Below, piece by piece: positions 1-64,000 of a DNA stretch of 64,000 bases. Origin of the DNA: Alphaproteobacteria bacterium. GTDB taxonomy: Bacteria > Pseudomonadota > Alphaproteobacteria > UBA6615. Every line of letters begins with the position of its first letter. The stretch's first letter is position 1. The stretch is taken from assembly GCA_965205535.1 (NCBI GenBank), contig CBDBHH010000005.1, forward strand, positions 266,712 through 330,711, read 5' to 3'. The position numbers and the translations under genes were made by a program. The notes below the pieces were generated by a model. The model searched no databases and had not been told where the DNA came from. It was given only the letters and a program-made list of their open reading frames with translations.

Positions 1-539
1 TGTATCGCGACAAGACACTCATCCCGACCGAGGCGCTGCGCCTGTGCATGCTCGGCACGCTGGCGATCCAGCCGCATACCTATGGCGAGCTGGCCCGTGA
101 AGTGCGGGTGTTCGCCAGCCGCATCGTCGGCCCGTCACTCGATGTGATGGGGTTGTCGATTGAAGTCCTGCGCGCCGAAGGGCTGGTGCGACCCACAACA
201 GCACTGCCCGATCCGGCCGATGAAATTCTCGAACTCACCGACGCGGGCCGCGATGAACTGCGCACGCTGATGATCTCGAACCTGCGCAGCCCCGTGGACG
301 GCAACTCACAGCTCGTCTTTGCGCTGAAGCTGCGCTTCCTGCACCTGCTGTCGGACAGCGACGCGCAGGACCAGGTCGAACGGATGCGTGAAATCAGCGA
401 AACCGAGCATGCGCGTCTGGTGGACCTCAAACAGCGCTACGGCGCCGAACCGGGCCAGTTCGATGCCTGGCTCGACCTCGAGCTGACCCAGGTCGAGGAT
501 CGCCTGCGCTGGCTGGAGAGCGTCGGCCCGTCCGACTAA
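1..539 (+). CDS. PadR-family transcriptional regulator. The 5' end may lie before the window; the first in-window ATG is at 48.
   Basis: ORF 48..539 is in frame with open codons from nt 3 (YRDKTLIPTEALRLC before MLGTLAIQPHTYGEL). The N-terminal winged-helix-like segment and a C-terminal coiled-coil region are typical of PadR-type regulators. Confidence 0.5.
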   Translation, partial: YRDKTLIPTEALRLCMLGTLAIQPHTYGELAREVRVFASRIVGPSLDVMGLSIEVLRAEGLVRPTTALPDPADEILELTDAGRDELRTLMISNLRSPVDGNSQLVFALKLRFLHLLSDSDAQDQVERMREISETEHARLVDLKQRYGAEPGQFDAWLDLELTQVEDRLRWLESVGPSD

Positions 540-545
540 CAGCCC

Positions 546-1097
546 CTATTCGGCCGCTTCCGGCCAGGTACCGGCCGCCTTCATGCGATCGACCGATTCC
601 GGCGAAAACTCCGCGCCCGGCGTATCCCCGCCGATGACCCCGAGGATCATGCCCTCGTCCTGGCCGGCACGCGCCGTCTGGCACTCGAAGCGGCGTTGTA
701 TCCCCGGCGGAAACGACACGATGTCCTGCTCTTCAAGGATCACATGGTCGTCACCCTGATCTCCTTCCCACTCGAACATCCACGTCCCCTCCATCACGAC
801 GAAGGTCTCATTGGTGTCATGGGTATGCATCATCACGCCTTGCCCCGGGCGCGCGGAGACGTAGGCCATACCAAACCCGGCCTTCAGATGGCCGATATGA
901 GGCTTGGCGTCGTCGCCAATCGGTGAATAGGTCTCGCTGCCTTCGGGTTGCTGAAAGCCCAGCACATTCCGGAAATCACGGTGATAGCCCTCGACCGGTT
1001 GGTCGGGCAGACCCTTGTCGGTCGGCGACAATTCCTCAAAGCGCGCAACGCATTTCAGAACATCCTCTTTCTTGGGACGATAAACCTCGATCGACAT
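546..1097 (-). CDS. cupin-domain protein
   Basis: 183 aa ORF with a His-rich cupin-like core (GVMMHTHDTNETFVVMEG...). Confidence 0.55.
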   Translation of the reverse strand: MSIEVYRPKKEDVLKCVARFEELSPTDKGLPDQPVEGYHRDFRNVLGFQQPEGSETYSPIGDDAKPHIGHLKAGFGMAYVSARPGQGVMMHTHDTNETFVVMEGTWMFEWEGDQGDDHVILEEQDIVSFPPGIQRRFECQTARAGQDEGMILGVIGGDTPGAEFSPESVDRMKAAGTWPEAAE

Positions 1098-1125
1098 GGT
1101 CTGAATCTCCTTCGCTTGTTCTCAC

Positions 1126-1914
1126 TCAATATAGATGTTGGCCGCCGGTGATAAAAACCTCCGTGCCGGTCACATAGGAAAAGTCCGGATTGCAGAGCTG
1201 AAATACCGCGGACGCAACCTCGCCGGCCGTCCCCATCCGGTGCATGGGAATACGGTTGACCAGCGGCTCATACTCATCGCCAACCATCTCGGTCTCGATC
1301 TCGCCGGGTGCGACGGCATTCACCCGCACCCCCAGCGCGGCAAACTCGACGGCCATTTCACGGGTCAGCGCCGACAGCGCCGCCTTCGATGTCGAGTAGG
1401 CCGAGCCGGCGAACGGGTGAATCGTATGTCCTGCGATCGAGGTAATGTTGACGATCGACGCACCGCCCTCCGATGCCGTCGCCTCAGCGGCGGCGACTTC
1501 GTCACCTTTGCCCGCCTTGGCCAGCGCCGGCGCGAACCCGCGCGCAAGGACCAGCGGCGTGAAAAAATTCAGCTGAAACACTTCACGCCAATCATCAAGA
1601 GGGCCGTTCAGGCAACCGAGCCGTTCCTGAAAATCCGTCTTCGGCGAGACGGCGGCATTGTTCACCAGCGCGTTGAGCGGCGTGTCACCCAGCAGCTCGA
1701 GCGCCTCTCCGATGAACCGTTCGACATCGGCCGGGTCGCTCAGGTCGGTCGGGATATGCGACGTCCAGTTGGGGTCGCGCTCACAATGGGCGGGAACCGG
1801 ATCGCGCGAACAGGTAATGATCTGCCACCCCTCATCGGAGAAGCGCTTCACGGTGGCGTGGCCGATGCCACGACTGGCACCGGTCAGGATCAGGCTGCGT
1901 CGGCTGTCGGTCAT
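1126..1914 (-). CDS. SDR-family short-chain dehydrogenase/reductase
   Basis: TGASRGIG cofactor motif and YSTSK catalytic YxxxK motif; 262 aa. Confidence 0.8.
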   Translation of the reverse strand: MTDSRRSLILTGASRGIGHATVKRFSDEGWQIITCSRDPVPAHCERDPNWTSHIPTDLSDPADVERFIGEALELLGDTPLNALVNNAAVSPKTDFQERLGCLNGPLDDWREVFQLNFFTPLVLARGFAPALAKAGKGDEVAAAEATASEGGASIVNITSIAGHTIHPFAGSAYSTSKAALSALTREMAVEFAALGVRVNAVAPGEIETEMVGDEYEPLVNRIPMHRMGTAGEVASAVFQLCNPDFSYVTGTEVFITGGQHLY

Positions 1915-2501
1915 GGCTGCAACCGTAACGCGTGCCAGCCATCGCCGTCCCGTTCAAATAGCTGGCGGTCATGCAGGCGGTCGGGTCGATCCGTCCAGAA
2001 TTCGATCCGCGACGGCATGAGCCGGAAGCCCGACCAGTGGGGCGGGCGCGGCACATCGCGGCCGTCATACTCTTCTTCGAGGTCACGCACCCGGTCTTCG
2101 AGAATCGCGCGGCTTTCGACCGGCGCCGACTGTTCCGATGCCCAGGCACCGATCTGGCTGCCACGCGCCCGGCTGGCGAAATAGAGATCCGCTTCTTCGT
2201 CACTCACCGCCAGCGTTGGTCCGTCGATGCGCACCTGGCGGCGCAATGACTTCCAGTGGAAACAGAGCGACGCGTTGGGATTACCGAGCAGCTCAACGCC
2301 CTTGGCGCTGTTGAAGTTCGTGTAGAAAACAAAACCATCCGGGCCATGGTCTTTCAGCAAGACCATCCGCGTGGACGGTCGCCCGTCGGCAGATACGCTG
2401 GCCAGGGTCATCGCCTCGGGAAGGGCCGGTTCGGCCGCAACAGCCTCCTGGAACCAGGCGGCAAACTGGGCGAAAGGATCAGTCGTGGACATAACGAACA
2501 C
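1911..2501 (-). CDS. pdxH: pyridoxamine 5'-phosphate oxidase
   Basis: 196 aa with a conserved PNPOx fold sequence (RMVLLKDHGPDGFVFYTNFNSAKG...RIEFW); overlaps the SDR gene by 4 nt. Confidence 0.8.
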   Translation of the reverse strand: MFVMSTTDPFAQFAAWFQEAVAAEPALPEAMTLASVSADGRPSTRMVLLKDHGPDGFVFYTNFNSAKGVELLGNPNASLCFHWKSLRRQVRIDGPTLAVSDEEADLYFASRARGSQIGAWASEQSAPVESRAILEDRVRDLEEEYDGRDVPRPPHWSGFRLMPSRIEFWTDRPDRLHDRQLFERDGDGWHALRLQP

Positions 2502-2549
2502 AGGCCTCTGTGCGGATTGCGGTTTCGGGTCGCATCATATCGATGCCGC

Positions 2550-3335
2550 TCACTTTTCGAAAACCGCCTGAACGGCCGCGAGCCGCCCCGCTTCGAAATT
2601 TTCACGCAAGTTGGCGATCATCTGCGGAAAGTCCGAACCCATAACATCGCGCAAAGTTGGCCCGTCAACGCCCTTCGGCGGCCGCGCCGCCGCAAGCCAG
2701 TCGAGCGCCGCAGCGCTCTCATCGTGGAAATGCCGCGCTGTCCAGCCCACATCATTCACGATGCGTCGCAGCGTACCAGCCTCGACGAGGTGGCTGCGGG
2801 ATGGCTCACGGGCCCAAGGCACCGGATACACGAGCGTCTCGACCTCCCGGCCCGCCACGACATCATATAAGGCCAGCACCCCGCCGGGACGGGTCACCCG
2901 CAACAGCTCGCGATAGAGCGTGTCCCGATCGCCGATATTCATGGCCACATGCTCCGTCCAGATCGCATCGAAACTGTTGTCGGCGAATGGCAGCGCGAGT
3001 GCGTCCGCCGCGCAAAATCGCGTGGTCTCGCTGTGTCCGGCATGGATAGAAAGCTGCTGCGCGATCCGGCAGAAACCGGGCGTTAGATCGATCCCCGTGA
3101 CGTCGGCACCGAACTCTCCCGCCAGCAGACGCGCCGGCCCGCCCAATCCGGAACCCAGATCGAGAACGGTCAGCCCCTCGCGGATACCCGCGCGCCCCGC
3201 CAGCCTTCTGGACGCCGCAGCACCGCCGACATGAAACTGATCAAGCGCCGCGAGCCGGTCGATATTCTCCGGATCGAGGCCTGAAAGCACACGGTCGGCG
3301 ACATCCGCGCCGCCGTAATGATCGTCGCCGGTCAA
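2550..3335 (-). CDS. class I SAM-dependent methyltransferase
   Basis: Motif I VLDLGSGLGGPA; 261 aa. Confidence 0.7.
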   Translation of the reverse strand: MTGDDHYGGADVADRVLSGLDPENIDRLAALDQFHVGGAAASRRLAGRAGIREGLTVLDLGSGLGGPARLLAGEFGADVTGIDLTPGFCRIAQQLSIHAGHSETTRFCAADALALPFADNSFDAIWTEHVAMNIGDRDTLYRELLRVTRPGGVLALYDVVAGREVETLVYPVPWAREPSRSHLVEAGTLRRIVNDVGWTARHFHDESAAALDWLAAARPPKGVDGPTLRDVMGSDFPQMIANLRENFEAGRLAAVQAVFEK

Positions 3336-4624
3336 CTGCGGTCGCTGACGACCCGCGGGCCGCCGTCCCCCGCCATGGCGTCGTTGATCAGATCCTTGAT
3401 CAGGGTGCCCATCGTCGCATCCCGCGCGGTGTTGTAGGCCGCGACAAGGTCGGCCAGCGGCGCGGTCCAGCGCGGATCCTCATCGTCATCGAGATAGGGC
3501 GCGCCTGGCCCGTAACCGAGCGCGATATACAAATCCGCCACCGTGACACCTTCGAGATCACGGACCAGCACCGGCTGGTCTTCATCCGTACGCGCCAGAT
3601 ATCCGGAATCCTGCAGTCGTGCCAAAACCAGTCCGAGACCGGCACCGTCGCCGCCGGTCGCATCGAGCAGCCGGTCTTCATCGACCGCCAGATTGTCACG
3701 CGAGGCGGCCAGCAGGCAGCCAATCGTCTGCAGCGCGCGCAGCAGCGCGCGCGCGGGGGTCAGCGGCCCGAAATCCTCGGCCCGGCGCGTCGCCAGCCAT
3801 TCGGGCCGGGTCGCCGCGACAATGGCACCGAACAGCACCACCGCCCAGACCAGATACATCCAGATCAGGAAGACGGGCAGCGCGGCAAGGGAGCCATAGA
3901 CACTCTCGAAGGTGCCGGCATTCTGCAGGTACAAGCCGAACACCGCCTTCAGCACTTCGAACATGATTCCGGCGACCAGCGCACCCAACAAGGCGTAGCG
4001 GACACCGACCCGACGGTTGGGAAGGGCCAGATACAGGATCGCGAAACCGCCGACCGCAAACAGAAAGGGCAGCATGCGCAGGAAGAAATTCCGGATCACG
4101 CCGAAATCGAGCCCCAGCGGCATGAAGTTGTTCATCGCGAAGGCCGTGCTGACGGACAGGCCCGCACCGAGCAGCAACGGACCGAGTGTCAGGGTCGTCC
4201 AGTAGGCGATCAGCCGCATCGCCAAGGGCCGGGATTTCTCGATCCGCCAGATGGCATTGAACGCGGTCTCGATCGTCGACAACAGCATGACCGCCGTCAC
4301 CGCCAGCCAGACGACCCCCAGCGTCGTCAGCTCGCTCGTGTTTGACACGAAGCGATCGACATAGGTTTCCAGCTCGCCGCCAATATGCGGCGCGGTGTAA
4401 CTGAGCACGATCGAGAGCAGCTGCTGGGTCATGCCGTCGAAGACGGGAAACGCCATCATCACCGAAAACGCAATCGCGAAGAGCGGCACAATCGCCAGCA
4501 GCGAGGTGTAGCTCAGGGACGCCGCGGCCACGAGGACGCGGTCCTGCGAAAAGCGCCTGACCACCGTCCGGGCGAACTGAAGCTCGTCCGCCAGCCCGTT
4601 GAGTCGTTTTCCGTCCATATTCAC
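3332..4624 (-). CDS. YihY/BrkB-family inner-membrane protein with a C-terminal extension
   Basis: 430 aa with multiple hydrophobic helices and a YihY-like N-terminal region (LSYTSLLAIVPLFAIAFSV...). Confidence 0.65.
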   Translation of the reverse strand: MNMDGKRLNGLADELQFARTVVRRFSQDRVLVAAASLSYTSLLAIVPLFAIAFSVMMAFPVFDGMTQQLLSIVLSYTAPHIGGELETYVDRFVSNTSELTTLGVVWLAVTAVMLLSTIETAFNAIWRIEKSRPLAMRLIAYWTTLTLGPLLLGAGLSVSTAFAMNNFMPLGLDFGVIRNFFLRMLPFLFAVGGFAILYLALPNRRVGVRYALLGALVAGIMFEVLKAVFGLYLQNAGTFESVYGSLAALPVFLIWMYLVWAVVLFGAIVAATRPEWLATRRAEDFGPLTPARALLRALQTIGCLLAASRDNLAVDEDRLLDATGGDGAGLGLVLARLQDSGYLARTDEDQPVLVRDLEGVTVADLYIALGYGPGAPYLDDDEDPRWTAPLADLVAAYNTARDATMGTLIKDLINDAMAGDGGPRVVSDRS

Positions 4625-4763
4625 CTTCGCTCGATCCTGTTAAGCCTATCAGAACAAAAGAAAAACGCCATCCACTCCGACGCGCCGCCATGGCCTTGCC
4701 GCACCACCCCTTTGGTGTAGGATGCCGCACACACGGGGCACGGGTTCGATTAACGGGGATTTC

Positions 4764-5606
4764 ATGAGTGCTGCAACGCAACTAATGGCCGGCAAACGCG
4801 GCCTCATCATGGGGGTCGCGAACGACCGGTCCATCGCCTGGGGTATCGCCAAGATGGCGGCCGACCACGGCGCGGAACTGGCGTTCACCTTTCAGGGCGA
4901 AGCGCTGGAGAAGCGCGTGCGCCCGCTTGCCGAGTCCGTCGGCGGATCGATCGTGCTGCCGTGCGACGTCACCGACGAGGCGAGCATGGATGCGGTCTTC
5001 GCCGAGATCGAGGCGACATGGGGCAAGCTGGACTTTGTCGTCCACGCAATCGCCTATTCCGACAAGGAAGAACTCAAGGGCAAATATGTCGAGACCAGCC
5101 GCGCGAATTTCCAGCGCTCGCTCGACATCTCCTGCTTCTCCTTCACCGACGTGTGCAAGCGCGCCGCCGCGATCATGCCCGATGGCGGCAGCCTGCTGAC
5201 GCTGACCTATTACGGTGCGGAACGGGTGATGCCTCATTACAACGTCATGGGTGTCGCCAAGGCGGCGCTTGAGGCGAGCGTGCGCTACCTGGCAGTCGAC
5301 CTTGGGGGCCAAGGCATTCGGGTCAACGCGATTTCGGCCGGCCCGATCAAGACCCTGGCCGCGAGCGGTATCGGTGACTTCCGCTACATCCTGAAATGGA
5401 ACGAGCTGAACGCGCCGCTCAAGCAGAACGTCACCATCGACCAGGTGGGTGGTGCGGGATTGTATCTGCTGAGCGATCTCGGTTCCGGCGTGACCGGCGA
5501 GACCCATCATGTCGACAGCGGGTATAACGTGGTCGGCATGGTCGCGGTGGATGAAGCCGCCGGGGTCGCCGAACTTCTGTCGAGCCTCAAACCCGACGAC
5601 GCATAG
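4764..5606 (+). CDS. fabI: enoyl-[acyl-carrier-protein] reductase (NADH)
   Basis: Strong FabI signature ([21 protein letters not shown] ... [19 protein letters not shown]). The start was chosen at the ATG of [13 protein letters not shown], which sits after a GGGGA ribosome-binding site. Confidence 0.85.
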
Positions 5607-5638
5607 ACCAACTTCCAGAAGACGAAGGAGTCAACGCC

Positions 5639-6751
5639 ATGGCCGGCAACAGCTTCGGCCAGATTTTCCGGTTCACCACCTGGGGCGAGAGCCACGGGCC
5701 CGCCATCGGCGTCGTCGTCGACGGCGTGCCGCCACGTGTGCCGTTTGACGAGACCGACATCCAGGGCTGGCTTGACCGCCGCCGCCCCGGCCAATCGCGC
5801 TTCACGACCCAGCGCAAGGAACCGGATGCGGTGAAAATCCTGTCCGGCGTGTTCGAGGGCCAGACGACCGGCGCGCCGGTCTCGATGATGATCGAGAATG
5901 TGGATGCGCGCTCGAAGGACTATTCAGAGATCGCCAGCAAGTACCGGCCGGGCCATGCCGACTACACCTATGACGCCAAATACGGCATCCGCGACTATCG
6001 CGGCGGCGGACGATCGTCGGCGCGCGAGACCGCGAGCCGTGTGGCCGCAGGCGCGTTGGCCCGAAAAGTCATCGAACATCTCGTGCCCGGCGGCATTACG
6101 CTGCGCGGCGCGCTGGTGCAGGTCGGCACCATGGCCATCGACCGGGCCAACTGGGACTGGGGCGTGATCGGCGACAACCCGTTCTGGTGCCCCGACCCCG
6201 CGATGGCGGGCCAGTGGGAAGCCTATCTGGACGATATCCGCAAGGCGGGCTCCTCCGTCGGCGCGGTGATCGAGGTCGTCGCCGAAGGCATCCCTGTGGG
6301 TCTGGGCGAGCCGATCTACGGCAAGATCGATTCCGACCTGGCCGCGGCCATGCTGACAATCAACGCCGTGAAGGGCGTCGAGATCGGTGCCGGTATAGGG
6401 GCTGCCGCACTCACCGGCGAGGAAAACGCCGACGAGATGCGCATGGACGGCGACAAGGTCACGTTCGGCTCCAACCATGCCGGCGGCGTGCTCGGCGGCA
6501 TCACCACCGGGCAGGACCTGGTGGTGCGCGTCGCCGTGAAGCCCACCAGCTCGATCCTCACCCCGCGCGACACGGTCAGCCGCGACGGCGACGACACGGA
6601 CATTTCGACGAAGGGCCGTCACGACCCGTGCGTGGGTATCCGTGCGGTACCCGTGGGCGAGGCCATGATGGCCTGCGTCATCGCCGACCATCTGCTGCGC
6701 CACCGCGCCCAGATCGGCGCCTTCGGGTCCCACGCCCCCCACGCGCAGTAG
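5639..6751 (+). CDS. aroC: chorismate synthase
   Basis: 370 aa, [29 protein letters not shown]... is the canonical AroC N-terminus; the gene directly follows fabI. Confidence 0.9.
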
Positions 6752-6772
6752 GGCCCGGCCTGCTCGATCGTC

Positions 6773-6854
6773 GTTCCCGCGAAGGCGGGAACCCATAAAC
6801 GCAGGCGGTCACCATGGAGAACCCGGTGGTTATGGATGCCCGCCTGCGCGGGCA
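6773..6854. repeat. pair of short GC-rich palindromic elements (gttcccgc-gaag-gcgggaac at 6773-6792 and tgcccgc-ctgc-gcgggca at 6837-6854) downstream of aroC
   Basis: Perfect inverted repeats were read directly from the sequence; they resemble small intergenic palindromic (REP-like) elements or an intrinsic terminator. The spurious ORFs encoding RLRGNDD/RLRGHDD peptides arise from them. Confidence 0.5.
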
Positions 6855-6916
6855 TGACGATGCGTTGCGTGGCGCCTATAATCGCCAAAACAAGAGACAC
6901 CCTCCGGAGACACCCC

Positions 6917-7543
6917 ATGGCCAAGAAGAAGCGCGAAACCCCCGACCAGCTGCAGCATGTCTCGAAGCTGCCGATCCCCGACCCCGACGGCCTGCCGGAG
7001 GATCTGCAGAAATACATGCGCATCTGCCAGGAAAAGCTCGGCCTGATCCCCAACGTGATCCGCGCCTTCTCCCTCCGGCCCGAGAAGCTTCGTACCTTCA
7101 TCGCCAAGTACAACGAGCTGATGCTCGGCGAGGATGCCCGCCTGTCGCGGCTGGAACGCGAGATGATCGCGGTGGTCGTCTCGTCCCACAATCACTGTGT
7201 CTACTGCATCACGTCCCACAGCCAGGCCGTGCGCGAGCTGTCCGACGACCCGGTGCTGGGCGATATCCTGATGGTGAACTATCGCGAGGCCAACCTGAAC
7301 GCACGCCAACGCGCGATGCTCGACTATGCCTGGAAGCTGACATCCAACCCGGCCGAGACCGGCGACGGCGACCGCCAGCTGCTGGTCGATGCGGGTTTTA
7401 CCCCCGAAGACATCTTCGAGATCACCGACACGACGGCCTACTTCAACTACACGAACCGCATGACCCACGGGCTGGGGATGCTGCCGAACGAGGAATATTT
7501 CGGCATGAACCGCCTGCCCGACCCGGGCCTGCACGACAAGTAG
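6917..7543 (+). CDS. carboxymuconolactone decarboxylase-family / AhpD-like peroxidase-related enzyme
   Basis: CxxC-x3-H motif (HCVYCITSH) typical of the AhpD/CMD fold; the ATG at 6917 is preceded by GGAG. Confidence 0.7.
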   Translation: MAKKKRETPDQLQHVSKLPIPDPDGLPEDLQKYMRICQEKLGLIPNVIRAFSLRPEKLRTFIAKYNELMLGEDARLSRLEREMIAVVVSSHNHCVYCITSHSQAVRELSDDPVLGDILMVNYREANLNARQRAMLDYAWKLTSNPAETGDGDRQLLVDAGFTPEDIFEITDTTAYFNYTNRMTHGLGMLPNEEYFGMNRLPDPGLHDK

Positions 7544-7602
7544 GAAAAGGGGTCTTTCGCCTCGCGTGAAGTTGTTCCGCCGCTGCGGAGACCCCATGTA
7601 GG

Positions 7603-8280
7603 ATGCTGGAGCCGATAACCCAGCGGAGATGTCGGGTGCGAATTTTGTCGAGATTTCTGGGCGTCCTGGCGCTTGTGTCCGGACTTTTCCTGTCCGGCGG
7701 ACATGTCGTCGCGCATCCCCATGTCTGGATCGAGCTCGAAACCCGCCCGGTGATGGATTCCGACGGCCGGGTCGAGGGCCTTGAGGTGTATTGGCAGTTC
7801 GACCCTTTCTATACCGTCTTCGCCGTCGACGACATGCGCACCGACGATGGCGGCATCGACGAGGAGAAGCTCCTCGCGCTCGGGCGTTCGAACCTCGAAA
7901 ATCTGCGGCCGTTCGACTATTTCACCGACCTTCGCTTCAATGGCGGCAAACTCGAGATCGCCACCGTCGACCGGTTCGAGACCGGGTTCGAGGCGGGCAA
8001 GCTGTGGATGCGCTTCATCATCCCGCTGGCCACGCCGATCGATCCGCGGGCCGGAAGCTTCTCTTATGCGGTCTTCGACCCGACCTATTACATCGACATT
8101 TCCTATGCCGAGCCGGACCATGCCCGCCTCGACAACGCGAACGGCTGCCGCGCCGACGTCGAAGAGGCCGCGCCGACATTCGAGGCCATCAGCCTGGCCC
8201 AGGCGCTCGACCAGAACACAACCGGCCCGGACACCCTGGGTGAGATGTTCGCCCAGCGCGTTCGCCTGGAATGCAGCTAG
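7603..8280 (+). CDS. DUF1007-family periplasmic protein (partner of the nickel/cobalt transporter)
   Basis: 225 aa with an N-terminal signal/anchor and HPHVWIE motif; it overlaps the downstream transporter gene by 10 nt, the usual DUF1007-NicO pairing. Confidence 0.6.
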   Translation: MLEPITQRRCRVRILSRFLGVLALVSGLFLSGGHVVAHPHVWIELETRPVMDSDGRVEGLEVYWQFDPFYTVFAVDDMRTDDGGIDEEKLLALGRSNLENLRPFDYFTDLRFNGGKLEIATVDRFETGFEAGKLWMRFIIPLATPIDPRAGSFSYAVFDPTYYIDISYAEPDHARLDNANGCRADVEEAAPTFEAISLAQALDQNTTGPDTLGEMFAQRVRLECS

Positions 8281-9227
8281 CCCCCACCCGCGCCGGTTTG
8301 CGTGCCTTCGCGGTGCCGATCCTGCTCGGCATCGTGATCGTCGCCCTCTGGCTGCTCGCCGTCTTCCTGTTCAATGACACCTGGCGCCTGATCCTCGTCG
8401 ATATCCAGGGCATGCAGCGCGAGTTGCAGGGCCGCCTGGCCGAGGCGACCCGGCTCGTCTCCCAGCACGGCGCCGGGGCCGCCTGGGGCCTGATCGTGCT
8501 GAGCTTCGCCTATGGCGCAGTACACGCGGCGGGGCCGGGCCACGGCAAGCTGGTGATCTCCACCTATCTGATGACCCATGAGGGCGAGGTCCGACGCTCG
8601 CTCATCCTCTCGGTTCTCGCGGCAATTATGCAGGGCGTCACGGCCATCGTGATCATAGAGGTCATCCTCGCCGTGATCGGCGCCGGGGTGCGTGAGGCGA
8701 CCGGCATCGCGGGCCGCCTCGAGATGACGAGCTACGCGCTGGTGATCCTGCTCGGGTTGATCCTCGCCGCCGTGACGGCACGGCGCCTCATACGCCGAGC
8801 CCGTGATCCGCACGGCGCCGACGCCTGTGCTTCCTGCGGCCACAGCCATGCACCCGATGCGGAACATATCCGCAGCCGGAGCTCCCTGGGGGCCCTCGCG
8901 GCGATGGTATTCTCGATTGGCCTGCGACCGTGCACCGGCGCGATCCTGGTGCTCATCCTGGCCAATGTGCTGGGCCTGCGGTTCACCGCCTGGGCGGCCG
9001 TGTTCGCCATGTCGGTCGGGACGGCCCTCACGGTCTCGGCAATCGCCATCGCCTCGGTCTATGCCCGCAGGGCGACCATGCGCGCGGCGGAACGCTGGCC
9101 CGAGCGGACCGGCAACCTGCCAATGATGCTCGACGCCATCGCCTTCTGCGGTGGAATCCTGATCGTGGCGCTGGGCGTGTCTCTGCTGCAAAGCGCCGCG
9201 GCCGTCGCAAATCATCCGCTTCTCTAG
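8271..9227 (+). CDS. nickel/cobalt transporter, NicO/RcnA-like
   Basis: Multi-pass membrane protein with an HAAGPGHGK metal-binding motif and a His-rich loop (CASCGHSHAPDAEH). Confidence 0.7.
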   Translation: MQLAPTRAGLRAFAVPILLGIVIVALWLLAVFLFNDTWRLILVDIQGMQRELQGRLAEATRLVSQHGAGAAWGLIVLSFAYGAVHAAGPGHGKLVISTYLMTHEGEVRRSLILSVLAAIMQGVTAIVIIEVILAVIGAGVREATGIAGRLEMTSYALVILLGLILAAVTARRLIRRARDPHGADACASCGHSHAPDAEHIRSRSSLGALAAMVFSIGLRPCTGAILVLILANVLGLRFTAWAAVFAMSVGTALTVSAIAIASVYARRATMRAAERWPERTGNLPMMLDAIAFCGGILIVALGVSLLQSAAAVANHPLL

Positions 9228-10519
9228 CGCGAAAACGCCGCCACCAGTTCCACATGCCCCGACCAGACGAACTGGTCGACCGGCGTGACCCGCTCCAGGG
9301 AAAAGCCACCCTCGGCCAGGGTCAGCGCGTCGCGGGCGAAGGTCGTGGGATTGCACGACACGGCGACGACCCGTGACGCATCGCTCTGGGCGATTTCCCC
9401 GGCCTGGGCCGCCGCCCCGGCGCGAGGCGGGTCAAACACAATCGTCTCGATACGCCTGAAGTCCGCCGCCGCCATCGGCTGGCGTACCAGGTCACGCGTC
9501 TCGGCCGTCACCTGGCCACCGAACCCCGCAGTCCCGGCAGCACGGGCCAACGCCGCGATGGCAGCACTGTCCCCATCCACGGCCATGACCGACGCCCCTG
9601 CCGCGGCCAGCGGCAGGGCAAAGGTCCCCACCCCGCAATAGAGATCGGCCACCCGCGCGCCTTCAGTCGACTCAACCACCAGCCCCGCCAGCACCCGTTC
9701 GGCCTCCGCGCTGGCCTGCAGGAATACCCCCGGCGGGATTTCGACGGGGATGCCGGAGAGTTCCAGCACCGGTGTGCGATGCAACGCGACCGGTTCGATT
9801 TCGTCCCGGCCGCTGCCTTCCAGCTGCCAGGCGACCCGGGCCAGCCCCTTCGCGTCGGCGAACATGGCCAGCGCCATGCTCGCGTCCGGTCCCGGTTCGT
9901 GGGCGGCCACGATCAGCACGTCGAAGCCGTTGTCGGCGCGTGTCACCGAGACATCCCAACGCGCGCCCGGCGGCACGATATCGGCCAGCACCTCGCGCAG
10001 CTTCGGCACCAGCGCCATCAGTTCAGGATGCACGATCAGGCATTCTTCCAGCTCCACCACATGACGGCTCGCGCGGGTGTGGAACCCGAAGAAGGTCTTC
10101 GAATTTTTCGCACGTGGCCGGAACGCGGCGAAGGTCGCGCGGCGGCGCCCGGCGCTCTCGGTCGGGATCAGAGGCGCGACCAGTTCGGGGTCGAGCCCCA
10201 CCCGCTGTATGGCATTGGTCACCAGTTCGCGCTTCCAGGCGTGATAAGCGTCCATCCCGAGATGCTGGACACTGCAACCACCGCAGGTCGCAAAGTGCCG
10301 GCACGGCGGTGCGGTTCTGTCGTCTGACGGCGCCACGATCTCCAGCAGCTTTGCCTCGAGCCCGTCGCCGCGCTTGTTGATGGCGCGCACCCGCACCTGC
10401 TCACCCGGCAGCGCGCCGGCGATATACAGGCGCCCCCGCTCCCGGCCGCCCGGGTTCTTCGCGATCCCGTCGCCGCGCGGACCGAGGGCCTCGACTTCGA
10501 CCGTCACCTCATCCGTCAT
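9224..10519 (-). CDS. rlmD: 23S rRNA (uracil-C5)-methyltransferase, RumA/RlmD family
   Basis: N-terminal TRAM-like region, Cys cluster (CRHFATCGGCSVQH), C-terminal SAM-MTase motifs (DLYCGVGTF, DPPRAG, SCNP). Confidence 0.75.
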   Translation of the reverse strand: MTDEVTVEVEALGPRGDGIAKNPGGRERGRLYIAGALPGEQVRVRAINKRGDGLEAKLLEIVAPSDDRTAPPCRHFATCGGCSVQHLGMDAYHAWKRELVTNAIQRVGLDPELVAPLIPTESAGRRRATFAAFRPRAKNSKTFFGFHTRASRHVVELEECLIVHPELMALVPKLREVLADIVPPGARWDVSVTRADNGFDVLIVAAHEPGPDASMALAMFADAKGLARVAWQLEGSGRDEIEPVALHRTPVLELSGIPVEIPPGVFLQASAEAERVLAGLVVESTEGARVADLYCGVGTFALPLAAAGASVMAVDGDSAAIAALARAAGTAGFGGQVTAETRDLVRQPMAAADFRRIETIVFDPPRAGAAAQAGEIAQSDASRVVAVSCNPTTFARDALTLAEGGFSLERVTPVDQFVWSGHVELVAAFSR

Positions 10520-11291
10520 AAACCGCCCCAATCAGAAATTCCTTGTTGCCCTCGGGCCCCGTAATCGGGCTCTCGGCCAGCCCGATCACCCGCCAGCCGG
10601 GCCGGCCGTCGATCCAGCGCCGGATACGTGTGCAGACCACCTCGTGCAACACCGGGTCGCGCACCACGCCCTTCTTGCCGACATCGGCCTTGCCGACCTC
10701 GAACTGGGGCTTGATCAGGGCCACCAAGCGCGCACCCGGTGCCGCCAGCGCCATGGCGGCCGGCAGCACGACCTCCAGCCCGATGAAGCTCGCATCACAG
10801 ACGATCGCGTCCACCGGTTCGGGGATGTGCTCCGCTGTCAGGTGCCGGGCGTTGGTCTTCTCCAGCACGACCACCCGTTCGTCGTTGCGCAGTTTCCAGG
10901 CGAATTGACCATGCCCCACGTCGACGGCGTAGACCCGCGCCGCGCCGCGCGCCAGCAGCACGTCCGTGAACCCGCCCGTGGATGCCCCCACATCGATCGC
11001 CACCGCACCGGTCATGTCGATGCCCAGTTCGTCCAGCGCCTGATCCAGCTTCAGCCCGCCCCGGCTGACCCAGGGATGATCCTGGCCGCGCAGCTCCAGC
11101 GGCGCATCGTCGGCGATGCTCTCGCCCGCCTTCTCGACCCGGCGCTCACCGGAGAAGATCTTCCCCGCCAGTATAAGCGCCTGGGCGCGCGAGCGCGTTT
11201 CCACGAGCCCGCGGTCGACCAGCGCCACATCGGCGCGGGTCCTGGCGGGTTTCTTCGGCGGTGATGTTTTTTCCTGTGCCACGGGGATCAC
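10509..11291 (-). CDS. tlyA: TlyA-family rRNA (cytidine-2'-O)-methyltransferase
   Basis: S4-like N-terminus (RADVALVDRGLVETRSRAQALI) plus FtsJ-like MTase motifs (DVGASTGGFTDVLL, DASFI). Confidence 0.75.
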   Translation of the reverse strand: MIPVAQEKTSPPKKPARTRADVALVDRGLVETRSRAQALILAGKIFSGERRVEKAGESIADDAPLELRGQDHPWVSRGGLKLDQALDELGIDMTGAVAIDVGASTGGFTDVLLARGAARVYAVDVGHGQFAWKLRNDERVVVLEKTNARHLTAEHIPEPVDAIVCDASFIGLEVVLPAAMALAAPGARLVALIKPQFEVGKADVGKKGVVRDPVLHEVVCTRIRRWIDGRPGWRVIGLAESPITGPEGNKEFLIGAVYDG

Positions 11292-11307
11292 GTAGCACGA
11301 GTGGGCG

Positions 11308-13121
11308 TTACCCGCGCAATCGCTTCGTTTCGGCCTCGTCGATCTCCATCTCGTCTGTCAGCGCCACGCCGTAGCGTTCCCGCGCGGCCTCGCGGGAGAC
11401 ATAACCGTCGATGACGTCATCGCGGACCCGTTCCGGCTCACGCTCGAACGCGGGGCCATACCCGCCGCCGCCATCGGCCCTGAACAGAATCTCGTCGCCC
11501 GGCCCGAACTCCCCGCGATACATGCCGACATGTTTGCGCAAGGGATCGGAGTTGCCCCAGACCTCGTCATTGTCGGAATAGACGACGATGTCGCGGGCCC
11601 AGCGCGCCTCCCAGTCGGGGTCTTCGGGGTTGGGCTTGAGGATACCGAGGTTCATCGGCCCGGCCTCGCCGCCCTCCATGCCCCAGCCGGGGTCTTGGAT
11701 TTCTTCACGATGCTCAACGCGCCAAACCCGTCGAGGAACCGGAAGTTGCGCACGGTCCCCAGCCCGCCCCGGTTACGGCCCGGCCCACCGGAATCCTGGT
11801 TCAGGCCCGATTCCGTGACCATCACCGGCAAACGCGATTCGATCACCTCGACCGGCACGTTCTTGAGCGTGCACATGGAGATGTGGTGGACCGCGTTCAT
11901 GCCATCCATGTCGGCGCGCGCACCCCATCCCATGCCGGCGTTGGTCTGATGCCAGACCTGGCGGCCGGTATGGGGTTCAATCCCGTAGAAACCGGGGTCG
12001 CCCAGATCGCCGCCCGAGCCCGCCGGCATTGCTTCCGGCATGGCTGCGGCCAGCGCCTTGTAGATGGTCTCGATCGCGACCACGCTCGCCCAGATGGTGA
12101 ACACCGGCGCGGGGTAGACCGCATGAAACAGATTGCCCTCGGGCGCGATCACTTCGATTGGCCGGAACTGGCCGCCATTGGACGGCTCGTCCGGGGTGGT
12201 CAGGGACTTGAAGACGATCCGGCACACCGCATGGGTCATGCCGATAGCCAGGTTGATCGGCCCCCGCACCCGGTCGCTGGACCCTGAGAAATCGACCGTC
12301 ATGCCGTTGTCGTCGAGGGTGACCTTCACATGGACGCGCACCAGCCGGTCCCGGTCCACGCCGTCATTGTCCATCCAGTTTTCAGCCTCCCAGGTGCCTT
12401 TCGGGAGTTCCGAGAGGGCTGCGCGGGCCTGCGCCTCGCCCACGTCCAGGAACCGGTCGATCGCCGCCTCGACGGTGGCCTCGCCATATTTGGCGTAGAG
12501 CTCTTCCATCCGTTCACAGCCGACCCGCAGGGAGGCGATCTCGGCATTCATGTCGCCCATGATGGTGACCGGCGCGCGGGAGTTGGCGCGCATGATCTGC
12601 AGGGCGGTCTCGTTCGGCACCCCGCCCTCGACGATCTTGATCCCGGGCATCATCAGGCCTTCCTGATGGATCGAGGTGGAATCGAGGATATATCCCGGAT
12701 CCTTGCCGCCGATATCGGTCCAGTGGGCGCGCACGCAGGTATAGGCGACCAGTTCTCCCTCGTGGAATGCGCCCTGCACCAGGATCGCGTCGTTGGTGTG
12801 GGTGCCGGTCACATAGGGGATGCTCATCATCAGCACATCGCCGGGGGCGAGATCGTCGAACAGACCCATGTCCCGGCACTTCAGGACCGCATATTCGTTG
12901 GCGCCGAGGAACACCGACAGGCCGGTGGAATCGCCGAGCAACCGAAGCTTCCGGTCAAAGATCGACAGCCCGAAATCGTTGATCTCGTAGATGATCGTCG
13001 AATAGGCGGTGCGCACGAGGGTGCGTTCCATCTCGCGCGCCGCCGACACGATGTAATGGCGGATCACCTCGATGGTCGCGGCATCCACGGCGTCGGCCTT
13101 CTGCTTGGTCGCGGTGCTCAT
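11308..13121 (-). pseudogene. hyuB: N-methylhydantoinase B / 5-oxoprolinase subunit (HyuB family) with an apparent 1-nt deletion frameshift near 11686
   Basis: The 489 aa ORF (13121..11652) matches HyuB up to ...SIVKKSKTP, then loses frame. The conserved continuation WGMEGGEAGPMNLG...YGPAFER is in the overlapping 123 aa ORF 11679..11308. Restoring one C in ccggc(c)tgggg gives KTPAWGMEGGEAG. Confidence 0.6.
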
Positions 13122-15711
13122 GCATCTGTCTCCGGTGTGATGACAATCTGGCCGAACGGGTCGATCGTGGCCGTCTGGTCGCTGAAATAGACGACCGTGG
13201 TCGTCGCCTCCTCAATCACCGCCGGGCCGGGCAGCACGTCGCCGGCGAGCAGGCTCTCGCGGTCATAGATCGCAAACTCCGCTGTATCTCCCGTGGCGAA
13301 ACAATAGGCCGCGCGGGTCGCGCGCGGCGCGGGCGCATCCCCCGCACCCCGTTCGTCGATCCGGGGCAGTTCCGGCTTGGGCTCGCGACCGATGCCACGC
13401 ACCCGCAGATTGACGAGCTGCACGGGGTCTTCCATGGCGTGGCCGTAGCGGCGGAGATGGGCTTCGTCACAGCGTTTGCGGATTTCGTCCAGGCTGTCGG
13501 CGCCATCGATCGACACTTCCAGGGTGTGTTCCTGGCCGAAATAGCGCAGCTCGGCGGCATGCTCGACCAGTTGGGCACTCTCGGGAAAACCGGCATCGAC
13601 GAGGTCGGCCCGGGCGCTGTCGGCGAGATCTCCGACCGCCTTGGTCAGGTCTGCCATCTCGATATCGTCGAGCAGCAGCAGCACTGTCCGCGCGTATTCC
13701 TGGACGATATCGGTCATCAGCATGCCCCAGGCAGAGAACACCGACGAGGCCTGGGGGATGATCACCTCCCGCACCCCCATCTCGCGGCCCACGAGCGGCA
13801 CGAACATGCCCCCGCCGCCGCCGAAGCCCAGCATCGAGAATTCCCGGGGGTCGAGCCCCGCCTCGACGGTGATCTCGCGCACCGCGCTGACGGTCTTGGC
13901 CAGCAGCACCTCGTAGATGCCGCGACAGGCCGCCACGAGATCGATCTCCAGGGGATCGGCCACATGGGTCCGCACCGCGGCCTCGGCCCCGGCGACATCA
14001 AGGGTCATCTCGCCGCCAAGGAAGCGCGCGGGGTCGATATAGCCCATGGCCAGCACCGCATCGGTAAACGCCGGTTCCGTGCCGCCCTTGCCGTAGCAGA
14101 CCGGCCCGGGTACCGCGCCCGCCGATTGCGGGCCGACCCGCAGCAAACCGTTCTCGGCCCGGGCCAGGGAGCCGCCGCCCGCGCCGATGGTCGAGATGTC
14201 GTAGGTCGGGATCATCAGGGGCAGGTTTTCCAGCGCGGCCTCGTATTTCAGCGCCGGCTGACCGTTGTGCACCACACAGGCGTCCGTCGAGGTGCCGCCC
14301 ATATCGACCGCGATCATGTTCGGGCGATCGGTCAGTTCCGACAGGGCCACCGTGCCGATCAGCCCGCCCGCCGGGCCGGAGAAGATGGTGTGAACCGGCA
14401 CGTCGGCCGACACCCGGGCCTGCAGCGCACCGCCGCCCGACCGCGTGATGTAGAAGGCACCGTCGAACCCGGCCGCACCGAGATTAGACTCAAGCCCGGC
14501 GACATAGGTCTGGAAGATCGGCTTTACATAGGCGTTCACGACCGTGGTCGAGGTGCGTTCATATTCGCGATACTCGCGCACGATATCTGCCGAGACGGAC
14601 ACCGCCACATCGGGATACATCTCCTCGATAATTGCCTTGGCGCGCAATTCATGGTCGGGATTGCGATAGGCGTGGAGGAAGCACACGGCGATCGACGTGC
14701 GGCCCTGTTCTTCGACAAGCCGCGTGGCAGCGGCGCGCAGTGCGGCCTCATCCAGGGGCTCGATCTCCTCGCCCTGGGCGTTCAGGCGCCCGGGCACACC
14801 GTGCCGGTAGCGCTTGGCGATAAGCACCGGCGGGTCGTCATAGGTGAGCATGTACATCTTCTCGCGCGGCCGGTGATAACGGCCGGTCTCGAAGACATCC
14901 TCGAAGCCTTCGTTCGTGATGATGCCCGTGGCTGCCCCTTTGCGCTCCAGCACCGTGTTGAGGCCGAGCGTCGTGCCATGCACGAAGGTCTCTACATCGG
15001 CCAGGGACAGATCGAGCCGGCCGATGGCGCTCAGCAGCGCGGTGGCGGCCTGGGGGCGTTCGAGGGGCGGCATGTGGCCGCAATCCTCGACGATGGAAAG
15101 GCGCCCGCGGGGCGCCAGGTCGGCGATTTCCTGATGTTCCTCGACACTCGTCAGCGCATCCGACCGGCCGACAATGGCGCGCACGGGGATGTCGGTGCCT
15201 TGCAGCAGCTCGCGGGAATCTTCGCGGGTCTGCATCGCCCGGTGGCGGTCGGCGAACAGATCCGGCCCGACGCGATGACCCATGGCACGAACCCGCGCGG
15301 CCAGTGGGTCTTCGTGGCGATCCGGATGCAGCAACAGCAGCAGGTACCGGTCGATCAGATCATCGAAACGGTCACCCTCGCAATCGGCAATGGCCGCGTC
15401 CCGGCTCGCCGCCTTCTCCGGCGTGTCGCTACGCCCGAGGTGTCCAGTAGGGCGATTCGTTCGACCCGATGGGGCGCCTGGCGCAGCACCTCGAGCGCCA
15501 CATAGCCGCCCATGGAGAAACCGGCGATGGCGAACGTCTTGGGCGCCAGATCGAGGACCGCCTCGGCGAGCCCCTGCATGGTGTCGGTCTCGTCGGCGGG
15601 TGCGATGGTAATGTCTGCGACATCGGACAGATAGGCGCGCCCATGGGCCCACACCTCCTGATCGCAGATCAGGCCCGGCACCAGGACCAGGTTCCGGTCA
15701 GCGCTTGGCAT
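13118..15711 (-). pseudogene. hyuA: alpha/beta-hydrolase (frameshifted near 15437) fused in frame to N-terminally truncated N-methylhydantoinase A (HyuA)
   Basis: ORF 15711..15355 is the hydrolase N-terminus (GFSMGG nucleophile elbow). Its C-terminus (DTPEKAA...VEDCGHMPPLERPQAATALLSAIGRL) continues in the 844 aa frame and runs without a stop into HyuA sequence starting at ...ADVETFVHGTTLGLNTVLERKGA. No GIDVGGTFTD N-terminus is found in any frame. The 3' end overlaps the hyuB start (ATGA). Confidence 0.5.
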
Positions 15712-15861
15712 ATCGTTTCCCCGAAAATTTGTTTCTTCTTGATTGAGCGAAGCTTAGGCCTCCCCACCATCATGTGAAAGACCGGGCATGACAGTGTTTG
15801 TCTCGCTCATCTCGCGCTAAGATCACCCCAACGACAAGATCATACGACCGGGGGAATTTTC

Positions 15862-16785
15862 ATGACGCAACGTATCGGACTGGTGGGCATGGGCCTGATG
15901 GGCCAGGCCTTCATCAAAAACATGCGCGAACGCCAGTTCATCGTGCAGGGCTTCGACACCGACCCGGCCCGGATGGACCAGCTCGCCGAGGCCGGCGGCC
16001 ACCCGGCAGCCACACCGGCCGAGGCGGCCAAAGGCGTGGACCGGGTCATCGTGTCCCTGCCCACCAGCGACATCGCCCGCGCCGTCATCTTCGAAGACGG
16101 CAACGGGCTTGCGGCCGGCGCGGAAGACAACCTCATCATCATGGACACGACGACCGCGCGCCCCGAAGACGCCGAGCGCACGGCCGCGGAGCTCAAGGAG
16201 ATGGGCATCAGCTATCTCGACAGCACCGTCAGCGGCACTTCGACCATGGCCCAGGCTGGCGATCTGGTGGTCATCGTTGGCGGCGAGGAGGCCGACTTCG
16301 AGGCCTGCCGCGAGGCCTTCGCCGGCTTCTCGCGGGCGGCCTATTACATGGGCCCGTCGGGTTCGGGCGCCCGCACCAAGCTGATCATCAACCTGATCCT
16401 GGCCGGCAACCGCCTCGCCATGGCCGAGGGGATGTTGCTCGGTGAGAAGGCGGGCCTCGACGCCAACAACCTCCTGTCGGTGATCCAGGACGGGGCGTGC
16501 AGCTCCAAGACCATGATCGACAAGGGCCCGAAGATGATCGACGCCGACTTCTCCCAACAGGGTAAGGTCGCGATCAGCCTGAAGGACTCGCGCCTGATGA
16601 TGGACATGGGCCGGAGCCTCGGGGCGCCGACCATGATGATCCAGGTCTACTCCCAGATCATGCAGGCTGCGCTTGAGAAGGGTTACGGCCAGAAGGACAC
16701 GGTCGCCTTCTACGAGATCATGCGCGGCATGGCCGGGCTCGAGGAACGCGAAGGTATCGACGACGTGCCGATGGAAAAGGGATAG
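15862..16785 (+). CDS. NAD-binding 3-hydroxyisobutyrate/6-phosphogluconate dehydrogenase-family oxidoreductase
   Basis: N-terminal Rossmann motif IGLVGMGLMGQAF; 307 aa HIBADH-like. Confidence 0.75.
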   Translation: MTQRIGLVGMGLMGQAFIKNMRERQFIVQGFDTDPARMDQLAEAGGHPAATPAEAAKGVDRVIVSLPTSDIARAVIFEDGNGLAAGAEDNLIIMDTTTARPEDAERTAAELKEMGISYLDSTVSGTSTMAQAGDLVVIVGGEEADFEACREAFAGFSRAAYYMGPSGSGARTKLIINLILAGNRLAMAEGMLLGEKAGLDANNLLSVIQDGACSSKTMIDKGPKMIDADFSQQGKVAISLKDSRLMMDMGRSLGAPTMMIQVYSQIMQAALEKGYGQKDTVAFYEIMRGMAGLEEREGIDDVPMEKG

Positions 16786-16792
16786 CGTCCCC

Positions 16793-17965
16793 ATGCCCTC
16801 CATCTCCTCTGCCCTCAACATCGAAGACCTGCGCCTGCTCGCGAAGAAGCGCCTGACCAAGGGGCTGTTCGAATTCTGCGACCGGGGCTCGGAAGACGAC
16901 GTGGCGCTGCGCCACAACCGGGGGGCGCTGGAGCGGATAAAACTCAGATCACGCGTGCTCAACGACACGTCCCAACGCCACACGAAATCCGAGATCTTCG
17001 GCAAGCCCGTCGACATGCCCGTGGTCATCGGCCCGACGGGGCCGGCGGGCTTCGTCTGGTACCGGGGCGAGACCGCGCTGGCCCAGGCGGCCGCCAAGGC
17101 GGGGATTCCCTTCACGGTTGCCAGCACGTCGAACACGCCCATGGAGCAGATCGTCGAGAATGGCGGCGGCGGGCGGCTCTGGTATCACCTGTATGTCTGG
17201 GATGACATGGAGGCGTCCCTGAAGGCCGTCCCGCGCGCCGAGGCGGCGGGCTTCGAGGCGCTGGTGCTGACCGTCGATTCGACGATCCCCTATAATCGCG
17301 AGTTCGACTATCGCAACGGCACCACGATGCCGGTGCGGCTGAACCCCAAAACCATTAAGGATCTGGCGACCCACCCGCGCTGGCTGTTCGGCACCGTGGG
17401 GCGCTATCTGATGGCCGACGGGCACCTGCCCCGCTACGTCAACATCGACATGCCCGAGGGGCTGTCGTCCACCGGCGTGCGCGACTTCCTGTTCAAGAAC
17501 GACACCCTGGACTGGGAGTTTTTGAAGCGGATACGCGACATGTGGCCCCGCAAGCTGGTGGTCAAGGGCATCCTCCATGCCGACGACGCCGCGAAATGCG
17601 CCGAATACGGCGTGGACGCGGTGGTGATCTCCAACCATGGCGGGATAGCGTCGGACGCCGCCCTGGCGCCCATCGACGTGTTGCCCTCGGTGGTCCGCGA
17701 AGTGGGAGACAAGATGACCGTGATCGTCGATTCCGGTTTCCGGCGCGGATCCGACATCCTCAAGGGACTGGCCCTGGGCGCCGACGCGGTGATCATCGGC
17801 CGGGCGACGTTGTATGGGGTTTCGGCGGCCGGTGAACCCGGCGCCACCCGGGCCCTGGAGATCCTCCAGACCGAGCTGCGCCGGACCATGGGCGTGCTCG
17901 CCCTCACCGACCTGGCGGACATCACTCGTGATTATGTCGTCCTGCCCCACGAGCTGCCGCTCTAG
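16793..17965 (+). CDS. FMN-dependent alpha-hydroxy-acid dehydrogenase (L-lactate dehydrogenase/glycolate oxidase family)
   Basis: Conserved segments (VVKGILHADDA, VISNHGG, DSGFRRGSDILKGLALGADAV); the start was chosen at ATG 16793 (MPSISSALNIEDLR). Confidence 0.8.
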   Translation: MPSISSALNIEDLRLLAKKRLTKGLFEFCDRGSEDDVALRHNRGALERIKLRSRVLNDTSQRHTKSEIFGKPVDMPVVIGPTGPAGFVWYRGETALAQAAAKAGIPFTVASTSNTPMEQIVENGGGGRLWYHLYVWDDMEASLKAVPRAEAAGFEALVLTVDSTIPYNREFDYRNGTTMPVRLNPKTIKDLATHPRWLFGTVGRYLMADGHLPRYVNIDMPEGLSSTGVRDFLFKNDTLDWEFLKRIRDMWPRKLVVKGILHADDAAKCAEYGVDAVVISNHGGIASDAALAPIDVLPSVVREVGDKMTVIVDSGFRRGSDILKGLALGADAVIIGRATLYGVSAAGEPGATRALEILQTELRRTMGVLALTDLADITRDYVVLPHELPL

Positions 17966-18031
17966 GCAGCTCATAAACATAGGTGCTGCCGCTCTAGGCA
18001 GCTCATAAACATAGGTGCTGCCGCTCTAGGC
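17953..18031. repeat. 2.5 tandem copies of a 32-bp unit (gctgccgctctaggcagctcataaacataggt), each containing a 6-bp-stem hairpin
   Basis: Direct reading: unit 1 at 17953-17984 includes the stop codon of the upstream CDS, unit 2 at 17985-18016, partial unit 3 at 18017-18031; gctgcc...ggcagc are inverted repeats. Confidence 0.8.
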
Positions 18032-18299
18032 CCGGCAGAACAGTCTGAATATTGAGTTCGCACCGCGCAAATGGGTCATATTTGATCCAATTGATGACCG
18101 GGAATCACATTGTCACGGTATCATGGCATTCAATTCGTTGAACGCGCTTGGAGTTCGCCTGATGCCCCCGGTCCTGACACTCGCCATCGCCGCAACCGCG
18201 GCCATCGTGATCGGCGTCGCGCTCCCCGCGCTGGCTGCCAGCCGGCGCGAAGACAAGTCTCCGCGCAAATAGCAACCGGCGGCGCGCCTTAAACGCAGA

Positions 18300-19499
18300 C
18301 TAATCCTTGTACAGGTAGTCCGCCGCCTTCAGGAACAGGGTCCGGTTGACGCCATCCGAATGCAGGAACGCGGCGGCATCGCGGACGCGCTTCTCCAGCC
18401 CGATCTCCTTCATGAAACCGCTCCCACCATGGATCTCCATGGCCCAGGTCGCGATCTGCCAGCCGATCTGCGAGGCATAGATCTTGGGCAGCGCACCGAG
18501 TGCCGGGTCCCAGGGGACCGTCTCACGGTTGTCGGCAGCCCAGGTGGCTTTCCGGATATAGGTCCGGGCGACATCGAGCATCATATGCATCTCGGCGAGC
18601 TGGGTGCGGATGCCGTCATGCTCGATGAGCGGCTTGCCACCCTGAATACGGTTCTTCGCCCACTCGAGCGTCATCTCGTAGGTCGCAACGGCGTTGCCCA
18701 GCACGGACGCACCGGCATAGGCGTTACTGGCCGGGAAGAAGTCGGCCAGAATCTGGAACCCGTTGCCGACCTCGCCGACCACATCGGCGTCGGGCACGAA
18801 ACAATCCTGGAAAATCATCTCGGCATTGTTGGCGAGCCGCTCACCCATCTTGTTGTGGACCTGGCCGAGGGAGAAGCCCGGGGTTTCGTTCGACAGGATG
18901 AAGCAGGTGCTGCCGCTGAACAGGTCCTTGTCCTTCTCGGTCTGGACGAACAACAGGAACACGTTGGCGCGGTTCGAATTCGACACGAAATGCTTCATGC
19001 CGTTGATCTTCCAGCCGCCATCGACCTTCTCGGCCCGCGTGTTGAACGACCAGTCGCCATGGACGAAATAGTTCGAGCCGTTCTCCGGCTCGGTGATGCC
19101 GATCGCGAGCAGGCCGCGCGGGTCGTCGCGGAAGCGCGGGATGAAACGCTGCTGCTGATCCTCCGACAGCGCCTCCATCATGATCTGCGCGATCTTCAGG
19201 GTTTGGGCCATGACGACCGAGATGCCGATGTCACCTTTGGCCAGCTCCTCAACGACCATGCCGGTGGTGAGATAGTCTGCACCGATCCCGCCCCATTCTT
19301 CCGGCAGGGTCATCGTCCGGATGCCGGCTTCGTCGGACTTCTCCACGATTTCCCAGGAGAAGCTTTCCTCTGGGTCGGCGTTGGCATCGAGATCCCCCGC
19401 CACCGGCAGAATCTCGTCGGTGACGAAGCGCCGGACCGAATCCAGAATCGCTTCCTGCATTTCTGTGATGACGAAGGGTTCACTCATGGTGCTCTCCAA
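18300..19499 (-). CDS. acyl-CoA dehydrogenase family protein
   Basis: 399 aa with ACAD N-, middle- and C-terminal domain signatures (GITEPENGSN..., catalytic region ...YEMTLEWAKNRIQGGKPL...); alternative start at MSEPF (19487). Confidence 0.8.
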   Translation of the reverse strand: MESTMSEPFVITEMQEAILDSVRRFVTDEILPVAGDLDANADPEESFSWEIVEKSDEAGIRTMTLPEEWGGIGADYLTTGMVVEELAKGDIGISVVMAQTLKIAQIMMEALSEDQQQRFIPRFRDDPRGLLAIGITEPENGSNYFVHGDWSFNTRAEKVDGGWKINGMKHFVSNSNRANVFLLFVQTEKDKDLFSGSTCFILSNETPGFSLGQVHNKMGERLANNAEMIFQDCFVPDADVVGEVGNGFQILADFFPASNAYAGASVLGNAVATYEMTLEWAKNRIQGGKPLIEHDGIRTQLAEMHMMLDVARTYIRKATWAADNRETVPWDPALGALPKIYASQIGWQIATWAMEIHGGSGFMKEIGLEKRVRDAAAFLHSDGVNRTLFLKAADYLYKD

Positions 19500-19593
19500 A
19501 GCAGCTGCGCCGCTGGCGGGCGCATGTTCAATCTGTTGTTGGCGGAATTGATACCCACGGCAGGCCTACAGGTCCAGCACCGCAGAACGACGG

Positions 19594-21516
19594 TTAGGCG
19601 CGCACGCCGGTCGCCTCTTCCTCCCGGCCCAGCGCGCACAGCACCGTTCCGACGATCCCCGCGGCGGTAAGGCCCGCCTGTTCGTATTGCACTTCCGGTT
19701 TCTCGTGGTCGATGAAGATATCCGGCAATGTCATCGGCCGGAACTTGAGGCCACCGTCGAGCAGGCCCGAGTTGGCGAGGTCGGTCATCACCTGGGTGGC
19801 GAACCCGCCGATCGATCCCTCTTCCACAGTCACGAGCACTTCATGATCGCGCGCCAGCCGGCGAACCAGATCCGTGTCCAGCGGCTTGGCGAAGCGCGCA
19901 TCGGCAACCGTCGCGCTCAACCCGTGGCTGGCCAGATCCTCGGCTGCGCGCAGGCATTCCTGCAAGCGCCCCCCATAGGAAAGCAGCGCCACACTCGTGC
20001 CCTCCCGCAGAACACGGCCCTTGCCGATTTCGAGCGGTTTGCCCCTTTCGGGCATATCGACGCCGACACCCTCGCCGCGCGGATAGCGGAACGCCGAGGG
20101 ACGATCATCGATGGTTGCTGCTGTCGCGACCATGTTGACCAGCTCGGCCTCATCGGCCGCGGCCATCAGGACAAAGCCGGGCAGGCAACCGAGATAGGCG
20201 ACATCAAATGAACCGTGATGGGTGGCACCATCGGCACCGACCAGGCCGGCACGGTCGATCGCGAAACGCACCGGCAGCTGCTGGATGGCCACGTCATGGA
20301 CGACCTGGTCGTAACCGCGCTGGAGGAACGTCGAATAGATGGCGACAAAGGGTTTGAAGCCTTCCGAGGCCAGGCCGGCGGCGAATGTCACGCCGTGTTG
20401 TTCGGCAATCGCCACGTCGAAGCAACGGTCGGGGAACACCTTGCCGAAGATATCCAGACCCGTGCCCGACGGCATCGCCGCGGTCACGGCGACGATCTTG
20501 TCGTCTTCTTCGGCTTCCTTGACGAGACTTTCGGCGAACACCTTGGTGTAGCTCGGCGCGTTCGACTTCGCCTTCACCTGGGCGCCGGTGACCACGTCGA
20601 ACTTGGATACGGCGTGATATTTCTCATCGCCGCCCTTGTCGGATTCGAAGCCGCGGCCTTTCTGGGTCACGACATGGACGAGCACCGGCGCGTCCTGCTT
20701 GCTGTCGCGCACATTCTTCAGCACCGGCAGCAGATGGTCGATGTTATGCCCGTCGATCAGACCGATATAGTAGAAGCCCATCTCCTCGAACAACGTCCCG
20801 CCGGTCACGAACCCGCGGGCATATTCCTCGGCCCGCCGCGCCGCCTCCTCGAAGCTCTTCGGGAACCGGTGCGCCATGTCCTTGGCGACCCGGCGCAGGG
20901 AGCGGTAGCTCTTGGACGAGATCAGGCGGGAGAGATAGGCGCTCATGGCGCCGACCGCCGGGGCGATCGACATATCATTGTCGTTCAGCACCACGACGAG
21001 ACGTGAATCCATCGAGCCTGCATTGTTCATGGCCTCATAGGCCATGCCCGCACTCATCGAACCGTCGCCGATAACGGCGACGACATTATTGTCGTCTCCG
21101 GCGAGATCCCGCGCGACGGCCATGCCCAGCCCGGCCGAGATCGAGGTCGAACTATGCGCCGCACCGAACGGGTCGTACTGGCTCTCGACGCGGCGCGTGA
21201 AACCGGACAGCCCGCCCCCCTGGCGCAGGGTACGGATGCGGTCGCGGCGATCGGTCAGAATCTTGTGGGGATAGCATTGGTGGCTGACATCCCAGATCAA
21301 CCGGTCGCGGGGTGTATCGAATACATGGTGAAGCGCGACCGTCAGCTCGACGACACCCAGCCCCGCCCCCAGATGGCCGCCGGTGATCGACACGGCGTCG
21401 ATCGTTTCCTGACGAAGCTCATCGGCCAGCTGCTTGAGCTGGTCGGGCGTAAAATCAGCCATATCCGCCGGAATCCGGACGGTATCGAGGAGTGGGGTTT
21501 TGCTGTTTTCGCTCAA
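19594..21516 (-). CDS. dxs: 1-deoxy-D-xylulose-5-phosphate synthase
   Basis: 640 aa; ThDP motif [18 protein letters not shown] and transketolase-like domains; classic position downstream of ispA. Confidence 0.9.
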
Positions 21517-21547
21517 CGGACGGGTCCAATCGTGGCCCTGAATACAA

Positions 21548-22456
21548 TCATACGCGCCGATCGATCAAGCGTTCGGCGGCGGCCCGCAATAAATCTGCCT
21601 TTTCCCCAAAGAAATCAAGGTTCTCGACCGCCATTTGGACATGTCTTTCTGCGATCGCCCGCGCGCCGTCCAGCCCGTGGCGCGAGACAAAGGTCGCCTT
21701 GCCGCGTGCGGTGTCCTTGCCGACGGCCTTTCCGGTCTCGGTCGTATCACCGATCTCATCGAGAATATCGTCAGTAATCTGGAAGGCCAATCCGAAGTCG
21801 GCACCGAAATCCCGCAAGTGCAGGCGCGACTTGTCGTCCGCCCCTGCCGCCACCGCACCCGCCTCGCAAGACCACGCAAACAGGGCGCCAGTCTTCATCG
21901 CTTCGAGCTGCATGATACCGGCATCATCCTCGACGGGTTGGCGTTCGGCCTGAAGATCGAGCATTTGTCCCCCGGCCATCCCCTCCAGCCCGCCGGCGCG
22001 GGCCAGCCCGAGCACAAGCTCGGCGCGGATGGCGGGGTCGGCGTGGGTTTTCGGGTCTGCCAGCACCTCAAACGCCAGGGTCAGCAGCGCGTCACCCGAA
22101 AGGATCGCGGTCGCTTCATCGAATTGCTTGTGCAGGGTCGGCTGCCCGCGGCGCAAATCGTCGTCGTCCATCGCCGGCAGATCGTCATGCACCAGAGAAT
22201 AGGTGTGCATCATCTCAACGGCCGCCGCCACGCGCAGCGCCACCTGACGATCTCCTTCGCAGATCTCCGCCGATGACAAAACCAGAAACGGCCGCAATCG
22301 CTTGCCGCCGGCGAGCGCCGCATAGCGCATCGCCTCCCAAAGATTGGCGATCTCGGGGGCCTGACCGGACGGGTAATCAAGCAGAGAGGCTATCGTCGCG
22401 TCGACATCGACCGCGACCGCAGCCAGCGCGTCGGCATAGCTACTGGACACGATCAA
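21548..22456 (-). CDS. ispA: polyprenyl synthetase (farnesyl/geranyl diphosphate synthase)
   Basis: First aspartate-rich motif [17 protein letters not shown] and second DDILD motif. Confidence 0.85.
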
Positions 22457-22716
22457 TCCGAGGCGACCGGTTCGGTGTCCGGTGTACCGTCTGCGCCGAG
22501 CGATATTTTCTCGACCCGCGCCTGCGCTTGCCGGAGTTTCGATTCACAGTGGCTCTTCAGTGCCGCACCGCGTTCGTAAGCGGCGATTGCATCATCGAGC
22601 GCGCTGTCGCCACCTTCGAGGTTCCGCACGATCTCCTCGAGCTGCGCCAGCGCATCCTCGAACGACAGCTTCGCAATGTCGACCGGAATTTCGACCTTTG
22701 TTTCTTCCTTAGCCAT
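22453..22716 (-). CDS. xseB: exodeoxyribonuclease VII small subunit
   Basis: Short helical protein (LSFEDALAQLEEIVRNLEGGDSALDDAIAAYERG); the ATG at 22716 is preceded by GAGGA; in the conserved xseB-ispA-dxs operon. Confidence 0.8.
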   Translation of the reverse strand: MAKEETKVEIPVDIAKLSFEDALAQLEEIVRNLEGGDSALDDAIAAYERGAALKSHCESKLRQAQARVEKISLGADGTPDTEPVASD

Positions 22717-22758
22717 ATTCAATCCTCTACCCGCAGCAATGCGCGCCGTCAAATCGGT

Positions 22759-23685
22759 TCAGCCCATCAGGGCGCCCACATGGGCAGCCGCAGATTCGCC
22801 CAAGGCCGTCAGATCGTAACCCCCTTCGAGAGTCGACACGACCCGGCCATCGCACACCGCATCAGCCAGGCGGCGCAGCTCGTCGGTCGCCCAGACAAAA
22901 TCCTCCGTCTCGAGAGATAGTTGCGCCAGCGGATCACGGCGGTGGGCATCGAAACCGGCCGAGATCAATATCAGATCCGGTGCGAAATTCCGCATGGCGG
23001 GCAAGACCACGTCGCGCATCGCGGCGCGGAAATCATCCGACCCCGCGCCCGGCCAGAGTGGTGCATTGGCGATGTTGCCATGCGCCCCGGTTTCATTCTT
23101 GTCGCCCGTGCCCGGATAAAGCGGCCATTGATGGGTCGAGGCGTAGAACAGGCCCGGTTCGTTCCAGAACATGGCCTGGGTGCCGTTGCCGTGATGGACG
23201 TCGAAATCCATCACCGCGACACGTTCAGCGCCATGCGCCGTGCGCGCATGCTCAGCCCCGATGGCCACGCTGTTGAACAGGCAGAATCCCATACCCTGGG
23301 TTGGCTCGGCGTGATGGCCCGGCGGCCGCATGGCGCAGAAGGCATTGTCGGCCGCCCCTGTCATCACTGCATCGACTGCATCCACCATGGCACCTGCAGC
23401 GCGCAACGCCGCCTCACCGGATTTCGGCGACATGAGCGTGTCGGCATCGATCCGGCTATATCCCTGTGCAGGCACCAGTTCGAACACCTTGGCCACATAG
23501 TCTTCCGGGTGCACCAGGGTCAGATGTTCGCGCCTGGCTTCTGGTGGCGTGTGGCGCTCGAGACCATCGAACGCCGGGGCAGCCAGGACCTCGGCAATCG
23601 TGCGCAGCCGGTCTGGAGATTCCGGATGTCCCGGTGCGGGTTCATGTTCGATACAGACCGGGTGGAAATAGAAACGGGTCGTCAT
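22759..23685 (-). CDS. histone deacetylase-family (acetoin utilisation/AcuC-like) protein
   Basis: Start reassigned to MTTRFYFHPVCIEH (ATG 23685); HDAC motifs (PPGHHA, DFDVHHGNGTQ, GGY). Confidence 0.75.
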   Translation of the reverse strand: MTTRFYFHPVCIEHEPAPGHPESPDRLRTIAEVLAAPAFDGLERHTPPEARREHLTLVHPEDYVAKVFELVPAQGYSRIDADTLMSPKSGEAALRAAGAMVDAVDAVMTGAADNAFCAMRPPGHHAEPTQGMGFCLFNSVAIGAEHARTAHGAERVAVMDFDVHHGNGTQAMFWNEPGLFYASTHQWPLYPGTGDKNETGAHGNIANAPLWPGAGSDDFRAAMRDVVLPAMRNFAPDLILISAGFDAHRRDPLAQLSLETEDFVWATDELRRLADAVCDGRVVSTLEGGYDLTALGESAAAHVGALMG

Positions 23686-23902
23686 GCGCCGACTCCGGAT
23701 TGATGGGGTGTGGCGCCATTGTAACCTCCGGAACGCCACCACGACAGAGAGGGAGATTTGCGTCGTGCCTGATGGCGAAATTGTGACAGACAGAGGCGCT
23801 ATATCGGAGTTAGCCAATTGACATATATTGGCGCGCGGCGTGTTCTCCTCGCCAACAGCACAACCGACGTGTACAGCACCGTTTCGTTCCTGGAGATGAT
23901 AC

Positions 23903-25492
23903 GTGATGAACGCTCGAAAAATTCGAACCGCAACCCTGCCCGGCACGGTCATATTCGTTGCTGGCGTGTTGTTCGCCGCACCCGGACTGGCTCAGACACC
24001 CGAGCTTTCGGGACCCGCGCAAGCGCTCGACGGTAACGCCAATGGTGTCATCGAGCGCGCGGAAGCGCTCGGCCCTGCAGCCGCCAACTTCGACACGATC
24101 GATCTCGATAAAAGCGACACCCTCGACGGCGACGAATTGCGCCACTTTTTCGCCGGCGGCCCGCGTCCGGAGCCCAAGGCAGCCGCCAGCAGCCCCGCCG
24201 AGCCGCTCGCCGGCCCCGCTGTGGCCATGGATGCCAACAGCAACGGCATGATCGAAAAGGACGAGGCCCAGGGCCCGGCTGCGTCCAATTTCGATACGAT
24301 TGATCTCGACAAGAGCGGCACCCTCGACGGGTCGGAACTGCGCTACTTCTTCCGGGGTGGCGAACGCCCCGGCGGCCCGGCGAAGGCCGCAAGTGCGGAT
24401 GCGAAGCCATCTGGTGGCGCGCCCGGTGGACCGCCGCCTGCGCGCGTGGTTCTCGACAAGGTTGTCGAAGAGCGTATCGGCCAGACCACCCCCGTCGTAG
24501 GCCGCATCGTGGCGCAACAGTCCGGACCGGTCGCAGCGCGCATCAGCGGTCCCGTGGTGGAGATGCGTGTAGATGTCGGAGACCGTGTCGCGACCGGCGA
24601 TGTGCTCGCGCAGATCGACCGGGAACGCATGCAGCTCGAACGCGATCGTTATGCCGCCATCGTATCGCAGCAGCGTGCCAACCTGACGGCAGAACGCGCG
24701 GACCTCGAGCAGACCCAGAACGAACTGGACCGCCTGGAAGGCATTCGCAAATCGGCCGCCTTCTCGCAAGCCCGGTTCGAAGACGCGGTCCAGGCCGTCG
24801 CATCCCAGACCGGATCGGTCGCCGAAACCCGAGCCCAGCTGGCGCAGGCGCAAGCCCAGTTCAAGCGCGCCGATCGGGATCTGACGGACACCGAGATTCG
24901 CGCGCCCTATCCCGGCGTCGTCAGCGAAACCCATACCGAGATCGGCGCCTATCTGTCGATCGGCAACCCGGTCGCAACCATCATCAACGATAGCAATCTG
25001 GAAATTGAGGCCGACGTTCCGACCGCCCGGATCGCGAATCTGAGCGACGGGGATGCGGTAAGCATCCGGATCAGCGAAGGGTTGGTCATTCCCGCCACCC
25101 TGCGTGCGGTGGTGCCGGTCGAAAACCCCCGGACCCGGACACGGCCTGTGCGTTTCACACCCGATTTCGTCGGCATGGACGCACCACTGGCCGACAATCA
25201 GAGCGTGACGGTGTTGCTCCCGGTCGGCGGGTCGCGTGACGCTGTGACGGTTTCCAAGGACGCGGTCACCCAACGCAATGGCCAGAGCATGGTGTTTGTC
25301 GCGAACAACGGGCGCGCACAGCCACGCCCCGTGACGACCGGCGAGGCAACTGGCAGCCGACTCGTCGTGATTTCGGGCCTGAAGGCCGGTGATCTGGTCG
25401 TGGTGCGCGGCAACGAGCGGTTGCGCCCGGGCCAGCGCCTCCAGGATGTGGGCAGTGGCGAAGGCAAAACAAACGGCAGCGGCGGAGGCTGA
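23903..25492 (+). CDS. RND efflux periplasmic adaptor (membrane fusion protein) with an N-terminal tandem-duplicated EF-hand-like extension
   Basis: C-terminal about 370 aa is a typical HlyD/MFP (biotin-lipoyl-like and beta-barrel segments, ...DVLAQIDRERMQLERD...APYPGVVSE...). Residues about 40-150 contain four 12-residue loops fitting D-x-[DN]-x-[DNS]-G-x-[IL]-x3-E; the gene lies directly upstream of the RND pump. Confidence 0.8.
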   Translation: MMNARKIRTATLPGTVIFVAGVLFAAPGLAQTPELSGPAQALDGNANGVIERAEALGPAAANFDTIDLDKSDTLDGDELRHFFAGGPRPEPKAAASSPAEPLAGPAVAMDANSNGMIEKDEAQGPAASNFDTIDLDKSGTLDGSELRYFFRGGERPGGPAKAASADAKPSGGAPGGPPPARVVLDKVVEERIGQTTPVVGRIVAQQSGPVAARISGPVVEMRVDVGDRVATGDVLAQIDRERMQLERDRYAAIVSQQRANLTAERADLEQTQNELDRLEGIRKSAAFSQARFEDAVQAVASQTGSVAETRAQLAQAQAQFKRADRDLTDTEIRAPYPGVVSETHTEIGAYLSIGNPVATIINDSNLEIEADVPTARIANLSDGDAVSIRISEGLVIPATLRAVVPVENPRTRTRPVRFTPDFVGMDAPLADNQSVTVLLPVGGSRDAVTVSKDAVTQRNGQSMVFVANNGRAQPRPVTTGEATGSRLVVISGLKAGDLVVVRGNERLRPGQRLQDVGSGEGKTNGSGGG

Positions 25493-25497
25493 TCGCG

Positions 25498-28400
25498 ATG
25501 AACCTGATCTCCGCGTCAATTCACCGTCCGATCGCGGTCATCGCGGTCGTCATTATGATCATCATGTTCGGCTGGGTGGCGCTGCAGCGCATCCCCATCC
25601 AGCTGGCACCGGACGTGCGACAGCCGGTGATCATCGTCGACACCTTCTGGCCAGGTGCGTCGCCGCTCGAGGTCGAGCGCGAGATCGTCAACCGCCAGGA
25701 AGAAGTCCTCAAGGGAATCGAGGGCGTGCGCAAGATCGAGAGCCGCGCGCGCACCGGCCGCTCGGATATCACACTTGAATTCGCGCCGAGCCAGAACATG
25801 GACCGTGCGCTTTTGCTGGTGGCAAATCGGCTCGACCGGGTCAGCGGATATCCCGAGGAAACCGACGAACCGACCCTGCGCACGTCGGGCACCGACGACA
25901 ATCCGATCGCCTGGTTCGTTTTGCGCCGACAGGCCGAGAACGACCGGGATCTGCTCACATACGGCGATTTCCTCGAGGACGTGGTCCAGGAGAGGATCGA
26001 GCGCATCCCGGGAATCTCCGGCGTCAACATATTCGGTGAGACCGAACGCGAGATGCGGATCATCATCGATCCCGAACAACTCGCCCAGTTCCGCCTGACC
26101 ATCGGCGACGTCGTCGAGCGGCTGCGCGCCGAGAACGCGTCGATCTCCGGCGGTGACGTCGAGGAAGGCAAGCGCGCCTACGTGGTGCGTACCGAAGGCG
26201 ATTTCACCACGCCCGATCAGGTCCTCGATGTTGTTCTGCGCTCGGATGCCGGCCGCGCGGACGGTCAGATCGGCCGCATCACGCTGCGCGACATCGCCCA
26301 GGTCGAACTCGGCTACAAGGAAGCGCGCGCGCTGCCCCACAGGTTCGATGAGCGCGCCATGGCGTTCAACATGACCCGCGAGCAGGGCGCCAACGTCCTG
26401 GCGGTGATGGACCAGGTGCATCGTGTTGTCGGAGACCTCGCGGAAGGGCCACTCAACCGGGTTGGCCTGATCGTCGAGAACGTGTTCGACGAGACCCTGT
26501 ATGTGAATTCGGCCATCTCTTTGGTGCAGCAGAATATCATCGTCGGCGGCATCCTCGCCGCCCTCATCCTGATGCTGTTCCTGCGATCATGGCGCCCGAC
26601 CCTCGTCGTTTCCCTGGCGATCCCGGTCTCGGTGATCGGTTCCTTCGTGGCCATGGCAGCACTCGGTCGTTCTCTCAATGTCATCAGCCTGGCGGGGATC
26701 GCCTTCGCGGTCGGTATGGTTGTCGACGCCGCCATCGTCGTGCTCGAGAATATCTTTCGGCTTCGCCAGGAGGGTCATTCTCGTGCGGAAGCCGCACGAA
26801 TGGGCGCATCGCAAGTCTGGCCGGCCGTGCTCGTATCGTCCCTGACCACCGTGATGGTGTTCATCCCGATCCTGGTCATGGAGCTTGAAGCCGGGCAGTT
26901 GTTCCGGGATATCGCTGTCGCGATCTCGGTCTCCGTCCTCCTGTCGTTGCTGGTCTCCGTGACGGTAATCCCGGCCCTCGCCAACCGTCTGCTGGTGAAC
27001 AGCGTGGCGGAAGGCAAAAAGACAAAACGCATACCCGTCGTCGATGACTTCGCCCACGCTTTCGTGAACTTCTGGCAGGATTTCACCCGAATGGTCGTGC
27101 GATCGAAATTGCGTGCGCTCGTCGTTGTCGGCGCCATCACGCTCGCATCGGGCGCGTTTACCCTGGCCTTCGCCCCCAAACTCGATTACCTGCCGACCGG
27201 TAACCGCAACTTCGTGTTCGGTTTCGTGAACGTACCGCCGGGATACAATCTCGACACCGTCACCGAGATCACCGAGCGGATCGCGAACCGAACCCGCAAC
27301 TTGTGGGCGTCGGAGACCGGACCGGAGTCCGAGGCCGGTGAACCGCCCAAGTTCCAGCGCTTCATCCGCGTGCCGTTCGCCGGCCGCGCCTTTATTGGCG
27401 GCACGTCGGTCGATCCGAGCCGTGCCGCCGAGTTGATCCCGGTCCTGCAGAACGCAGGGCGACAGGACCCCGGCGTTCTCACCTTCCCGAGCCAGCCATC
27501 GCTGTTCGGCCGTTCACTGGGCAGCGGCCGCACCATCGACGTCGATATCCGCGGATCGGACCTCGAACAGATCTACCAGGTCGCCTTCGATGTCTTTATC
27601 CGTCTCGCACCACGCTTCCCCTTCAGCGAAGGAAACCAGGTCCGGCCCATCCCGAGCCTGACCTTGTCGGCACCCGAAGTCCGGGTCGAGCCCAACCGCC
27701 TGCAACTCGCAGACAACGGCTTGTCGGCCCGCGCGCTCGGCCAGGCCGTCGACGCTTTCAACGACGGCCTGCGGGTCGCCGAAATAACAGTCGATGGCAA
27801 ACGGATCGACCTGACGCTAACCGGACCACCGAACATCATCGATCAAACCCAGGGGATCGGCTCTCTGCCGGTCGTGACCCGCGATGGGCGCATCGTGCCG
27901 GTCGAGGGGCTTGCAGATGTGAAAATCACCTCCGGCCCGACCGAGGTCAGGCGCGCCGACCGCGCCCGCACCGTGCGGCTACAGGTTCGTCCGAACGCAG
28001 ATACACCGTTGCAGAGCGCGTTCGAGCTGATTCAGGACGAAATCGTCAAACCCGTCGAAGAAGCGGGCCTGCCCGAGGGTGTCAGCATCCGGCTGACCGG
28101 GACCGCCGACAAGCTGCTGGAAACCTGGAACGAGCTGGTCATCGATCTGATTCTGGCGATCGTGATCGTCTATCTGGTGATGGCCGTTCTGTTCGAGAGC
28201 TTCATCTACCCGCTGATCATCATGCTCACCGTCCCCGTCGCCGCGGCGGGCGGCATTGCCGGGTTGGCGCTTTTGAACATCTGGGTCCTGCAGCCGCTCG
28301 ATATGCTGACCATGCTCGGATTTGTCATCCTGACCGGCATCGTCGTGAACAACGCGATTCTTCTGGTCCACCAGACCCTCTATCACATCCGCGAAGATGG

Positions 28401-28680
28401 CATGAGTGCGGATGATGCGATCATGCTGGCGACCCAGAACCGTGTCCGGCCGATCTTCATGTCGACCCTTACATCGGTGTTCGGCATGCTGCCGCTTGTC
28501 GTATTCCCCGGCGCAGGTTCGGAGCTCTATCGCGGCCTGGGGTCCGTCGTGCTGGGTGGCCTGTCATTGTCGGCCGTCCTTACCCTGGCGATCGTGCCGC
28601 CGATGATGTCGATTACCGTTGGCTGGCGCGAACGCCATCGAAACGATCAGGCGGACGCGAGCCCGACACCCGCATCATAG
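25498..28680 (+). CDS. RND multidrug efflux transporter permease (AcrB/HAE1 family)
   Basis: 1060 aa with 12 TM helices and two large periplasmic loops; the N-terminus MNLISASIHRPIAVIAVV... is typical of AcrB-like pumps. Confidence 0.9.
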   Translation: MNLISASIHRPIAVIAVVIMIIMFGWVALQRIPIQLAPDVRQPVIIVDTFWPGASPLEVEREIVNRQEEVLKGIEGVRKIESRARTGRSDITLEFAPSQNMDRALLLVANRLDRVSGYPEETDEPTLRTSGTDDNPIAWFVLRRQAENDRDLLTYGDFLEDVVQERIERIPGISGVNIFGETEREMRIIIDPEQLAQFRLTIGDVVERLRAENASISGGDVEEGKRAYVVRTEGDFTTPDQVLDVVLRSDAGRADGQIGRITLRDIAQVELGYKEARALPHRFDERAMAFNMTREQGANVLAVMDQVHRVVGDLAEGPLNRVGLIVENVFDETLYVNSAISLVQQNIIVGGILAALILMLFLRSWRPTLVVSLAIPVSVIGSFVAMAALGRSLNVISLAGIAFAVGMVVDAAIVVLENIFRLRQEGHSRAEAARMGASQVWPAVLVSSLTTVMVFIPILVMELEAGQLFRDIAVAISVSVLLSLLVSVTVIPALANRLLVNSVAEGKKTKRIPVVDDFAHAFVNFWQDFTRMVVRSKLRALVVVGAITLASGAFTLAFAPKLDYLPTGNRNFVFGFVNVPPGYNLDTVTEITERIANRTRNLWASETGPESEAGEPPKFQRFIRVPFAGRAFIGGTSVDPSRAAELIPVLQNAGRQDPGVLTFPSQPSLFGRSLGSGRTIDVDIRGSDLEQIYQVAFDVFIRLAPRFPFSEGNQVRPIPSLTLSAPEVRVEPNRLQLADNGLSARALGQAVDAFNDGLRVAEITVDGKRIDLTLTGPPNIIDQTQGIGSLPVVTRDGRIVPVEGLADVKITSGPTEVRRADRARTVRLQVRPNADTPLQSAFELIQDEIVKPVEEAGLPEGVSIRLTGTADKLLETWNELVIDLILAIVIVYLVMAVLFESFIYPLIIMLTVPVAAAGGIAGLALLNIWVLQPLDMLTMLGFVILTGIVVNNAILLVHQTLYHIREDGMSADDAIMLATQNRVRPIFMSTLTSVFGMLPLVVFPGAGSELYRGLGSVVLGGLSLSAVLTLAIVPPMMSITVGWRERHRNDQADASPTPAS

Positions 28681-28725
28681 CTCTACCTCGCCTTTGATCG
28701 GCGACGACGCTACGATATCGACATC

Positions 28726-29424
28726 ATGACCGGATCCGGAAACAGCCTCGCAGACATCCCGTTCCTCGAACCGCTGAACGAGTCTTCGCGCACCGCACTT
28801 GAACAACGTGCGCGCTGGGTCCGCTATACGTCCAACGACACGATCATCGACCGCGAGAGCGAATCCCGGGACGTGTTTTTCGTCGTGGAAGGCCGGGTAA
28901 GGGTCGTGAATTTTTCGATTTCAGGACGTGAGATCAGCTTCGACGAAATGGAGCCCGGCGGCGTGTTCGGCGAGCTCGCCGCGCTTGATGGCATGCCCCG
29001 CTCGGCCGCCGTCGTCGCCCTGACCGACACCCTTGTCGCGTCAATTTCACCGGACACGTTCCTGAATTTGCTGCGCGATCATCCCGACCTGGCCATTGGT
29101 GTGATGCAGGAACTGGCCAAGATCGTGCGTACGTCGACAGAGCGCATCATGGGTCTGTCCACGCTTGGCGCTCTCAACCGGGTGCACTCGGAAATCCTGC
29201 GGGAAGCGCGCGCCCATGCCGAGGACGGCGCCAACACGGCGCGCATATCACCGATCCCGGTCCACGCCGATATCGCTGCACGGGTCAGTACGACGCGTGA
29301 AACGGTCGCACGGGTCTTGAGCGATCTCACCAAGCAGGGCCTGGTCAAACGGGAAAAAGACGCCCTTGCCATTCTCGACCTCGAGCGGCTCGAGGACCTT
29401 GTTGAGGAAGTGCGGGACTTCTAA
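28726..29424 (+). CDS. Crp/Fnr-family transcriptional regulator (cNMP-binding domain plus C-terminal HTH; no FNR cysteine cluster)
   Basis: cNMP-binding segment FFVVEGRVRV...GGVFGELAALDGMPRSA and HTH RETVARVLSDLTKQGLV; sits 45 bp after the RND gene. Confidence 0.8.
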   Translation: MTGSGNSLADIPFLEPLNESSRTALEQRARWVRYTSNDTIIDRESESRDVFFVVEGRVRVVNFSISGREISFDEMEPGGVFGELAALDGMPRSAAVVALTDTLVASISPDTFLNLLRDHPDLAIGVMQELAKIVRTSTERIMGLSTLGALNRVHSEILREARAHAEDGANTARISPIPVHADIAARVSTTRETVARVLSDLTKQGLVKREKDALAILDLERLEDLVEEVRDF

Positions 29425-29464
29425 GTCTCTGTTCCAACTAAAGTTCTTATTTTTCTGGCCACCC

Positions 29465-29480
29465 TGTGATGCCCGTCACT
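29465..29480. promoter_or_regulatory. CRP-like box TGTGA-tgcccg-TCACT
   Basis: Seen directly 40 bp after the Crp gene stop, overlapping the start of small ORF 29466..29648; same consensus as the tandem boxes at 33826-33856. Confidence 0.4.
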
Positions 29481-29698
29481 GGGGAATACACAGGGGCGCA
29501 TTACATTGGTGTCATCGGCGACGGATCATCGCCGCACACCAACGGTACGGAGCTGAACATGTCACGACAAACCCGCATCAACGTCGCCGCTTTCTTTCTG
29601 GCAGCCCCGATGGTGATCGTCGGGGTTTCGATGACACCAGGCTTTTAGTTTCCACAGGTGTGATCTTTTCGCACTGATCCAACCTCCTCCTGGACTTG

Positions 29699-29737
29699 CG
29701 GCCGGCTCTCTTGAGACCGGCCGCCTTTCTTTTCCAA
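29699..29737 (+). terminator. putative intrinsic terminator (gcggccgg-ctctcttgaga-ccggccgc followed by a T-rich run)
   Basis: 8-bp perfect GC stem followed by ctttcttttcc on the plus strand. Confidence 0.5.
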
Positions 29738-29767
29738 CCTTGTTCCGTGATCAGCAGATGTTGGTAT

Positions 29768-31226
29768 TCAGAACGTCCAGCGTCGGTTGAGCCCGATCGA
29801 AAGCCTGTAGTTGTTGTAGGTGTAGTTACGACACCTGCCGATACGCTTCGCCGCCGAATGTGAATGTAAACGGTGTCCAGAACTCCCCGGCATTGGTGAA
29901 AATGCCCGACCAGGGGATGCCATAAGTCATCCGGACACGTCCGCCCCAGTCATGGCGGGTTTGGGCGCTGATCGATGGATCCCGGTCGTCGTAGCGATCA
30001 TTGTTGACGGTCAATGATGTCAGCAAAAAATCGCCGCCGCCGAACAACAGCGTGTGGCTTAAGCCGATCTCCATTCCATCGTAAGAATTGTAGCTGCGAG
30101 ACGCGATATTGCGGGTCTGGGTATATGTGACACGCAGGCGCTGACGTGGGGTCAGAATCTGCGAGGTTCCAACTTCGATCTCATACTCACGCCCGCTACG
30201 TTCCGTGGCCGTCAGGCTGCTCGTGATGTTGTTGTAGGACTGATATTTCATTGTCCCGCCGGCAAAAACCGACCAGGTGTTGGAAAGCGCATAGACCCAA
30301 TCAACAGTGGCACCCGCTGCCGTGAGATACTTCTCGCGCGACAAGTCGATGCGCTCATAGAGAAGACGCGGCGTTATTGTCGACGGTGCAAAATCAAGCT
30401 CGTACCCGAAATCGGCGGTGATGGCACGCAGGTCCAGGTCATCCTGCTGGATCTGTTCTCCCTGGTAGAAAACCAGCCCACCAAGCATCTTGTGCTGTTT
30501 CTGCAGTCCGAGGTCATGCTCAAAGGAAATCTGAGCCAAACCATTCAAGGCCATATCATCCTGGCGCGCGGAACTGCCGGTCGTTCGTGTCGGCAAATCA
30601 GCGGCGAGGCGGAGCTCGGACTTCGGTGACGCGTTGCGGTTCCAGTCATACTGGGTGGCGAAATTCATCGCGAAAGTGAAGATCGTCCGCTTGCGACGTG
30701 ACGCAATTTGGTCGAGATACTGGTCGATCTGGCGCCGCAGCTCAGGTGCCAGGTCCAGTTCCTGCAAGGAAACCAGTTCACGCTCGGCCTCATCGAGGTT
30801 GTCGAGACGGAAAAGGACGATTGCGAATAAAACCCGCACCACGGCCAGGTCGGGACGGATCAGGAGAATACGTTCCAGCGTCGCGCCCGCGCCACGCACA
30901 TTGCCATCACGAATTTGGGTCAGCGCATATCGAACGTTGAGTTCAATATTGTCGGGGTCTTCAAGCACCTGTTCGAATGTTACGGGCGGCCCCTTGCTGA
31001 AGGCCTCCAGGTCAAGTGCGTCCTGGGCTGTTCGCTCAACATCACGCTGAGTCTCGATCGATTCACGTACATCGGTTTCACGGGATTCCGTGTCCGACTG
31101 CTGGGCATGCGCAGGCACCGCGATTACGATCGCTCCGGCGATCACCAACCCATAGCGAAAACCGCACCGCACACGCCCATGCGCGCGCAATAGAGAACTC
31201 GGCACTCGAACCAACGAAACCCCCAA
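29768..31226 (-). pseudogene. outer-membrane protein with N-terminal TPR-like region and C-terminal beta-barrel (DUF560/Slam-like architecture); apparent frameshift near 29826-29832
   Basis: 466 aa ORF 31226..29826 has a signal peptide (AIVIAVPAHA) and a TPR-like helical region, then a strand-like sequence. The last beta-strand with terminal aromatic residue (...NYTYNNYRLSIGLNRRWTF*) is in the +1 frame immediately after the annotated stop. Confidence 0.5.
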
Positions 31227-31297
31227 AGTATCGGGGTATTAAGCATGATGTGCCAAATGGGGGCAAGCGTGAGGCACCGCTCTAACCCTTTGAGAAA

Positions 31298-33559
31298 TCA
31301 TTTCATTTCCTCAACGTGGATGCCTTTCCAGTCCTCCGGCGGCGGATCGAAGGAATAGTGGAAAATGCGCTCGGCGTAGAGCTCGTAGAACGCCTCGATG
31401 GCACCAGGCATTTCGACACAGAGGTTGAGTGCATCCTGGGCGCTGTCCCAGTCGCGAGCGCGATAAGCCTCCAGCATCCGCGCATGCTCACGCCGCAGGG
31501 CCTGGAAATCCTCGCTCACCGCCATAGGCGCATCACCCAACAATGCGTAAATACGAACCGCCTCTCGCTTGCCTTTCACGGCAATCCTGTCGAGCTCAAG
31601 GAAAGCGAAGTCGTCAGCCACCTGACTTTGCGTCGATTCACCCACAATGATGGGCACCCCATATGGCCGCGACTGGCCTTCGAGCCGGGCGGCGAGATTG
31701 ACCGCGTCACCCAACACCGAATAGTCAAACCGCTGGTCCGATCCCATGTTCCCGACGACACACTCGCCTGTGTTGAGACCAACCCCGACGGCTATGGCGA
31801 CTGCGTCCGGGTTCTCCGCCAGGCGCGAATCATTGACCTGCTCGAGCGCGCGCAGCATGGCCAGTGCGGCGTCACAGGCATGGGCAGCATGGGCCGGATC
31901 ATCGATCGGGGCGTTCCAGAACGCCATGATGCAATCGCCCATATACTTGTCGATGGTTCCGTCACGCTCCAGAATTTCAGCGGTCAGCGGCGTCAACAGG
32001 CGATTGATCAAGGTGGTCAGCGCCTGCGGATCATCGCGATGTTCTTCGGAAATGGATGTGAACCCGCGAATGTCGCAAAACAGCAGGGTCATCTCCCGCG
32101 TCTCGCCACCCAGCCTGAGCCGCTCGGGCTGGTCGGCAAGCTGTTCAACCAGTGCCGGCGACAGATATTGCCCGAAGGCCGTACGAATCTGGCGACGCTG
32201 GGTTTCCGATTGCAGATACGTGATCAGCGAGCTCGATAAATAGACCACCAGCACGACCAGCGCCGGGAAGACCGGGTCGATCAGAACGCCCACGCTCGTG
32301 AATGCAAACCACCCTGCTGCCACACCCGCTGTAATGGCGATCAGGCACACGATGGCGCTCGCGGTAACACCAAGTCGCGGCAGCAAAAGCACCAGAAAAA
32401 TTCCCAGCAGCGCGAACGCCGCGAGTTCCGCCCCCAATGTCCAGTCCGGGCGCGTCAGAAAACTTCCATTGAGAATCTGCTCCACGAGTTCGGCATGCAC
32501 TTCGACCCCGGGAATGATCGAGTTCAGCGGGGTCGCGCGAAGATCGAACAACCCCGGCGCGCTTGTCCCGACAAGTATGATCGCTCCCTCGATACCGTCA
32601 TCGGCCTTGATGGGTTCGGTGTCAGACCAGAGGCGCCATGCCGGTACATATCGTGCAGCTTCATGGCCGGTATAGCGCAACCACACATGGCCATCGCCGC
32701 TTGTCGGCACCCGCAAATTTCCGATCCGGATATCGGCGATACCCGAACTGTCGTCGACACCACCCTCACCGCTCGCGTCTGACATACGGATATTAAATCC
32801 CTGCGCGCCCTGTGCCACACGAAGCGCCTCGGCCCCGAGCGTCGGGTATAGGGGTGGCAGCTTGAACGGATCGTCATAGGCAGGCGTCGTTCCCGGCGCC
32901 ACATACTGTGTGAACAGTGGCACCCTGCGTATTAGCCCGTCCGCGTCGGCCTCGAAATTTATGTTGCCAACGCCCGAAGCTGCGGCCCCAAGCGCCGGCA
33001 AATTCGCGATCGCAGCGCCGTAGGCCGGCAAAAATGGATGCGGCGGGGATCCGCCGAGCCCGACACCGGCCTTCGGTGCGGGCGGCGGGGCGGTCTCGCG
33101 TGAGCGCGTAAACGCGAACCCGGCGACCACCCGCCCGCGCGCGAAGGCTTCTGCCAGGAGTTGGTCATGGTCGGGCAGTGCGGAGATCCGGGCGCGCAGG
33201 TCTGCATCATCCGGCCCGTCGGGCCAATCCGCGATGACGTTGGACGGCGATGTCCGGTCCGGCTCGGCAAACAACACATCGAATACGACCACCGCAGCCC
33301 CCTGCTCGTGCAGCCTGTCCACCAGCTCGGCGATCCGGGAGCGCGGCCAGGGCCATTGCCCGATTCGTGCCAGGCTTTCATCGTCGATATCCAGGATACG
33401 TACCGGCAGGCCGCTGTCATAAACCCGTGGCTCAATCCGCTGGTAGGTGTCGAAGGTCCACAATCTGGCCAGCTCAACAGGCTGCGGGTCCTCGACGCGC
33501 AGCAACAGCGCGAAGACGAGGATCAGGAGAGGAATGATACGGGCTTTCCAAGTGGTCAT
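31298..33559 (-). CDS. class III adenylate/guanylate cyclase with N-terminal CHASE2 extracytoplasmic sensor domain
   Basis: 753 aa with an N-terminal TM segment, a large periplasmic region and three further TM segments. C-terminal cyclase homology domain (LLFCDIRGFTSISE ... YMGDCIMAFWNAP ... GDAVNLAARLEG). Confidence 0.85.
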   Translation of the reverse strand: MTTWKARIIPLLILVFALLLRVEDPQPVELARLWTFDTYQRIEPRVYDSGLPVRILDIDDESLARIGQWPWPRSRIAELVDRLHEQGAAVVVFDVLFAEPDRTSPSNVIADWPDGPDDADLRARISALPDHDQLLAEAFARGRVVAGFAFTRSRETAPPPAPKAGVGLGGSPPHPFLPAYGAAIANLPALGAAASGVGNINFEADADGLIRRVPLFTQYVAPGTTPAYDDPFKLPPLYPTLGAEALRVAQGAQGFNIRMSDASGEGGVDDSSGIADIRIGNLRVPTSGDGHVWLRYTGHEAARYVPAWRLWSDTEPIKADDGIEGAIILVGTSAPGLFDLRATPLNSIIPGVEVHAELVEQILNGSFLTRPDWTLGAELAAFALLGIFLVLLLPRLGVTASAIVCLIAITAGVAAGWFAFTSVGVLIDPVFPALVVLVVYLSSSLITYLQSETQRRQIRTAFGQYLSPALVEQLADQPERLRLGGETREMTLLFCDIRGFTSISEEHRDDPQALTTLINRLLTPLTAEILERDGTIDKYMGDCIMAFWNAPIDDPAHAAHACDAALAMLRALEQVNDSRLAENPDAVAIAVGVGLNTGECVVGNMGSDQRFDYSVLGDAVNLAARLEGQSRPYGVPIIVGESTQSQVADDFAFLELDRIAVKGKREAVRIYALLGDAPMAVSEDFQALRREHARMLEAYRARDWDSAQDALNLCVEMPGAIEAFYELYAERIFHYSFDPPPEDWKGIHVEEMK

Positions 33560-33825
33560 CCCTGCAATCTAGCCCAGTGCGCGATTCCGGAGAACGCCGG
33601 CGCGCTTGCATCTAAAGCGCGACGGACGCGAAGGAGATCACCCCGAGCGCGAGAAAGGATGCCGCGCCCCACCGCAGATACATGCGCAAGACAGTGCGGC
33701 TTGCATAGTTTCCGAAAATTCCGTTGCTCGCCAGATGGCGCATATGCGCGGGTCGCCGGGTCATGAGGTCGGTCCGGTTGCTGTTGAAATCCACGCACAA
33801 AGTGCCGTGCGATCGGCTTCGTGTC

Positions 33826-33856
33826 TGTGACGCCCGTCACTGTGACCCCCGTCACT
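33826..33856. promoter_or_regulatory. two tandem CRP-like boxes (TGTGA-cgcccg-TCACT / TGTGA-cccccg-TCACT) sharing one T
   Basis: Seen directly in the 528-bp divergent intergenic region between the CHASE2 cyclase (minus) and the FecR-domain gene (plus); each is a perfect GTGAC...GTCAC palindrome. Confidence 0.45.
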
Positions 33857-34086
33857 TCCCAGGCCGGCAATCATCGCTAGGTTTGGCTCACAACAACGAA
33901 TGGGAAACATGATGATGATCGCGCAACACAACTCACTGAAGCTGATCGGGCACGGCACCCTGATTGTGACCGGCATGCTGACAGGCGGTGTTGGCGCCGC
34001 CGTAATTGTCCTCTTTGCCGCCGCCACGGGAATTTAGGTGCGAGAACGCCTTTTCGACGCTATCTGAACAACTTAGGATATCCGCC

Positions 34087-35721
34087 ATGTTCAATCGCTC
34101 TGCCACTCTCTTCACCGTCGTCACGATCGCCATGACATCTGCCCCGGTTGCACATGGCCAGGGGACCGCCGCACGCGCCGGCGTGGCCGCCGCCGTGCGG
34201 GGCGATGTGGTTTTGATTGCCGCCGCACCACGCCAGGACATCCGGGCGGTCGGCGAGAACGTGCAGAGCGGCGATCCTGTTTTTCTCGGAGATACCATCG
34301 AGACAGGTCCGGATTCAGGCCTCCAGATCATGCTGATGGACGAAACAATTTTCACGATCGGCCCGGACGCGGCCTTGATCATCGACGAGTTTGTCTATGA
34401 TCCCGAAACCAGCGCCGGGAAAGTCACCGCATCGGTTCTGAAGGGCGCCTTCCGTTTTGTCTCCGGTCGCGTCGCCAAGGAAGAGCCGCGCAACATGAAC
34501 GTGAAGACCCCCGTTGGGACGATCGGCATTCGCGGCACATCGACCGCGGGACGCGTCATTCCGGCGAACCCGAACGACCCCAACAGCGAAATCTCGGCCG
34601 ATATCGTGCTGCTCGGGCCGGGCGCCGATAACAATGCAAATGAGCGCGCCGGTCGAATCATCGTCTCCAATGCAGACACGTCGGTTGAAATTTCACGTTC
34701 GGGCTTCGGCACGAACATCGCCGGGATCGATGCAGCACCGACCATTCCCGTGCGGTTTGAGCCATCTGTTGTGTCCGGTCTGACTGGTGACCTCGGTACG
34801 GATGGCGGTGCACGTCCGGCATCCCGACCCGCGGCCGGCCCCGACGCGCAGAACGGCAATGATCAATCAGGCGGCAGCGACGGCAATCCACCCAACAGCG
34901 ACACAGGCGCAAACAACGGCGACGGTTCGACGGCGGCCCGCCCCGCAGGACCTGCAGCACCCGCGGGACAAAACTCCAACGATGCAGGCGTGTCCGGGCC
35001 TGCCGGCGGCGCGGCAAGCAGCCCCGTCATCCCCCGCGGCCCGGCTCCCGGAAGCGCCGTAGCCGCGGGTCCGGTAGCGGGAGGCGGCATCAACCTCGGA
35101 CAGGTGAACGCATTGTCGGGTCAGACGATTGGCGCCAGCGTCGTCAATGCCGGGGTCCTGAACCAGCTTGGCGCCAATCAGAATCAGGCCCAGCAGTTGC
35201 TGCTGGCTGCGGTCGAAGAGGGTGCCGGGTCGTTCAATAATGCGGTCACGACATTCTCACAGCTGCAGTCCATAGAGACGGGTAAAGCGAGCTATGATTT
35301 CGGCACGATCAATCTCAGCTATGTCAGCGGGGCGCACCAAAACAGCGGTGGCAGCTACAACGCATCTGCCTTGATCGATTTCGGTGCGCGCACGATTGAC
35401 CTCACGGTGGCGAATGTCAGCTACTTCTTCAACGGCGGTACAGGGCGGCTGTTCGTGTTCAAGGACGACGGTGGCAGCGGCCCAACCGACGGAACATTTG
35501 ACGGTGACAACGGCCCGGTAAAGAACACCTGGGACTCATCCGTCGACACGACCAACTTCCCGACGGCGCCCACAGACGGGGCCACCGCAAAGGTGACCGC
35601 AACGATCCTGAACAACACCGAGACGGGCGTGATCGCCGGCGCCGGACGGATCAATGTGCGGATCGAGGAAAATGGCGGCAACACCGTGAGCGCCGGCGGA
35701 AAAACGGTCGCGAGGCAATAA
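34087..35721 (+). CDS. secreted FecR-domain protein with Gly/Pro/Ala-rich low-complexity linker and a C-terminal domain of unknown function
   Basis: The start was chosen at MFNRSATLFTVVTIAMTSAPVAHG (signal peptide, AGGA ribosome-binding site). FecR-like region DVVLIAAAPRQDIRAVGENVQSGDPVFLGDTIETGPDSGLQIMLMDETIFTIGPDAALIIDEF. FecR-domain genes commonly neighbour CHASE2 sensor genes. Confidence 0.65.
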   Translation: MFNRSATLFTVVTIAMTSAPVAHGQGTAARAGVAAAVRGDVVLIAAAPRQDIRAVGENVQSGDPVFLGDTIETGPDSGLQIMLMDETIFTIGPDAALIIDEFVYDPETSAGKVTASVLKGAFRFVSGRVAKEEPRNMNVKTPVGTIGIRGTSTAGRVIPANPNDPNSEISADIVLLGPGADNNANERAGRIIVSNADTSVEISRSGFGTNIAGIDAAPTIPVRFEPSVVSGLTGDLGTDGGARPASRPAAGPDAQNGNDQSGGSDGNPPNSDTGANNGDGSTAARPAGPAAPAGQNSNDAGVSGPAGGAASSPVIPRGPAPGSAVAAGPVAGGGINLGQVNALSGQTIGASVVNAGVLNQLGANQNQAQQLLLAAVEEGAGSFNNAVTTFSQLQSIETGKASYDFGTINLSYVSGAHQNSGGSYNASALIDFGARTIDLTVANVSYFFNGGTGRLFVFKDDGGSGPTDGTFDGDNGPVKNTWDSSVDTTNFPTAPTDGATAKVTATILNNTETGVIAGAGRINVRIEENGGNTVSAGGKTVARQ

Positions 35722-35743
35722 GCCTGGCGCCACGGCACAGAAC

Positions 35744-36505
35744 TCAATCGGGCTTCAAAACCCCCAAGACCTCGGGGGCCGCCCCGGTCAGCATCCGCAG
35801 ATCCGATGTCGGCGTCACCAGGTCGAACCCGTCCGCGATCATTTGTGCCGAATAGTCGGTTCGGGTGGCGTGGACACCGGCGCGTATACCTGCCGCGTGG
35901 GCACCCTCTCTGATCTGTGCGATCAGATCCGCCACAGGTCCTTCGAAATTGTCATGCTTGGGCGGATGCCCGTGAGAAAACGCCAGATCCGTCGGCCCGA
36001 TATAAACCGCGTCGAGCCCGGGCGTTTCGGCGATTTCCGCAAGGTTCGCCACGCCCTCACGGGTCTCGATCATCGCGAAGGTCAGGATCTCCTCGTTCGC
36101 ATGCTCCAGGTAATCCGCCCCGCCATAGATCGAGCCACGGTACGCACCGTTCGAGCGATAGCCGTCCGGCGGATACCGGCATGCGCCGACAAAGCGCTCC
36201 GCGTCATCCCGGTTGTTGATCATCGGGCAGATGATGCCGTAGGCACCCGCGTCCAGACACCGCATGATGACCGAGGGTTCGTTCCAGGGGACCCGGATGA
36301 TGGGAACCGCATTGCCGGCCGACATGGCCTGAAGCATCGGGATCGCGTCCGGGACATCAATCGGTCCATGCTGCAGATCGATGGTCAGCCCGTCCCAGCC
36401 CTGATGGGACATCACTTCCGCCACATAGGGGCTCGGCACCGAGATCCAGCCATTCACGGCAGGACGACCGGTGGTCCATAGTTCACGTAGACGATTTTTG
36501 CGCAT
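35744..36505 (-). CDS. HpcH/HpaI-family aldolase
   Basis: 253 aa with class II aldolase motifs (IDLQHGPID, MIETREGVANLAEIAETPGLDAVYIGPTDL). Confidence 0.75.
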   Translation of the reverse strand: MRKNRLRELWTTGRPAVNGWISVPSPYVAEVMSHQGWDGLTIDLQHGPIDVPDAIPMLQAMSAGNAVPIIRVPWNEPSVIMRCLDAGAYGIICPMINNRDDAERFVGACRYPPDGYRSNGAYRGSIYGGADYLEHANEEILTFAMIETREGVANLAEIAETPGLDAVYIGPTDLAFSHGHPPKHDNFEGPVADLIAQIREGAHAAGIRAGVHATRTDYSAQMIADGFDLVTPTSDLRMLTGAAPEVLGVLKPD

Positions 36506-36583
36506 GGATCCCCTGCCCTGACGATTTTCGAGTCACCAGTCTGGCATGGGGGCAAACGGTGCACCACCGCCCGGGTGCAGGCC

Positions 36584-37960
36584 TTAGGCGGACTGGCGTT
36601 CAAGGATCTCCGCGCGCAGCTGGGCCTGGCGTTCAGCCGTCAGCGGATAGCGCCAAACAATCCCTAGTGCCAAAAGTTTGAAGACGATGGGGCAAACGCC
36701 GAACAGAATCGCGAGCACCAGCAAGGCACTGTCGCCGTTATACATATCGGGCACAAACCCGGCCCGCGCGAGAATAAGGAGCGATAATCCACCGACGAGC
36801 GCCGCGGCAGCCTTGGCCGCCATTGCCCAGACGGCGAAGAAAATCCCGGTACGTTGCTGGCCTGTTCTGAGAATATCCTGATCCACAACATCGGCGAGCA
36901 TTGAAGCGGGCATAGCGAGATCGGCACCCAATGTAAGCCCTGCCACCATCGCAACGAACAAAAACGGAATGGCGTCGCCGGAGCCCAAGAACGGAACCGT
37001 CGAGAAAGTCGCGATCGCAAGAATGAGCGCGAAACGCCACGCCACATGTTTGCCAAGCCAGCCTGCGAGCAACATCCAGAGCGGTGTTCCGAGGATCGCA
37101 GCGCCGAAATAGACTGCGAGATAGATGGGCTCCCAATCAGGGCGCTCTATGACCTGCTTAATGTAGAAAAAGAACAACGCCACCGGAAACGCGTTGGCTA
37201 TCCCGTTCGCGAAATAGCAGGCCAATATTCGCAGATACGGCTTGTTGTCGAGCATTTGACGCATGCCATCACGCCAGTTTACCGACGGTCCGGTGAAACT
37301 GGGAACCGGTCGTTCGCGCACAAAGAAGACCGTCGCCACGATCGGGATCGGCAATATCATCATGCCAACGATGCCAATCAAATTCAGCGCGTCCCGTTCA
37401 GGGAAGAAGGCAATGCCCCCTTTGTTCGCGATAAGAAACAAGCCCGACGCAATCAGCGTACCGACGACCGAGAAAAGATGACGATAGAGAAATATCCGGC
37501 TGCGCTGATGATATGAGGTGCTGAGTTCCGCTCCCATCGCGGTGTAGGGCATGAACAATGCTGTGCCCGACGTGAACAACACAAAACTCCACACTGCCAG
37601 GTAAACGACATCCGCATCTGGCGGCGGCAGGAAGACTTTGTAGATTGCCAATGTGAGTGGCGCCCATGCCAACACCATCCAGGGAATGCGCCGCCCAAAC
37701 CGACTGCGTGTCTTGTCGCTCAACCATCCGATCAGCGGGTCGGTCACGAAATCCCATACGCGCGTGGCCAAAATCACAAACCCCGCGTCGACCATGGATA
37801 TTCCGCCGAGCGACGAATAGACCTTCGGCAAAAACATGAAAACACCGATCGCGAGCAACGAAACAGGCATGGAGATCGACCCGAACACGATCAGCGTCGT
37901 CAGGCTCAAACGATCCGTGGCATGATCTGGCTGCGCGGTCGTATCATCCTCCGCGGTCAT
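36584..37960 (-). CDS. MFS transporter (GPH/MelB-like sugar:cation symporter family)
   Basis: 458 aa, 12 predicted TM helices, GPH-type motif DKTRSRFGRRIPWM. Confidence 0.75.
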   Translation of the reverse strand: MTAEDDTTAQPDHATDRLSLTTLIVFGSISMPVSLLAIGVFMFLPKVYSSLGGISMVDAGFVILATRVWDFVTDPLIGWLSDKTRSRFGRRIPWMVLAWAPLTLAIYKVFLPPPDADVVYLAVWSFVLFTSGTALFMPYTAMGAELSTSYHQRSRIFLYRHLFSVVGTLIASGLFLIANKGGIAFFPERDALNLIGIVGMMILPIPIVATVFFVRERPVPSFTGPSVNWRDGMRQMLDNKPYLRILACYFANGIANAFPVALFFFYIKQVIERPDWEPIYLAVYFGAAILGTPLWMLLAGWLGKHVAWRFALILAIATFSTVPFLGSGDAIPFLFVAMVAGLTLGADLAMPASMLADVVDQDILRTGQQRTGIFFAVWAMAAKAAAALVGGLSLLILARAGFVPDMYNGDSALLVLAILFGVCPIVFKLLALGIVWRYPLTAERQAQLRAEILERQSA

Positions 37961-38161
37961 ATGTTCGCGTTTCGGGACAAAACCCGTTCCCCATCACCTG
38001 TCAACTCGGCACCCCCGCCGAATTCTAGATATAACCCTTGGGAAGGCATGTGGCTGTAACGTAATTGTCAACGTGGTCGCCGCGCCAACGTCGCGTTGGC
38101 CCCGGTGACAACCGGTAAAAATACCGTGCCCAGACCCAATGAGATCACATATACCCGCCCA

Positions 38162-39634
38162 ATGACCGCCGACGCCGTCCTCGCAGAATCACTCGATGCG
38201 CTCGAAGCGCGCGTCCGCCATGAGTTGGCGCTTCTCGACCACCCCAAGGCCGAGTGGGTCCCGCCGCGCACGGACAAGTCCGGACGTCACGTCTATGACG
38301 TGCTGATGGTGGGTGCCGGCCAGAGCGGTCTCGGCGCCCTCTTCGCGCTGGGTCGCGAGAAAGTGACGAACATTCTGGCGGTCGACCGCAGCCCGGCCGG
38401 GCGAGAAGGCCCCTGGATCACCTATGCGCGCATGCAACAGCTGCGCACACACAAGGACATCACCGGCCCCGCGCAGGGCATTCCGTCCCTCACACCACGC
38501 GCCTGGTATACCGCCAAATATGGGGCGGACGCCTGGGACGCACTGGTCCGCATTCCACGCACTGACTGGCAGGAATATCTGAACTGGTACCGGGATATCC
38601 TCGATCTGCCGGTTTGGAACGAGACCGAGGTGGGGCCGCTCGCGGCCGACGATCTCGATAATCCCGACAGTCTGATCCGGGTGCCCCTGGCCGCCACCGG
38701 CGCGAGCGGGCGAACCGAAACCGTGCTCGCGCGCGAGGTTGTCCTCGCCAACGGCCTGGAGGGTTGTGGCGAGTGGCATATCCCCGAGATCCTGACCGAC
38801 AATCTGCCCGCCGATCGCTACACTCAGGCCAACACGGAATTCGACGTGACGGCACTACGCGGCAAGCGCGTCATCGTGATCGGTGCGAATGCCGGCGGCT
38901 TCGATTCCGCCGCGGCGGTCCTCGAAGCCGGTGCGGCCTCGGCCGATCTCCTGGTGCGGCGCGACGAAATCACCCGGGTGAATGCCCACAAGCCGATCGA
39001 CAGCATCGCGTGGCTCAAGCATTTTGCCGACCTCGACGACGCCACGCGCTGGCGCCTGATGGTGCATGTCATGCGCAACAACCAGCCGCCGCCCCAGGAC
39101 ACATTCGACCGGGCGGCCAACATGCCGGGCTTCCGGATGCGCGAGGGTGCGGGGATAACGGCGGCCTTCATGGCGGACGACGAGGTGATCATCGAGACGA
39201 CCGCAGGCGACACCCTGCACGCGGATTTCGTTATTGCCGCGACAGGTTTTATCAACGATTTCAGCCTGCGTATCGAAACCTCGGAGATCGCCGACAAGAT
39301 CGCGCTCTGGCGCGACCGCTACACGCCGCCGGAAGGCGAGGACAGGGCGCCGATGGGCACATACCCCTATCTGGGGAAATCTTTCGAGTTCATGGAGAAG
39401 ACGCCCGGGACCGCCCCCTGGATGCACCACATTCACTGTTTTTCGCTGGGCACCAAGCCGAGCCTCGGGCTATCGGCCGCCTCGGCGACCGCCATGCGCT
39501 ACGGCGTACCCCGGCTCGTCCAGGCGATCACGCGGCAACTGTTTCTCGATGACGCCACATATCACGCCAACGCCATGCTGACCTTCGACGAGGAAGATTT
39601 GGTCGTTGACCGCAAAGAGTCCGACGAAACCTAG
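38162..39634 (+). CDS. FAD/NAD(P)-binding oxidoreductase (flavin monooxygenase-like)
   Basis: Dinucleotide motif VLMVGAGQSG near the N-terminus and a second Rossmann motif VIVIGANAGG. The ORF track begins at TTG 38096; the ATG at 38162 was chosen. Confidence 0.6.
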   Translation: MTADAVLAESLDALEARVRHELALLDHPKAEWVPPRTDKSGRHVYDVLMVGAGQSGLGALFALGREKVTNILAVDRSPAGREGPWITYARMQQLRTHKDITGPAQGIPSLTPRAWYTAKYGADAWDALVRIPRTDWQEYLNWYRDILDLPVWNETEVGPLAADDLDNPDSLIRVPLAATGASGRTETVLAREVVLANGLEGCGEWHIPEILTDNLPADRYTQANTEFDVTALRGKRVIVIGANAGGFDSAAAVLEAGAASADLLVRRDEITRVNAHKPIDSIAWLKHFADLDDATRWRLMVHVMRNNQPPPQDTFDRAANMPGFRMREGAGITAAFMADDEVIIETTAGDTLHADFVIAATGFINDFSLRIETSEIADKIALWRDRYTPPEGEDRAPMGTYPYLGKSFEFMEKTPGTAPWMHHIHCFSLGTKPSLGLSAASATAMRYGVPRLVQAITRQLFLDDATYHANAMLTFDEEDLVVDRKESDET

Positions 39635-40254
39635 TTCTGCGGTACTTCGCCCGGAATATGCGCAAAAGCCTCTTCCGGCACGAAATCGAGTTGCCCCGAG
39701 CCCCCGGGCTTCAGCCAGTAGAGCTCCAACGTCGAAGTGACGCGTTTCTCGAAATAGAGCAGATGCAACGGGTACCAGCCCGGCGTCTTGATTTCGACGG
39801 GCGTGAGTTCCGAAAACCGGTCGCTGTGGACATCGGGATCATGGACAATCCGGACCCCGCCGATCTTCAGATCGACCCCGTCGTTGGACCGCATGGCAAC
39901 GGTATAGGTGCCGGCTGCAGGAAAATTGATGTAGCCACGAATATCTGCACCGACCTCGTCCACGCGACCGCTGGTCAGCACATCACCGTCGCCCACGAAA
40001 TAGTCGAGAATCAGGATCGGCTCACCCTTTTCACCGTCCTTGTATTTCGCCCAGTCCGGAATTTCGTCGGTGTGGTTGAACTCATTGTAATAATACGTCA
40101 CGGCCAACCCGGGCTGGAGCGCGCCGGTCGACGGCTGCGGTGCGGCTGGCTGAAGCCCGGTCACGAGGTCGGCGGCCGACCCTTCCGTTGCGCCGAAAGT
40201 CAGGCTGCCGGCCAGCAACGCCGCGGCGATCACCGTGTCGAACCTGAACCGCAT
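39631..40254 (-). CDS. secreted PA14-like domain protein
   Basis: Signal peptide (AAALLAGSLTFGATEGSAA), then PA14/GLEYA-like segment YINFPAAGTYTVAMRSNDGVDLKIGG. Confidence 0.5.
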   Translation of the reverse strand: MRFRFDTVIAAALLAGSLTFGATEGSAADLVTGLQPAAPQPSTGALQPGLAVTYYYNEFNHTDEIPDWAKYKDGEKGEPILILDYFVGDGDVLTSGRVDEVGADIRGYINFPAAGTYTVAMRSNDGVDLKIGGVRIVHDPDVHSDRFSELTPVEIKTPGWYPLHLLYFEKRVTSTLELYWLKPGGSGQLDFVPEEAFAHIPGEVPQN

Positions 40255-40556
40255 CAGTGCCCCCCGTCGGGGTTACCAAACGTCCAGTTCCAGGGACGAA
40301 TTTCGACTTTGGTGAAGAGCCCGGCCAGTGAATAGGGATCGTCGGCCGCGAAATCATGCACCTTCTCGATATCATCTGCCTCGACCACGATGAGTGAACC
40401 CGTGACACGCGATCCGTCCTCGCTCGGGGTCGGCCCGGCCAGATGCAGCTTTACGTCCTTGCCGTGTGCACGCAGATAATCGAGATGAACCTCGCGCGTC
40501 TCGTTGCGTAATTCGATACCGTCTTCCTTGTCGGTATTGACGATGATGAAATGCAT
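40254..40556 (-). CDS. YciI-family protein
   Basis: 100 aa Dabb/YciI-like; stop/start overlap (TGATG) with the downstream PA14 gene. Confidence 0.7.
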   Translation of the reverse strand: MHFIIVNTDKEDGIELRNETREVHLDYLRAHGKDVKLHLAGPTPSEDGSRVTGSLIVVEADDIEKVHDFAADDPYSLAGLFTKVEIRPWNWTFGNPDGGH

Positions 40557-40595
40557 GAAAGCCTCCCTGTCCCGGTTTGTCTTGTATGCGCCAGA

Positions 40596-41801
40596 CTACT
40601 TCACGCGCTCGAGTACGGTCGCGATGCCCTGACCGACACCGATGCACATGGTGCAGAGCGCGTACCTGGCATCGCGATCCTTGAGCTCGTAGGCCGCCGT
40701 GGTCGCCAGACGCGCACCGCTCGCCCCGAGCGGATGGCCGATCGAAATGGCACCGCCATTGGGATTCACATGCTCGGCATCATCGGCGAGCCCAAGATCG
40801 CGGGTCACCGCGAGCGCCTGCGCGGCGAAGGCCTCGTTCAGCTCGATCACATCGATATCGCCAATCTTTAGACCGAGGCGCTCCAGCAGCTTGTGGGTGG
40901 CCGGTGCCGGCCCAAATCCCATGATCCGCGGCGGAACACCTGCGGTCGCCGTTCCCACAACGCGCGCGATGGGCGTGAGGCCGTATTTTTCAACGGCTTC
41001 TTCCGACGCGATGATCATGGCGCAAGCACCATCATTCACACCCGACGCGTTGCCCGCCGTGACGGTCCCGCCTTCGCGGAACGGCGTCGGCAGCTTTTCC
41101 AGGCCCGCCATATCCGTGCCGGGTCGCGGGTGTTCATCCGTATCGACCACCACCGGGTCGCCGCGGCGCTGCGGCACCTCGACGGACACGATCTCCTGCG
41201 CGAAGCGTCCGCGCTCCTGGGCCGCTTTCGTGCGCTGCTGCGAGCGGAAGGCCAGCGCATCCTGGTCGGCGCGCGACACCTGGAATTCCTCGGCCACGTT
41301 CTCCGCCGTCTCGGGCATCGCATCGATGCCGTACTCGGCCTTCATCTTCGGATTAACGAAACGCCAGCCGATGGTCGTGTCTTCGACCTGACTGGCGCGT
41401 GAGAATGCACTGGTCGCCTTCGGCATCACGAAAGGCGCGCGCGACATGCTCTCCACGCCGCCGGCGACAATCAGATCGGCCTCGCCGGTGCGAATTGCGC
41501 GGGACGCGGCCGTCAGCGCCTCGAGGCCGGAGCCGCAAAGCCGGTTCACGGTCGCGCCCGGAACGTCGGATGAATATCCCGCCAGCAACAGGGACATCCG
41601 CGCGACATTGCGGTTGTCCTCGCCCGCCTGGTTGACGTTGCCGTAATAAACCTCGTCGACCTTGTCCCAGTCGACGCCGGGGTTTCGGTCCACCAGCGCC
41701 TTCATGGGAATCGCGCCCAGATCATCCGTCCTTACGCTCGACAAGGAACCGCCATAGCATCCGAATGGTGTGCGAACCGCGTCACAGATATAGGCTTCGG
41801 G
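40596..41801 (-). CDS. acetyl-CoA C-acyltransferase / beta-ketothiolase
   Basis: Thiolase active-site regions (NRLCGSGLEA, GAISIGHPLGASGAR, CIGVGQG). The start was set at MPEAYICDAVRTPFG (ATG 41801), preceded by AGGAGAGAAATA. Confidence 0.85.
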   Translation of the reverse strand, partial: PEAYICDAVRTPFGCYGGSLSSVRTDDLGAIPMKALVDRNPGVDWDKVDEVYYGNVNQAGEDNRNVARMSLLLAGYSSDVPGATVNRLCGSGLEALTAASRAIRTGEADLIVAGGVESMSRAPFVMPKATSAFSRASQVEDTTIGWRFVNPKMKAEYGIDAMPETAENVAEEFQVSRADQDALAFRSQQRTKAAQERGRFAQEIVSVEVPQRRGDPVVVDTDEHPRPGTDMAGLEKLPTPFREGGTVTAGNASGVNDGACAMIIASEEAVEKYGLTPIARVVGTATAGVPPRIMGFGPAPATHKLLERLGLKIGDIDVIELNEAFAAQALAVTRDLGLADDAEHVNPNGGAISIGHPLGASGARLATTAAYELKDRDARYALCTMCIGVGQGIATVLERVK

Positions 41802-41971
41802 CATTATTTCTCTCCTGCTTTTAGGCTGCGAAACTATTGCATACGAAAATGCCCGCACATAGACCGGCTAAGCAGCCGGGGCCGCTCGGGGTTCGCCATG
41901 CGAACCTTTGCCGTCGCGCACCCAAGAGAATGTGATTACGCCCGGCCCGCGGGCCAACCTATGTTGAGATC

Positions 41972-43399
41972 ATGCTGGACCTGCCTCAGTCGATACGAAC
42001 GGCCTTGCTCACCGGGGCGCTGCTCGTCGCGGTTGGCGCGTTTATCGCGAACCCCGCCACCGCCCAGAATCAGTCCGGCAGCCCCGCACCGTCCGTCCCG
42101 GGCGCCGAGCTCAGCAATCAGGAAGTTCGCGCGCTGGCGCGCCAAATCCTCCAGGTCGGCACGCTCGAACGTAACGGCCTGATGGCACGCCTCGTGGACC
42201 GGGGAAATACCGACGTGGTGCCGGCACTGATCCAGTCTCTCAGATTTCTCAGGCACGACCCGTGGACCATCACGGGAGCGCTGGACTCGCTCACCGGAAC
42301 GTCGAACGGCACCAGCTGGAACAAGTGGATGCTGTGGCAGGAGGGCCGTCCGGATATCGTGCCCTTTGACGGTTTCGATGAGTTCAAGTCCTGGGTCTAT
42401 TCCAACATCGACCCCAATCTCGGCGCGTTCTTCTATGCCGGCATACCGCACACAATCCGGCTCGAGGAGATCACCTGGGGCGGCGTCGTCAAGGACGGCA
42501 TTCCGGCACTGGTCAATCCGAAGCTGATCGCGCCCGCCGAGGCCGACTACATCACCCCCGGCGAGCTTGTGTTCGGTGTCGAGATCACCGGCGATGCGCG
42601 TGCCTATCCGCTGCGGATGATGGACTGGCACGAAATGTTCAACGACGTGATCGGCGGCGTGCCGGTGGCGCTCGCCTATTGCACCCTTTGCGGCTCGGGC
42701 ATCCTGTTCGAGACCGCCGTCGCCGGGCGCGACGCGCCGTTCGAGTTCGGTTCATCCGGTTTCCTGTATCGATCCAACAAGCTCATGTTCGACCGGGAAA
42801 CGGACACCCTCTGGAACCAGTTCACAGGCAAGCCCGTCGCAGGAAAGCTGGTGGGATCCGACATCGAGCTGAATATCCGCCCGGTGGCGATCACGAGCTG
42901 GGCAAAATGGGTCGCACGCCATCCGGACACGAGGGTGCTGTCCCTGGACACCGGCTATGAGCGGGACTACACGCCTGGCAAGCCCTACGCCGCCTATTTC
43001 GAAAGCCCCGATCTGATGTTCCCGGCCCGGGTCCACGACACCCGCCTGGCGGCCAAGGACTACGTCTTCGCCCTGCGCACGGGCGACGCCGAGAAGGCCT
43101 GGGCACTCGACATTTTCGAGGACCAGCCGGTCCTGAACGACACGATCGATGGCCGCGCGGTTGTCCTGATCGGTGACCCCGGCTCTCGCACCGTCCGCGC
43201 CTACGAGGCCGGCGGCAAGGAATTCACGGCGCACACGGAAGATCCTGAAATCCTGACCTCCGCCGGCGGCGACTGGCGGGTGACCGAAGATGCGCTGGTC
43301 TCTGCCGACGGCGCGACACTGGCCCGAATGCCGGGGCACATTGCCTACTGGTTCGCCTGGCAGAATTTCCGTCCGGGTGCGGAAACCCGCTTCGAGTAA
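41972..43399 (+). CDS. secreted DUF3179-family protein
   Basis: 475 aa with a signal peptide; the conserved DUF3179 core was recognised from memory around GIPALVNPKLI...VFGVEITGDARAYPL...DVIGGVPVALAYCTLCGSG. Confidence 0.5.
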   Translation: MLDLPQSIRTALLTGALLVAVGAFIANPATAQNQSGSPAPSVPGAELSNQEVRALARQILQVGTLERNGLMARLVDRGNTDVVPALIQSLRFLRHDPWTITGALDSLTGTSNGTSWNKWMLWQEGRPDIVPFDGFDEFKSWVYSNIDPNLGAFFYAGIPHTIRLEEITWGGVVKDGIPALVNPKLIAPAEADYITPGELVFGVEITGDARAYPLRMMDWHEMFNDVIGGVPVALAYCTLCGSGILFETAVAGRDAPFEFGSSGFLYRSNKLMFDRETDTLWNQFTGKPVAGKLVGSDIELNIRPVAITSWAKWVARHPDTRVLSLDTGYERDYTPGKPYAAYFESPDLMFPARVHDTRLAAKDYVFALRTGDAEKAWALDIFEDQPVLNDTIDGRAVVLIGDPGSRTVRAYEAGGKEFTAHTEDPEILTSAGGDWRVTEDALVSADGATLARMPGHIAYWFAWQNFRPGAETRFE

Positions 43400-43515
43400 G
43401 GGTTTCGGCCCCAGCGTCACGGCAACGCATGGCTGCGGCAACGAAATCGCGACTCCCGCCGTTCCGGGCTTTGGTCTAGGCTTTCGCAAACGCGATCAAG
43501 CCGAAGAGGAAGCCG

Positions 43516-44118
43516 ATGAAGACCACCAATTTCACGCCCGAGGAGATGGAGGCGCGGGTCGCGCGCTTCGACAAGATCAAACCCCAGTCCAGCAGCTACG
43601 ACGCCGAGGTGGGCATCCCGAAGGAAGTCTACGAGATGATGACCGCGCGCTCGCTCTACCTGCTGATGTCGCCGGAAAACCAGGGCGGGCCCATGGCCCA
43701 GAACCCGGCGGTGACGACCCAGGACATGATGAGCGTGATCATCGCCGAATGTCCGCCGGGCGACGGCCCCCTGCTCCACGCCCATCAGTTCACCCGCGAG
43801 ACCTTCTTCTGCCTCAACGGCCGGTTCAAGATTCAGTGGGGCGATGAGGGCGAGAACGAGCTGTTCCTCGACCCCCTCGACATGATCGCGGTGCCGCCCG
43901 GGGTGGTGCGCCGGTTCGAGAATGTCAGCGACGAGACCGCGCGCCTGCTGGTCTGGATCAACGGCGATTCCGAGGAAGCCTTCAACGATATCGACCACCC
44001 GCAGATCGAGGCGGACCGGCTCACCGAGAAGTTCGGCGACGAAACGCTGGAGAAATTGCGCGGCATCGGCGTCAGCTTCGAAGCCGGCGTCGAGGACGGC
44101 CGCGACGCGGCGGAGTAG
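43516..44118 (+). CDS. cupin-domain protein
   Basis: 200 aa; cupin motifs (PGDGPLLHAHQFTRETFFCLNGRFKIQWGDEG...AVPPGVVRRFEN). Confidence 0.6.
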   Translation: MKTTNFTPEEMEARVARFDKIKPQSSSYDAEVGIPKEVYEMMTARSLYLLMSPENQGGPMAQNPAVTTQDMMSVIIAECPPGDGPLLHAHQFTRETFFCLNGRFKIQWGDEGENELFLDPLDMIAVPPGVVRRFENVSDETARLLVWINGDSEEAFNDIDHPQIEADRLTEKFGDETLEKLRGIGVSFEAGVEDGRDAAE

Positions 44119-44133
44119 CCGCGCTCATCCCAC

Positions 44134-44163
44134 AAAAAAAGGGCGCCTCAAAGCGCCCTTTTT
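44134..44163. terminator. bidirectional intrinsic terminator (A-run, gggcgc-ctcaaa-gcgccc, T-run)
   Basis: aaaaaaagggcgcctcaaagcgcccttttt between convergent genes; the stop codon of the minus-strand OYE gene lies inside the stem. Confidence 0.65.
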
Positions 44164-45359
44164 CGTATCCGTATCCCGGGATACTCAGCTCTCGACACCG
44201 TCCCGGGCCTCGACCGGGCGGCGGGAATTCCCGTCGGGTTTTCGGCCCAGAAGGCATCATTGCAGTCGATCGTGGCGTACGGCATGACCATGGCCGGGTT
44301 GAACGCATAGGGTTCCTCGCCCGCCGCGATCTTCCGGGGCCATTCCGGATCGGCCAGCGCACCCTTGGCGATGGCGACGAAATCCCCCTCTTCCTCGACA
44401 ATCGCACGATCGGCCAGTGCCGGGTCGTGCAGCTTGCCGTTGGCGAACACCGGTAGGCCGGAATGGCGTCGCGCGAGACCCGACAGGGAATGGTCGGTGC
44501 CGAACACATGGTCGAGGCCCAGATGGGCGCTGCAGTCGAAGAAATCGATCCCGGTGGCGGCAATCGAGGAGAACACCACCTTGGCGTCGTCATCGCCGCC
44601 GGGCCAGACATAGGTCAGATCGTTGACCTTGGTCTGTGAAATGCGCACGCCCACGGGCACATCCGGGGCCGCGTCGCGCACCGACTGCATCACCTCGCAA
44701 TGGTATTTCACGCGGTTCTCGATCGGCCCGCCATATTCGTCCTCGCGCAGATTGGTGTGCACGGTCAGGAACTGGTCGGGCAGGTAGCCGTTGGCGCCAT
44801 GTACCTCGATGCCGTCGAAACCGACCTCCACGGCGCGCCGCGCGGCATGGCCGAAATCCTCGACAACCTGGGCCATCTCGTCCCGCGTGATCTCCCGCGG
44901 GGTCTGGAAGCCCGTACCCGCACTGCGATAGCGCGGAATCTGCTCCCCGATAGGCGTCACGGCGGAGGCCGAGATCGACCCCTCGACCCAGTTATTGCCC
45001 TGGTTGATGGCGCCGCAATGAAAGATCTGCATGAAGATCGGCACACCCTCGGCATGCACCGCATCGACGACCTTGCGCCAGCTTTCGGCCTGTTCGTCCG
45101 TCGCGATACCCGGCTGGTAGGTGTAGCCCTGACTGTATTTGAGGTCGATATAGACGCCCTCTGTCATCACCATGCCCCAGCCACCGCGCGCGAAACGGCC
45201 GTAATACTCGGCCATCTGGTCGGTGACGATACCGTCCTGGGTCGCGCTGGTGCGCGTCATCGGCGAGACAATGCAACGGTTCGCGAACTTGACGCCCTTA
45301 AGCTCTCCTGCCTCGAAAATATGCGGGTGCTTGTCTACGCCCGGTCCACTCAACGTCAT
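44148..45359 (-). CDS. NADH:flavin oxidoreductase, Old Yellow Enzyme family
   Basis: 403 aa; OYE TIM-barrel motifs (HGANGYLPDQFL, substrate-binding His/Asn region MQIFHCGAI). Confidence 0.8.
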   Translation of the reverse strand: MTLSGPGVDKHPHIFEAGELKGVKFANRCIVSPMTRTSATQDGIVTDQMAEYYGRFARGGWGMVMTEGVYIDLKYSQGYTYQPGIATDEQAESWRKVVDAVHAEGVPIFMQIFHCGAINQGNNWVEGSISASAVTPIGEQIPRYRSAGTGFQTPREITRDEMAQVVEDFGHAARRAVEVGFDGIEVHGANGYLPDQFLTVHTNLREDEYGGPIENRVKYHCEVMQSVRDAAPDVPVGVRISQTKVNDLTYVWPGGDDDAKVVFSSIAATGIDFFDCSAHLGLDHVFGTDHSLSGLARRHSGLPVFANGKLHDPALADRAIVEEEGDFVAIAKGALADPEWPRKIAAGEEPYAFNPAMVMPYATIDCNDAFWAENPTGIPAARSRPGTVSRAEYPGIRIRKRAL

Positions 45360-45400
45360 TGTTTGATCCCCTTCAGAGACTGCGGTTGCGGTCTTTCGTT

Positions 45401-46246
45401 CTATTTTTCAATCGGCACGCCGACCAGGCTGCCCCATTCGGTCCACGATCCGTCATAGCTGCGCACGCTGTCATAGCCGAGCAGCTGGGTCATGGTGAAA
45501 TAACAAAGGGTCGCGCGGTGGCTGAGCCGGCAATAGGAAATCACATCCTTGTCCGGCGTAGCACCCACGCCCTCAAGCAAGCTGCGAAGCTCGCCTTCCT
45601 CACGGAATGTCATGTCGTCATTCAGCAGTTCATCGAAGAACAGATGCTTCGACCCCGGAATGCGTCCGGCCCGCTCCGCGCCGACATCGGGCGCGCCGAT
45701 CATGTTGACCCGTTCGCCGTTATATTCCTCGGGCGAACGATGATCGATCAGGGCGGTCTTGCCACCGGCCTTCACGTCGTCGAGGCGTTCGAGAATATTG
45801 GTGAACCGTGCGCGCATATGATCATTGCGGCTCGTGCCCGGCGTATAGGTCGTGGGTGTCGGCGTGGGCACATCGGTCGTGGTCGGGCGCCCTTCCTTCT
45901 CCCACAACACGCGGGCACCATTCAGAAGGCGCACATCCTTGTGGCCCAGATAGGTAAACACCCACCAGCCGTAGGTGCCGAACTGTACCGGATCGCCATA
46001 GCAGACAACGGTCGTATCGTTGGAAATGCCGAGTTCACCGCAGCGTTTCGCAAACAGCTCCGGCGACGGGAAATCCCGGATGTCGTCGTCCCACAAAAAA
46101 TCCTTCCAGAAGAAGCCGTGGGCGCCGGGGATATGCCAGGCGTCGTAGGATTCCGTGCCGTTCCAGTTGAACTCCAGGATCACCACGTTCGGGTCGTCGA
46201 GATGCTCTTCGAGCCACGCGGGCTCCACCAACCTGTCCGATGCCAT
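45401..46246 (-). CDS. rhodanese-family sulfurtransferase (thiosulfate/3-mercaptopyruvate type, two rhodanese domains)
   Basis: 281 aa; tandem rhodanese domains with active-site Cys in ISYCRLSHRATL. Confidence 0.8.
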   Translation of the reverse strand: MASDRLVEPAWLEEHLDDPNVVILEFNWNGTESYDAWHIPGAHGFFWKDFLWDDDIRDFPSPELFAKRCGELGISNDTTVVCYGDPVQFGTYGWWVFTYLGHKDVRLLNGARVLWEKEGRPTTTDVPTPTPTTYTPGTSRNDHMRARFTNILERLDDVKAGGKTALIDHRSPEEYNGERVNMIGAPDVGAERAGRIPGSKHLFFDELLNDDMTFREEGELRSLLEGVGATPDKDVISYCRLSHRATLCYFTMTQLLGYDSVRSYDGSWTEWGSLVGVPIEK

Positions 46247-46348
46247 CTGTCTCTCCCCCGTATTTTTTGCGCAATGTTAGACTGGTCGCGATGTAACAGC
46301 GCCGGACGACGAAAATCAATCGCGGCGGCCCCATTGCTTTGAAGGAAC

Positions 46349-47251
46349 TTGAACATGTCGATCCAGACCATCGGAGTTGTCAGCACCGGCGACATGGGCC
46401 ACGCGGTCGGCCGCACCCTGCGCGAAGGCGGGTTCACGGTCCTCACAGCACTGGAAGGCCGCAGCGAACGGTCCCGCGGACTGGCCGCGCAGGCCGGGAT
46501 CGAGGATGCCGGTGATCTTGCCTCTCTGGTCGAACGGGTCGACCTCCTGATGTCGGTGATGCCGCCCGCCGTCGCGATCAATTTCGCGCAGAAGGCTGCC
46601 GAAATATTGTCACGAGCGGACGCCGCACCCCTGTTCATCGACTGCAACGCCATTGCGCCCGCAACCAGCCAGGCCATCGCCGGCATCATTCAGGGTGCGG
46701 GAGCCGAATATCTCGACGGCGGTATTATCGGCGCACCGCCCGGACGCAGTGCGGCGACACGGCTTTACGTCAGCGGTGATCACCCTGAACGCCTCGATGC
46801 ACTGGCCAGACCGGATCTGATCATTCGTACGCTGGACGGCGGCTTGGGCGCCGCGTCGGCCATCAAGATGTGCTACGCGGCCCTGAACAAGGGCGCCATG
46901 ACCCTCGAAGCACTCGTTCTTACGGGTGCACAACAGCTCGGACTGTCGGCCGAACTGCATCAGGAACTTTCGGAAAGTCAGAGCCAGGTGCTGGCGCGCA
47001 TGGAACGCCGGGTGCCATGGCTGGCGGCGGACGCCGAACGCTGGTCGGGCGAAATGCTGGAGATCGCAAAGACGTTCGCTGATGTGGGGCTCACGCCGCT
47101 GATTCATGAGGGGGCCGCGGATGTGTTTCAGCTGTTGGCCGAATCATCACTGGCATCAGAGACCCGCGAGACCGCCGACCGATCGCGAAACCTCGACGAG
47201 GCGATCGCCGCGTTTTCGGCTAGTCTTTCCGCCCGCGGCGCTGCGAACTAG
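46349..47251 (+). CDS. NAD(P)-binding oxidoreductase of the 6-phosphogluconate-dehydrogenase-like (DUF1932-type) family
   Basis: N-terminal Rossmann motif IGVVSTGDMGHAVG; 300 aa. Confidence 0.55.
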   Translation: MNMSIQTIGVVSTGDMGHAVGRTLREGGFTVLTALEGRSERSRGLAAQAGIEDAGDLASLVERVDLLMSVMPPAVAINFAQKAAEILSRADAAPLFIDCNAIAPATSQAIAGIIQGAGAEYLDGGIIGAPPGRSAATRLYVSGDHPERLDALARPDLIIRTLDGGLGAASAIKMCYAALNKGAMTLEALVLTGAQQLGLSAELHQELSESQSQVLARMERRVPWLAADAERWSGEMLEIAKTFADVGLTPLIHEGAADVFQLLAESSLASETRETADRSRNLDEAIAAFSASLSARGAAN

Positions 47252-47738
47252 AACCTTTCGACGCATTCCCGCCGCGCCCACCAGCAGCGCGTGACGCGGT
47301 CGCCCGCGCTGCGGCGCCACCACGACCCGTTTTGCGCAAATATTTAAGCAGGGCGTTCATCTCACGCCGCTCGAAGCGAAGCTCCTCTTCCGCCTTGGCC
47401 TCGCCCCGCACCGCGCGGATCTGCTGATCGAGCTGGTTGATCACATTCTCGATCGCCCGCGTCACTTCGTTGACCTGGCTCTTGTCGCGACAGCGGAGCA
47501 CAACCTCCTGATTCATCATCAGATCGGAGAACGCATCGGCATCACTATCCGCGAGCCGCGTCAGGGTGCGGTCGACCTCGGTCCAGGCGGAACGCCAGTC
47601 GGCATAGACTGTCGGCGCTTTCGCACGGCCGCGCGCGCGGGCCACGGTCTCCAGCTGAACCATGATCCTGACAAACTGCCAAACGATGATGCGTAATTCG
47701 CTCGACGCAGCACCGCCTTCCGCGTTGGGTTTGTTCAT
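47220..47738 (-). CDS. hypothetical protein with basic Gly/Arg-rich C-terminal tail
   Basis: The start was chosen at MNKPNAEGG (ATG 47738); no recognisable motif; overlaps neighbours by a few nt. Confidence 0.35.
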   Translation of the reverse strand: MNKPNAEGGAASSELRIIVWQFVRIMVQLETVARARGRAKAPTVYADWRSAWTEVDRTLTRLADSDADAFSDLMMNQEVVLRCRDKSQVNEVTRAIENVINQLDQQIRAVRGEAKAEEELRFERREMNALLKYLRKTGRGGAAARATASRAAGGRGGNASKGSSSQRRGRKD

Positions 47739-48367
47739 TCGGGTGTTTCCTCGCGCAGGCGGCCCCGGACGGGTCCGCAGTCGGCGCAGTAGCAATCCTT
47801 GAGGCGTCGCCGGGGGCGGCGAACATAGTGATAGGCCTGCGCACAACCGGTGCAGCGCCAGATGATCTTCGCGTTGGCCTCGCGCGACAGGTACGGAATG
47901 CGATGGCGCACGTTCGGGACTTCGCCGAGAAGACGCATCATCTCGCGCCAGGGCGCGCCATGGCGGCACGGCCGTTCATGGAACAGATCCGCCAGCACAT
48001 GGGCACATTCATGCAGAAAGGTCGCATCGCGGTCTTCCTCGCAACCATTCTCCAGCAGGCGGGCGTTCAACACGATACGCCGGTCTGCCGCATAGGCAGC
48101 GCCGGCCAATGTCCGGGCGCGACGGCTGACCACGACGACGCAATCAAGCATCTCTCGAAATGCCGGTCCCTTGTCGGCGGCCTGCGAGAGACGCCCGGCC
48201 AGGCCCCAGCGCTCAGCGATCTCTCGCACCGTGCCAATCTGGCGATGGCCTGTTACGCGCGCGTTGACGGACGCCTCGAGCGCGGCATTCGCGGATGCGT
48301 TAGCGGACAATGGAAATAACCCTCCCGGCCTGCTCCGGATGCGGCAGTTTATCATGGGCGCCCGCAA
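47735..48367 (-). CDS. SprT-like zinc-metallopeptidase-domain protein (start uncertain)
   Basis: HExxH motif FLHECAHVLADLFHE plus C-terminal Cys-rich zinc ribbon (CTGCAQ...CYCADCG). Confidence 0.55.
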   Translation of the reverse strand: MRAPMINCRIRSRPGGLFPLSANASANAALEASVNARVTGHRQIGTVREIAERWGLAGRLSQAADKGPAFREMLDCVVVVSRRARTLAGAAYAADRRIVLNARLLENGCEEDRDATFLHECAHVLADLFHERPCRHGAPWREMMRLLGEVPNVRHRIPYLSREANAKIIWRCTGCAQAYHYVRRPRRRLKDCYCADCGPVRGRLREETPE

Positions 48368-48806
48368 CCGCGTCGAGCCGCGCCAGGACTGCGTCGGGCA
48401 TGGGCGCAGAGCGCCGTTCTGTCATGTCCACATGCAGGCTGATGAGCTCATTGGTCGAAGCGAGGTAGCCCTCATCGGCGTGATACATGAAATGAATGTA
48501 ATGCAGGCGCTTGGCATCATGGGCCAGGAGCTGGGTCTCGAACCGCATGGGAGAGCCGGCCATCAGCTCGCGGTCATACGTGATATGCCCTTCCAGCGTG
48601 AAGGTCGAGGCGTTGCTGGCTTTCAGATAGGCCTCGCCGAGCCCCACAAAGTCGAAAAACGCGTCCGTCGCATGGTCGAAAGCCAGCATGTAGTAGGCCA
48701 AATTCATGTGGCCGTTATAGTCGATCCAGTCCGGCTGCACGCTTTCCCGGTGCAGGGCCAGCGGCGCGGGCATGTTCGCCAGTTCTTCGGGGGTTTGCGC
48801 GGTCAT
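48300..48806 (-). CDS. hotdog-fold acyl-CoA thioesterase (4HBT/YbgC-like)
   Basis: Probable start at MTAQTPEEL; hotdog-like sequence with DYNGHMNLAYYM. Confidence 0.55.
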   Translation of the reverse strand: MTAQTPEELANMPAPLALHRESVQPDWIDYNGHMNLAYYMLAFDHATDAFFDFVGLGEAYLKASNASTFTLEGHITYDRELMAGSPMRFETQLLAHDAKRLHYIHFMYHADEGYLASTNELISLHVDMTERRSAPMPDAVLARLDAVAGAHDKLPHPEQAGRVISIVR

Positions 48807-48869
48807 CCGCGGAGCATAATAGGTTGCTCGTGCTTCGCAAATGCCCGCCGTCATTGGGCAGGTTGACGA

Positions 48870-50213
48870 TCAGGGGTGCAGGCGCAGCCGCCGTCCCATA
48901 TCCGACTGAAACCGCCCGTCCGGGTCAATCCGGGCAAGGACATCGCGGAATTCATCGAGACGCGGGAACATCGCCGCATATGTCTCGGCCGTCATCAGCG
49001 CATCCTTGGCGATATACAATCGCCCGCCATGTTCGAGCGTGATTCGCTCGATCTCCCTGTGCAGGGCCTCGACCCCCGCGCGCCGCGGCAGATCGATGGC
49101 GTAGGCCATGCCCTCCATCGGAAAAGACAGCAGACCCTCACCCGGCCCCCGCATGGGTTTCATGACGGCGGCGAATGAGCCTGCACGCGCGGCGGCAATC
49201 GCCTCCATCACGGCGACGATCCCCTCGCGCTGGGTCTCGCGCGGGAACCCGGTATGCACCGAATAGAAACCGCGCCGCCCATAGACGCGATTGAAGCCCT
49301 CGATATGGTCGAGCGGAAACAGGTAGGGGCGCAGGTGGAGACGCACCGAGCGCCCATCCGGTGGCATCCTGCGATACCGCCGGTCGGTGAACCGGCGCAG
49401 GATCGCAGGGTGGAGAAGGACCGAAGGCGGCTGGATGCGGACTTTTTTGTGGATGGGCGCGGCTGCCACCCCATCGTCGGTCTCGGCCAGATTTCCCAAC
49501 TCCAGGATGCCCCGCCCGAGATGCTTTCCGGTCGCCATCGCATCCACCCATCCAAACAGGAACTCATGGGTCTCGCGCGATGCCTCGATCGTGTCGATCA
49601 TCGCATCCACGTCCGCCAGCGGCCGGAATTGCGCATCGGCCGAATGTGATGGCACCCGCATCAGCCGGAAACAGACACGCAGGATGGTTCCGGTCAGACC
49701 CGCCCCGCCCAGGCTGGCGTGAAAGATATCTGCATTCTCTTCACGTGAGGCGCGAACGAGCTCGCCGCTTGCCAGCATGATATCGATCCAAAGAGCATGA
49801 TCGCCGAAACTGCCGACCCGATGATGGTTCTTGGAATGGATATCATTGGCAAAGGCGCCGCCAACCGTGACGCTGGCGGTCGCCGCGGACACGGGAAAAC
49901 AGAAGCCGGCGGACAAAACCTCATCGAGAAGCATCGAGAAACTGACCCCGGCCTCACAAATGATCTCGCCGGTATCGCGATCGAAGGCGACAACGCGATC
50001 GAGCGCCGCCGTCAGGATCGTCTGACCACCATCGTCCAGTGCTGCGTCGCCGTAACAGCGCCCGCCGCCATAGGTGATCACCCCCCGCGCATGATCGGCG
50101 GTGACGGCGTCGCGCAGGGATTTCTCATCGGCCGGCGCAATGGTCGAGGCGCGCGCAAAGCGTGACCGCCCCCAGGTCGTCAATGTCGTGTCGGTCCAGC
50201 TCAAACCGGTCAC
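48870..50213 (-). CDS. FAD-binding oxidase (FAD_binding_4; D-arabinono-1,4-lactone oxidase / DprE1-like)
   Basis: GGGRCYGDAALDDGG motif and ...HSKNHHRVGSFGD...; the long ORF has a nonsensical N-terminus, so a GTG start at 50213 is proposed. Confidence 0.6.
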   Translation of the reverse strand: MTGLSWTDTTLTTWGRSRFARASTIAPADEKSLRDAVTADHARGVITYGGGRCYGDAALDDGGQTILTAALDRVVAFDRDTGEIICEAGVSFSMLLDEVLSAGFCFPVSAATASVTVGGAFANDIHSKNHHRVGSFGDHALWIDIMLASGELVRASREENADIFHASLGGAGLTGTILRVCFRLMRVPSHSADAQFRPLADVDAMIDTIEASRETHEFLFGWVDAMATGKHLGRGILELGNLAETDDGVAAAPIHKKVRIQPPSVLLHPAILRRFTDRRYRRMPPDGRSVRLHLRPYLFPLDHIEGFNRVYGRRGFYSVHTGFPRETQREGIVAVMEAIAAARAGSFAAVMKPMRGPGEGLLSFPMEGMAYAIDLPRRAGVEALHREIERITLEHGGRLYIAKDALMTAETYAAMFPRLDEFRDVLARIDPDGRFQSDMGRRLRLHP

Positions 50214-50230
50214 CCAGGTTTTTCCAGCGT

Positions 50231-51334
50231 CTAGTCGCGACGCGCAATCACCGGGCAGTTTACCAGAATTCCGTCCGACCCGATCGCAGCACCACCCGGC
50301 CCGTGCACCCGCCCGGCCGCGGCCAGCGTCCGCACCATCTCCTCGCCCGTAATCAGGCGGCGCGTATCGAGGCTCGCATCGGCCCAAAACACCGGGTGGG
50401 ACGCCCAGAGCGGACTGTACCCGTCGCCGAGGGACGGAATATCCCCCGTGACATTGAGCGGCTGCAACCCGTCGGCCAGCGCGCTGGTTAATCCCTGCCG
50501 GGCGGGTTCGGACGCGCCGGTCTTACCATTGATCACCACATAGATCGGCTCGACCGCGCTCCACACGGCATCACCCTGATCGGCCGGTACATCCGACAAA
50601 CGCGGCGTATAGGTCGCGCCCTCAAGCGCGGCCACCAGGGCGACATTGGCCTCGCTGGAGATGTATTCGATGCGTTTGCCGCTCGAAAATCCACTCGTCA
50701 GCTGGAGCGTGACCGTCCCGTCACGCGGACAGATACGCACCACCTTGTCGTGCACAAGTGCATGATCGGGCGCGCCGCCGCAAAATTCATTGAGCGTCTC
50801 CGCCGCGACATCGAACGCCACCACCGGCGCGTTGAATATGTGACCGCCACCGTTCGTCACCCGCGTGAGCGGCGTGTAATCGTCATCCCCCACGGAGCCC
50901 GGCCTCGCCAGAGACGGCGGGAAAGGCGCAGCCCCTGATCCCGGTTCGACCTGGCGTTCCGGCGCGAAGTCGACAGTCCCGGCATCAAAAACAAGCTGTC
51001 CGTCGGGGGCAATTTCGGCGTCGCGAACCGCGCGTCCGACCCCGGCATTGGCAAGCTTACCCGACCAGTTGATACCAAGTCGTTCGGCCGTTTCGCGATC
51101 ACTCACATCGAGCAGCACATGCCAGACATTCTCGCCGCTCGCCATATGGCCCTGCTGAAGTGGCAGGGTGACCGTTCCCCCAGCAAGGTCGACCTCGCCG
51201 GACGCAACCAAATTGGTGGCCTGCGCCTTGGCGTTCACGCTCGCAAGCGAGAGCCCGACCGCAAGCACAACCGCGGGCAAGGCGCCCGGTAGCGAATAAC
51301 TGACCCGTAGGTTGGATCGCGGAAATATGCTCAT
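50231..51334 (-). CDS. secreted hypothetical protein
   Basis: 367 aa, signal peptide (AVVLAVGLSLASVNAKA); no recognisable motif. Confidence 0.45.
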   Translation of the reverse strand: MSIFPRSNLRVSYSLPGALPAVVLAVGLSLASVNAKAQATNLVASGEVDLAGGTVTLPLQQGHMASGENVWHVLLDVSDRETAERLGINWSGKLANAGVGRAVRDAEIAPDGQLVFDAGTVDFAPERQVEPGSGAAPFPPSLARPGSVGDDDYTPLTRVTNGGGHIFNAPVVAFDVAAETLNEFCGGAPDHALVHDKVVRICPRDGTVTLQLTSGFSSGKRIEYISSEANVALVAALEGATYTPRLSDVPADQGDAVWSAVEPIYVVINGKTGASEPARQGLTSALADGLQPLNVTGDIPSLGDGYSPLWASHPVFWADASLDTRRLITGEEMVRTLAAAGRVHGPGGAAIGSDGILVNCPVIARRD

Positions 51335-51438
51335 CGGAAGTTCCGTCCCTCAATATCTCGCCTGTATCGGCGCGGTCACATCATCAACACCGGGCGGGTG
51401 GAATTGCTTCCCGATATTCGTCACCTCGCGCAGACGTG

Positions 51439-51909
51439 TTACGCCAGCTCGAAGACCGCCTCGACCTCTGTTGCCACATCAAACGGCATCACAGCGACCC
51501 CGAGCGCCGTCCGCGTATGCTGGCCAGCCTCACCAAACACATCGATCATCAGTTCCGAGGCACCGTTGACCACCGCAGATATCGCCGTGAAATCCGGCAT
51601 CGCGTTCACATAGCCCTTCAGATTGACCACGCGCGTGATGCGATCAAGGTCACCGTCCAGCGCGTCGGCCGCCTGAGCCAGGACGTTGAGGGTCGACAAA
51701 CGCGCGGCCTCCTGGCCCTCTTCAAGCGAGAACTCCCGGCCCACCTTGCCGATAAAGCGCAACTCCCCGTTCCACTGCGGCACCATGCCGGACACGTAAA
51801 GAAGACGGTCGACGATCATCGTCGGAAGAATCTTCGCCACGCGGGTTTTCTGCGGGACCGGCAATTCCACACCGAGGTCTGCCAGACGGGATTCAATGGT
51901 TCCGGGCAC
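51439..51909 (-). CDS. RidA/YjgF-family protein
   Basis: 156 aa with a YjgF-like core (ARTALGVAVMPFDVATEVEAVFEL). Confidence 0.7.
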   Translation of the reverse strand: MPGTIESRLADLGVELPVPQKTRVAKILPTMIVDRLLYVSGMVPQWNGELRFIGKVGREFSLEEGQEAARLSTLNVLAQAADALDGDLDRITRVVNLKGYVNAMPDFTAISAVVNGASELMIDVFGEAGQHTRTALGVAVMPFDVATEVEAVFELA

Positions 51910-51943
51910 GGGACACCTTCTATCGATTGAGGTGTCACGTTAG

Positions 51944-52351
51944 TCAGGCGCCGCTGGCCGAACAAGCCAATTCAAGCCGCGTCTCTTCGGCCAGCAGAAG
52001 CGCCCACGTGTCGGCCGGCATGAAACGCGGTGCCAGATACTTGTAAAGGTCGCGCAAAAGGGGCGTCACGGCATAGGGGTCAGAAATATTGCCCGGCAGG
52101 CGGTCCCATGATTCCGCGATCTCGTCCCAGGGGTTCAGGCGGGCGAACATCTCATCGCGAATATCGCGGATTGCGCTGCGGTGGAATTCAAAATTTTCGA
52201 ACAGGGAAACGATATTCGAAAGGCGCGCATCGATCTCGGCCAGGCTAAGTCCCAACGCGTGAACGGGGACTGAAATAAGCCGGGCGACCGGATCTACATC
52301 GCTGAGAATGCTCGCATGGTGGGCAAAGTCGCGGCGCACTATTTTTCGCAA
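51944..52351 (-). CDS. hypothetical protein (possible gene remnant) abutting the island's left direct repeat
   Basis: 135 aa ORF whose first codons overlap repeat copy 1; no motif recognised. Confidence 0.3.
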   Translation of the reverse strand: MRKIVRRDFAHHASILSDVDPVARLISVPVHALGLSLAEIDARLSNIVSLFENFEFHRSAIRDIRDEMFARLNPWDEIAESWDRLPGNISDPYAVTPLLRDLYKYLAPRFMPADTWALLLAEETRLELACSASGA

Positions 52352-52912
52352 TCAGTAGTTAGGGGCTTCAGTCCAGTGCCATGGGCAGGACCGGCTGTTC
52401 CGGCCGCCCCGCCACCGCGCCGGGAACCGTGAACCGCCTGCCGCCGAATATATCGGCGACGGTCAGCATCTGCTGCATTCGGGTTCCCCAACTTCACACC
52501 CCGCGCCTTGGCGGCCTGCAAGGCTGCCTTCGTGCGGATGGAAATGGATTCCCGCTCATGCTCGGCCACAGCGGCCAGAATGTGCATGGTCAGGCGATTT
52601 GCCTCCGGCATATCGACGGCCACAAAGTCCGCACCGCTCTCCATCAGATTTGAAATGAAGGCGACACTCCGTGCCAACCTGTCCAGTCTGGCAATGAGCA
52701 AGGGTGCCTTCTTCTGGCGGCAAAGGGTTAGGGCTTCAGCTTAGGGCAGGGCGGTCATTCTTCCTGCCGCTCTCGATCTCCGTGAATTCAACCAGCAATT
52801 CACCACGACCGGCAATGAAGCGGGTCACTGCTTCGCGCTGCGCTTCCAGGCCAAGGCCGGAACGGCCTTGCCTATCAGTCGATACCCGGAAATAGCCCAC
52901 AAAATCAGTCAT
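52339..52912 (-). pseudogene. serine recombinase (resolvase/invertase family) with a +1 frameshift near 52731-52733; its 3' end lies inside the direct repeat
   Basis: N-terminal fragment MTDFVGYFRVSTDRQGRSGLGLEAQREAV... (catalytic Ser context) ends at NDRPALS*. Removing one A from cctaagct restores ...NDRPALAEALTLCRQKKAPLLIARLDRLARSVAFISNLMESGADFVAVDM...KARGVKLGNPN. Confidence 0.6.
52347..52473. repeat. 127-bp direct repeat, copy 1 (left boundary of the island)
   Basis: Identical to 62675..62801 except for 2 mismatches (G/A at 52370 and C/T at 52427 in copy-1 coordinates). Confidence 0.8.
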
Positions 52913-53010
52913 GTGAGACAGTCTAGCGGCCTTCCGTATAAAAATCAAACGTGGGTTTGATTTTTATACAACTTAAACCAATGCCCTTTAAAAGGGCGCA
53001 AACAGCCCCA

Positions 53011-55323
53011 CTATCCCTTCTTTGTGAAAGCGATAGTTCTGGTGCAATGATTGACGAGTTCCTGATCGTTGATGATCTCTATAGCATATGCGGGGTTTGT
53101 TTCATGGTGAAACTTGTTGGCATAGTCGAGCAGTTTACGGAGCTCGTCAGCATCCGCCTGATTCAAAATCGGTGTTCCTGCTGTCAATGCCTGCACACAT
53201 TCACTGTGGAATGGCCCCAACATTTTACCCGGCGGAAAATGGGCGGGGTAGGCAACACGCAAAAAGGCTTCCAGAACATAGCGCAGGGCAGTAGCAACCT
53301 CTCGCGCTTTGCTTTGATCAGACTGGTTAAGATACTGCTGAATCAGGGCATGTCGCTTATCATGCTCCGTGATGCAATCCTGCGTTACGTCCCAAGTATC
53401 AATAGTTGATGATTGACCGCTTCGGATGATGTGCAGCGCAGCGCGGGCTGTCTTATCAGCGCCTTCCCAAACCTGACAAAGGAACGGTTTTGAGTGTGAA
53501 AGAAGGATAACCTGCTGAACACGCTGTGCCAGCCCCCGAACCTCTTGAATCGTTGCGAGTGATCTATGCTCATCCAGACTGGTCATCGGATCATCAATGA
53601 CAATGACCTTTTGTGCTAGCCCTGCATCCTGATCAAGAGACGCAAGAAAGAAAGCAAGAGCCAGGGTGTTTCTATCTCCGGCGCTCATCGTATTCCTGAA
53701 TGAAGGGCCATTATTACTGGCAAGCGGCACAGAAACATTGTTGATCAACACATTGTATGTGCATGATGATCCGCCTCTGTTATTTTGAGCGGAAACGCTA
53801 TCCAGCCGGAAACCTGCATTGAACTTACCCAGGTAATCGTTGATCGCCTGCTGATATGTGGCGAAGATACTGGCGCAATATTGTTCAAGGTCAGTCTTTG
53901 CCTTGTCACGCTTCTCCTCTGTTTTCTTCTTTTCCCCTTTCTCTGCCAGATAAGCATCGCAATGCTTTGCCACATCTGATTCAAATCGTGCCTTGATCGT
54001 TTTCAATCTGTTCAAGTCATCCGTTAGCGTTGCCACATTAGCTGTGGCCGCTTTTTCTTTCACGGCCTGGATCGGATCATTGCATTCGATCAGGCTTGAA
54101 GAGAGCCCTGTAATGGCCTCACGATGCCCGTCATAGGATTTTACAGCCTCAAGAATATCTTCGGAAAGAGTCATCTTCTCAAGAGGTGAGGCCAGCTTTG
54201 CTCTCAAGATTTCAAGGATAGGCTCACGCGCTGCTTTCCAGGCGCGGGCAATCTCTGCTGTATCGACCTGAATAGCAAGAATATCCGTGAATTTCCGCCA
54301 GAATTCACCGTTCTGAATTGCTTCACTGACAGCACGTTCAAAGGCAGATTGGATTTCTCCCTTGTGAGCATCAGCAATCGACTTTCCAATGTCAGTGATA
54401 GCCTGCTTCAGGGAAGTGTAAACATCACTGAAATAGGTCTCATAGTGAGCAATAATATCTGAATCTTTCAGCTCTTGGTCACAGAACGGGCATCGCTGTT
54501 CATCATCAGAAGAGTCGGCGATCTTCTGCATCCCCTCACCAATCCAGGACTCCGCACCTTTACCCAATTTTTCAAGATGCTGCTTCACTCTGGTTGTTGC
54601 TTCGACCTGCAATCCAGGCAAGTCACGTTGAAGGATTGCTTCAATCGCAGCGGTATCGAATTCAGGCAGTGATAGGGGCTTGAACTCGCCTTGCTTATTG
54701 ATTGGATCAGCGTCTTTCGCAGCGGCCAGATTTCGTTCAGCCTGCTGAATCTCATCATCTATATCTATTTTGGGATTCTTCTGCAACGCGCAGAAGTCCT
54801 CAACATTAATTGTGCCTCGCGCCTTGACAGGAATAGCCGCTTCCTTGGTTTTCAGGGTGCGATTATGCTCTTCGATTTTGCTGATATGCCCTTTCAGGGA
54901 TTCATTCAGCGCAATCCCCTGCGCCCCTAGAATAAGCTCATGCAGCTTCTGTTTATGGCCAGAATCAACTACAACTCCCGAACAAACATTCTCGACCACA
55001 AAGTGATCGTCGAAAATAGCGATTTCCGGGAGATGGGTCTGCCATGCACCATTTTGAAAAATGAACGATTGCTGGCCATTTGCCTGCACAACGATATGTG
55101 GATCGGCATTTGCATGAGGGGCGGTGCCGGATTGCAAGCGTTTCCGTTCTTCGATCAATGTTGGATTATTGGTGCTCAAAGAGCGTAGCAAATTGGCAAG
55201 GGTTGTCTTCCCTCGTCCATTCTCGGCATATATCAGCGTCATGCCGGAAAATCTCGTTTGCTGCCCTGGGGAGACGCTATCGAATTGCCCAACATTTCTG
55301 ATCAGTTGAATCTGCTCAATCAT
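53011..55323 (-). CDS. AAA_13-family ABC-type ATPase with coiled-coil/CxxC insertion and a C-terminal about 130-aa domain (RloC/PrrC-like putative anticodon nuclease)
   Basis: Walker A YAENGRGKTTL, central CPFCDQ in a predicted coiled coil (zinc-hook-like), ABC signature MSAGDRNTLALAF, Walker B VIVIDDPMTSLD, H-loop LLSHS. Confidence 0.65.
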   Translation of the reverse strand: MIEQIQLIRNVGQFDSVSPGQQTRFSGMTLIYAENGRGKTTLANLLRSLSTNNPTLIEERKRLQSGTAPHANADPHIVVQANGQQSFIFQNGAWQTHLPEIAIFDDHFVVENVCSGVVVDSGHKQKLHELILGAQGIALNESLKGHISKIEEHNRTLKTKEAAIPVKARGTINVEDFCALQKNPKIDIDDEIQQAERNLAAAKDADPINKQGEFKPLSLPEFDTAAIEAILQRDLPGLQVEATTRVKQHLEKLGKGAESWIGEGMQKIADSSDDEQRCPFCDQELKDSDIIAHYETYFSDVYTSLKQAITDIGKSIADAHKGEIQSAFERAVSEAIQNGEFWRKFTDILAIQVDTAEIARAWKAAREPILEILRAKLASPLEKMTLSEDILEAVKSYDGHREAITGLSSSLIECNDPIQAVKEKAATANVATLTDDLNRLKTIKARFESDVAKHCDAYLAEKGEKKKTEEKRDKAKTDLEQYCASIFATYQQAINDYLGKFNAGFRLDSVSAQNNRGGSSCTYNVLINNVSVPLASNNGPSFRNTMSAGDRNTLALAFFLASLDQDAGLAQKVIVIDDPMTSLDEHRSLATIQEVRGLAQRVQQVILLSHSKPFLCQVWEGADKTARAALHIIRSGQSSTIDTWDVTQDCITEHDKRHALIQQYLNQSDQSKAREVATALRYVLEAFLRVAYPAHFPPGKMLGPFHSECVQALTAGTPILNQADADELRKLLDYANKFHHETNPAYAIEIINDQELVNHCTRTIAFTKKG

Positions 55324-56525
55324 CCGGCCACCTCATTTTTCTTCAAACAAGCTCCGCCTGGATCATAGACGTATCCTGAAATTGTGCCGTCCTTGATGCG
55401 CTCGACGGCTTCCTTGATGACAAAAAGCGGGACAAGGAACCATTCACGCGGGATCACTGGCCGTCCAAACCTGTCCTTGATCTCAACCTCAAGGCGGGCA
55501 GGCTCGAAAATGCGGTGAATGAGGTTTTCCAGCTTGGTGCGGTTGATGTTGTAAAGCTCGTAGGTCGCCACGATCTCCACATTCGCCATGAGGAATGTTG
55601 GCTGAAGGTGCGCCCCTGCAATCCGCTTCTCAACGCTCATATTGGTGACGCCAATCTTGTGAACCAGCTCCCGGTTTTCTTCGACAAGCGGGTGTTCTGA
55701 CTTGCTGCGCAGCACATAAATGATGCCACTTGCTTCATCCCCGTCGATCGTCTGATCAGAAAATAGCGGGCCTGCGGTTGGCTCTGTGATCCTACGGCCT
55801 GCTTCGTCCTTGTTCAGGGCTCGCTGTAGCGAGCGCATCAGCATGTTGCTCTTGGTGCCGTTGTCAAAAATCACGCGAAGGCGGGCGTCTGTGCGCCCCT
55901 GATCGGTGATTGTCGTTTCGCCTTTCTCGGCCACATATGCCTTCTGGCCTCCGACAATGAAGAACCGGCCTTTCTCGATCTCGGCCTTCATCTCGAAGGG
56001 ACGTGTCTCACGCAAGCCAGAATTCAGCTCTGCCTGCACCTGCTCAAACAGGGGCTTGAAGGTCTCAAAATCCTCGCAGCGGGTGCGACTGGCCACTTCA
56101 TCAGCAGCGGCTCTTTTCTCGGCGGTCGATCGGACGTGCTTCAGCTCGGTGATCGGCGGCGCATCGAGCTCGACGCCAAGCTCGGCCAGCAGCGCGTCAT
56201 CATCCAGCTCGGCTGGGTCTGCATCTGCGGTGATTGCAGCCATGTCACCAAGCAAGCCTTGATGATCCATTGGCTCGACCAATTCCCGGCAATCCTTCAG
56301 CTTGCGGATACGATCCAACCGAACGGCATAGAGCCGTTCAAAAATATCCCGGTCTTCACCATGCAGGGGAGGGCGGCCATGCTCTTCAGCAAAGCGTTGC
56401 ACTTCCTCAAAGCCTGCAATGACACGCTGTTCGCGGGGGGTGTATGTTGCAGCCTTCTTGGTCTGCACCTCGACGCCAAGCTCGGCCAGCAGCGCGTCAT
56501 CATCTTGTGTGAATTCCTTAGCCAT
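55320..56525 (-). CDS. T5orf172/GIY-YIG-like nuclease-domain protein with duplicated N-terminal DDDALLAELGVE motif
   Basis: GIIYVLRS ... HKIGVTNMSVEKRIAGA matches the T5orf172/MUG113 pattern (YV...KIG.T.....R). A 37-bp perfect DNA repeat (56168-56203 and 56469-56505) encodes the duplicated peptide; overlaps the helicase gene by 8 nt. Confidence 0.55.
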   Translation of the reverse strand: MAKEFTQDDDALLAELGVEVQTKKAATYTPREQRVIAGFEEVQRFAEEHGRPPLHGEDRDIFERLYAVRLDRIRKLKDCRELVEPMDHQGLLGDMAAITADADPAELDDDALLAELGVELDAPPITELKHVRSTAEKRAAADEVASRTRCEDFETFKPLFEQVQAELNSGLRETRPFEMKAEIEKGRFFIVGGQKAYVAEKGETTITDQGRTDARLRVIFDNGTKSNMLMRSLQRALNKDEAGRRITEPTAGPLFSDQTIDGDEASGIIYVLRSKSEHPLVEENRELVHKIGVTNMSVEKRIAGAHLQPTFLMANVEIVATYELYNINRTKLENLIHRIFEPARLEVEIKDRFGRPVIPREWFLVPLFVIKEAVERIKDGTISGYVYDPGGACLKKNEVAG

Positions 56526-58575
56526 TGGCGGCCTCCTGCTTCATTCGCGCAAGATAGGCAACGCCTTCTGCCATTTTCTTTTCCCAGGCATCAGACGATG
56601 TGAGGGACGGCAACCGGCCACGATCCTGCTTGAATTTCAGGGCGCGTTGCGCAAGGTCTCGCGCCTCTTCAGGGGTGAGTTTGATCTTCTTGGCTGAAAT
56701 GATCGCCGCAATCCTCTTCAGGCTCTCTTCGCTCATGGTCTTTGCCAGGATCGCGTATGCCTCACCGAATGGATTGATCCGGTCGATCAAGTCAATGTCC
56801 AGTTCCCGCACGTCCATTGCGAATTTCCGCACCCCGTCGATCAGGGCGGTATTGCCGCCGGGATTGTCATCATCATCGCCGCCGGACAGGGCGATTTCCT
56901 TTGCCTTCTGTGTCAGGTTAAGGGCGGCAATCGCATGTTGCCGCACGGCTTCCTGATCCTCTGCATCCAGCTCCGGGAATTTGTCTCCGACGATCTTGCC
57001 CATGCGCACCTGTGTCAGCTCTTCTGGCACAAGCTCTTCATCAAACAGGCCGCGCTCGATCGCGGTCTTGTCTTGCACAAAGGCGGTGATCACTTCGTTC
57101 AAATCCTCACGGCAAATCCGTTCGGCTTCCTTGCTCTTCGGCTCAGCAAGTCCCTTGATTTCGATCTGAAAGCTGCCCTGTTCCTCATTGAAGCCGATAT
57201 TCGCCTTGTTCGGATCATAGCCGCCTTCGCCATAATCAAAGCCCTCTACAGGGCCGCTATTGGCGTTCTTGGGCGTGAAATTGAAGCGGGGCGCTAGCAC
57301 CTGCTCCATCAACAGGCTGGCGGCAATGGCCTTCAGCGTGTCATTGATGGCTTCGGTCACTGCCTCTTCAGACGCATCCGGCGCGGCAATCAGGTTTGTG
57401 AAGCGGGCGCGTGATTTGCCCTTCGCATCACGGGTTGCCCGTCCAATGATCTGCACGATCTCGGTGAGACTGGCACGATAACCAACAGTCAGGGCGTGTT
57501 CGCACCAAATCCAGTCAAAGCCTTCCTTGGCCATTCCCAGGGCAATGATGATGTCCACATGATCCCGGTTGTCCTTGTGCGCCGGGTTTTTCAGCGCAGC
57601 GGAAACACGGTCACGCTTGGCGGGTTCATCATCCACCAGGTCAGCGATTTTCAGCACACGGCCTTCAGATGTTTTGACAAGCTGGAAACCTGTTTGTGGA
57701 TCAGGCCCTTGCCATTCACCTAACTCTTCCATGATGTGCTCGACTTCGCGGTGCTTGTCCTTGGTGCTCTCACGGGAATTGACGTTTGGGATATGCAGGA
57801 TCGTCTTCTCGTTCGGATCGAGCACCTTCAGGATGTCATCGGCATAGGAGCCGGAATAGAAGAAATAGCCGATGTCGAGCGTCTTCAGGTATTGGTAGCC
57901 GTTCAACTGCTCATAGTAGGTGTAGGTGACGCTATCGAATTTCGCTTCATCCTCCGGCGACAGGACGGCTTCTGCATCGCCCCGGAAATACGATCCCGTC
58001 ATGGCGACAAGATGCACCTTGTCGCGGGAAATGAAGTCTCCCAGGTGCTGCCCCAGCTTGTTGTCCGGGTTGGCGGAAACATGGTGGAATTCGTCAACCG
58101 CAATCAGCCGGTTGTCGAAGGCTTCCACGCCGAATTTGTCCACGGCAAAGCGGAACGTGGCATGGGTGCAGACAAGCACCTGATCGTCACTGTCCAGGAA
58201 GGCACCAACTGAATTGACCTTGCCGCCGTCCGTGCCGGGGGCGTTGCACAGATTCCATTTTGGCTGCACTGTCCAGTCAGCCCAAAAGCCGAATTTTGAC
58301 AGCGGCTCATCATTGAAGCTGGAGCCGATAGACTTCTCCGGCACCACGACGATTGCTTGCTTCAGCCCCTGATTTTGCAGCTTGTCGAGCGCAATGAACA
58401 TCAGCGCACGGCTTTTCCCGGATGCAGGCGGCGACTTGATCAGAAGATATTGCTCGCCCCGTTTCTCAAAGGCGCGTTCCTGCATTGTCCGCATTCCAAG
58501 CTCGTTGGACTTGGTTGAATTGCCGGTCTGGGCGTAGGTCACGGAAACGGAGGGGACGGATTTCTGAACGGTCAT
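56518..58575 (-). CDS. DEAD/DEAH-box (SF2) helicase with a C-terminal about 250-aa extension
   Basis: Walker A LLIKSPPASGKS, DEAH-like VDEFHH, motif VI QIIGRATRD. Confidence 0.75.
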   Translation of the reverse strand: MTVQKSVPSVSVTYAQTGNSTKSNELGMRTMQERAFEKRGEQYLLIKSPPASGKSRALMFIALDKLQNQGLKQAIVVVPEKSIGSSFNDEPLSKFGFWADWTVQPKWNLCNAPGTDGGKVNSVGAFLDSDDQVLVCTHATFRFAVDKFGVEAFDNRLIAVDEFHHVSANPDNKLGQHLGDFISRDKVHLVAMTGSYFRGDAEAVLSPEDEAKFDSVTYTYYEQLNGYQYLKTLDIGYFFYSGSYADDILKVLDPNEKTILHIPNVNSRESTKDKHREVEHIMEELGEWQGPDPQTGFQLVKTSEGRVLKIADLVDDEPAKRDRVSAALKNPAHKDNRDHVDIIIALGMAKEGFDWIWCEHALTVGYRASLTEIVQIIGRATRDAKGKSRARFTNLIAAPDASEEAVTEAINDTLKAIAASLLMEQVLAPRFNFTPKNANSGPVEGFDYGEGGYDPNKANIGFNEEQGSFQIEIKGLAEPKSKEAERICREDLNEVITAFVQDKTAIERGLFDEELVPEELTQVRMGKIVGDKFPELDAEDQEAVRQHAIAALNLTQKAKEIALSGGDDDDNPGGNTALIDGVRKFAMDVRELDIDLIDRINPFGEAYAILAKTMSEESLKRIAAIISAKKIKLTPEEARDLAQRALKFKQDRGRLPSLTSSDAWEKKMAEGVAYLARMKQEAANG

Positions 58576-58578
58576 GGT

Positions 58579-61350
58579 CTATGCTTTTCTCTTTTGTCTG
58601 GTTGTTTTGGCCTCTGCGGTCATTTTGGTGTAAAGCTCGAACAGCTTTTCCAGCCGTTCGGTGTCATTGCGAAATCGTCTGCCGATATAGATGCGTTCAA
58701 GCACTTCGTCGTTGCGCTCATGCGCAGCGCGCAGGTTTTCGGGCATGGCGTCGGGTTTGTAGAGGTCCGCGATGGTGGCGGGGAAATGCGCCTCACGGGC
58801 CAAGAGGATGTCCTCTGCGCAGCGGGTCAGATCGGCGCGGTTTTTCTCGGTCAGTCTGGGGACGGGAAAGGTGTTCCAGCCGAGGGTGTTGGAATAGCGA
58901 TATCGGGTTTCCAACTTGCCACAGACCGTGGCGATCCAGACCAGATGAATGCGCGATGCGATCAGCGCCATGTTCCACAGTGGCGCGTCGTAGAGGGCGA
59001 AGGCGAGGTTTGAGACAATGGTCCCTCTTTCAGAATACCCACACGGCAAGAACTGACGTGTTTCAGAAGAAACACTCGGCACAATCATAACGGTTTCCGA
59101 GCCGCTCTGCCGCAGTTCTCCAAACTTGTGAGGTCGTTTTGCTGCATCTCTTGTTGCTTGCTTGGTACTGGCCAGACGCATTTGCTTCACAGCTTCAATT
59201 CTAGAAGCCAATTGAGGGGATTGCCCAACCCATTCGGCATCATCATCACCAATCCACAGACAGAAGCGTTCATTGCCTCTGATAAACTCCGATGATCCAT
59301 ATATTTTACGAACGATCTTCTTATACTGTTCATCAGTAAGTGCCAGCGCTGTGATCTCAGCCGGCTCAAGAAGGAGATTTCCTCCATCTGTGGGCTGATT
59401 GCCTTTTGTCATTTCAGAAATTATCGAAATTGGCTTCGAACACTTTAGGACTTCAACATTCGGCGCGCCCACCAAATAGGCGTTGATGTTCTCGACCTCT
59501 TTCATCACCGCCTCATTTTCGACATTCAGGCTATAGAGCCTGCGCGTCTGGTTCGTCATGTTCGACACCGCAATAATCGCCACGGTGACGCCCGCATTGT
59601 GGCTGGCAAGGTTGGCCCATTTAAACGATGTATGGGCAAAGCTGATATGGTGGCCGGTGGCAAAGATCGCGGGCCAGAGGATCGGCACCTGCTGTCCCTG
59701 ACAGATCGAATTGGTGGACACAAAGGCCGCGCTTGAATTGGTGTGCAGCCCAAAATCAGCAGCCTTCATGAACCAGCCCGCGACATAATCCAGTGTCTTC
59801 CAGTTCTTGACCCGCCCATCAAAGATCGCCTTCAGGTCTTCCTTCTGTTCCGTGCTTTGCCATTGGCTGCCAAGATACGGTGGATTACCGCAAATATAGG
59901 TCTCACCCCCTTCATTCTCAAAGTCGATCTCGGCTTGATCAACAGGTGTCATGAAAAGATCATCGCCATGCACCTTCACACCCGTTCCCGTGGGTGGGCA
60001 GATGCTCAACCAATCTACCCGCAAGGCATTACCACAGGTGATCCAGTTCATCGCATCCAGTGGCAAGAATTCGGCCAAGGCTTCCTTCTGGCCGCGATAG
60101 GTCACGTCACACTGATACTCGGCAATAATCAAAGCCAGCCGGGCAATTTCAGCGGGGAAGTCGCGCAGATCAATTCCCCGAAAATTAGTCAGTGGAATCT
60201 CGGTGTGCCGGTCGCCTTCACCGCGCCTTTTGTTGATTTCGGCCTCGATCTCCCGCATTTCCTTGTAGGCAATGACAAGGAAATTTCCTGATCCGCAGGC
60301 GGGATCAAATACCCTGATCTTGGCCATGCGGTTGCGCAGGTTCAGCAGCTTGCGGAGATTATCTTCTGCCTCTTCCAGCTTCTCGCGCAGGTCATCAAGA
60401 AACAGGGGATTGAGCACCTTCAGAATGTTCGGAACGCTCGTGTAGTGCATCCCCAAAGCCCCGCGCTCATCCTCATCGGCCACGGCCTGGATCATCGAGC
60501 CAAAAATATCGGGGTTGATTTTTGTCCAGTCCAGATTGCCGATATGCAGCAGGTAGGATCAGGCAATCTTGCTGAAGCGCGGCACGTCTGTTCCGTCTGA
60601 AAACAGGCCGCCATTCACATAGGGGAAGTCCTTTGCCCAACGAGCAATTCCGGCGGTGTCAAAGTCTTCAGCCCGCGTGTTCATCGAGCGGAAAATCTCG
60701 CTGATCACTTCATGGGTGTTCGAGCTATCCGGGGCGCTCATCTTCTCGATGGTGCATGTGAACAGGTCGGCCTTGCCGAAAATGTCGGTGTCTTCGGCAA
60801 AGAAACAGAAAATCAGCCGCGCCATGAAGTGGTTCATGTCGTGGCGGCGTTCTGCCTGCCCCCATTCGGGATTGTCTTTCAGCAGCTCCACATAGAGCCG
60901 GTTCAGGTGTCCGGTTGCCTTGATGTCGAAGGCATTGTCGCGGATTTGCTTGACGGTCGAGATTCCGGCCAGGGGCAGGAAAAAACCAAAGTGATCGGGG
61001 AAGTCGGGAAAATCACAGACAATGACTTCACCGCTATTCAGGTCTTCAGCCGAAAAATCGCTGCCGTCCGTTGCCAGCACAAATTTGGCCTTGGCCTTTG
61101 TGGTGGCGGGGCTTGCCTTCAGCTCGGCAAGGGTCTCGGCAACCTTGCCAGCAGGCGCGGCCTTGATATGGATATTGTTGGTCTGCAACACGCCTCCCAC
61201 ATCGGAGCGGTTGGACGTGCCTTTGCGCAGGCGCTTCAGGGTCGTCGGCTTGTTGCCGAATGCCTGAAGGAAGGCAAAGGCGAATTCTTTCGGCGCGAAT
61301 GGCTCGGCGGCAAGATTTGAGATTGCTTCTTCGATCTCGACGGCGTTCAT
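58579..61350 (-). pseudogene. MmeI-family type IIG restriction-modification enzyme (N-terminal endonuclease, then gamma-class N6-adenine MTase, then TRD) interrupted by an in-frame TGA at 60559..60561
   Basis: ORF 61350..60559 carries the MmeI-like nuclease/helical region (RLIFCFFAEDTDIFGK, FPYVNGGLF) and ends at ...PRFSKIA*. The same frame continues as SYLLHIGNLDWTKINPDIFGSMIQAV- into ORF 60495..58579, which carries MTase motifs I (FDPACGSGNFL) and IV (NPPY). Confidence 0.75.
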
Positions 61351-62432
61351 GTGCGCCCCTCGTCATTCGTCTCGCGTGTTCCCATTGGCAGGCCATACCA
61401 GATGGCTCGGCCTGCGCCATGCCGGACAAGCATTCCCTTGTCCATCAGGCTGCGGAATGTGGCTTTCAGGGTGTTCGGGCTGGCTCCGTGCTCCCGCACC
61501 ATGTCGCGGTTTGTAACGCGGCCATGCTGGCGGGCATAGTCCAGGATCATGACGGCCAGCTCTGGCAATTCAGCAAGGGCGCGTTCCTCGCGCTCTATCT
61601 TGTCGGCCAGGCGGCGCTTCTGGTGCTGCAAGGATCGCATGAAAAACAGCAGCCAGGGCTGCCAGTCCGGGGCATCGCTGCGGATGGTTGCCTGTGTCTG
61701 GCGCAAGGCCAGATAGTAGCCTTCCTTGCTGTGCTCGATCACGCTCTCAAGGGATGAATAGGGGACATAGGCATAGCCTGCCTGCAACAGCAGCAGGGTT
61801 GTGAGGACACGGCTCAAGCGTCCGTTTCCATCCTGAAAGGGATGGATTTCAAGGAATACCACGGTGAAGACAGCGACGATCAGCAGGGGGTGCAGGCGCT
61901 TCAGCTCTCGCGCCTCATTCAGCCATTGCAGCAGCTCCGTCATGCGCTGCGGCGTATCGAAGGGGGTGGCGGTTTCAAAGACGATCCCGACCATTTTGCC
62001 GGATGCGTCGAAGGCTCCCACGTCATTGCGCCCGGTCTTGTATTCGCCCCGGTGGCGTTCGTCTTTGGCGCCGTAACGCAGCAAGTCGCGGTGAAGCTGT
62101 TTGATGTGGTTTTCCGTGATGGGAATGTCCTGCCATGCCTGAAACACGGTCTCCATGACCTCGGCATAGCCTGCAACTTCCTGCTCGTCACGGCTATCGA
62201 ATTTCTTGATGTCCAGCTTGCCCAGCAGCTCTTCCACCTCACGATCAGACAGCTTGCTGCCCTCGATGCGGGTGGATGATCCGATGCTCTCGATCATCGC
62301 CACACGGCGAAGGGCTTGCAGCCGTTCCGGCGCAAGCGTTCCAAGAGCCCGCCATGCGCCCTTAAACTCGTCTATTTCGGAGAGAAGGGACAGTAATCCG
62401 GGTGTGATCTGAATCGTTTCGGTCTGAATCAT
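61347..62432 (-). CDS. Fic-family protein (AMPylation-type catalytic motif) with C-terminal winged-helix region
   Basis: Canonical HPFQDGNGRLSR motif; 361 aa; overlaps the MmeI-like gene start by 4 nt. Confidence 0.85.
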   Translation of the reverse strand: MIQTETIQITPGLLSLLSEIDEFKGAWRALGTLAPERLQALRRVAMIESIGSSTRIEGSKLSDREVEELLGKLDIKKFDSRDEQEVAGYAEVMETVFQAWQDIPITENHIKQLHRDLLRYGAKDERHRGEYKTGRNDVGAFDASGKMVGIVFETATPFDTPQRMTELLQWLNEARELKRLHPLLIVAVFTVVFLEIHPFQDGNGRLSRVLTTLLLLQAGYAYVPYSSLESVIEHSKEGYYLALRQTQATIRSDAPDWQPWLLFFMRSLQHQKRRLADKIEREERALAELPELAVMILDYARQHGRVTNRDMVREHGASPNTLKATFRSLMDKGMLVRHGAGRAIWYGLPMGTRETNDEGRT

Positions 62433-62435
62433 ACC

Positions 62436-62495
62436 CGTAAATATACCGGATTATGCCGGATTGTAAACCGGAATAATTGCCGGATTATACCCGAT
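62436..62495. promoter_or_regulatory. array of 4-5 direct repeats of [T/C]ATAATCCGG-like sequence upstream of the Fic gene (candidate operator/promoter)
   Basis: Minus-strand reading: cataatcggg tataatccgg caattattccgg tttacaatccgg cataatccgg; spacing about 10-12 bp. Confidence 0.4.
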
Positions 62496-62674
62496 TATGC
62501 AGCCTCGGCGCTTTCCAGTGGTTTTTCACAGTCGCCGCAAAGCAATCTTGCGGATGGTTTTGCCCAGGCATTGAGGCCGCAACCGGCGCACTGAAACTTG
62601 ATCCGGCCCTTCGGCTTCACCGGGGCAGGGGTGGTCTCGCCTTCGGCTTCGCCCTGATCGGCGTTTTTATTATT

Positions 62675-62801
62675 CGCAATCAGTAGTTAGGGGCTTCAAT
62701 CCAGTGCCATGGGCAGGACCGGCTGTTCCGGCCGCCCCGCCACCGCGCCGGGAATCGTGAACCGCCTGCCGCCGAATATATCGGCGACGGTCAGCATCTG
62801 C
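62675..62801. repeat. 127-bp direct repeat, copy 2 (right boundary of the island)
   Basis: See copy 1. Confidence 0.8.
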
Positions 62802-62960
62802 ATCCGCGCATATTGCACGCCGCCCACATCGAGGTCTCCCGCCGCCGCCATCTCGCGCCGGAAGTTGGCCGCCTTCCGCGCCCCGAGCTCCTCCATCACG
62901 ATCAGCCCGGCCATGGGTGCGTCCTCACGTTCCAGCACCCCGCGCAGGTCCCGCACCACG

Positions 62961-64000
62961 CCGATGATCATCACCGCCGGCCAGCAGGAGACGGGCCACG
63001 GCCTGACCGAGCCGCTGCTCTATGACCCGCTCGCCCCCATCGCAACACCGGTGGTGAAGTGGGCGACGGAGGTGACCCGGCTGGAAGATTTGCCGCGCAT
63101 CATGCGACGTGCCGGCAAGGTGGCGATGACCGCCCCGACGGGGCCGGTGTTCATCTCGCTGCCCGGTGACGTGCTGAACGACCGCAAGGGCATCGATCTG
63201 GGATCGCGCACCCGCGTCGACACCGCCATGCGACCGTCCGATGCGGGTCTGGAAGCGCTGGCCGACCGTCTGCTCGCCGCGAAACGACCCGCGATCCTGG
63301 CCGGCAACGAGGTGGTGACGTCCGACGCATTGGCAGAGGTTGCGCGGTTTGCGGAAGTCCTGGGCGCGCCAGCGTTTCAGCAAACCACGGCCTATGGTTC
63401 GTTTTTCCCGTCCGAACATCCGGCCTTCATGGGCGCCCTGTCGCGAAACCAGAAGGAGGTTCGCGGGATTCTCGAAGACTATGACCTGCTGGTCGTGGTC
63501 GGGGCGGATGTCTTGCGCATGTCGGTGATGAGCGAGACCGAACCTCTGCCCGACGGCATGCCGATCGTCCAGATCGGCCTGTTCGATTGGGATATGGGCA
63601 AGAATTATCCCGCCGACACGGCCGTGCGCGGCGACGTGCGCGAGACCCTCGCAGTGCTGAACCCGGTGATCGAGGGGCGGACCGACCATGCGGACACGGC
63701 CAAAGCCCGCCTCGCGGCGGTGGCCGACAGCAACTGGTCGGCGAAGCGCGCGCGACGCGCCGTCGAGCTGGCCGCTGATGCCGAGGTAACGCCGATCCGG
63801 TCGGACTGGTTGATGATGACCATCGCCGACACGCTTCCCGACGGTGCGATCACGGTCAACGAAGGCCTGACCACGACCTGGAACCTGCTCCAGTATCTGC
63901 CGTTGCGCGATCGCTACGACTTCCATTCCTTCGCCAGCGGCGGCATCGGCTGGGCCCTGCCCGCGGCCGTGGGCGTACAGATCGCCCAGCCCGACCGCCC
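62961..64000 (+). pseudogene. thiamine-diphosphate-dependent enzyme of the benzoylformate decarboxylase / acetolactate synthase family, 5'-truncated (N-terminal Pyr domain absent), running off the window end
   Basis: In-frame translation from 62961 gives PMIITAGQQETGHGLTEPLLYDPL...VKWATEVTRLEDLP...GPVFISLPGDVL ... GGIGWALPAAVGVQIAQPDR, matching BFD-like central and ThDP-binding domains. None of the three plus frames upstream encodes the expected N-terminal about 170 aa. Confidence 0.6.

Follow-up and report, generated by a model that had tools for sequence, protein, structure and literature searches.

The 10.6-kb segment at positions 52340–62956 of the 64-kb window (the whole stretch of DNA that was analysed) is probably a mosaic, horizontally acquired defence island standing in place of 2.9 kb of ancestral chromosome, and its host is a marine Rhodospirillaceae-like alphaproteobacterium. 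The island has a GC content of 54.4% versus 63.3% in the remaining window, where it is the sole run of ten consecutive 1-kb bins at 0.48–0.60 GC, and the GC3 of its genes (0.49–0.71) is lower than that of the flank genes (0.73–0.86). Five syntenic relatives contain neither the island genes nor the flanking repeat. In the island's place they carry 2.9 kb consisting of the 5′ half of a hypothetical gene, a GMC oxidoreductase gene and the first ~95 codons of a gene for a ThDP-dependent enzyme, so that their flanks are joined via an intact hypothetical gene, the GMC oxidoreductase and an intact ThDP gene. Synteny with L004, L005, L010 and L012 breaks precisely at 52339|52340. The left flank (51944–52339, minus strand) is the 3′ half, ~132 codons, of the conserved hypothetical gene, which encodes 272 aa in the relative L004 and is cut here at the junction, and the right flank (62957–64000, plus strand, running past the window end) is the ThDP gene without its first ~95 codons.

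These data bear out the preliminary description of a low-GC, horizontally acquired island that is missing in relatives and has neither a tyrosine integrase nor a tRNA target, and domain searches recovered the gene content, including defence-type genes, that it had listed. Its span of 52347–62801 captured a real segment, but the foreign DNA runs from 52340 to ~62956, 155 nt past the right repeat. The relatives lack the segment as had been anticipated, but the single repeat copy expected at the empty site is not there. The ThDP gene, said to have lost its 5′ third, has lost ~95 of 552 codons (17%).

A repeat search of the window found a 134-nt direct repeat in two copies, at 52340–52473 and 62668–62801, which are 98% identical and differ at 3 positions. 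The 127-bp repeats described previously (starting at 52347 and 62675, with 2 mismatches) are real, but are the inner part of this longer repeat. Two 40-mers taken from it each occur twice in the window, versus 0 expected from shuffles. The repeat was not found in 72,556 plasmids or in any of 110 fetched loci, syntenic relatives included. Judged from its sequence, each direct repeat consists of the final 127 nt of a transporter IS of the IS1595 family together with 7 nt outside it, TATTTTT in the left copy and TATTATT in the right copy. The inverted-repeat tip, CGCAATCAGTAGTTAGGGGCTT, begins at 52347 in the left copy, which on the minus strand contains the final 35 codons of a passenger methylase-Mrr gene, here called X. 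Transporter IS of the IS1595 family were reportedly described by Siguier, Gagnevin and Chandler in 2009.

The right copy belongs to a longer right-end remnant of the IS (62675–62965, minus strand, ~283–291 nt), made up of the tip and the C-terminal part of X, with the stop at 62696. What remains of X corresponds to the C-terminal, Mrr_cat-like part of a passenger N6_N4 methylase gene, and its homologues form the final coding portion of IS1595-family elements. In L117 inverted repeats enclose a transposase gene, an N6_N4 methylase gene and X, and the element has an 8-bp target duplication (TTAGAGAA). L115 and L116 are two identical copies of 1,035 bp, with perfect inverted repeats of 25 bp. When positioned via the homologous X coding sequence, the tip in the window matches CGCAGTTATAAGTTATAGGCTTG of L115, L116 and L117 at 16 of 23 positions, and the sequence past the X stop shares the same ...TGCG tip with the reference inverted repeat. 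The inverted repeat is thus homologous to that of elements encoding a transposase with Zn_ribbon_IS1595 and DDE_Tnp_IS1595 domains. X aligns to a Mod-type methylase across the repeat border at 62801, and as the coding sequence of X runs on past this point, the right copy is in its original surroundings. The remnant is joined to the ThDP gene within at most 9 nt (62957–62965) that fit both sequences. In contrast, the left copy has novel junctions at both borders, between the resolvase gene and X (52473/52474) and between the 7 nt and the hypothetical gene (52339/52340).

The tip and passenger 3′ end therefore resemble those of Zn-ribbon/DDE elements that generate 8-bp duplications (L117), and the bracketing of cargo by two directly oriented copies resembles an IS-flanked composite transposon. 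Unlike an intact IS or composite transposon, only stubs of 127 nt and ~283 nt have been kept, at the left and right copies respectively, with no transposase, opposite end or target duplication, and one side is a deletion junction. A complete IS1595 element, with a transposase of its own, both inverted ends and an 8-bp duplication of its target, was not found in the window, and since only stubs are left we refer to remnants rather than to an element. Most likely, the island arrived or was assembled as a segment between directly oriented copies of the methylase-Mrr IS, in the manner of a composite transposon. It would then have been fixed through deletions that removed the transposase, one of which would have brought the interior of the IS up against the ThDP gene. 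The left IS copy (127 nt) is fused to a truncated resolvase gene. This route is inferred solely from the remnants, as a search of the 64-kb window found neither an IS1595 transposase nor a methylase body, nor an inverted repeat facing the opposite way.

Outside the IS tips, the 7 nt of the two copies agree at 6 of 7 positions. The repeat thus continues past the tip with one mismatch, and this raises the possibility that the left repeat is a secondary copy of the right IS-end junction rather than an independent IS copy, the whole piece having entered by illegitimate recombination at both ends. Such a copy could have three origins: a 10,328-bp unit may have been tandemly duplicated in the donor, the copy marking the point of joining; a deletion may have been sealed with templated filler; or a circular molecule sharing the 134 nt may have integrated by Campbell-type homologous recombination. 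The two novel borders of the left copy, set against the native X side of the right copy, are in keeping with this, as is the right island junction, which resembles a deletion at an overlap of 9 nt or less. However, it would take a coincidence for a transfer junction to fall just 7 nt beyond an IS tip, and no donor sequence carrying the duplication was found. Related elements also have A/T-rich flanks at this tip (AAAACCCA, AAAAAGAA and TAATATTT), so the 6/7 identity could reflect target preference; taken by itself, it is compatible both with a preference for A/T-rich targets and with the copying of a single junction. We consider a secondary copy unlikely, though by no means negligibly so. At the left junction the 7 nt match the hypothetical gene of the relatives at only 3 of 7 positions, so that no clean transposition into that gene took place here.

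We also considered an assembly artefact, in which the chromosome and a separate circular or foreign molecule of 10.3 kb have a 134-nt repeat in common, through which the latter was threaded into the former. The order chromosome–repeat–unit–repeat–chromosome is the expected product of such a mis-join, and the source sequence appears to be metagenome-derived. Nonetheless, the two copies of the repeat are not identical, the 10.3-kb unit has no replication genes, and, since the outer border of the left copy has no counterpart in the chromosomes of the relatives, a repeat copy belonging to the chromosome itself would still be required. An artefact of this kind is very improbable.

Adjacent to the left repeat is a small serine recombinase pseudogene (52474–52912, minus strand) with an ATG at 52912 and a frameshift near 52740. 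The preliminary description had correctly noted the frameshift but placed the 3′ end of the gene inside the repeat. The resolvase homology ends at residue 145 of ~228 (GNPN, nt 52477), at the inner border of the left repeat, and hence the repeat is not the 3′ end of the recombinase gene. The C-terminal ~83 residues, which include the DNA-binding domain, are missing. It had been proposed that the segment was mobilized by this recombinase or was a Tn3-like unit, with the long repeats serving as recombination or target sites. A resolvase-family gene does adjoin a repeat at one end, and resolvase genes also occur beside RloC-like genes (L091 and pXcaw19) and near dnmA in Bacillus subtilis. Against this, the enzyme is both frameshifted and truncated, and each repeat consists of the coding 3′ end of another gene and an IS inverted repeat. 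No Tn3-type inverted repeats and no TnpA were found in the window. Empty sites do not carry the repeat but 2.9 kb of other genes, and the insertion went with the loss of these 2.9 kb instead of a target duplication. We therefore rejected the repeats as att-like or recombinase-related sequences and as Tn3 ends, and give this origin hardly any credence. The IS1595-derived route remains the preferred one, and the island has no working mobility gene, leaving homologous recombination between the repeats as the only way in which it could be looped out.

The cargo is a minus-strand operon in the order Fic, YeeA-type, YeeB-type, YeeC-type and RloC-like, in which adjacent genes overlap by 4–8 nt or are spaced by 3 nt. 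A promoter-like site, TTTACA-16-TATATT (62467 to 62440), lies upstream of the Fic gene within an array of five CCGGATTAT-like repeats (62446–62498), the promoter-like stretch being annotated at 62440–62498, and in L085 and L120 it is conserved along with Fic. The Fic protein (61347–62432, minus strand, 361 aa) is SoFic-like. It contains the motif HPFQDGNGRLSR, which fits HxFx(D/E)GNGRxxR (Pfam Fic E 3e-17), and an N-terminal STRIEG inhibitory motif, and matches the PADLOC SoFic model over nearly its full length (E 4e-50), though its score against the NCBIfam SoFic equivalog model was 61 bits, far under the cut-off of 550. It thus shares with SoFic the canonical motif, the inhibitory motif and the family-model match. 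Unlike SoFic, a single-gene system, it is encoded by the first gene of a five-gene operon and has a stop that overlaps the YeeA start by 4 nt (ATGA).

The next three genes encode a DnmA/YeeA-like MmeI-family methyltransferase/specificity protein (58579–61350, 923 codons), a YeeB-like DEAD/ResIII helicase (56518–58575, 685 aa) and a YeeC-like T5orf172/MUG113 protein of the GIY-YIG superfamily (55320–56525, 401 aa), all on the minus strand. The gap between the first two is 3 nt and YeeB and YeeC overlap by 8 nt. The gene order is that of the DnmA/YeeA-YeeB-YeeC cluster, the second group of MmeI homologues of Morgan et al. 2009 (PMC2731913; PMC9973331). The same YeeA-YeeB-YeeC order was found in L001, L002, L003, L086 and L120, and an operon of MmeI-like, helicase and GIY-YIG genes is conserved on Paracoccus, Nitrobacter and Klebsiella plasmids as well as in L086 and L120. 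The preliminary description had grouped the helicase, T5orf172 and AAA_13 proteins as a trio, but the conserved trio comprises the MmeI-like protein, the helicase and the T5orf172 protein, and the AAA_13 protein forms an RloC-like module of its own.

All five Pfam MmeI domains, among them the Mtase, TRD and C domains, were detected in the YeeA-like protein, residues 88–915 of which align to residues 108–907 of MmeI (PDB 5HR4; phmmer E 2e-141). Unlike in MmeI, where the nuclease motif D70...E80-x-K82 is found, the first ~87 residues are unaligned, and an alignment of five YeeA-like N-termini revealed no conserved D...ExK or PD-ExK motif in residues 1–87. It is thus an MmeI homologue without PD-ExK in its N-terminal ~100 residues. 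A single in-frame TGA is present at 60559–60561, where L086 has Arg. An MmeI-type single-polypeptide type IIL RM enzyme was rejected on account of the missing nuclease motif and this stop; unlike in MmeI, the task of cutting presumably falls to two other proteins, the helicase and the GIY-YIG protein. The B. subtilis cluster likewise has an MmeI-family protein with methyltransferase, TRD and C-terminal domains but no recognizable PD-ExK N-terminus, has genes for a DEAD/ResIII helicase and a T5orf172/GIY-YIG protein next in line on the same strand, and lies in a local GC minimum beside a serine recombinase gene and toxin-type genes. An intact MmeI-like protein of such a cluster would be expected to place m6A on a single strand of an asymmetric site. 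The cluster in the island differs in its premature TGA, in the Fic gene before it and the RloC-like gene after it, both of them translationally coupled, and in its proteobacterial sequences, with 58–85% aa identity to the plasmid copies and 92% nt identity to L120.

The last gene encodes an RloC-like ABC ATPase (53011–55323, minus strand, 770 aa; Pfam AAA_13, PADLOC PDC-S06). Its start overlaps the YeeC stop (ATGA), with an identical 4-nt overlap in L086, and a terminator-like hairpin, identified by consensus match only, lies directly past the gene (52983–52997, minus strand). RloC has been defined as an ABC ATPase of 658–897 aa with a CxxC zinc hook in a coiled-coil insert and a C-terminal Arg-x3-Glu-x36–52-His motif (PMC2610378). 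The protein falls within this size range, its best PDB matches were Rad50, and the residues of its Walker A, signature, Walker B/D-loop and switch-His motifs (G38-K39-T, LSAGDR at 547–551, DD at 577–578 and H610) are invariant in a set of 14 homologues (32–93% identity). Also invariant in the 14 are the zinc hook C278-P-F-C281, in a long insert that, as judged from motif position, divides the ATPase head by separating Walker A from the signature motif, and the C-terminal R681-x3-E685-x53-H739(H740), whose spacer of 53 is one residue over the published range. Like RloC, a restriction-linked ORF, the gene is linked to RM loci: homologues lie directly after type III res genes and after a PaeR7I type II RM system, or near BsuBI/PstI, HsdR and N6 methylase genes. 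In contrast to RloC, the partner is of the YeeABC type here and type II or III RM in the homologues, rather than type I, and the PADLOC label is candidate PDC-S06. Resolvase genes adjoin RloC-like genes in L091 and in Xanthomonas pXcaw19. PrrC proteins are ~340–420 aa, lack a coiled-coil insert and are encoded inside a type Ic hsd locus; the PADLOC PrrC match covers the ATPase core only, and PrrC was rejected since the protein has 770 aa with an insert and the island has no hsd genes. Of the RloC/PrrC-like assignment made previously, the RloC-like part agrees with the motifs, PrrC being the more distant comparison, and the AAA_13 gene product is a candidate RloC-like anticodon nuclease, which would excise the wobble nucleotide.

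The five genes would be driven from the promoter-like site upstream of Fic. Following the proposal of Morgan et al. 2009, YeeABC may form a type-I-like restriction machine around an MmeI-type specificity/methylase subunit. By analogy with the PrrC/RloC paradigm, the RloC-like protein could provide a restriction-linked second line that disables translation when restriction fails, and the Fic product is a predicted SoFic-like AMP-transferase. In this genome, the premature stop in YeeA probably leaves the restriction part without activity. Another reading is that the whole operon is a decaying relic with no current role in defence, the other genes being passengers on the way to loss. YeeA has been independently disrupted in L120, the resolvase gene is a pseudogene and the IS is down to stubs, and B. 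subtilis dnmA-yeeB-yeeC gave no phage protection in the one published test and was termed a relic. However, the Fic, YeeB, YeeC and RloC-like genes are full-length with intact motifs, YeeB and YeeC are lesion-free at 92% nucleotide identity to L120, and the single stop could be recent or, with an ATG 20 codons downstream, could leave two working polypeptides. Decay of the entire operon is a real but minority possibility. The segment is best described as an ordinary, partly broken defence island, carrying predicted phage-defence genes of the restriction and suicide type.

The GC profile of the window, in 1 kb bins, contained a single ten-bin trough, which corresponds to the island at 52340–62956. 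Mean GC content was 54.4% in the island and 63.3% in the rest of the window, and GC3 was 0.49–0.71 for the island genes versus 0.73–0.86 for the genes outside it, in agreement with the low-GC island of the preliminary description. Two further lone bins (30001–31000 and 37001–38000) had a GC content of 0.56 in surroundings of 0.60–0.70. A repeat search of the window detected two direct copies of a 134 nt sequence, at 52340–52473 and 62668–62801, that are 98% identical, with GC falling to 0.47–0.59 between them. The two copies had been described before as 127 nt long, which covers only the inner part of each. Two 40-mers from the repeat occurred just twice each in the window (0 expected), and the repeat was not found in the plasmid collection or in any of the 110 loci compared.

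When the fragment of the ThDP enzyme gene in the right flank was searched against one genome per species, it matched marine Rhodospirillaceae-type MAGs with 80–90% amino acid identity. The alignment of the left flank to syntenic relatives ended at window position 52339 in four of them (L004, L005, L010 and L012) and at 52301 in the fifth (L009), and the right-flank alignment started again at approximately 62957. None of the five included the island genes or the repeat. The segment is therefore absent from the relatives, but instead of the expected empty site with a single repeat copy they hold 2.9–4.5 kb between the flank ends. In L004, this interval consists of the N-terminal 133 codons of a gene for a 272 aa hypothetical protein, a gene for a 570 aa GMC oxidoreductase and the first 95 or so codons of the 552 aa ThDP gene. 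As the flanks in the relatives enclose other genes and none of those of the island, 52340–62956 (10,617 bp) represents an insertion coupled to a 2.9 kb deletion. The ThDP gene has indeed lost its 5′ part, but the loss is 17% of its length rather than the third previously reported. Continuation of the ThDP frame through 62830–62956 was ruled out, as there was no homology in a nucleotide alignment to four relatives, and no homology to the ThDP gene was found for 62802–62956, which had earlier been assigned to it. Plasmid searches with the flanks gave no useful match. The island is genuine foreign DNA, with a left border placed at a single nucleotide and a right border placed within a 9 nt stretch.

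The origin of the repeats was found in an open frame on the minus strand (62974–62696), here called X. Residues 7–79 of its product could be aligned with a Mod-type N6_N4 methylase in the Mrr_cat-like domain at the C-terminus of the latter (E 1e-12), and because this alignment continues unbroken over the repeat border at 62801, the right copy lies in its native context. A search for homologues of X found 32 relatives (55–72% identity). In one of these loci, L117, a Zn_ribbon_IS1595/DDE_Tnp_IS1595 transposase gene is followed by an N6_N4 methylase gene and X, and the element has inverted repeats at its ends (CGCAGTTATAAGTTATGGGCTTG ... CAAGCCCGTAACTTATAACTGCG) and an 8 bp duplication (TTAGAGAA) around it. 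Two loci from one genome, L115 and L116 (bases 7439–8473 of each), contain 100% identical 1,035 bp copies of a deletion derivative of a methylase-carrying IS1595-family element, with 25 bp perfect inverted repeats enclosing the transposase N-terminus and X. Both adjoin tyrosine integrase genes, no 8 bp duplication was visible at either copy and the 1,035 bp form resembles a MITE-like non-autonomous element.

In the window, the sequence past the X stop codon (GAAGCCCCTAACTACTGATTGCG) is identical to the right inverted repeat of the elements in L115–L117 at 16 of 23 positions and has the same TGCG tip. Together, the X homology and this match indicate that an IS1595-family transporter IS contributed 127 nt to each repeat copy, from its right end (tips at 62675 and 52347), and that the other 7 nt lie outside the tip (TATTATT and TATTTTT). 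IS with passenger genes are documented for the IS1595 family (Siguier et al. 2009). No transposase, methylase body or opposite IS end is left within the 64 kb window. A first reading of the repeats as a generic duplication junction, and one of 62802–62956 as what is left of an ordinary Mod methylase, were dropped once the contexts of the homologues revealed the IS1595-family element.

At the right island border (62957–62965), up to 9 nt fit both the X family (residues IGV) and the ThDP gene, which resembles the trace of a microhomology deletion in which the remainder of the IS and adjacent chromosomal genes were lost. The outer border of the left copy (52339/52340) is the end of synteny, where the 7 nt differ from the gene of the relatives, and at its inner border (52473/52474) the resolvase homology breaks off, at residue 145 of about 228. 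In the simplest reading, two directly oriented IS copies would have flanked the segment, and deletions would have trimmed it later. Alternatively, the left copy may be a secondary copy of the right junction, produced via a tandem-duplication junction, templated filler or Campbell-type integration. The identity of the 7 nt outside the two tips at six of seven positions speaks for this alternative, although less strongly because related elements also have A/T-rich flanks. A circular or rolling-circle donor was ruled out, as the right copy runs into native X sequence and not into the resolvase.

The small serine recombinase gene starts at 52912, has a frame shift near 52740 and lacks the DNA-binding C-terminus. 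In its present state it cannot have moved the island, and the repeats are unrelated to it. Mobilisation by this recombinase, as proposed previously, is therefore not supported.

The cargo consists of five genes on the minus strand, encoding a Fic protein (61347–62432), an MmeI-family protein (YeeA, also DnmA; 58579–61350), a DEAD/ResIII helicase (YeeB; 56518–58575), a T5orf172/MUG113 protein of the GIY-YIG superfamily (YeeC; 55320–56525) and an AAA_13 protein (RloC-like; 53011–55323). Neighbouring genes either overlap, by 4 or 8 nt, or have 3 nt between them, with ATGA common to the Fic/MmeI-like and the T5orf172/AAA_13 junctions. By consensus match only, a promoter-like site is predicted directly upstream of Fic and a terminator-like hairpin 3′ of the AAA_13 gene. 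Every component of the island belongs to a described family (DnmA/YeeABC, RloC, SoFic, small resolvase or IS1595-family IS), and the functions of all parts are those predicted by homology.

The Fic protein was identified by PADLOC as SoFic (E 4e-50) and contains the motif HPFQDGNGRLSR. The best 8,000 candidate homologues were scored, all with E ≤ 1e-20, and the best 120 of at least 8,000 were 80–92% identical and in unrelated contexts. Named hosts among the matches listed were Sumerlaeia, Verrucomicrobiales, Magnetococcales, Rhodothermales and Alphaproteobacteria, and the gene looks unusually well conserved and widely transferred. Two loci with close homologues, L084 and L085, were ruled out as island relatives as their contexts lack the island, and the high score of a further match, P0001, was due to a duplicated Fic domain. 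Five tandemly spaced CCGGATTAT-like motifs (CCGGATTAT, CCGGATTGT, CCGGAATAAT, CCGGATTAT and CCCGATTAT) at 62446–62498 overlap the promoter-like site. They accompany the Fic gene, with 85–92% identity, in L085 and in L120, a 104 kb metagenome contig (52.8% GC) with the order Fic-YeeA-(HEPN)-YeeB-YeeC. As the array travels with the gene, it may serve as an operator for the winged-helix domain at the C-terminus of Fic itself. Homology to L120 stops at 62517, within a 41 aa ORF (62495–62620, minus strand) that has two CxxC pairs (MKPKGRIKFQCAGCGLNAWAKPSARLLCGDCEKPLESAEAA) and no Pfam match. The 150 nt that separate the Fic module from the IS tip thus come from a further source and may be a gene fragment.

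The helicase, T5orf172 and AAA_13 genes had been grouped as a trio. However, the conserved operon is that of the MmeI-like, helicase and GIY-YIG genes, and DNA searches found these as one operon on Paracoccus, Nitrobacter and Klebsiella plasmids (62–67, 77–85 and 58–77% amino acid identity, respectively). This arrangement is known for MmeI homologues without the nuclease motif, with Bacillus subtilis YeeA-YeeB-YeeC as the prototype, and a type-I-like machine with the MmeI-like subunit providing specificity and methylation was proposed (Morgan et al. 2009, PMC2731913). The synteny is conserved, but phage protection was not found in B. subtilis (Fernandez et al. 2023, PMC9973331). The window protein has all five MmeI Pfam domains. 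Its MmeI alignment begins only at residue 88 and no D...ExK common to five YeeA-like N-termini was found, placing it in the second MmeI group, without nuclease motif. No specific NCBIfam names were found for the helicase, GIY-YIG or RloC-like proteins.

Two MmeI ORFs reported by the ORF finder are one frame cut by a single TGA (60559–60561), at which the homologue in L086, a locus on a conjugative element that also encodes a coupling protein and ArdA, has Arg. The restriction part is probably inactive in this genome. The YeeA-like gene of L120 (10001–12756) is also disrupted (406 + 485 aa), independently and at a different place, and an extra HEPN-domain gene lies between YeeA and YeeB (L120 12753–13304). 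The recurrent loss of this methylase/specificity subunit may be significant. The target-recognition part of the window gene (59005–59559), where its GC content is lowest, has no nucleotide similarity to L120 11790–12346, with 80–92% identity on both sides, and looks like a swapped specificity domain. A perfect 36 nt direct repeat in the T5orf172 gene (56169–56204 and 56469–56504, 300 nt apart) gives the protein two copies of the motif DDALLAELGVE in its N-terminal half, where there is a weak Pfam HNH_repeat match.

The AAA_13 protein (PADLOC PDC-S06, E 1e-76) was aligned with fourteen metagenome homologues of 32–93% identity. Walker A, LSAGDR, Walker B and the switch His were invariant, as were CPFC between the two ATPase halves and R681-x3-E685 followed 53 residues on by H739-H740. 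RloC proteins are defined by a length of 658–897 aa, Rad50-like ATPase motifs, a CxxC zinc hook and an R-x3-E-x36-52-H triad (PMC2610378), and the AAA_13 protein fits this definition except that its Glu-to-His spacer of 53 is one residue beyond the range. The YeeA-YeeB-YeeC-RloC order with the 4 nt overlap was also found in L086. Elsewhere, RloC-like genes follow a type III res gene with a 4 nt overlap (L087 and L094), follow a PaeR7I type II RM system (Methylocystis pMpar-2), face a BsuBI/PstI RM system (Sphingobium pSPHCH01) or overlap a resolvase gene with two N6 methylase genes beside it (Xanthomonas pXcaw19), the same restriction-linked pattern behind the name of RloC. Repeated coupling of an RloC-like gene to YeeABC, and its exchange among RM types, is mildly new. 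By analogy with PrrC-EcoprrI, we infer that the RloC-like protein would act as a back-up, halting translation once restriction is blocked.

The closest relatives of the modules differ. L120 is 92% identical in nucleotide sequence to window positions 62517–59560 and 58563–55314, but has an unrelated TRD segment and no RloC gene. A Fic protein sharing the 90% identity cluster of the window Fic is annotated from Thalassospira. The gene closest to the RloC-like gene is in L086 (93% amino acid identity), where YeeC is just 64% identical. Judged from these sequence comparisons, the island was put together from at least three sources, namely one for the Fic-YeeABC module, one for the RloC module, whose junction is exactly at the YeeC stop codon, and one for the resolvase.

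The island is a clear, datable case of a defence island replacing genes, with empty sites in relatives at 80–90% identity, and illustrates that a long att-like direct repeat can be an insertion sequence stub instead. DnmA/YeeA-YeeB-YeeC has been known since 2009 without a demonstrated function. Its presence in another marine contig (92% nucleotide identity) and on conjugative plasmids, twice joined to an RloC-like gene, provides concrete constructs for testing phage restriction and possible monitoring of the cluster by the RloC-like ATPase. In other respects the locus is an ordinary one. A speculative and rather unlikely extension is that the RloC-like protein is a dedicated, translationally coupled guard of a YeeABC-type helicase-GIY-YIG complex, following the PrrC-EcoprrI logic on a type-IIL-derived system, with Fic co-regulated upstream and the guard exchangeable among type II, type III and YeeABC systems. 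In that case YeeABC, as yet uncharacterised, would function in proteobacteria as a restriction machine.

Follow-up and report, generated by a model that had tools for sequence, protein, structure and literature searches.

The gene at 53011–55323 of the window (the whole stretch of 64,000 nucleotides analysed) raises the question whether its 770-aa product, an ATPase with a zinc-hook-like motif, is an anticodon nuclease of the RloC type, and whether it is functionally tied to the restriction-modification genes beside it. The open reading frame proposed in the initial annotation is present from ATG to stop and lies on the minus strand, which had been left unstated; a plus-strand reading of the same interval was rejected since its translation is riddled with stops. 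The ATG overlaps the stop codon of the upstream T5orf172 gene (ATGA). As had been anticipated, the protein scores above threshold with the Pfam profile AAA_13 (PF13166), at 143.4 bits vs. a gathering threshold of 36 (1.5e-41), the match covering residues 11–743, i.e. practically the full length, and profile positions 2–689 of 713. The best HMM match is to the PADLOC profile PDC-S06 (PDLC04895), for which the library holds no curated cutoff (9.6e-77, residues 1–716, profile positions 1–732 of 784). Searches with the ATPase reached the cutoff of no NCBIfam family, the PHROGs matches were only SbcC-like or of unknown function, and the sequence search of solved structures in the PDB, with the single sequence and with a profile, returned Rad50 and ABC transporters only and no PrrC or RloC. 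There are more than 1300 homologues, many of which carry the JGI name 'wobble nucleotide-excising tRNase'; in public records the ATPase and its relatives are named 'AAA family ATPase' or not at all.

The AF2 model of the protein (pLDDT 81.8) displays an SMC/Rad50-like ABC head split by a helical insertion, and a Foldseek search with the whole model finds its best solved matches in SMC, Rad50 and cohesin heads with coiled coils and in Lamassu LmuB. Conservation was assessed over 82 full-length relatives at 30–60% identity (83 sequences with the query). All of the ABC motifs quoted previously are found, each on the minus strand: the Walker A motif or P-loop GRGKTT (residues 36–41, positions 55201–55218), with G38 and K39 kept in 81/83 sequences; the ABC signature MSAGDRNT (residues 546–553, positions 53665–53688), which aligns with the Rad50 signature region in the PDB searches; the Walker B motif VIVIDDP (residues 573–579, positions 53587–53607), followed by a D-loop SLD, with D577 and D578 in 83/83; and the H-loop LLSHS (residues 607–611, positions 53491–53505), with H610 in 83/83. 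According to the secondary structure of the model, the coiled-coil-like insertion extends over residues ~126–499 (53827–54948, minus strand), which makes it about 375 aa long and somewhat shorter than the ~400 residues first estimated; its helical nature and the presence of the CPFC motif within it are as predicted. This motif (residues 278–281, positions 54481–54492, minus strand) lies in an apex loop, residues 261–285, that is disordered and of low confidence in the model. Its first cysteine, C278, is kept in 82/83 sequences and the second, C281, in 83/83, and the CxFC...HF/YF pattern of the region is the same as in the RloC orthologues of the 2008 supplement. The model thus places at the tip of the helical arm what may be regarded as a putative zinc hook.

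Beyond the head, the separate C-terminal domain announced in the initial annotation is seen in the AF2 model as an all-alpha, HEPN-like unit of ~125 aa rather than ~130 (residues ~645–770, positions 53014–53391, minus strand). It contains the stretch R681-x3-E685, followed by x3-R689, in the second HEPN helix (53269–53283, minus strand), which provides the putative catalytic Arg and Glu and agrees with the Ex3[KR] feature known from HEPN domains, and, where the third core helix ends, the pair H739-H740 (53104–53109, minus strand) as putative catalytic His. In HEPN active sites an acidic residue is located in helix 2 and a histidine at the end of helix 3 (PMC3710099); the modelled topology, with E685 in helix 2 and H739/H740 at the end of helix 3 or the start of the following loop, fits this arrangement. 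The domain lacks the arginine of the canonical HEPN motif Rx4-6H and reads N-[KR]-F-H-H instead. Foldseek ranks HEPN RNases best for this domain at a non-significant E of 0.11, helical bundles being promiscuous in such comparisons. A profile search with the domain matched 980 cluster representatives, and the matches listed (150 of 980) are proteins of ~670–790 aa bearing it at the C-terminus, or shorter fragments. The HEPN fold has also been assigned to PrrC's and RloC's nuclease domains. R681 is kept in 83/83 sequences, E685 in 82/83, H739 in 81/83 and H740 in 83/83, and such near-invariance down to 30% identity is the pattern expected of a catalytic site. Whereas a generic AAA_13 protein had been expected to lack the anticodon nuclease residues, the Arg/Glu/His triad is found here and is (nearly) invariant in the 82 relatives. 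The alignment of these relatives shows that the motif features of the protein are not due to chance.

RloC orthologues were originally recognised by three features, namely the ABC motifs, a coiled-coil insert that bears a CXXC, and the triad Arg-x3-Glu...His near the C-terminus (PMC2610378, supplementary Table 1). All three are found in the 770-aa protein, in which the Glu-His spacing of 53–54 residues is slightly long, exceeding by one or two the published range of 36–52 (Davidov & Kaufmann 2008, PMC2610378); the same spacing occurs in a 770-aa plasmid protein of Rhodoferax ferrireducens T118. We identify the latter with entry 39 of Table S1 from its organism, its length and its 'helicase-like' neighbour, not by an accession match. 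BLASTP aligns the two proteins from residue 1–770 on 1–770 with 30% identity (E 5e-89), so that homology is established to a listed orthologue. All three motif sets coincide in this alignment, R681-x3-E685 facing RLFLE and H739-H740 facing RFHH. The RloC architecture advanced in the initial annotation is therefore supported by the discoverers' own features and by full-length homology, and we estimate at roughly 75% the probability that the gene belongs to the RloC family, i.e. that it encodes a Rad50/SMC-like ABC ATPase with a CxxC-tipped helical arm and a C-terminal HEPN ribonuclease domain.

By analogy with the Geobacillus and Acinetobacter RloC proteins, we infer tRNase activity and DNA-damage responsiveness for the 770-aa protein. 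The ATPase and zinc-hook region would keep the nuclease silent, and DNA ends made by phage or by damage would activate it. The HEPN site (R681, E685, H739/H740) would then cleave tRNAs in the anticodon loop, perhaps with removal of the wobble nucleotide, and translation would halt and the infection abort in a suicide defence against phages. It could be objected that HEPN domains cleave many RNA classes, that only two RloCs have been assayed, that the identity to the bioinformatically listed orthologue is just 30% and that the protein has FHH where 'Ser-His' is frequent in RloC, so that an active ABC-HEPN ribonuclease might have mRNA, rRNA or some other RNA as target instead of the tRNA anticodon loop. 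This seems unlikely, as the whole triad and the architecture are those defining RloC, a family in which the members tested act as anticodon nucleases, and no feature of the protein indicates another substrate. The near-invariance of the four C-terminal residues and their alignment with those of the listed orthologue bear on a further possibility, namely that the protein is a generic AAA_13/SMC-like ATPase belonging to conjugative elements, with a non-catalytic C-terminal helical bundle that binds DNA or protein in transfer, exclusion or maintenance. Such a role might account for the weak Foldseek result, for the missing Rx4-6H motif and for the frequent occurrence of the family on plasmids and ICEs, beside relaxase, coupling protein, ParB and ArdA genes; we consider it most improbable in view of the conserved residues and of the family loci that are situated in chromosomal defence-type neighbourhoods without transfer genes.

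Turning to the neighbourhood of this presumed RloC gene, the presence of a genomic island is borne out by a GC content of 0.50–0.57 over ~52–62 kb vs. ~0.63 elsewhere in the window. A serine recombinase split into two ORF fragments (52339–52948, minus strand; Pfam Resolvase 2–52 and 68–144) lies at the edge of the low-GC island, and no tRNA gene that could serve as integration site is present within the window. A weak terminator-like hairpin is located 14 nt past the ATPase stop (52983–52997, minus strand); this site and the one near 62440–62467 are only suggestive because the counts of the promoter and terminator scan do not exceed the shuffled expectation. All genes of the string that leads to the ATPase are on the minus strand. 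At its head is a Fic/SoFic-like gene (61347–62432; Pfam Fic, PADLOC SoFic 3.9e-50), and neighbourhoods with R-M and Fic/DOC genes have been reported for RloC-like ABC-HEPN genes. It is followed by an MmeI-like type IIG RM gene (58579–61350; Pfam MmeI_N, MmeI_hel, MmeI_Mtase, MmeI_TRD and MmeI_C), a YeeB-like DEAD/ResIII superfamily-2 helicase of 685 aa (56518–58575) and, directly beside the ATPase gene, a YeeC-like T5orf172/MUG113 (GIY-YIG-like) gene of 401 aa (55320–56525), the last two assigned from Pfam. The MmeI-like gene is interrupted by a single in-frame TGA at 60559–60561 (codon 264); the Kordiimonas homologue is intact and reads CGG (Arg) there.

Comparison across genomes shows how far this arrangement is general. 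Homologues of the helicase at 79–100% identity form more than 8000 clusters. The T5orf172 gene immediately follows the helicase gene at 72/72 related loci and an MmeI-like gene precedes the helicase at 59/60, whereas the ATPase is present at only 1 of 82 helicase loci; the ATPase thus behaves as cargo in a variable slot next to a conserved module. In the reverse direction, 84 of the 88 ATPase loci lack the MmeI-like/helicase/T5orf172 module, and a search of these 88 loci for a conserved partner gene of the ATPase yielded none, no neighbour being common to more than 9; those that recur are recombinases, ArdA, relaxase and RM genes. In other genomes the slot after the T5orf172 gene is taken either by SIR2 with a HerA-like ATPase or by a different type IIG enzyme. 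The ATPase gene stands alone, moves horizontally and occupies variable slots on conjugative elements and within defence islands. As to the disabled RM enzyme pointed out nearby, the broken MmeI-like gene is real, while its link with the ATPase is one of adjacency at a cargo slot without conserved partnership.

It may nevertheless be asked whether the ATPase serves the module as a functional fourth member, a PrrC-style guard silenced by the complex and freed when a phage disables it. PrrC sets a precedent for an RM-silenced anticodon nuclease, the genes share one strand with stop/start overlaps of 8 nt (helicase/T5orf172) and 4 nt (T5orf172/ATPase), the four-gene order of the window recurs at loci L009 and L001, and in locus L146 the same position is occupied by a divergent ATPase lineage with 52% identity to the window copy. 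Against these observations stand the counts and the alternative occupants of the slot given above, the intact ATPase ORF next to a broken MmeI-like gene, and a mosaic pattern of identity to the Kordiimonas locus, where the ATPase reaches 93% and the helicase 83%, compared with 64% for the T5orf172 protein and 66–69% for the MmeI-like protein. Such a role is decidedly unlikely. That both the 93% and the 52% lineages directly follow the T5orf172 gene, with a stop/start overlap in the window, could mean that the ATPase is wired to the module; we regard as very doubtful the corresponding proposal of an RloC-like nuclease acting as a PrrC-style second defence line that senses the inhibition of the MmeI-like/YeeB/YeeC module or its DNA cleavage products. 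If true, no RloC before it would have had a defined partner in cis, and the enigmatic YeeABC cluster would gain a read-out. In the window, the ATPase gene is carried as cargo on a low-GC mobile genomic island, just downstream of a module of the DnmA/YeeB/YeeC type. On the evidence given above, the protein may be annotated as an RloC-type ABC-HEPN anticodon nuclease, which has little import beyond correct annotation. The slot adjoining the T5orf172 gene of this very widespread and highly conserved module behaves as a hotspot for defence cargo and could be mined for new systems.

Among known systems, the cluster DnmA(YeeA)-YeeB-YeeC described in B. subtilis and Vibrio crassostreae (PMC9973331) resembles the three upstream genes, the ATPase apart: the order MmeI-family gene, SF2 helicase, T5orf172 gene in one orientation is met in the window, where the MmeI-like protein retains the N-terminal nuclease domain yet is cut by a stop codon. 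Hma (helicase, methylase, ATPase) was rejected because it uses the m5C methyltransferase HmaB, the methylase of the window being of the N6A MmeI type, and because no Hma model is among the PADLOC matches. Rad50/SbcC and Lamassu LmuB have in common with the ATPase the split ABC head and coiled-coil arm, and Rad50 also the CPxC hook, but the ATPase differs from them by its extra C-terminal HEPN domain. Identity with Rad50/SbcC was rejected, the NCBIfam Rad50 scores being 20–22 bits vs. cutoffs of 700–1000; Pfam searches of the window reveal no Mre11/SbcD or LmuA partner gene among the ATPase neighbours. PDC-S06 is reportedly a single-gene phage defence candidate from a 'guilt-by-embedding' study, and its gene, like that of the ATPase, is embedded in or adjoins other defence systems; to this computational label, which has no assigned mechanism, the RloC assignment would supply a plausible one.

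PrrC of the E. coli prr locus combines, as here, an N-terminal ABC ATPase domain with a C-terminal nuclease carrying an Arg/Glu/His triad, and shares with RloC the phage-triggered shut-off of translation. It is however only ~400 aa long, without the coiled coil or zinc hook of the 770-aa protein and its 375-aa insert, and always resides inside a type Ic hsd locus, in contrast to the type IIG MmeI-like, helicase and T5orf172 neighbours found here. The PADLOC PrrC HMM does match (2.2e-7), but only over the ATPase signature/Walker B stretch (profile positions 141–227 of 372), and does not reach the C-terminal domain, so that RloC-like is to be preferred to the PrrC-like label of the initial annotation. 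The assayed RloC proteins, those of Geobacillus kaustophilus (YP_146738) and of Acinetobacter baylyi ADP1 (YP_044948), described by Davidov & Kaufmann (2008) and Klaiman et al. (2012/2013), possess the same ABC motifs, a long helical insertion whose CxFC hook likewise lies near residues 280–290 (C291 in G. kaustophilus vs. C278 here) and the C-terminal Arg-x3-Glu...His. RloC orthologues measure 643–897 aa, a range within which the ATPase falls, and are, like its gene, stand-alone on mobile DNA with only an occasional RM neighbour. The ATPase of the window is one more, unexceptional representative of RloC, a family already known.

The gene at 53011–55323, given without a strand in the initial annotation, is a single ATG-to-stop open reading frame on the minus strand encoding a protein of 770 residues; the plus-strand translation of the same interval contains many stops and no open frame. 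All the motifs quoted in that annotation were located in this ATPase: Walker A (GRGKTT, residues 36–41), CPFC (residues 278–281), the signature (MSAGDRNT, residues 546–553), Walker B (VIVIDDP, residues 573–579) and the H-loop (LLSHS, residues 607–611). The profile searches proposed there gave a mixed outcome. The Pfam AAA_13 match is nearly full-length (residues 11–743, profile positions 2–689 of 713, 143 bits versus a gathering score of 36), but the PADLOC PrrC model reaches only the signature and Walker B stretch (positions 141–227 of 372, 2.2e-7), and the additional PrrC-like label is therefore replaced by RloC-like. The top PADLOC model is PDC-S06 (9.6e-77, residues 1–716), an untested "phage defence candidate" derived from genes that lie within other defence systems. 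A search of NCBIfam returned RecF, Rad50 and ABC matches only, all far below threshold, and the sequence search of the PDB nothing closer than Rad50 heads. The homologues number more than 1300; many carry the JGI name "wobble nucleotide-excising tRNase", and NCBI uses "AAA family ATPase".

The AlphaFold2 model (32 homologues as input, mean pLDDT 81.8) consists of three parts: a mixed α/β head (residues 1 to ~115 and ~500–645), a helical insertion (residues ~126–499) and an all-helical C-terminal domain (residues ~645–769). The coiled-coil insertion carrying CPFC, as initially described, is indeed helical with CPFC at its apex, but its estimated size of roughly 400 residues comes down to ~375 within these limits. 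Confidence is low at the apex (residues 261–285), as expected because a metal-dependent dimer interface was modelled as a monomer without zinc. Foldseek comparison with the PDB retrieved SMC, Rad50, cohesin and condensin heads with their coiled coils, together with Lamassu LmuB; the head is thus SMC/Rad50-like.

Both the hook and the candidate active-site residues are conserved. In 32 homologues (55–93% identity; alignment made without the initial methionine, so that its residue numbers are one lower), C278, C281, R681, E685, R689, N736, F738, H739 and H740 are invariant. A profile of the C-terminal domain, searched against 1.84 billion representatives (E ≤ 0.001), matched 980 proteins, and the 150 matches listed are either proteins of ~670–790 residues that end in this domain or shorter fragments. 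Among 83 sequences, including 82 full-length representatives at 30–60% identity, C281, R681 and H740 are kept in all, C278 and E685 in 82 and H739 in 81. Counterparts of the anticodon nuclease residues, whose absence would have pointed to a generic AAA_13 protein, are consequently present. The C-terminal domain appears HEPN-like: in the model, E685-x3-R689 falls within helix 2 of the bundle and H739/H740 at the end of helix 721–738, precisely the positions that Anantharaman et al. assign in HEPN domains to the Ex3[KR] acidic residue and to the catalytic histidine (PMC3710099). The canonical HEPN Rx4-6H arginine is absent from this domain; the conserved arginine stands instead four residues ahead of the glutamate, the arrangement found in PrrC (R320/E324/H356) and Geobacillus RloC (R692/E696/H737).

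The three features defined by the discoverers of RloC (ABC ATPase motifs, CXXC in a coiled-coil insert and a C-terminal Arg-x3-Glu-x36–52-His; PMC2610378) are all found in the ATPase, the sole deviation being a Glu-His spacing of 53–54 (published range 36–52). Its CPFCDQEL...HYETYF also fits the CxFC...HF/YF hook pattern of the 2008 supplement alignment. Table S1 of the same paper lists 72 orthologues of 643–897 residues, several of 763–771 residues and some beside helicases (PMC2610378). A tblastn search of plasmids with the ATPase led to a Rhodoferax ferrireducens T118 plasmid encoding a 770-residue "AAA family ATPase" near a "helicase-related protein", which matches entry 39 of that table (Rhodoferax T118, 770 aa, "Helicase like") in organism, length and neighbour, though not by accession. 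The two proteins align end to end (1–770 on 1–770, 30% identity, E 5e-89), with CPFC on CPFC, RYVLE on RLFLE and KFHHETNP on RFHHDTNP, and a Glu-His spacing of 53 in both. The RloC-type architecture is thereby upheld, and the evidence supports the ATPase as an ordinary member of the already known RloC family.

The gene has a GC content of 48% versus a window mean of 62% and lies in a low-GC stretch at ~52–62 kb. It closes a minus-strand gene string headed by a Fic/SoFic-like gene (61347–62432, PADLOC SoFic 3.9e-50) and continuing with an MmeI-like type IIG gene (58579–61350), a DEAD/ResIII helicase with a PMBR repeat (56518–58575) and a T5orf172/MUG113 protein (55320–56525); at the helicase/T5orf172 and T5orf172/ATPase junctions the stop codon overlaps the start of the next gene. 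A promoter-like site (62440–62467) lies by the Fic/SoFic-like gene, and at the far island edge a minus-strand ORF of 333 residues (62925–63926) is without Pfam, NCBIfam or PADLOC match. Downstream of the ATPase, at the other edge, a minus-strand serine recombinase (resolvase; 52339–52948) is split into two fragments (profile positions 2–52 and 68–144), which suggests a decayed mobile element. The MmeI-like gene is broken by one in-frame TGA (60559–60561, codon 264), CGG (Arg) in the intact 911-residue homologue of a Kordiimonas MAG, and the island setting beside a disabled restriction–modification enzyme is thus confirmed. Translation starting at an internal ATG 63 nt past the TGA might produce a methylase/TRD protein devoid of the nuclease domain.

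The MmeI-like, helicase and T5orf172 genes form an extremely widespread module, the helicase being conserved at 79–100% identity in more than 8000 clusters. Of 82 loci (L090–L171) identified with the helicase as the query, all 72 that extend far enough have the T5orf172 gene after it, and 59 of 60 have an MmeI-like gene ahead of it, often with a second variable small gene in between. The ATPase follows the module in one of them (L146, a lineage 52% identical). Conversely, among 88 loci found through ATPase relatives, helicase and T5orf172 genes accompany only the closest (L001 and the Kordiimonas locus L009, both 93%), with remnants in L002 and L010, and every neighbour family is confined to nine loci or fewer; those that recur are ParB-like proteins, serine recombinases, ArdA, type IIG enzymes, methylases and a TrwC relaxase. 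The slot after T5orf172 (53011–55323; L090:13248–16560; L091:13268–17326; L146:7212–9497) behaves as a site of variable cargo with differing defence genes: the RloC-like ATPase; SIR2 and a DUF87/HerA-like ATPase, followed by ArdC and AbiE, in Phaeobacter inhibens; or small genes with another type IIG enzyme in Parvibaculum. The genes differ in how closely they resemble those of the Kordiimonas locus (ATPase 93%, helicase 83%, T5orf172 64%, MmeI-like 66–69%), a mosaic suggesting that modules recombine at gene boundaries.

A PrrC-like guard coupled to this module would agree with the codon overlaps and with the occupation of one slot by two ATPase lineages, but co-occurrence in 1/82 and 4/88 loci and the mosaic identities make it quite unlikely. 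Functional coupling to the YeeABC-type module, the sole reading with some novelty, is likewise improbable. Given the low co-occurrence and the varied slot content, the ATPase is best read as independent cargo that moves as a single gene; the proposed restriction–modification linkage holds for this string with its broken MmeI-like gene, but not as a conserved partnership. As to activity, a HEPN RNase with a different RNA target is unlikely, and a non-catalytic ATPase of conjugative elements highly improbable. ArdA, KlcB-like, coupling protein and relaxase genes recur near relatives (L001:4927–5738; L009:10619–11125; L003:6135–6641); a defence gene therefore travels with anti-defence genes on conjugative elements.

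By analogy with the Geobacillus and Acinetobacter RloC, the zinc hook, together with a DNA-dependent ATPase, would keep the nuclease off until DNA breaks turn it on, whereupon excision of the tRNA wobble nucleotide would block translation. The upstream module corresponds to the known DnmA(YeeA)-YeeB-YeeC cluster, which gave no activity against the phages assayed in B. subtilis and has a reported effect on phage sensitivity in Vibrio crassostreae (PMC9973331). The context of the ATPase fits published work in which cis linkage of RloC to restriction–modification genes is rare and in which some RloC-like ABC-HEPN genes sit in mobile surroundings alongside R-M and Fic/DOC genes.

Follow-up and report, generated by a model that had tools for sequence, protein, structure and literature searches.

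In the window, by which we mean the whole stretch of 64,000 nucleotides that was analysed, the Fic, MmeI-like, helicase, T5orf172 and AAA_13 genes form a single tightly packed operon on the minus strand (Table 1). The Fic stop lies over the MmeI-like start with an overlap of 4 nt, the MmeI-like and helicase genes are separated by 3 nt, and the stop of the T5orf172 gene and the start of the AAA_13 gene overlap by 4 nt. The original prediction had singled out the helicase and T5orf172 genes as a pair overlapping by 8 nt. Both the pair, with ORFs of 685 and 401 aa carrying Pfam domains above the cut-offs, and the overlap (ATGGCTAA) were confirmed. The GC content drops from about 0.63 to 0.48–0.57 between about 52 and 62 kb, and a truncated recombinase gene is found at the edge of this low-GC island.

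Table 1. Genes, domains and motifs of the locus, by position in the window.
Feature	Positions	Strand	Basis
Truncated serine recombinase (resolvase) gene, low-GC island edge	52339–52701	−	Pfam Resolvase, profile positions 68–144 only
AAA_13 ATPase (PADLOC candidate PDC-S06), cargo downstream of YeeC	53011–55323	−	Pfam AAA_13, E 1.5e-41; PDC-S06, E 9.6e-77
YeeC-like protein, 401 aa: N-terminal adaptor region and C-terminal T5orf172/GIY-YIG nuclease domain	55320–56525	−	Pfam
T5orf172/GIY-YIG-like nuclease domain of YeeC, residues 265–396	55338–55733	−	
Middle beta-rich domain of YeeC, Tudor/SH3-like, residues ~147–250	55776–56087	−	
Acidic motif copy 2, DDDALLAELGVE, residues 108–119	56169–56204	−	Position conserved across family; all 36 nt match copy 1
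Helix-loop-helix module of YeeC, residues 28–75, GRPP...D.FE..YA	56301–56444	−	Model and hhalign
Acidic motif copy 1, DDDALLAELGVE, residues 8–19	56469–56504	−	Position conserved across family
YeeB-like SF2 helicase/translocase, 685 aa	56518–58575	−	Pfam DEAD and ResIII
C-terminal helix-loop-helix module of helicase, residues 633–677, GRLPS...D.WE..MAEG	56545–56679	−	hhalign
MmeI-like (YeeA/DnmA-type) methyltransferase and target-recognition gene	58579–61350	−	Pfam, PADLOC, single-frame read-through
Hypervariable target-recognition part of MmeI-like gene, residues ~600–800	58951–59553	−	Column identity, 57 species
Premature TGA, codon 264 of MmeI-like gene	60559–60561	−	Sequence read directly
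Fic-domain protein (SoFic-like), upstream accessory cargo	61347–62432	−	Pfam Fic; PADLOC SoFic, E 3.9e-50

The Pfam DEAD (28 bits) and ResIII (25.5 bits) profiles both exceeded their cut-offs on the helicase, matching only about residues 28–184, and the sequence outside this part is family-specific. The helicase core spans about residues 28–430 and is followed by a conserved C-terminal region (431–685). The hallmarks of SF2 were all found, namely the Walker A sequence PPASGKS (motif I, residues 49–55, with the lysine at K54), DEFH (motif II, 161–164) and QIIGRxTR with the motif VI arginine finger (375–382). Even in relatives with only 46–49% identity, these motifs show little or no variation.

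The T5orf172/MUG113 GIY-YIG-like signature predicted at the C-terminus of the 401-aa protein was recovered with both Pfam profiles above the cut-offs at residues 267–377 (MUG113, E 4.5e-16, 59.6 bits; T5orf172, E 2.3e-12, 47.8 bits). In agreement with the T5orf172 branch, the first-motif tyrosine and the catalytic arginine and glutamate are conserved; Y270, R301 and E361 did not vary among 55 sequences with identities as low as 32%. In this family, Lys290 takes the place of the second GIY-YIG tyrosine. An AlphaFold2 model of the protein gave a mean pLDDT of 88, and its nuclease domain appears to resemble the GIY-YIG domains of SLX1. T5orf172 proteins can be nucleases, and one T5orf172 protein that is a proven nuclease has the same deviations as the YeeC-like protein (PMC8263062).

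An exact in-frame repeat of 37 bp had been reported in the N-terminal part of the same protein. The repeat is present, exact and in frame, but its length is 36 nt, and the flanking bases differ on both sides; the two copies are spaced by 300 nt. The sequence (D/E)DDALLAELG(V/I)E occurs at both sites (about residues 8–19 and 108–119) in nearly all of the approximately 80 relatives examined, and a recent duplication was therefore rejected. The DDDALLAELGVE pair is an ancient, conserved twin motif. The number of identical nucleotides between the two copies is usually 6–14 in relatives and 23 in the closest ones (L001–L003), and only the identity at the DNA level is special to this lineage. In addition, YeeC residues 28–75 were aligned with the C-terminal module of the helicase by hhalign at a probability of 93.8% (E 1.7e-7), whereas a control with another helicase segment gave 0.4%. 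By this comparison, residues 28–75 are homologous to the helicase C-terminus. The modelled helices at residues 30–49 and 61–75 have pLDDT values above 95. The Pfam PMBR profile matched the helicase module below its cut-off (21.4 vs 24.9 bits).

The MmeI-like gene is one frame of 923 codons, which was called as two ORFs of 263 and 638 aa owing to one in-frame stop. The first ORF contains Pfam MmeI_N and MmeI_hel, and the second contains MmeI_Mtase (E 1.5e-119), MmeI_TRD (E 3.7e-83) and MmeI_C. A phmmer comparison with MmeI (5HR4) gave an E-value of 2.2e-141, with an alignment that begins only at residue 88. As counted back from the alignment offset, His61 stands in all 70 relatives where MmeI has the catalytic Glu80, and the lysine that follows is not conserved among them. 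A PD-ExK catalytic motif was thus not found in the N-terminal domain from the MmeI alignment and the 70 relatives, and a Type IIG/IIL single-polypeptide enzyme (MmeI proper) was rejected for this reason. An MmeI homologue lacking PD-ExK in its first ~100 residues is what characterizes YeeA/DnmA. The PADLOC model REase_MTase_IIG spans both ORFs with 759 bits despite the absent motif, and automated tools would therefore mislabel this gene.

The column of the premature stop is occupied by arginine in 62 of 70 homologues and by glutamine in seven. The TGA is therefore a probable inactivating nonsense mutation, and the system in the window is probably disabled. Judging by the flanking sequence, which has remained 92% identical to that of intact copies, the stop looks recent. 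In most of the examined relatives the ORF is uninterrupted and about 900 aa long or longer, and in five it is interrupted at various positions. The mean pairwise column identity among 57 species was 0.32–0.48 in the target-recognition part, as compared with 0.8–0.95 in the methyltransferase core and 0.81 for the helicase overall. Moreover, bases 59004–59560 could not be aligned to the loci L001–L003, which are otherwise 92% identical, and the recognition domain has been swapped between them.

The gene neighbourhood was analysed in 80 of the at least 567 species with a relative, using one genome per species, and the 60 loci whose upstream DNA exceeded 5.5 kb were regarded as informative. An MmeI-like methyltransferase gene was located upstream on the same strand in all 60. 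The distance from it to the helicase gene varied between 8 nt and 2.9 kb owing to inserted cargo, and in every related locus long enough to show it, the YeeC-like gene comes directly after the helicase gene. The same order with full-length homology was found on a Vibrio plasmid (identities of 36%, 46% and 35% for the three proteins) and on an Arthrobacter plasmid (38%, 47% and 38%). A YeeC relative from Bacillota, on a Latilactobacillus sakei plasmid, has 32% identity over ~88% of the query. Across many genera, the identities are 75–89% for the helicase and 64–86% for YeeC with all catalytic motifs kept, and the YeeC family comprises 630 clusters at 50% identity (E ≤ 1e-30). The pair is thus not the self-contained two-gene module originally envisaged, and the "RM enzyme" that had been taken as a separate neighbour is its constant third partner.

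A helicase-nuclease defence module that works independently of the methyltransferase, possibly in concert with the AAA_13 ATPase, was the first interpretation of this locus. In its favour, both genes of the overlapping pair are intact and the methyltransferase gene is not, the AAA_13 gene shows translational coupling to the T5orf172 gene, and helicase-nuclease pairs are common among defence systems. However, this interpretation is very improbable, given the invariable presence of the MmeI-like gene and the conservation of all three full-length proteins in the same order in distant phyla. In V. crassostreae, loss of defence upon deletion has already been reported for yeeA/yeeB (bioRxiv 10.1101/2021.05.05.442762). 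No named helicase-nuclease system in PADLOC matched convincingly: neither protein gave a significant full-length match to Hachiman, Gabija, Shango, Pbe or others, and the best matches were PbeA (E 3e-6, over ~70 residues), SngC (E 7e-3) and PDC-S57 (E 1e-3). The AAA_13 gene was absent from all 85 related loci searched with tblastn and is not a conserved partner.

Which defence and toxin genes fill the two slots, one between the methylase and helicase genes and the other downstream of YeeC, differs from genome to genome. AAA_13 proteins occupied the downstream slot in 3 of 44 cases, the window counted, and are one of many interchangeable cargo genes. The Fic gene is common only to the closest loci (L001–L003), and none of the 80 species loci had a Fic gene upstream of the module. 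The Fic and AAA_13 genes are independent cargo lodged at the ends of the operon. Separately, a distant Fic match was observed downstream on the opposite strand at one locus (L062). Relatives were found on 232 plasmids, 94 of which are conjugative. The flanks differ between genomes, and toxin-antitoxin and known defence genes are embedded. With the carriage on plasmids, these observations support the suggested defence-type role in a mobile, variable island and speak against a housekeeping context.

From these results, the helicase and the T5orf172 protein, which had been left without a named system, are likely to be YeeB and YeeC of a three-gene MmeI-derived RM-like system, in which the adjacent YeeA/DnmA-type gene comes first. 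As in that cluster, the DEAD/SF2 helicase gene lies immediately downstream of the methyltransferase gene, and a third gene with GIY-YIG/T5orf172 motifs directly follows. The three-gene set was described by Morgan et al. in 2009, who proposed a Type-I-like restriction system (PMC2731913), and again in 2023 (PMC9973331). According to the published descriptions, DnmA(YeeA)-YeeB-YeeC of B. subtilis has the same order of an MmeI homologue without PD-ExK, an SF2 helicase and a C-terminal T5orf172/GIY-YIG protein (PMC2731913, PMC7261158, PMC9973331), and also lies in a horizontally acquired low-GC island adjoining recombinase and toxin genes. It differs in that stretches are reportedly missing from the C-terminal regions of its YeeB and YeeC, whereas in the window the methyltransferase is the broken part. 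The B. subtilis cluster did not restrict plasmids or phages (PMC7261158, PMC9973331). The yeeA-yeeB genes of V. crassostreae 7F1_18 belong to the same family (PMC9973331) and provide the only in vivo evidence for phage defence, as yeeAB gave resistance to some phages (bioRxiv 10.1101/2021.05.05.442762). They adjoin RADAR, not Fic or AAA_13, and, unlike them, the copy in the window has probably lost its activity.

The MmeI-like protein shares with MmeI (Type IIL/IIG, PDB 5HR4) homologous helical spacer, gamma-class N6-adenine methyltransferase, recognition and C-terminal domains, and it too is expected to modify one strand of an asymmetric site. MmeI cleaves through an N-terminal PD-ExK domain of its own, whereas cleavage here is presumably delegated to the separate helicase and GIY-YIG protein. 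In Type III systems (Mod and Res, e.g. EcoP15I), an asymmetric site is likewise methylated on one strand, restriction depends on the methyltransferase, and an SF2 ATPase has a ResIII-type N-terminal domain; an ATP-driven search between sites is a likely logic for both. However, Res is a helicase fused to a PD-ExK nuclease, whereas the helicase and the GIY-YIG protein of the window are separate, and the methyltransferase is MmeI-like and not Mod. The resemblance is an analogy and not membership. Type I and Type ISP systems resemble the locus in having a separate motor subunit and a methyltransferase/specificity unit, in line with the Type-I-like proposal, and in their tendency to carry embedded cargo such as PrrC. 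The locus in the window differs in lacking a separate HsdS: its recognition domain is part of the methyltransferase polypeptide. A third protein, probably of another fold, would provide the nuclease, and methylation of a single strand is expected.

By analogy with MmeI and B. subtilis DnmA, the variable recognition domain of the MmeI-like protein would read a short asymmetric site, in which one adenine is methylated as the host mark, while the N-terminal domain has lost its PD-ExK nuclease site. On unmethylated foreign DNA, this protein would recruit the YeeB ATPase, which would translocate or loop the DNA and deliver or activate the YeeC nuclease for cutting. The N-terminal half of YeeC, with the two acidic DDxLLxELG motifs, the helix-loop-helix module common to the YeeB C-terminus and the Tudor-like barrel, would probably tether YeeC to its partners. 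As with Type I and Type III enzymes, there would be no restriction without the methyltransferase subunit, which would explain the tolerated loss of the methyltransferase. The harmless deletion of dnmA in B. subtilis (PMC7261158) fits this dependence, although the B. subtilis copy shows no restriction.

A BREX-like exclusion, in which the methyltransferase and helicase block phage replication without cleavage and YeeC is a DNA-binding or regulatory adaptor, is highly improbable. MmeI-like methyltransferases act in this manner in BREX and weak PglX matches were found here, Bacillus phage genomes show no depletion of the DnmA site (PMC9973331), T5orf172 domains have been annotated as DNA-binding, and Lys290 replaces the second tyrosine. 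However, the invariant tyrosine, arginine and glutamate of YeeC and the proven T5orf172 nuclease with the same deviations (PMC8263062) speak against this reading, and BrxA, BrxB, BrxC, BrxL and PglZ were not found in the window.

The locus could instead be a decaying relic without current defence, in a family whose intact methyltransferases are mainly orphan epigenetic regulators with vestigial YeeB and YeeC, as was concluded for B. subtilis. The nonsense codon in the window, the methyltransferase genes broken in five relatives, a Ruegeria pomeroyi locus in which only YeeC and a helicase fragment are left, and the negative phage and transformation tests in B. subtilis (PMC9973331, PMC7261158) point in this direction. 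We regard it as unlikely, since the helicase and YeeC are intact, strongly constrained and keep their catalytic motifs, the methyltransferase gene is intact in most relatives, the single stop looks recent, and yeeAB is active in Vibrio. Within the YeeA/DnmA-YeeB-YeeC assignment, the system of this genome has most likely been inactivated by the nonsense codon in its methyltransferase gene, and the copy in the window, with this gene interrupted, may do nothing.

No YeeABC system is known to have been shown biochemically to cleave DNA, to translocate or to form a complex; the kind of system is already known, yet biochemically uncharacterised. What is new here is small, namely the helix-loop-helix module common to the YeeB C-terminus and the YeeC N-terminus, and the Tudor-like middle domain of YeeC.

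The five genes form a single compact minus-strand operon inside a low-GC stretch, in which the GC content falls from ~0.63 to 0.48-0.57 across ~52.3-62.5 kb of the window. The helicase and the T5orf172 protein are called YeeB and YeeC hereafter, following the B. subtilis names, and the MmeI-like methyltransferase corresponds to YeeA (DnmA). The ORF and Pfam analyses agreed with the original prediction in the coordinates, sizes, 8-nt overlap and domain calls of the helicase and T5orf172 genes. DEAD and ResIII were located on residues 28-184 of the helicase, and MUG113 and T5orf172 on residues 267-377 of the 401-aa protein, while all five MmeI domains were detected by Pfam on the gene upstream of the helicase. 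The serine recombinase gene on the margin of the low-GC island (52339-52701) lacks its N-terminal part and covers only Pfam positions 68-144. Full resolvase genes are present in the three loci closest to the window (L001-L003), a few kb downstream of YeeC. A tRNA gene flanking the island was sought as an integration site, and none was found.

Features of the minus-strand operon and of the encoded YeeC protein
Feature	Window position (nt)	Strand	YeeC residues	Remarks
Fic-domain protein	61347-62432	-		stop overlaps start of MmeI-like gene by 4 nt
MmeI-like gene	58579-61350	-		3 nt before helicase gene
Helicase (YeeB), 685 aa	56518-58575	-		8-nt overlap (ATGGCTAA) with T5orf172 gene
T5orf172 protein (YeeC), 401 aa	55320-56525	-		4-nt overlap with AAA_13 gene
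AAA_13 ATPase, 770 aa	53011-55323	-		followed by truncated resolvase, 52339-52701
Helix-loop-helix module, helicase C-terminus	56545-56679	-		GRLPS...D.WE..MAEG
Helix-loop-helix module, YeeC N-terminus	56301-56444	-		GRPP...D.FE..YA
Short helix with acidic motif 1			7-15	AlphaFold2 model
Helical hairpin domain			30-86	AlphaFold2 model
Helix of second motif			109-115	AlphaFold2 model
Middle domain, beta-rich			~147-250	AlphaFold2 model
T5orf172 domain			265-396	AlphaFold2 model

YeeB and YeeC each have thousands of close relatives, and the 120 best matches listed per protein are 83-100% identical. With each species represented by one genome, a search seeded by the closer 12-sequence alignment, the diverse 55-sequence one lacking a sufficiently conserved stretch, found a YeeC-like gene in at least 567 species, from which 80 loci were kept. 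At 50% identity the YeeC relatives group into 630 clusters, and 232 plasmids carry such relatives; the YeeABC-type system is very widespread. The helicase gene directly precedes the T5orf172 gene in every locus reaching upstream, and all 60 loci whose upstream DNA exceeds 5.5 kb have an MmeI-like gene farther upstream in the same orientation. Because a third, profile-based protein search again returned only relatives of 64-87% identity, distant gene contexts were drawn from plasmid records. Vibrio alfacsensis and Arthrobacter plasmids carry the same gene order, with a methyltransferase of ~900 aa, a helicase of ~670 aa and a GIY-YIG protein of ~400 aa, which are 36-38%, 46-47% and 35-38% identical, respectively, to the window proteins over their full lengths. 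The conserved unit is thus the trio and not the pair.

Some loci are uninformative or unusual. On a Latilactobacillus sakei plasmid, only transposases were seen upstream of the YeeC gene in an incomplete gene table, and this region was set aside as uninformative. Two Ruegeria pomeroyi loci (L004 and L005) are relics among ordinary metabolic genes, without an MmeI-like gene, in which an intact YeeC-like gene is preceded by only the last ~12% of the helicase gene. Eight loci (L014, L032, L050, L051, L072, L075, L078 and L080) come from assemblies with the labels Verrucomicrobia, Burkholderiaceae, Terriglobia, Pseudomonadaceae, Bacteroidetes and Dehalococcoidia, yet they match the window proteins at 74-85% identity for the helicase and 65-80% for YeeC; either very recent cross-phylum transfer or binning errors in metagenome-assembled genomes accounts for this high identity.

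The trio has been described previously. MmeI homologues fall into two sets, one with an N-terminal PD-ExK nuclease motif and a second, of the B. subtilis YeeA type, without PD-ExK and "invariably" beside a DEAD-family helicase (YeeB) and a conserved GIY-YIG-motif protein (YeeC), for which a Type-I-like system using single-strand modification was proposed (Morgan et al. 2009, PMC2731913). YeeA (DnmA) methylates GACGAG, and its deletion left growth normal and transformation efficiency unchanged (Nye et al. 2020, PMC7261158). The dnmA-yeeB-yeeC order is conserved across bacteria, YeeC has a T5orf172 domain, and phage protection by the B. subtilis genes was absent (Fernandez et al. 2023, PMC9973331). 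On the other hand, yeeAB of V. crassostreae 7F1_18 confers resistance against one group of phages (Piel et al., bioRxiv 10.1101/2021.05.05.442762). Our literature search found no later papers that name or dissect the YeeABC system, and one match (PMC13566846) was unrelated. The window trio fits the YeeA/DnmA-YeeB-YeeC type, its helicase and T5orf172 protein having been compared with YeeB and YeeC of B. subtilis by published description. The pair proposed earlier as an uncharacterised two-gene module is thus two thirds of a known MmeI-derived, restriction-like trio.

The two MmeI-like ORFs of 263 and 638 aa belong to one 923-codon frame, split by a single in-frame TGA at 60559-60561 (codon 264). 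The same column holds Arg in 62/70 homologues and Gln in 7/70, and the gene is uninterrupted, with at least ~900 codons, in most relatives examined, while five are broken at various positions. The stop therefore reflects either a sequencing error or a nonsense change of the CGA-to-TGA type. Since the frame is otherwise continuous, the methyltransferase/specificity subunit of this genome is probably inactivated, and the window locus is probably an inactivated, and otherwise ordinary, member of the family. The original observation stands with small corrections, and the proposed role in defence was right in spirit. The trio here has a nonsense-mutated methyltransferase.

The alignment of the window protein to MmeI (PDB 5HR4) begins only at residue 88. 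At the position of the MmeI catalytic Glu80, counted back from the alignment offset, the family has an invariant His, and the Lys following it is not conserved among relatives. By this comparison the protein fits the YeeA type without the PD-ExK motif. Across 57 species, the mean pairwise identity was 0.32-0.48 in the recognition-domain region (~residues 600-800), as against 0.8-0.95 in the methyltransferase core and 0.81 over the whole helicase, so that the MmeI-like protein behaves like a specificity subunit. The window and L001-L003 share 92% DNA identity over Fic, the N-terminal part of the methyltransferase, YeeB and YeeC, and positions 59004-59560 in the recognition-domain region cannot be aligned between them, which indicates that these nearly identical elements have swapped recognition domains and hence specificity.

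In YeeB, the motifs PPASGKS (Walker A), DEFH and QIIGRxTR are kept even in relatives of 46-49% identity. The AlphaFold2 model of the helicase, built from an alignment limited to relatives of at least 86% identity, reached a mean pLDDT of only 53 and was set aside. The YeeC model reached pLDDT 88, and Foldseek gave no match to it in the PDB at E <= 0.001; sequence searches of the PDB with the family profiles also gave no meaningful relatives of either protein. Profile-profile comparison revealed a helix-loop-helix module of ~45 residues common to helicase residues 633-677 and YeeC residues 28-75 (hhalign probability 93.8%, E 1.7e-7), while a control helicase segment gave 0.4%. The module is visible only at the profile level, as no match emerged when the two termini were compared by pairwise BLASTP. 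It is a small new observation, and may represent a common docking or DNA-binding element. Close helicase relatives are named "pseudomurein-binding repeat-containing protein" in public records. The Pfam PMBR match, which may be the source of this name, lies on the helix-loop-helix segment and is sub-threshold (21.4 versus 24.9 bits), and therefore the name is probably wrong.

YeeC also carries a pair of acidic motifs. The exact duplication reported in its N-terminal region is present, with a length of 36 nt rather than 37 bp (56169-56204 and 56469-56504, 300 nt apart), and the bases beside both ends differ. The paired motif encoded there, DDDALLAELGVE, is not a new duplication, since almost all of ~80 relatives have (D/E)DDxLLxELG at both sites, and the proteins from Vibrio, Arthrobacter and Latilactobacillus have recognisable LDDIFxxDDLGLL-like pairs. 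The coding copies share just 6-14 identical nt elsewhere and 23 nt in L001-L003, whose internal copy is identical to both window copies. So the N-terminal copy became identical to the internal one in the window lineage, through either a small number of substitutions or a short tract of conversion. The two motifs would be docking peptides.

The remaining genes of the operon occupy variable positions. The methyltransferase and helicase genes are 8 nt to 2.9 kb apart across loci, and the ORFs between them include BrnT toxins (6/43), RelB, CcdB, HEPN, Schlafen/AlbA_2, GmrSD and PtuA-like ATPases. The slot just downstream of YeeC contains AAA_21, AAA_15 or OLD-type ATPases, AriA-like and GajA-like proteins, Drt3a reverse transcriptases, SIR2 or GmrSD, and AAA_13/PDC-S06 in 3/44 cases with the window counted. 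The Fic protein is SoFic-like (PADLOC SoFic, E 3.9e-50) and translationally coupled to the MmeI-like gene. Fic was absent upstream of the module in 80/80 species loci, and the AAA_13 gene was found in no related locus. As the slot contents vary between genomes, Fic and AAA_13 of the window are interchangeable passengers, and a small defence island is built on the trio as its scaffold, with two slots holding different toxin-antitoxin or defence genes per species (L006-L085). The Fic and MmeI-like arrangement is common only to the window and L001-L003. The AAA_13 protein has RVAYPAH (Rx5H) near its C-terminus, a string that recalls HEPN-type anticodon nucleases such as PrrC and RloC; this candidate nuclease site was rejected, being not conserved in the sole related cargo protein compared.

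Vibrio mutants, B. subtilis and the window genome all tolerate loss of the methyltransferase gene while YeeB and YeeC remain intact. This suggests that restriction most likely depends on the methyltransferase subunit for targeting, by analogy with Type I and III systems, in which it is needed. A fuller scheme, which we consider rather unlikely, is that YeeB and YeeC are a portable restriction effector cassette that would dock on the nuclease-dead MmeI-like N-domain through the helix-loop-helix module and the twin DDxLLxELG motifs, while defence genes of a second line, such as that of the AAA_13 ATPase, may be captured in the two slots and could be coupled functionally to the restriction complex. 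The model for such coupling is the PrrC anticodon nuclease, which is guarded by the EcoprrI Type I enzyme.

The scanned PADLOC library holds no dedicated YeeABC model, and annotation pipelines name the YeeABC components "Type IIG enzyme", "pseudomurein-binding repeat protein" and "GIY-YIG nuclease family protein", so that YeeABC is routinely missed or misfiled. Recognition of the trio corrects the annotation of the window island, and the result for this locus is mostly corrective. Some residual interest remains, as the family has no solved structure and lacks biochemistry, and the twin motifs of YeeC, the helix-loop-helix module that it has in common with YeeB, the invariant catalytic residues and the recognition-domain swaps of near-identical loci are handles for mechanistic work.

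Follow-up and report, generated by a model that had tools for sequence, protein, structure and literature searches.

The interrupted gene and its surroundings

The window, that is the whole stretch of 64,000 nucleotides of alphaproteobacterial DNA analysed here, contains on its minus strand a 923-codon reading frame of the MmeI family (61350 to 58579) in which a single TGA is the only internal stop (Table 1). Around the lesion the minus strand reads AAG ATT GCC TGA TCC TAC CTG, translated as K I A stop S Y L L. In one and the same frame, each fragment gives strong matches to MmeI-family domains: the upstream 263 amino acids match the Pfam models MmeI_N (E 3.5e-34) and MmeI_hel (E 4.3e-26), and the downstream 659 amino acids match MmeI_Mtase (E 1.6e-119, model positions 1–258 of 259), MmeI_TRD (E 4e-83, positions 2–207 of 207), and MmeI_C (E 8.9e-17). 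In addition, one PADLOC type IIG profile spans both pieces, with positions 14–274 in the first and 279–910 in the second, and with the stop replaced by Arg, HMMER aligns the protein to MmeI (PDB 5HR4) in one piece across the lesion. Judged from the sequence, this same-frame homology on either side of the TGA is far above chance, and the frame, Pfam, PADLOC, and HMMER results thus bear out the first-pass annotation, which had described an MmeI-family gene with one in-frame TGA and homology on both sides. The downstream fragment has the motifs of a gamma-class N6-adenine methyltransferase (motif X GMHYTS, motif I DPACGSG, and motif IV NPPY), and no additional lesion was found in it or in the rest of the gene.

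Table 1. Features of the interrupted gene, its operon, and the surrounding island, in window coordinates.
Feature	Position	Strand	Basis or remark
Direct repeat, 134 nt, left copy	52340..52473	.	Bounds low-GC island
Small serine recombinase (resolvase) remnant	52474..52948	-	Pfam Resolvase matches on both pieces
AAA_13 ATPase, PADLOC candidate PDC-S06, 770 aa	53011..55323	-	Overlaps T5orf172 stop
YeeC-like T5orf172/MUG113 protein (GIY-YIG superfamily), 401 aa, intact	55320..56525	-	Pfam; presumed nuclease partner
YeeB-like SF2 DExH helicase, 685 aa, intact	56518..58575	-	DEAD and ResIII Pfam matches
Downstream fragment, 659 codons + TAG	58579..60558	-	Last 24 spacer residues, methyltransferase, TRD, C-terminal helical domain
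Internal ATG, Met286 (MIQAV)	60493..60495	-	Opens ORF 58579..60495; aligns at about MmeI L298
Premature TGA, codon 264	60559..60561	-	Sequence and translation; replaces near-invariant Arg
Upstream fragment, 263 codons	60562..61350	-	YeeA-type N-terminal domain and most of helical spacer
Fic/DOC-family gene, SoFic-like, 361 aa	61347..62432	-	Pfam, PADLOC
Direct repeat, 134 nt, right copy	62668..62801	.	Bounds low-GC island

The neighbouring genes are closely packed. The TGA stop of the Fic gene overlaps the ATG of the interrupted gene as ATGA; the Fic protein is 96% identical at the amino acid level in L081, the locus of the closest relative, which has 92% nucleotide identity. The helicase gene starts 3 nt past the stop of the interrupted gene with a weak ribosome-binding site, and its product has the motifs GKS, DEFH, and QIIGRATR. 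The following protein matches MUG113 (E 4.5e-16) and T5orf172 (E 2.3e-12), has the motifs GIIYVL and KIGVT, and has a homolog on a plasmid of R. mucosa that was named ‘GIY-YIG nuclease family protein’ by PGAP. In a set of 80 genome loci belonging to many phyla, the YeeA-like gene is followed by the helicase gene in 73, in each of them full-length (at least 90% of the query) at 68–89% identity, and by the T5orf172 gene in 72; across phyla the trio of YeeA-like protein, helicase, and T5orf172 protein is kept at 50–89% amino acid identity. A homolog of the AAA_13 gene lies at the same position in only one of the 80 loci (L079), and the homology to L085, which is together with L081 one of the two nearest relatives, stops at position 55314. 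The AAA_13 gene is an accessory gene outside the conserved trio.

The trio, the Fic gene, and the AAA_13 gene are carried by a horizontally acquired low-GC island of ∼10.3 kb in which the GC content falls to 50–57%. The two bounding repeats are 98% identical and have a spacing of 10328. One extra A shifts the reading frame of the resolvase remnant next to the left repeat, and the remnant is cut off at this repeat. Joining the 134-nt repeats in silico yielded no ORF that would represent a restored target gene, and tRNA and Rfam scans across the window gave nothing. When 24 kb of the window were compared with plasmids, only weak matches to pcaF were obtained, and thus the replicon does not correspond to any known plasmid.

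Family assignment

The first-pass annotation regarded the gene as a once self-sufficient restriction-modification enzyme with an N-terminal endonuclease. The comparison with MmeI does not support this view. A phmmer alignment to 5HR4 (E 2.2e-141) covers residues 88–915, so that the helical spacer, the methyltransferase, the target recognition domain (TRD), and the C-terminal bundle are homologous, whereas residues 1–87 have no aligned counterpart in MmeI and the N-terminal 159 amino acids alone find no match by sequence in the PDB. By fold the N-terminal domain is weakly restriction-endonuclease-like. The catalytic residues D70/E80/K82 of MmeI correspond to D50/H61/K63; in 121 sequences the His never varies, and 36 of them have Ala or Leu in place of the Lys. 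Thus, a PD-(D/E)xK catalytic triad is absent from this domain.

Morgan et al. 2009 (NAR 37:5208, PMC2731913) described a second group of MmeI homologs which lack the PD-ExK motif, have first ∼100 residues unlike those of MmeI, and show no endonuclease activity alone. The window gene combines the characters of this group, i.e., a missing PD-ExK motif, a divergent stretch of ∼100 residues at the start, an adjoining helicase gene, and an adjoining GIY-YIG/T5orf172 gene; it is not a stand-alone gene of the MmeI type, as the helicase and T5orf172 partners are consistently linked. We therefore assign it to the YeeA/DnmA subgroup of MmeI homologs, an assignment based on architecture and on the published description. 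Type IIG restriction enzyme is the wrong label for the locus, and the proper annotation would be a pseudogenised YeeA/DnmA-type specificity and methylase subunit of a helicase plus GIY-YIG defence module. Several database names give the family as ‘lactate dehydrogenase’, which is a misannotation. No NCBIfam model was found for the N-terminal fragment, the helicase, or the T5orf172 protein.

Origin and consequences of the premature stop codon

At the column of the stop codon Arg is present in 92 of the 93 homologs (out of 120) whose flanking motif could be located. On the nucleotide level all 56 motif matches among the genome loci have a CGN codon, and L081 and L085, both 92% identical, have CGA. 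An alignment with MmeI, which had been proposed for identifying the replaced residue, likewise gives Arg (R276 in 5HR4). As every relative that was checked has CGN and the closest has CGA, the lesion is most parsimoniously explained by one CGA>TGA transition (C>T) in the codon of Arg264. The stop aligns inside the helical spacer (MmeI residues 156–300), 24 residues ahead of the methyltransferase domain, and not at the junction of nuclease and methyltransferase where it had been placed by the first-pass annotation.

The sequence beyond the stop has not decayed. Compared to L081, dN/dS is 0.063 ahead of the stop and 0.12 through the methyltransferase, and the 66 codons past the stop have no nonsynonymous change. 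Thus, we infer that the knock-out is recent and could be reverted by a single base change. An alternative is a sequencing or assembly error in a truly intact gene with CGA, as one base alone separates the window gene from the intact form and the nearest relative has CGA. Moreover, a second single-nucleotide lesion, the extra A in the resolvase remnant, lies 8 kb off in the same island, and the near-identical loci L081 and L085, which differ by one indel in the gene, illustrate that single-base differences occur between assemblies. On the other hand, a substitution is an atypical assembly error, and by a coarse check the other 50 kb of the window consist of long uninterrupted high-GC3 ORFs with no widespread frameshifts. 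The same 263-aa product is also on record on one 3.6-Mb contig, labelled by both NCBI and ENA, which is possibly the same deposit and not independent. We consider an error to be unlikely.

The first-pass annotation also considered a phase-variable or recoded site. UGA is the leakiest bacterial stop codon, and trace read-through to the full-length protein is conceivable. However, the homologs have Arg and never Cys at this column, the nearest relatives L081 and L085 have a sense codon, and a 96-nt segment that surrounds and follows the UGA is no more stably folded than its shuffled versions (z −0.72). Selenocysteine insertion or a structured read-through signal is rejected, given Arg in the homologs and the lack of a SECIS-like hairpin in this segment. 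The same applies to an alternative genetic code, as among 17 other window ORFs that were checked seven end in TGA, one of them being the Fic gene with its ATGA overlap, and to phase variation by simple sequence repeats, as the lesion is a base substitution and TRF detected no tandem or simple repeat within ∼750 nt of the stop. Programmed recoding or switching of any of these kinds is therefore very improbable; the lesion does not represent a novel means of regulation or recoding.

A natural division into two subunits, with the N-terminal and the methyltransferase fragment made as separate proteins, could be suspected from the many database proteins that are N-terminal fragments of 254–461 aa, one of which (265 aa, on a 2.9-Mb contig) ends only two codons later than the window fragment. 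But the latter is followed by unrelated genes and is thus a deletion remnant, the fragment ends are scattered with many being frameshift tails or contig ends, and the second half has neither a start codon nor a Shine–Dalgarno sequence at the split. In addition, each of the 79 species-representative copies that extend into the N-terminal part consists of one ORF, unbroken from its start codon to its stop codon. A natural split-gene variant is therefore ruled out for practical purposes and we regard this explanation as extremely improbable. The 79 intact copies also mean that disruption is not the norm in this family.

As the first-pass annotation had pointed out, an internal ATG is present at 60495; it is the first in-frame ATG downstream of the TGA. 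A restart at this codon would yield a 638-aa protein of methyltransferase and TRD which might still methylate the genome, i.e., a modification-only remnant. Such a product is structurally conceivable, as Met286 lies ∼3 residues ahead of the methyltransferase domain (MmeI boundary residue 301), and it would retain motifs X, I, and IV, the TRD, and the C-terminal domain intact. Minimal gamma-class methyltransferases of the M.TaqI type do without nuclease and spacer (PMC4833311), and in B. subtilis DnmA functions as an orphan methylase (PMC9973331). Nevertheless, this Met is a near-invariant residue of the family, and the upstream 20 nt (CCCCGATATTTTTGGCTCG) contain no purine-rich Shine–Dalgarno sequence. 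Of the four operon starts with a gene ahead of them, by contrast, three do have such a sequence (GAGGGG for the YeeA-like gene, AGGAGG for the T5orf172 gene, and GAGGTG for the AAA_13 gene). A remnant that still modifies the genome is thus decidedly improbable.

We suggest instead, with a probability of roughly 0.7, that the stop codon is an ordinary recent nonsense knock-out of the YeeA/DnmA-type subunit in a three-gene defence module. The intact gene would code for the specificity and methylation subunit of a Type-I-like system that combines an MmeI-like methyltransferase and its TRD with a DExH helicase and a T5orf172/GIY-YIG nuclease. By the single C>T exchange that turned the CGA of Arg264 in the helical spacer into TGA, translation would end after 263 residues and the full-length protein would presumably not be made, and the 2 kb of untranslated mRNA probably lower the expression of helicase and nuclease through polarity. 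The YeeA-like subunit is thought to provide target recognition for restriction as well as protection of the host. Its loss would therefore silence the system harmlessly and would not leave a methylase-only remnant. For the same reason the proposal that the stop tames a toxic restriction-modification enzyme appears to be a poor fit: without the subunit that presumably supplies both recognition and protection the system would be disarmed and no safe methylase would be left behind. That restriction would require the YeeA-like subunit, and that the downstream genes would suffer from polarity, is deduced from the architecture and the literature. The strain probably lacks YeeA-type defence and its m6A mark.

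Disrupted copies of the gene are also found elsewhere, on a near-identical metagenome contig and on two plasmids: the copy on the R. mucosa plasmid is frameshifted and the copy on a P. pseudonitzschiae plasmid is truncated beside IS21. L085 differs from the intact L081 by one 1-nt indel in 9392 nt, which frameshifts the YeeA-like gene. Within the sub-lineage of three members, the window thus has a nonsense codon, L085 a 1-nt frameshift, and L081 an intact gene, with L081 and L085 being otherwise 99.99% identical; two of the three have independent single-nucleotide knock-outs confined to the YeeA-like gene while helicase and nuclease are intact. A quite speculative and on balance rather unlikely interpretation is that in natural marine populations YeeA-like knock-outs are recurrently selected or cycle, so that a single base would switch the YeeABC-type module reversibly off and on. 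If this were true, a possible cause would be that one-strand methylation renders the intact system costly or blocks the uptake of useful DNA.

Comparison with known systems

The closest counterpart is the YeeA(DnmA)-YeeB-YeeC group (Morgan 2009; for DnmA Nye 2020 and Fernandez 2023; for yeeAB Piel 2021). The group is characterised by m6A at a non-palindromic motif and by a phage defence for which yeeA and yeeB are needed. The window operon shares with this group a YeeA-type protein with spacer, gamma-class N6A methyltransferase, TRD, and C-terminal domain whose first ∼100 residues contain no PD-ExK triad, the genes for a DEAD/DExH helicase and for a T5orf172/GIY-YIG protein that follow in the same operon, and the location in a defence island. 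It differs in the nonsense codon of its YeeA-like gene and in the Fic and AAA_13 genes which are joined to the operon via overlapping stop and start codons. In Vibrio crassostreae yeeAB gives phage resistance (Piel et al. 2021, 10.1101/2021.05.05.442762). In B. subtilis, however, no defence phenotype was found for dnmA-yeeB-yeeC (PMC9973331), and thus the function of the intact system is only partly established. Deletion of dnmA in B. subtilis is viable with yeeB and yeeC present (PMC9973331).

With MmeI (Type IIL/IIG; PDB 5HR4, Callahan 2016) the window protein has in common the homology from residue 88 to the C-terminus, the domain order, and the Arg at the position of the lesion. Self-contained enzymes of the MmeI type cut 20/18 nt from their site and methylate one strand only. 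Yet MmeI acts alone with its own catalytic nuclease domain, whereas the window protein, with its non-conserved Lys and its unaligned first 87 residues, has a dedicated helicase and a dedicated nuclease as partners. Compared to the Type I restriction-modification systems (HsdM/HsdS/HsdR), TRD and methylase are combined in one polypeptide, a GIY-YIG-like protein of its own takes the place of the PD-ExK nuclease domain of HsdR, and methylation presumably occurs on one strand.

The nearest precedent for the lesion is the repair of three disrupted MmeI-family genes (Morgan 2009, PMC2731913, ‘Activation of inactive native genes’). There, as in the window, single lesions are found in non-degenerate genes and the repair can be predicted from the conservation in the family. 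In contrast to the window gene, which is of the multi-subunit YeeA type, the reactivated ORFs code for stand-alone PD-ExK enzymes. While nothing new is learned from the nonsense codon itself, its one-base repair would provide a ready-made test system for a widespread, extraordinarily conserved, but mechanistically uncharacterised family.

The interrupted YeeA-like gene

When translated in one frame on the minus strand, the YeeA-like gene, a methyltransferase/TRD gene of the MmeI family, comprises 923 codons with a sole internal stop, the TGA in CGC TTC AGC AAG ATT GCC TGA TCC TAC CTG CTG CAT (R F S K I A * S Y L L H). The 263 residues upstream of this stop match Pfam MmeI_N (E 3.5e-34) and MmeI_hel (E 4.3e-26), and the 659 residues downstream, in the same frame, match MmeI_Mtase (E 1.6e-119), MmeI_TRD (E 4e-83), and MmeI_C (E 8.9e-17), with each of these profiles covered in full. 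In addition, both pieces share a single type IIG profile of PADLOC, the first piece covering 14–274 and the second 279–910. As the domains lie in one frame and the profile extends across both pieces, the split gene is no chance pattern of open reading frames. The interruption by an in-frame stop is a real feature of a known kind and is well explained.

The first-pass annotation wrongly placed the stop at the junction of nuclease and methyltransferase. MmeI consists of the nuclease (residues 1–155), a helical spacer (156–300), the MTase (301–620), the TRD (621–825), and a C-terminal bundle (826–919) (Callahan et al. 2016), and the stop aligns to R276 (calculated from the HMMER alignment) within the spacer, 24 residues ahead of the MTase domain. 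It had also been proposed that MTase and TRD might still be expressed alone from an internal ATG. This codon, Met286, aligns to about L298 of MmeI, and a product initiated there is structurally conceivable as it would hold the complete MTase, TRD, and C-terminal domain. Nevertheless, Met286 is a nearly invariant residue of the family, its ATG is situated 63 nt 3′ of the stop and it is not preceded by a Shine–Dalgarno element (CCCCGATATTTTTGGCTCG); such elements are present at the starts of the YeeA-like gene (GAGGGG), the T5orf172 gene (AGGAGG), and the AAA_13 gene (GAGGTG). A methylase-only product is possible but unsupported.

The options of recoding and phase variation, raised in the same annotation, are refuted, as is an alternative genetic code. 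Of the 17 other open reading frames checked in the window, 7 end in TGA, including the Fic gene, whose TGA overlaps the start codon of the YeeA-like gene as ATGA. The 96 nt around and 3′ of the stop are no more stably folded than shuffled sequence (z −0.72), and Cys never occurs at the stop column in the homologs. Phase variation was rejected because Tandem Repeats Finder detected no repeat within about 750 nt of the stop.

Origin and age of the stop codon

In 93 of the best 120 homologs the flanking motif could be located, and the column of the stop is occupied by Arg in 92 of these and by Ser in one. Within the 80 homologous loci from species-representative genomes, the motif was matched 56 times, each time with a CGN codon (CGC 25, CGG 13, CGT 12, CGA 6). 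Scanning metagenome contigs for the exact pattern with N at the variable base gave a sole match, contig CEQU01108261.1 (L081), which is 92% identical to the window in nucleotide sequence across the operon and carries CGA; CGA is likewise present in L085, another contig of this element. The aligned MmeI residue is also Arg, and the mutated residue is thus conserved from the YeeA-like family through to MmeI. Given these codons, the lesion is most parsimoniously a single C>T transition, CGA>TGA.

Compared with L081, dN/dS is 0.063 for the 263 codons before the stop, 0.12 for the MTase domain, and 0.11 for the C-terminal domain, and the 66 codons after the stop contain no nonsynonymous change; the neighboring Fic and helicase genes yield 0.13 and 0.09. 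The downstream part has no further stop or frameshift and its domain matches are full-length. As the gene is undecayed, the lesion is either recent or an artefact. The stop might be a sequencing error, but a coarse check of the remaining 50 kb of the window showed long uninterrupted high-GC3 open reading frames, which speaks against errors throughout the assembly. A product identical to the 263-aa piece is recorded for one 3.6-Mb contig with NCBI and ENA labels, probably the same assembly.

None of the 79 species-representative loci that cover the N-terminal part is disrupted between start and stop. Broken copies were found elsewhere. L081 and L085, from different metagenome projects, share 99.989% identity across 9392 nt, the sole difference being a 1-nt indel (GCGCGG vs GGCGG, L085 ∼11200) that frameshifts the gene of L085 at about codon 402. 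In Roseomonas mucosa, a plasmid carries a copy that is frameshifted after NPPF, whereas its helicase and GIY-YIG genes are intact. On a Pseudosulfitobacter plasmid the copy ends after residue 662, truncated beside IS21. Unrelated genes follow a remnant of 265 aa on a 2.9-Mb contig, and several more N-terminal fragments lie on Mb-scale contigs. Three disrupted MmeI-family genes had been found and repaired previously (Morgan et al. 2009).

The TRD is only 61% identical to that of L081 (amino acids, dS saturated) versus 98–100% in the N-terminal part, and the mosaic covers the TRD and C-terminal region (58563–59576 in the window, 4828–6357 in L081). This divergence points to a recombinational TRD swap and probably a different specificity. 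L081 and L085 also have a 183-aa HEPN gene between methylase and helicase that is absent from the window. Together this suggests that specificity and cargo have been exchanged by recombination.

The defence operon and its island

Features of the island and its right flank
Feature	Position	Strand	Remark
YeeA-like gene	61350..58579	-	MmeI-family methyltransferase/TRD
In-frame TGA	60559-60561	-	codon 264
Internal ATG	60495	-	Met286
Helicase	56518..58575	-	YeeB-like
T5orf172 protein	55320..56525	-	YeeC-like
Fic	61347..62432	-	
AAA_13 ATPase, 770 aa	53011-55323	-	PADLOC candidate PDC-S06, E 9.6e-77; overlaps T5orf172 stop
134-nt direct repeats	52340-52473 and 62668-62801		98% identical; flank ∼10.3 kb low-GC block with entire defence operon
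Small serine recombinase	52474-52948	-	YFRVSTDRQ ... LIARLDRLARS; frameshifted resolvase
36-nt direct repeat	56169-56204 and 56469-56504		perfect; in T5orf172 gene
TPP-dependent enzyme	62691-63998	+	TPP_enzyme_M domain, aa 188-322
333-aa ORF	62925-63926	-	Arg/Gly/His-rich, probably spurious

Directly 3′ of the YeeA-like gene follow an intact 685-aa SF2 helicase (DEAD and ResIII matches; motifs GKS, DEFH, QIIGRATR) and an intact 401-aa T5orf172/MUG113 protein (GIIYVL, KIGVT). One nonsense codon lies in the recognition/methylation subunit and the partner genes are intact. From the architecture and the literature, we suggest that the full-length subunit would direct methylation as well as restriction, the latter together with the helicase and the GIY-YIG partner. 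As it would be needed for both, a subunit cut short at residue 263 would leave the system disarmed and cause no autoimmunity. The helicase starts 3 nt past the normal YeeA-like stop with a weak ribosome binding site, and the long untranslated stretch would probably lower downstream expression.

Of the 80 genome loci, 73 have the helicase gene downstream and 72 the T5orf172 gene; the loci belong to Alpha- and Gammaproteobacteria, Verrucomicrobia, Acidobacteria, Cyanobacteria, Nitrospirales, and others. The three proteins of the window share 50–89% amino acid identity with these loci, and such identity across distant phyla indicates that horizontal transfer has spread this strongly constrained module very widely. 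Several full-length YeeA-like homologs are named "lactate dehydrogenase" in databases and PGAP gives the helicase partner the name "pseudomurein-binding repeat-containing protein"; both names look like propagated misannotations. The 36-nt repeat gives the T5orf172 protein two copies of the peptide DDALLAELGVE in its N-terminal region (aa ∼8–19 and ∼108–119); it is also present in L081 and may represent a repeated docking motif.

In the window, Fic upstream and the AAA_13/PDC-S06 gene downstream are each joined via overlapping stop and start codons. An AAA_13 homolog occupies the same position in one of the 80 loci (L079, 51% identity), and the homology of the window to L085 stops just short of this gene. 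The block at ∼52.4–62.7 kb has a GC content of 50–57% versus 62–65% elsewhere in the window. In-silico joining of its flanking repeats restored no obvious target gene. The resolvase is split by a 1-nt insertion, the extra A in CCCTAAGCTGAAGCC, a second single-base lesion of the same island, and its 3′ end is apparently cut by the repeat. At the right end, the TPP-dependent enzyme appears to be the real gene, with its N-terminal domain missing or out of frame beside the repeat.

Comparison with MmeI and the YeeA systems

The initial assignment to MmeI holds at the superfamily level but not for a self-sufficient enzyme with an N-terminal endonuclease. The alignment to MmeI starts at residue 88 (MmeI residue 108), and the N-terminal 159 residues alone have no PDB match by sequence. 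The MmeI residues D70/E80/K82 are needed for cleavage (PMC4833311); their counterparts by spacing are D50/H61/K63. In 121 family sequences, the first column is Asp in 120, the second His in all, and the third Lys in 81, Ala in 31, and Leu in 5.

Morgan et al. (2009; PMC2731913) described a second set of MmeI homologs without PD-ExK motif and with divergent first 100 residues. A DEAD helicase (YeeB) and a GIY-YIG protein (YeeC) "invariably" flank these homologs, which showed no endonuclease activity when expressed alone. Judged by this published description, the trio of the window has the YeeA–YeeB–YeeC architecture. YeeA of B. subtilis is DnmA, an m6A methyltransferase for GACGAG; its cluster showed no RM or phage phenotype and a dnmA deletion is viable (PMC9973331). 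In Vibrio crassostreae, yeeAB confers resistance to one phage subclade (10.1101/2021.05.05.442762).

In 54 of 75 loci, the YeeA-like gene and the helicase are set apart by a slot with 0.4–7 kb of variable cargo; in the window this slot is empty. The cargo includes Schlafen-AlbA2/HATPase_c_4 (11 ORFs), RhuM, YhcG/DUF1016, PDDEXK_4, Fic, and HEPN, further the toxin–antitoxin genes CcdA, YafQ, RelB, HipA, and PIN, as well as YobI ATPase and E2/ThiF. This assortment resembles the genes embedded in Type I RM loci.
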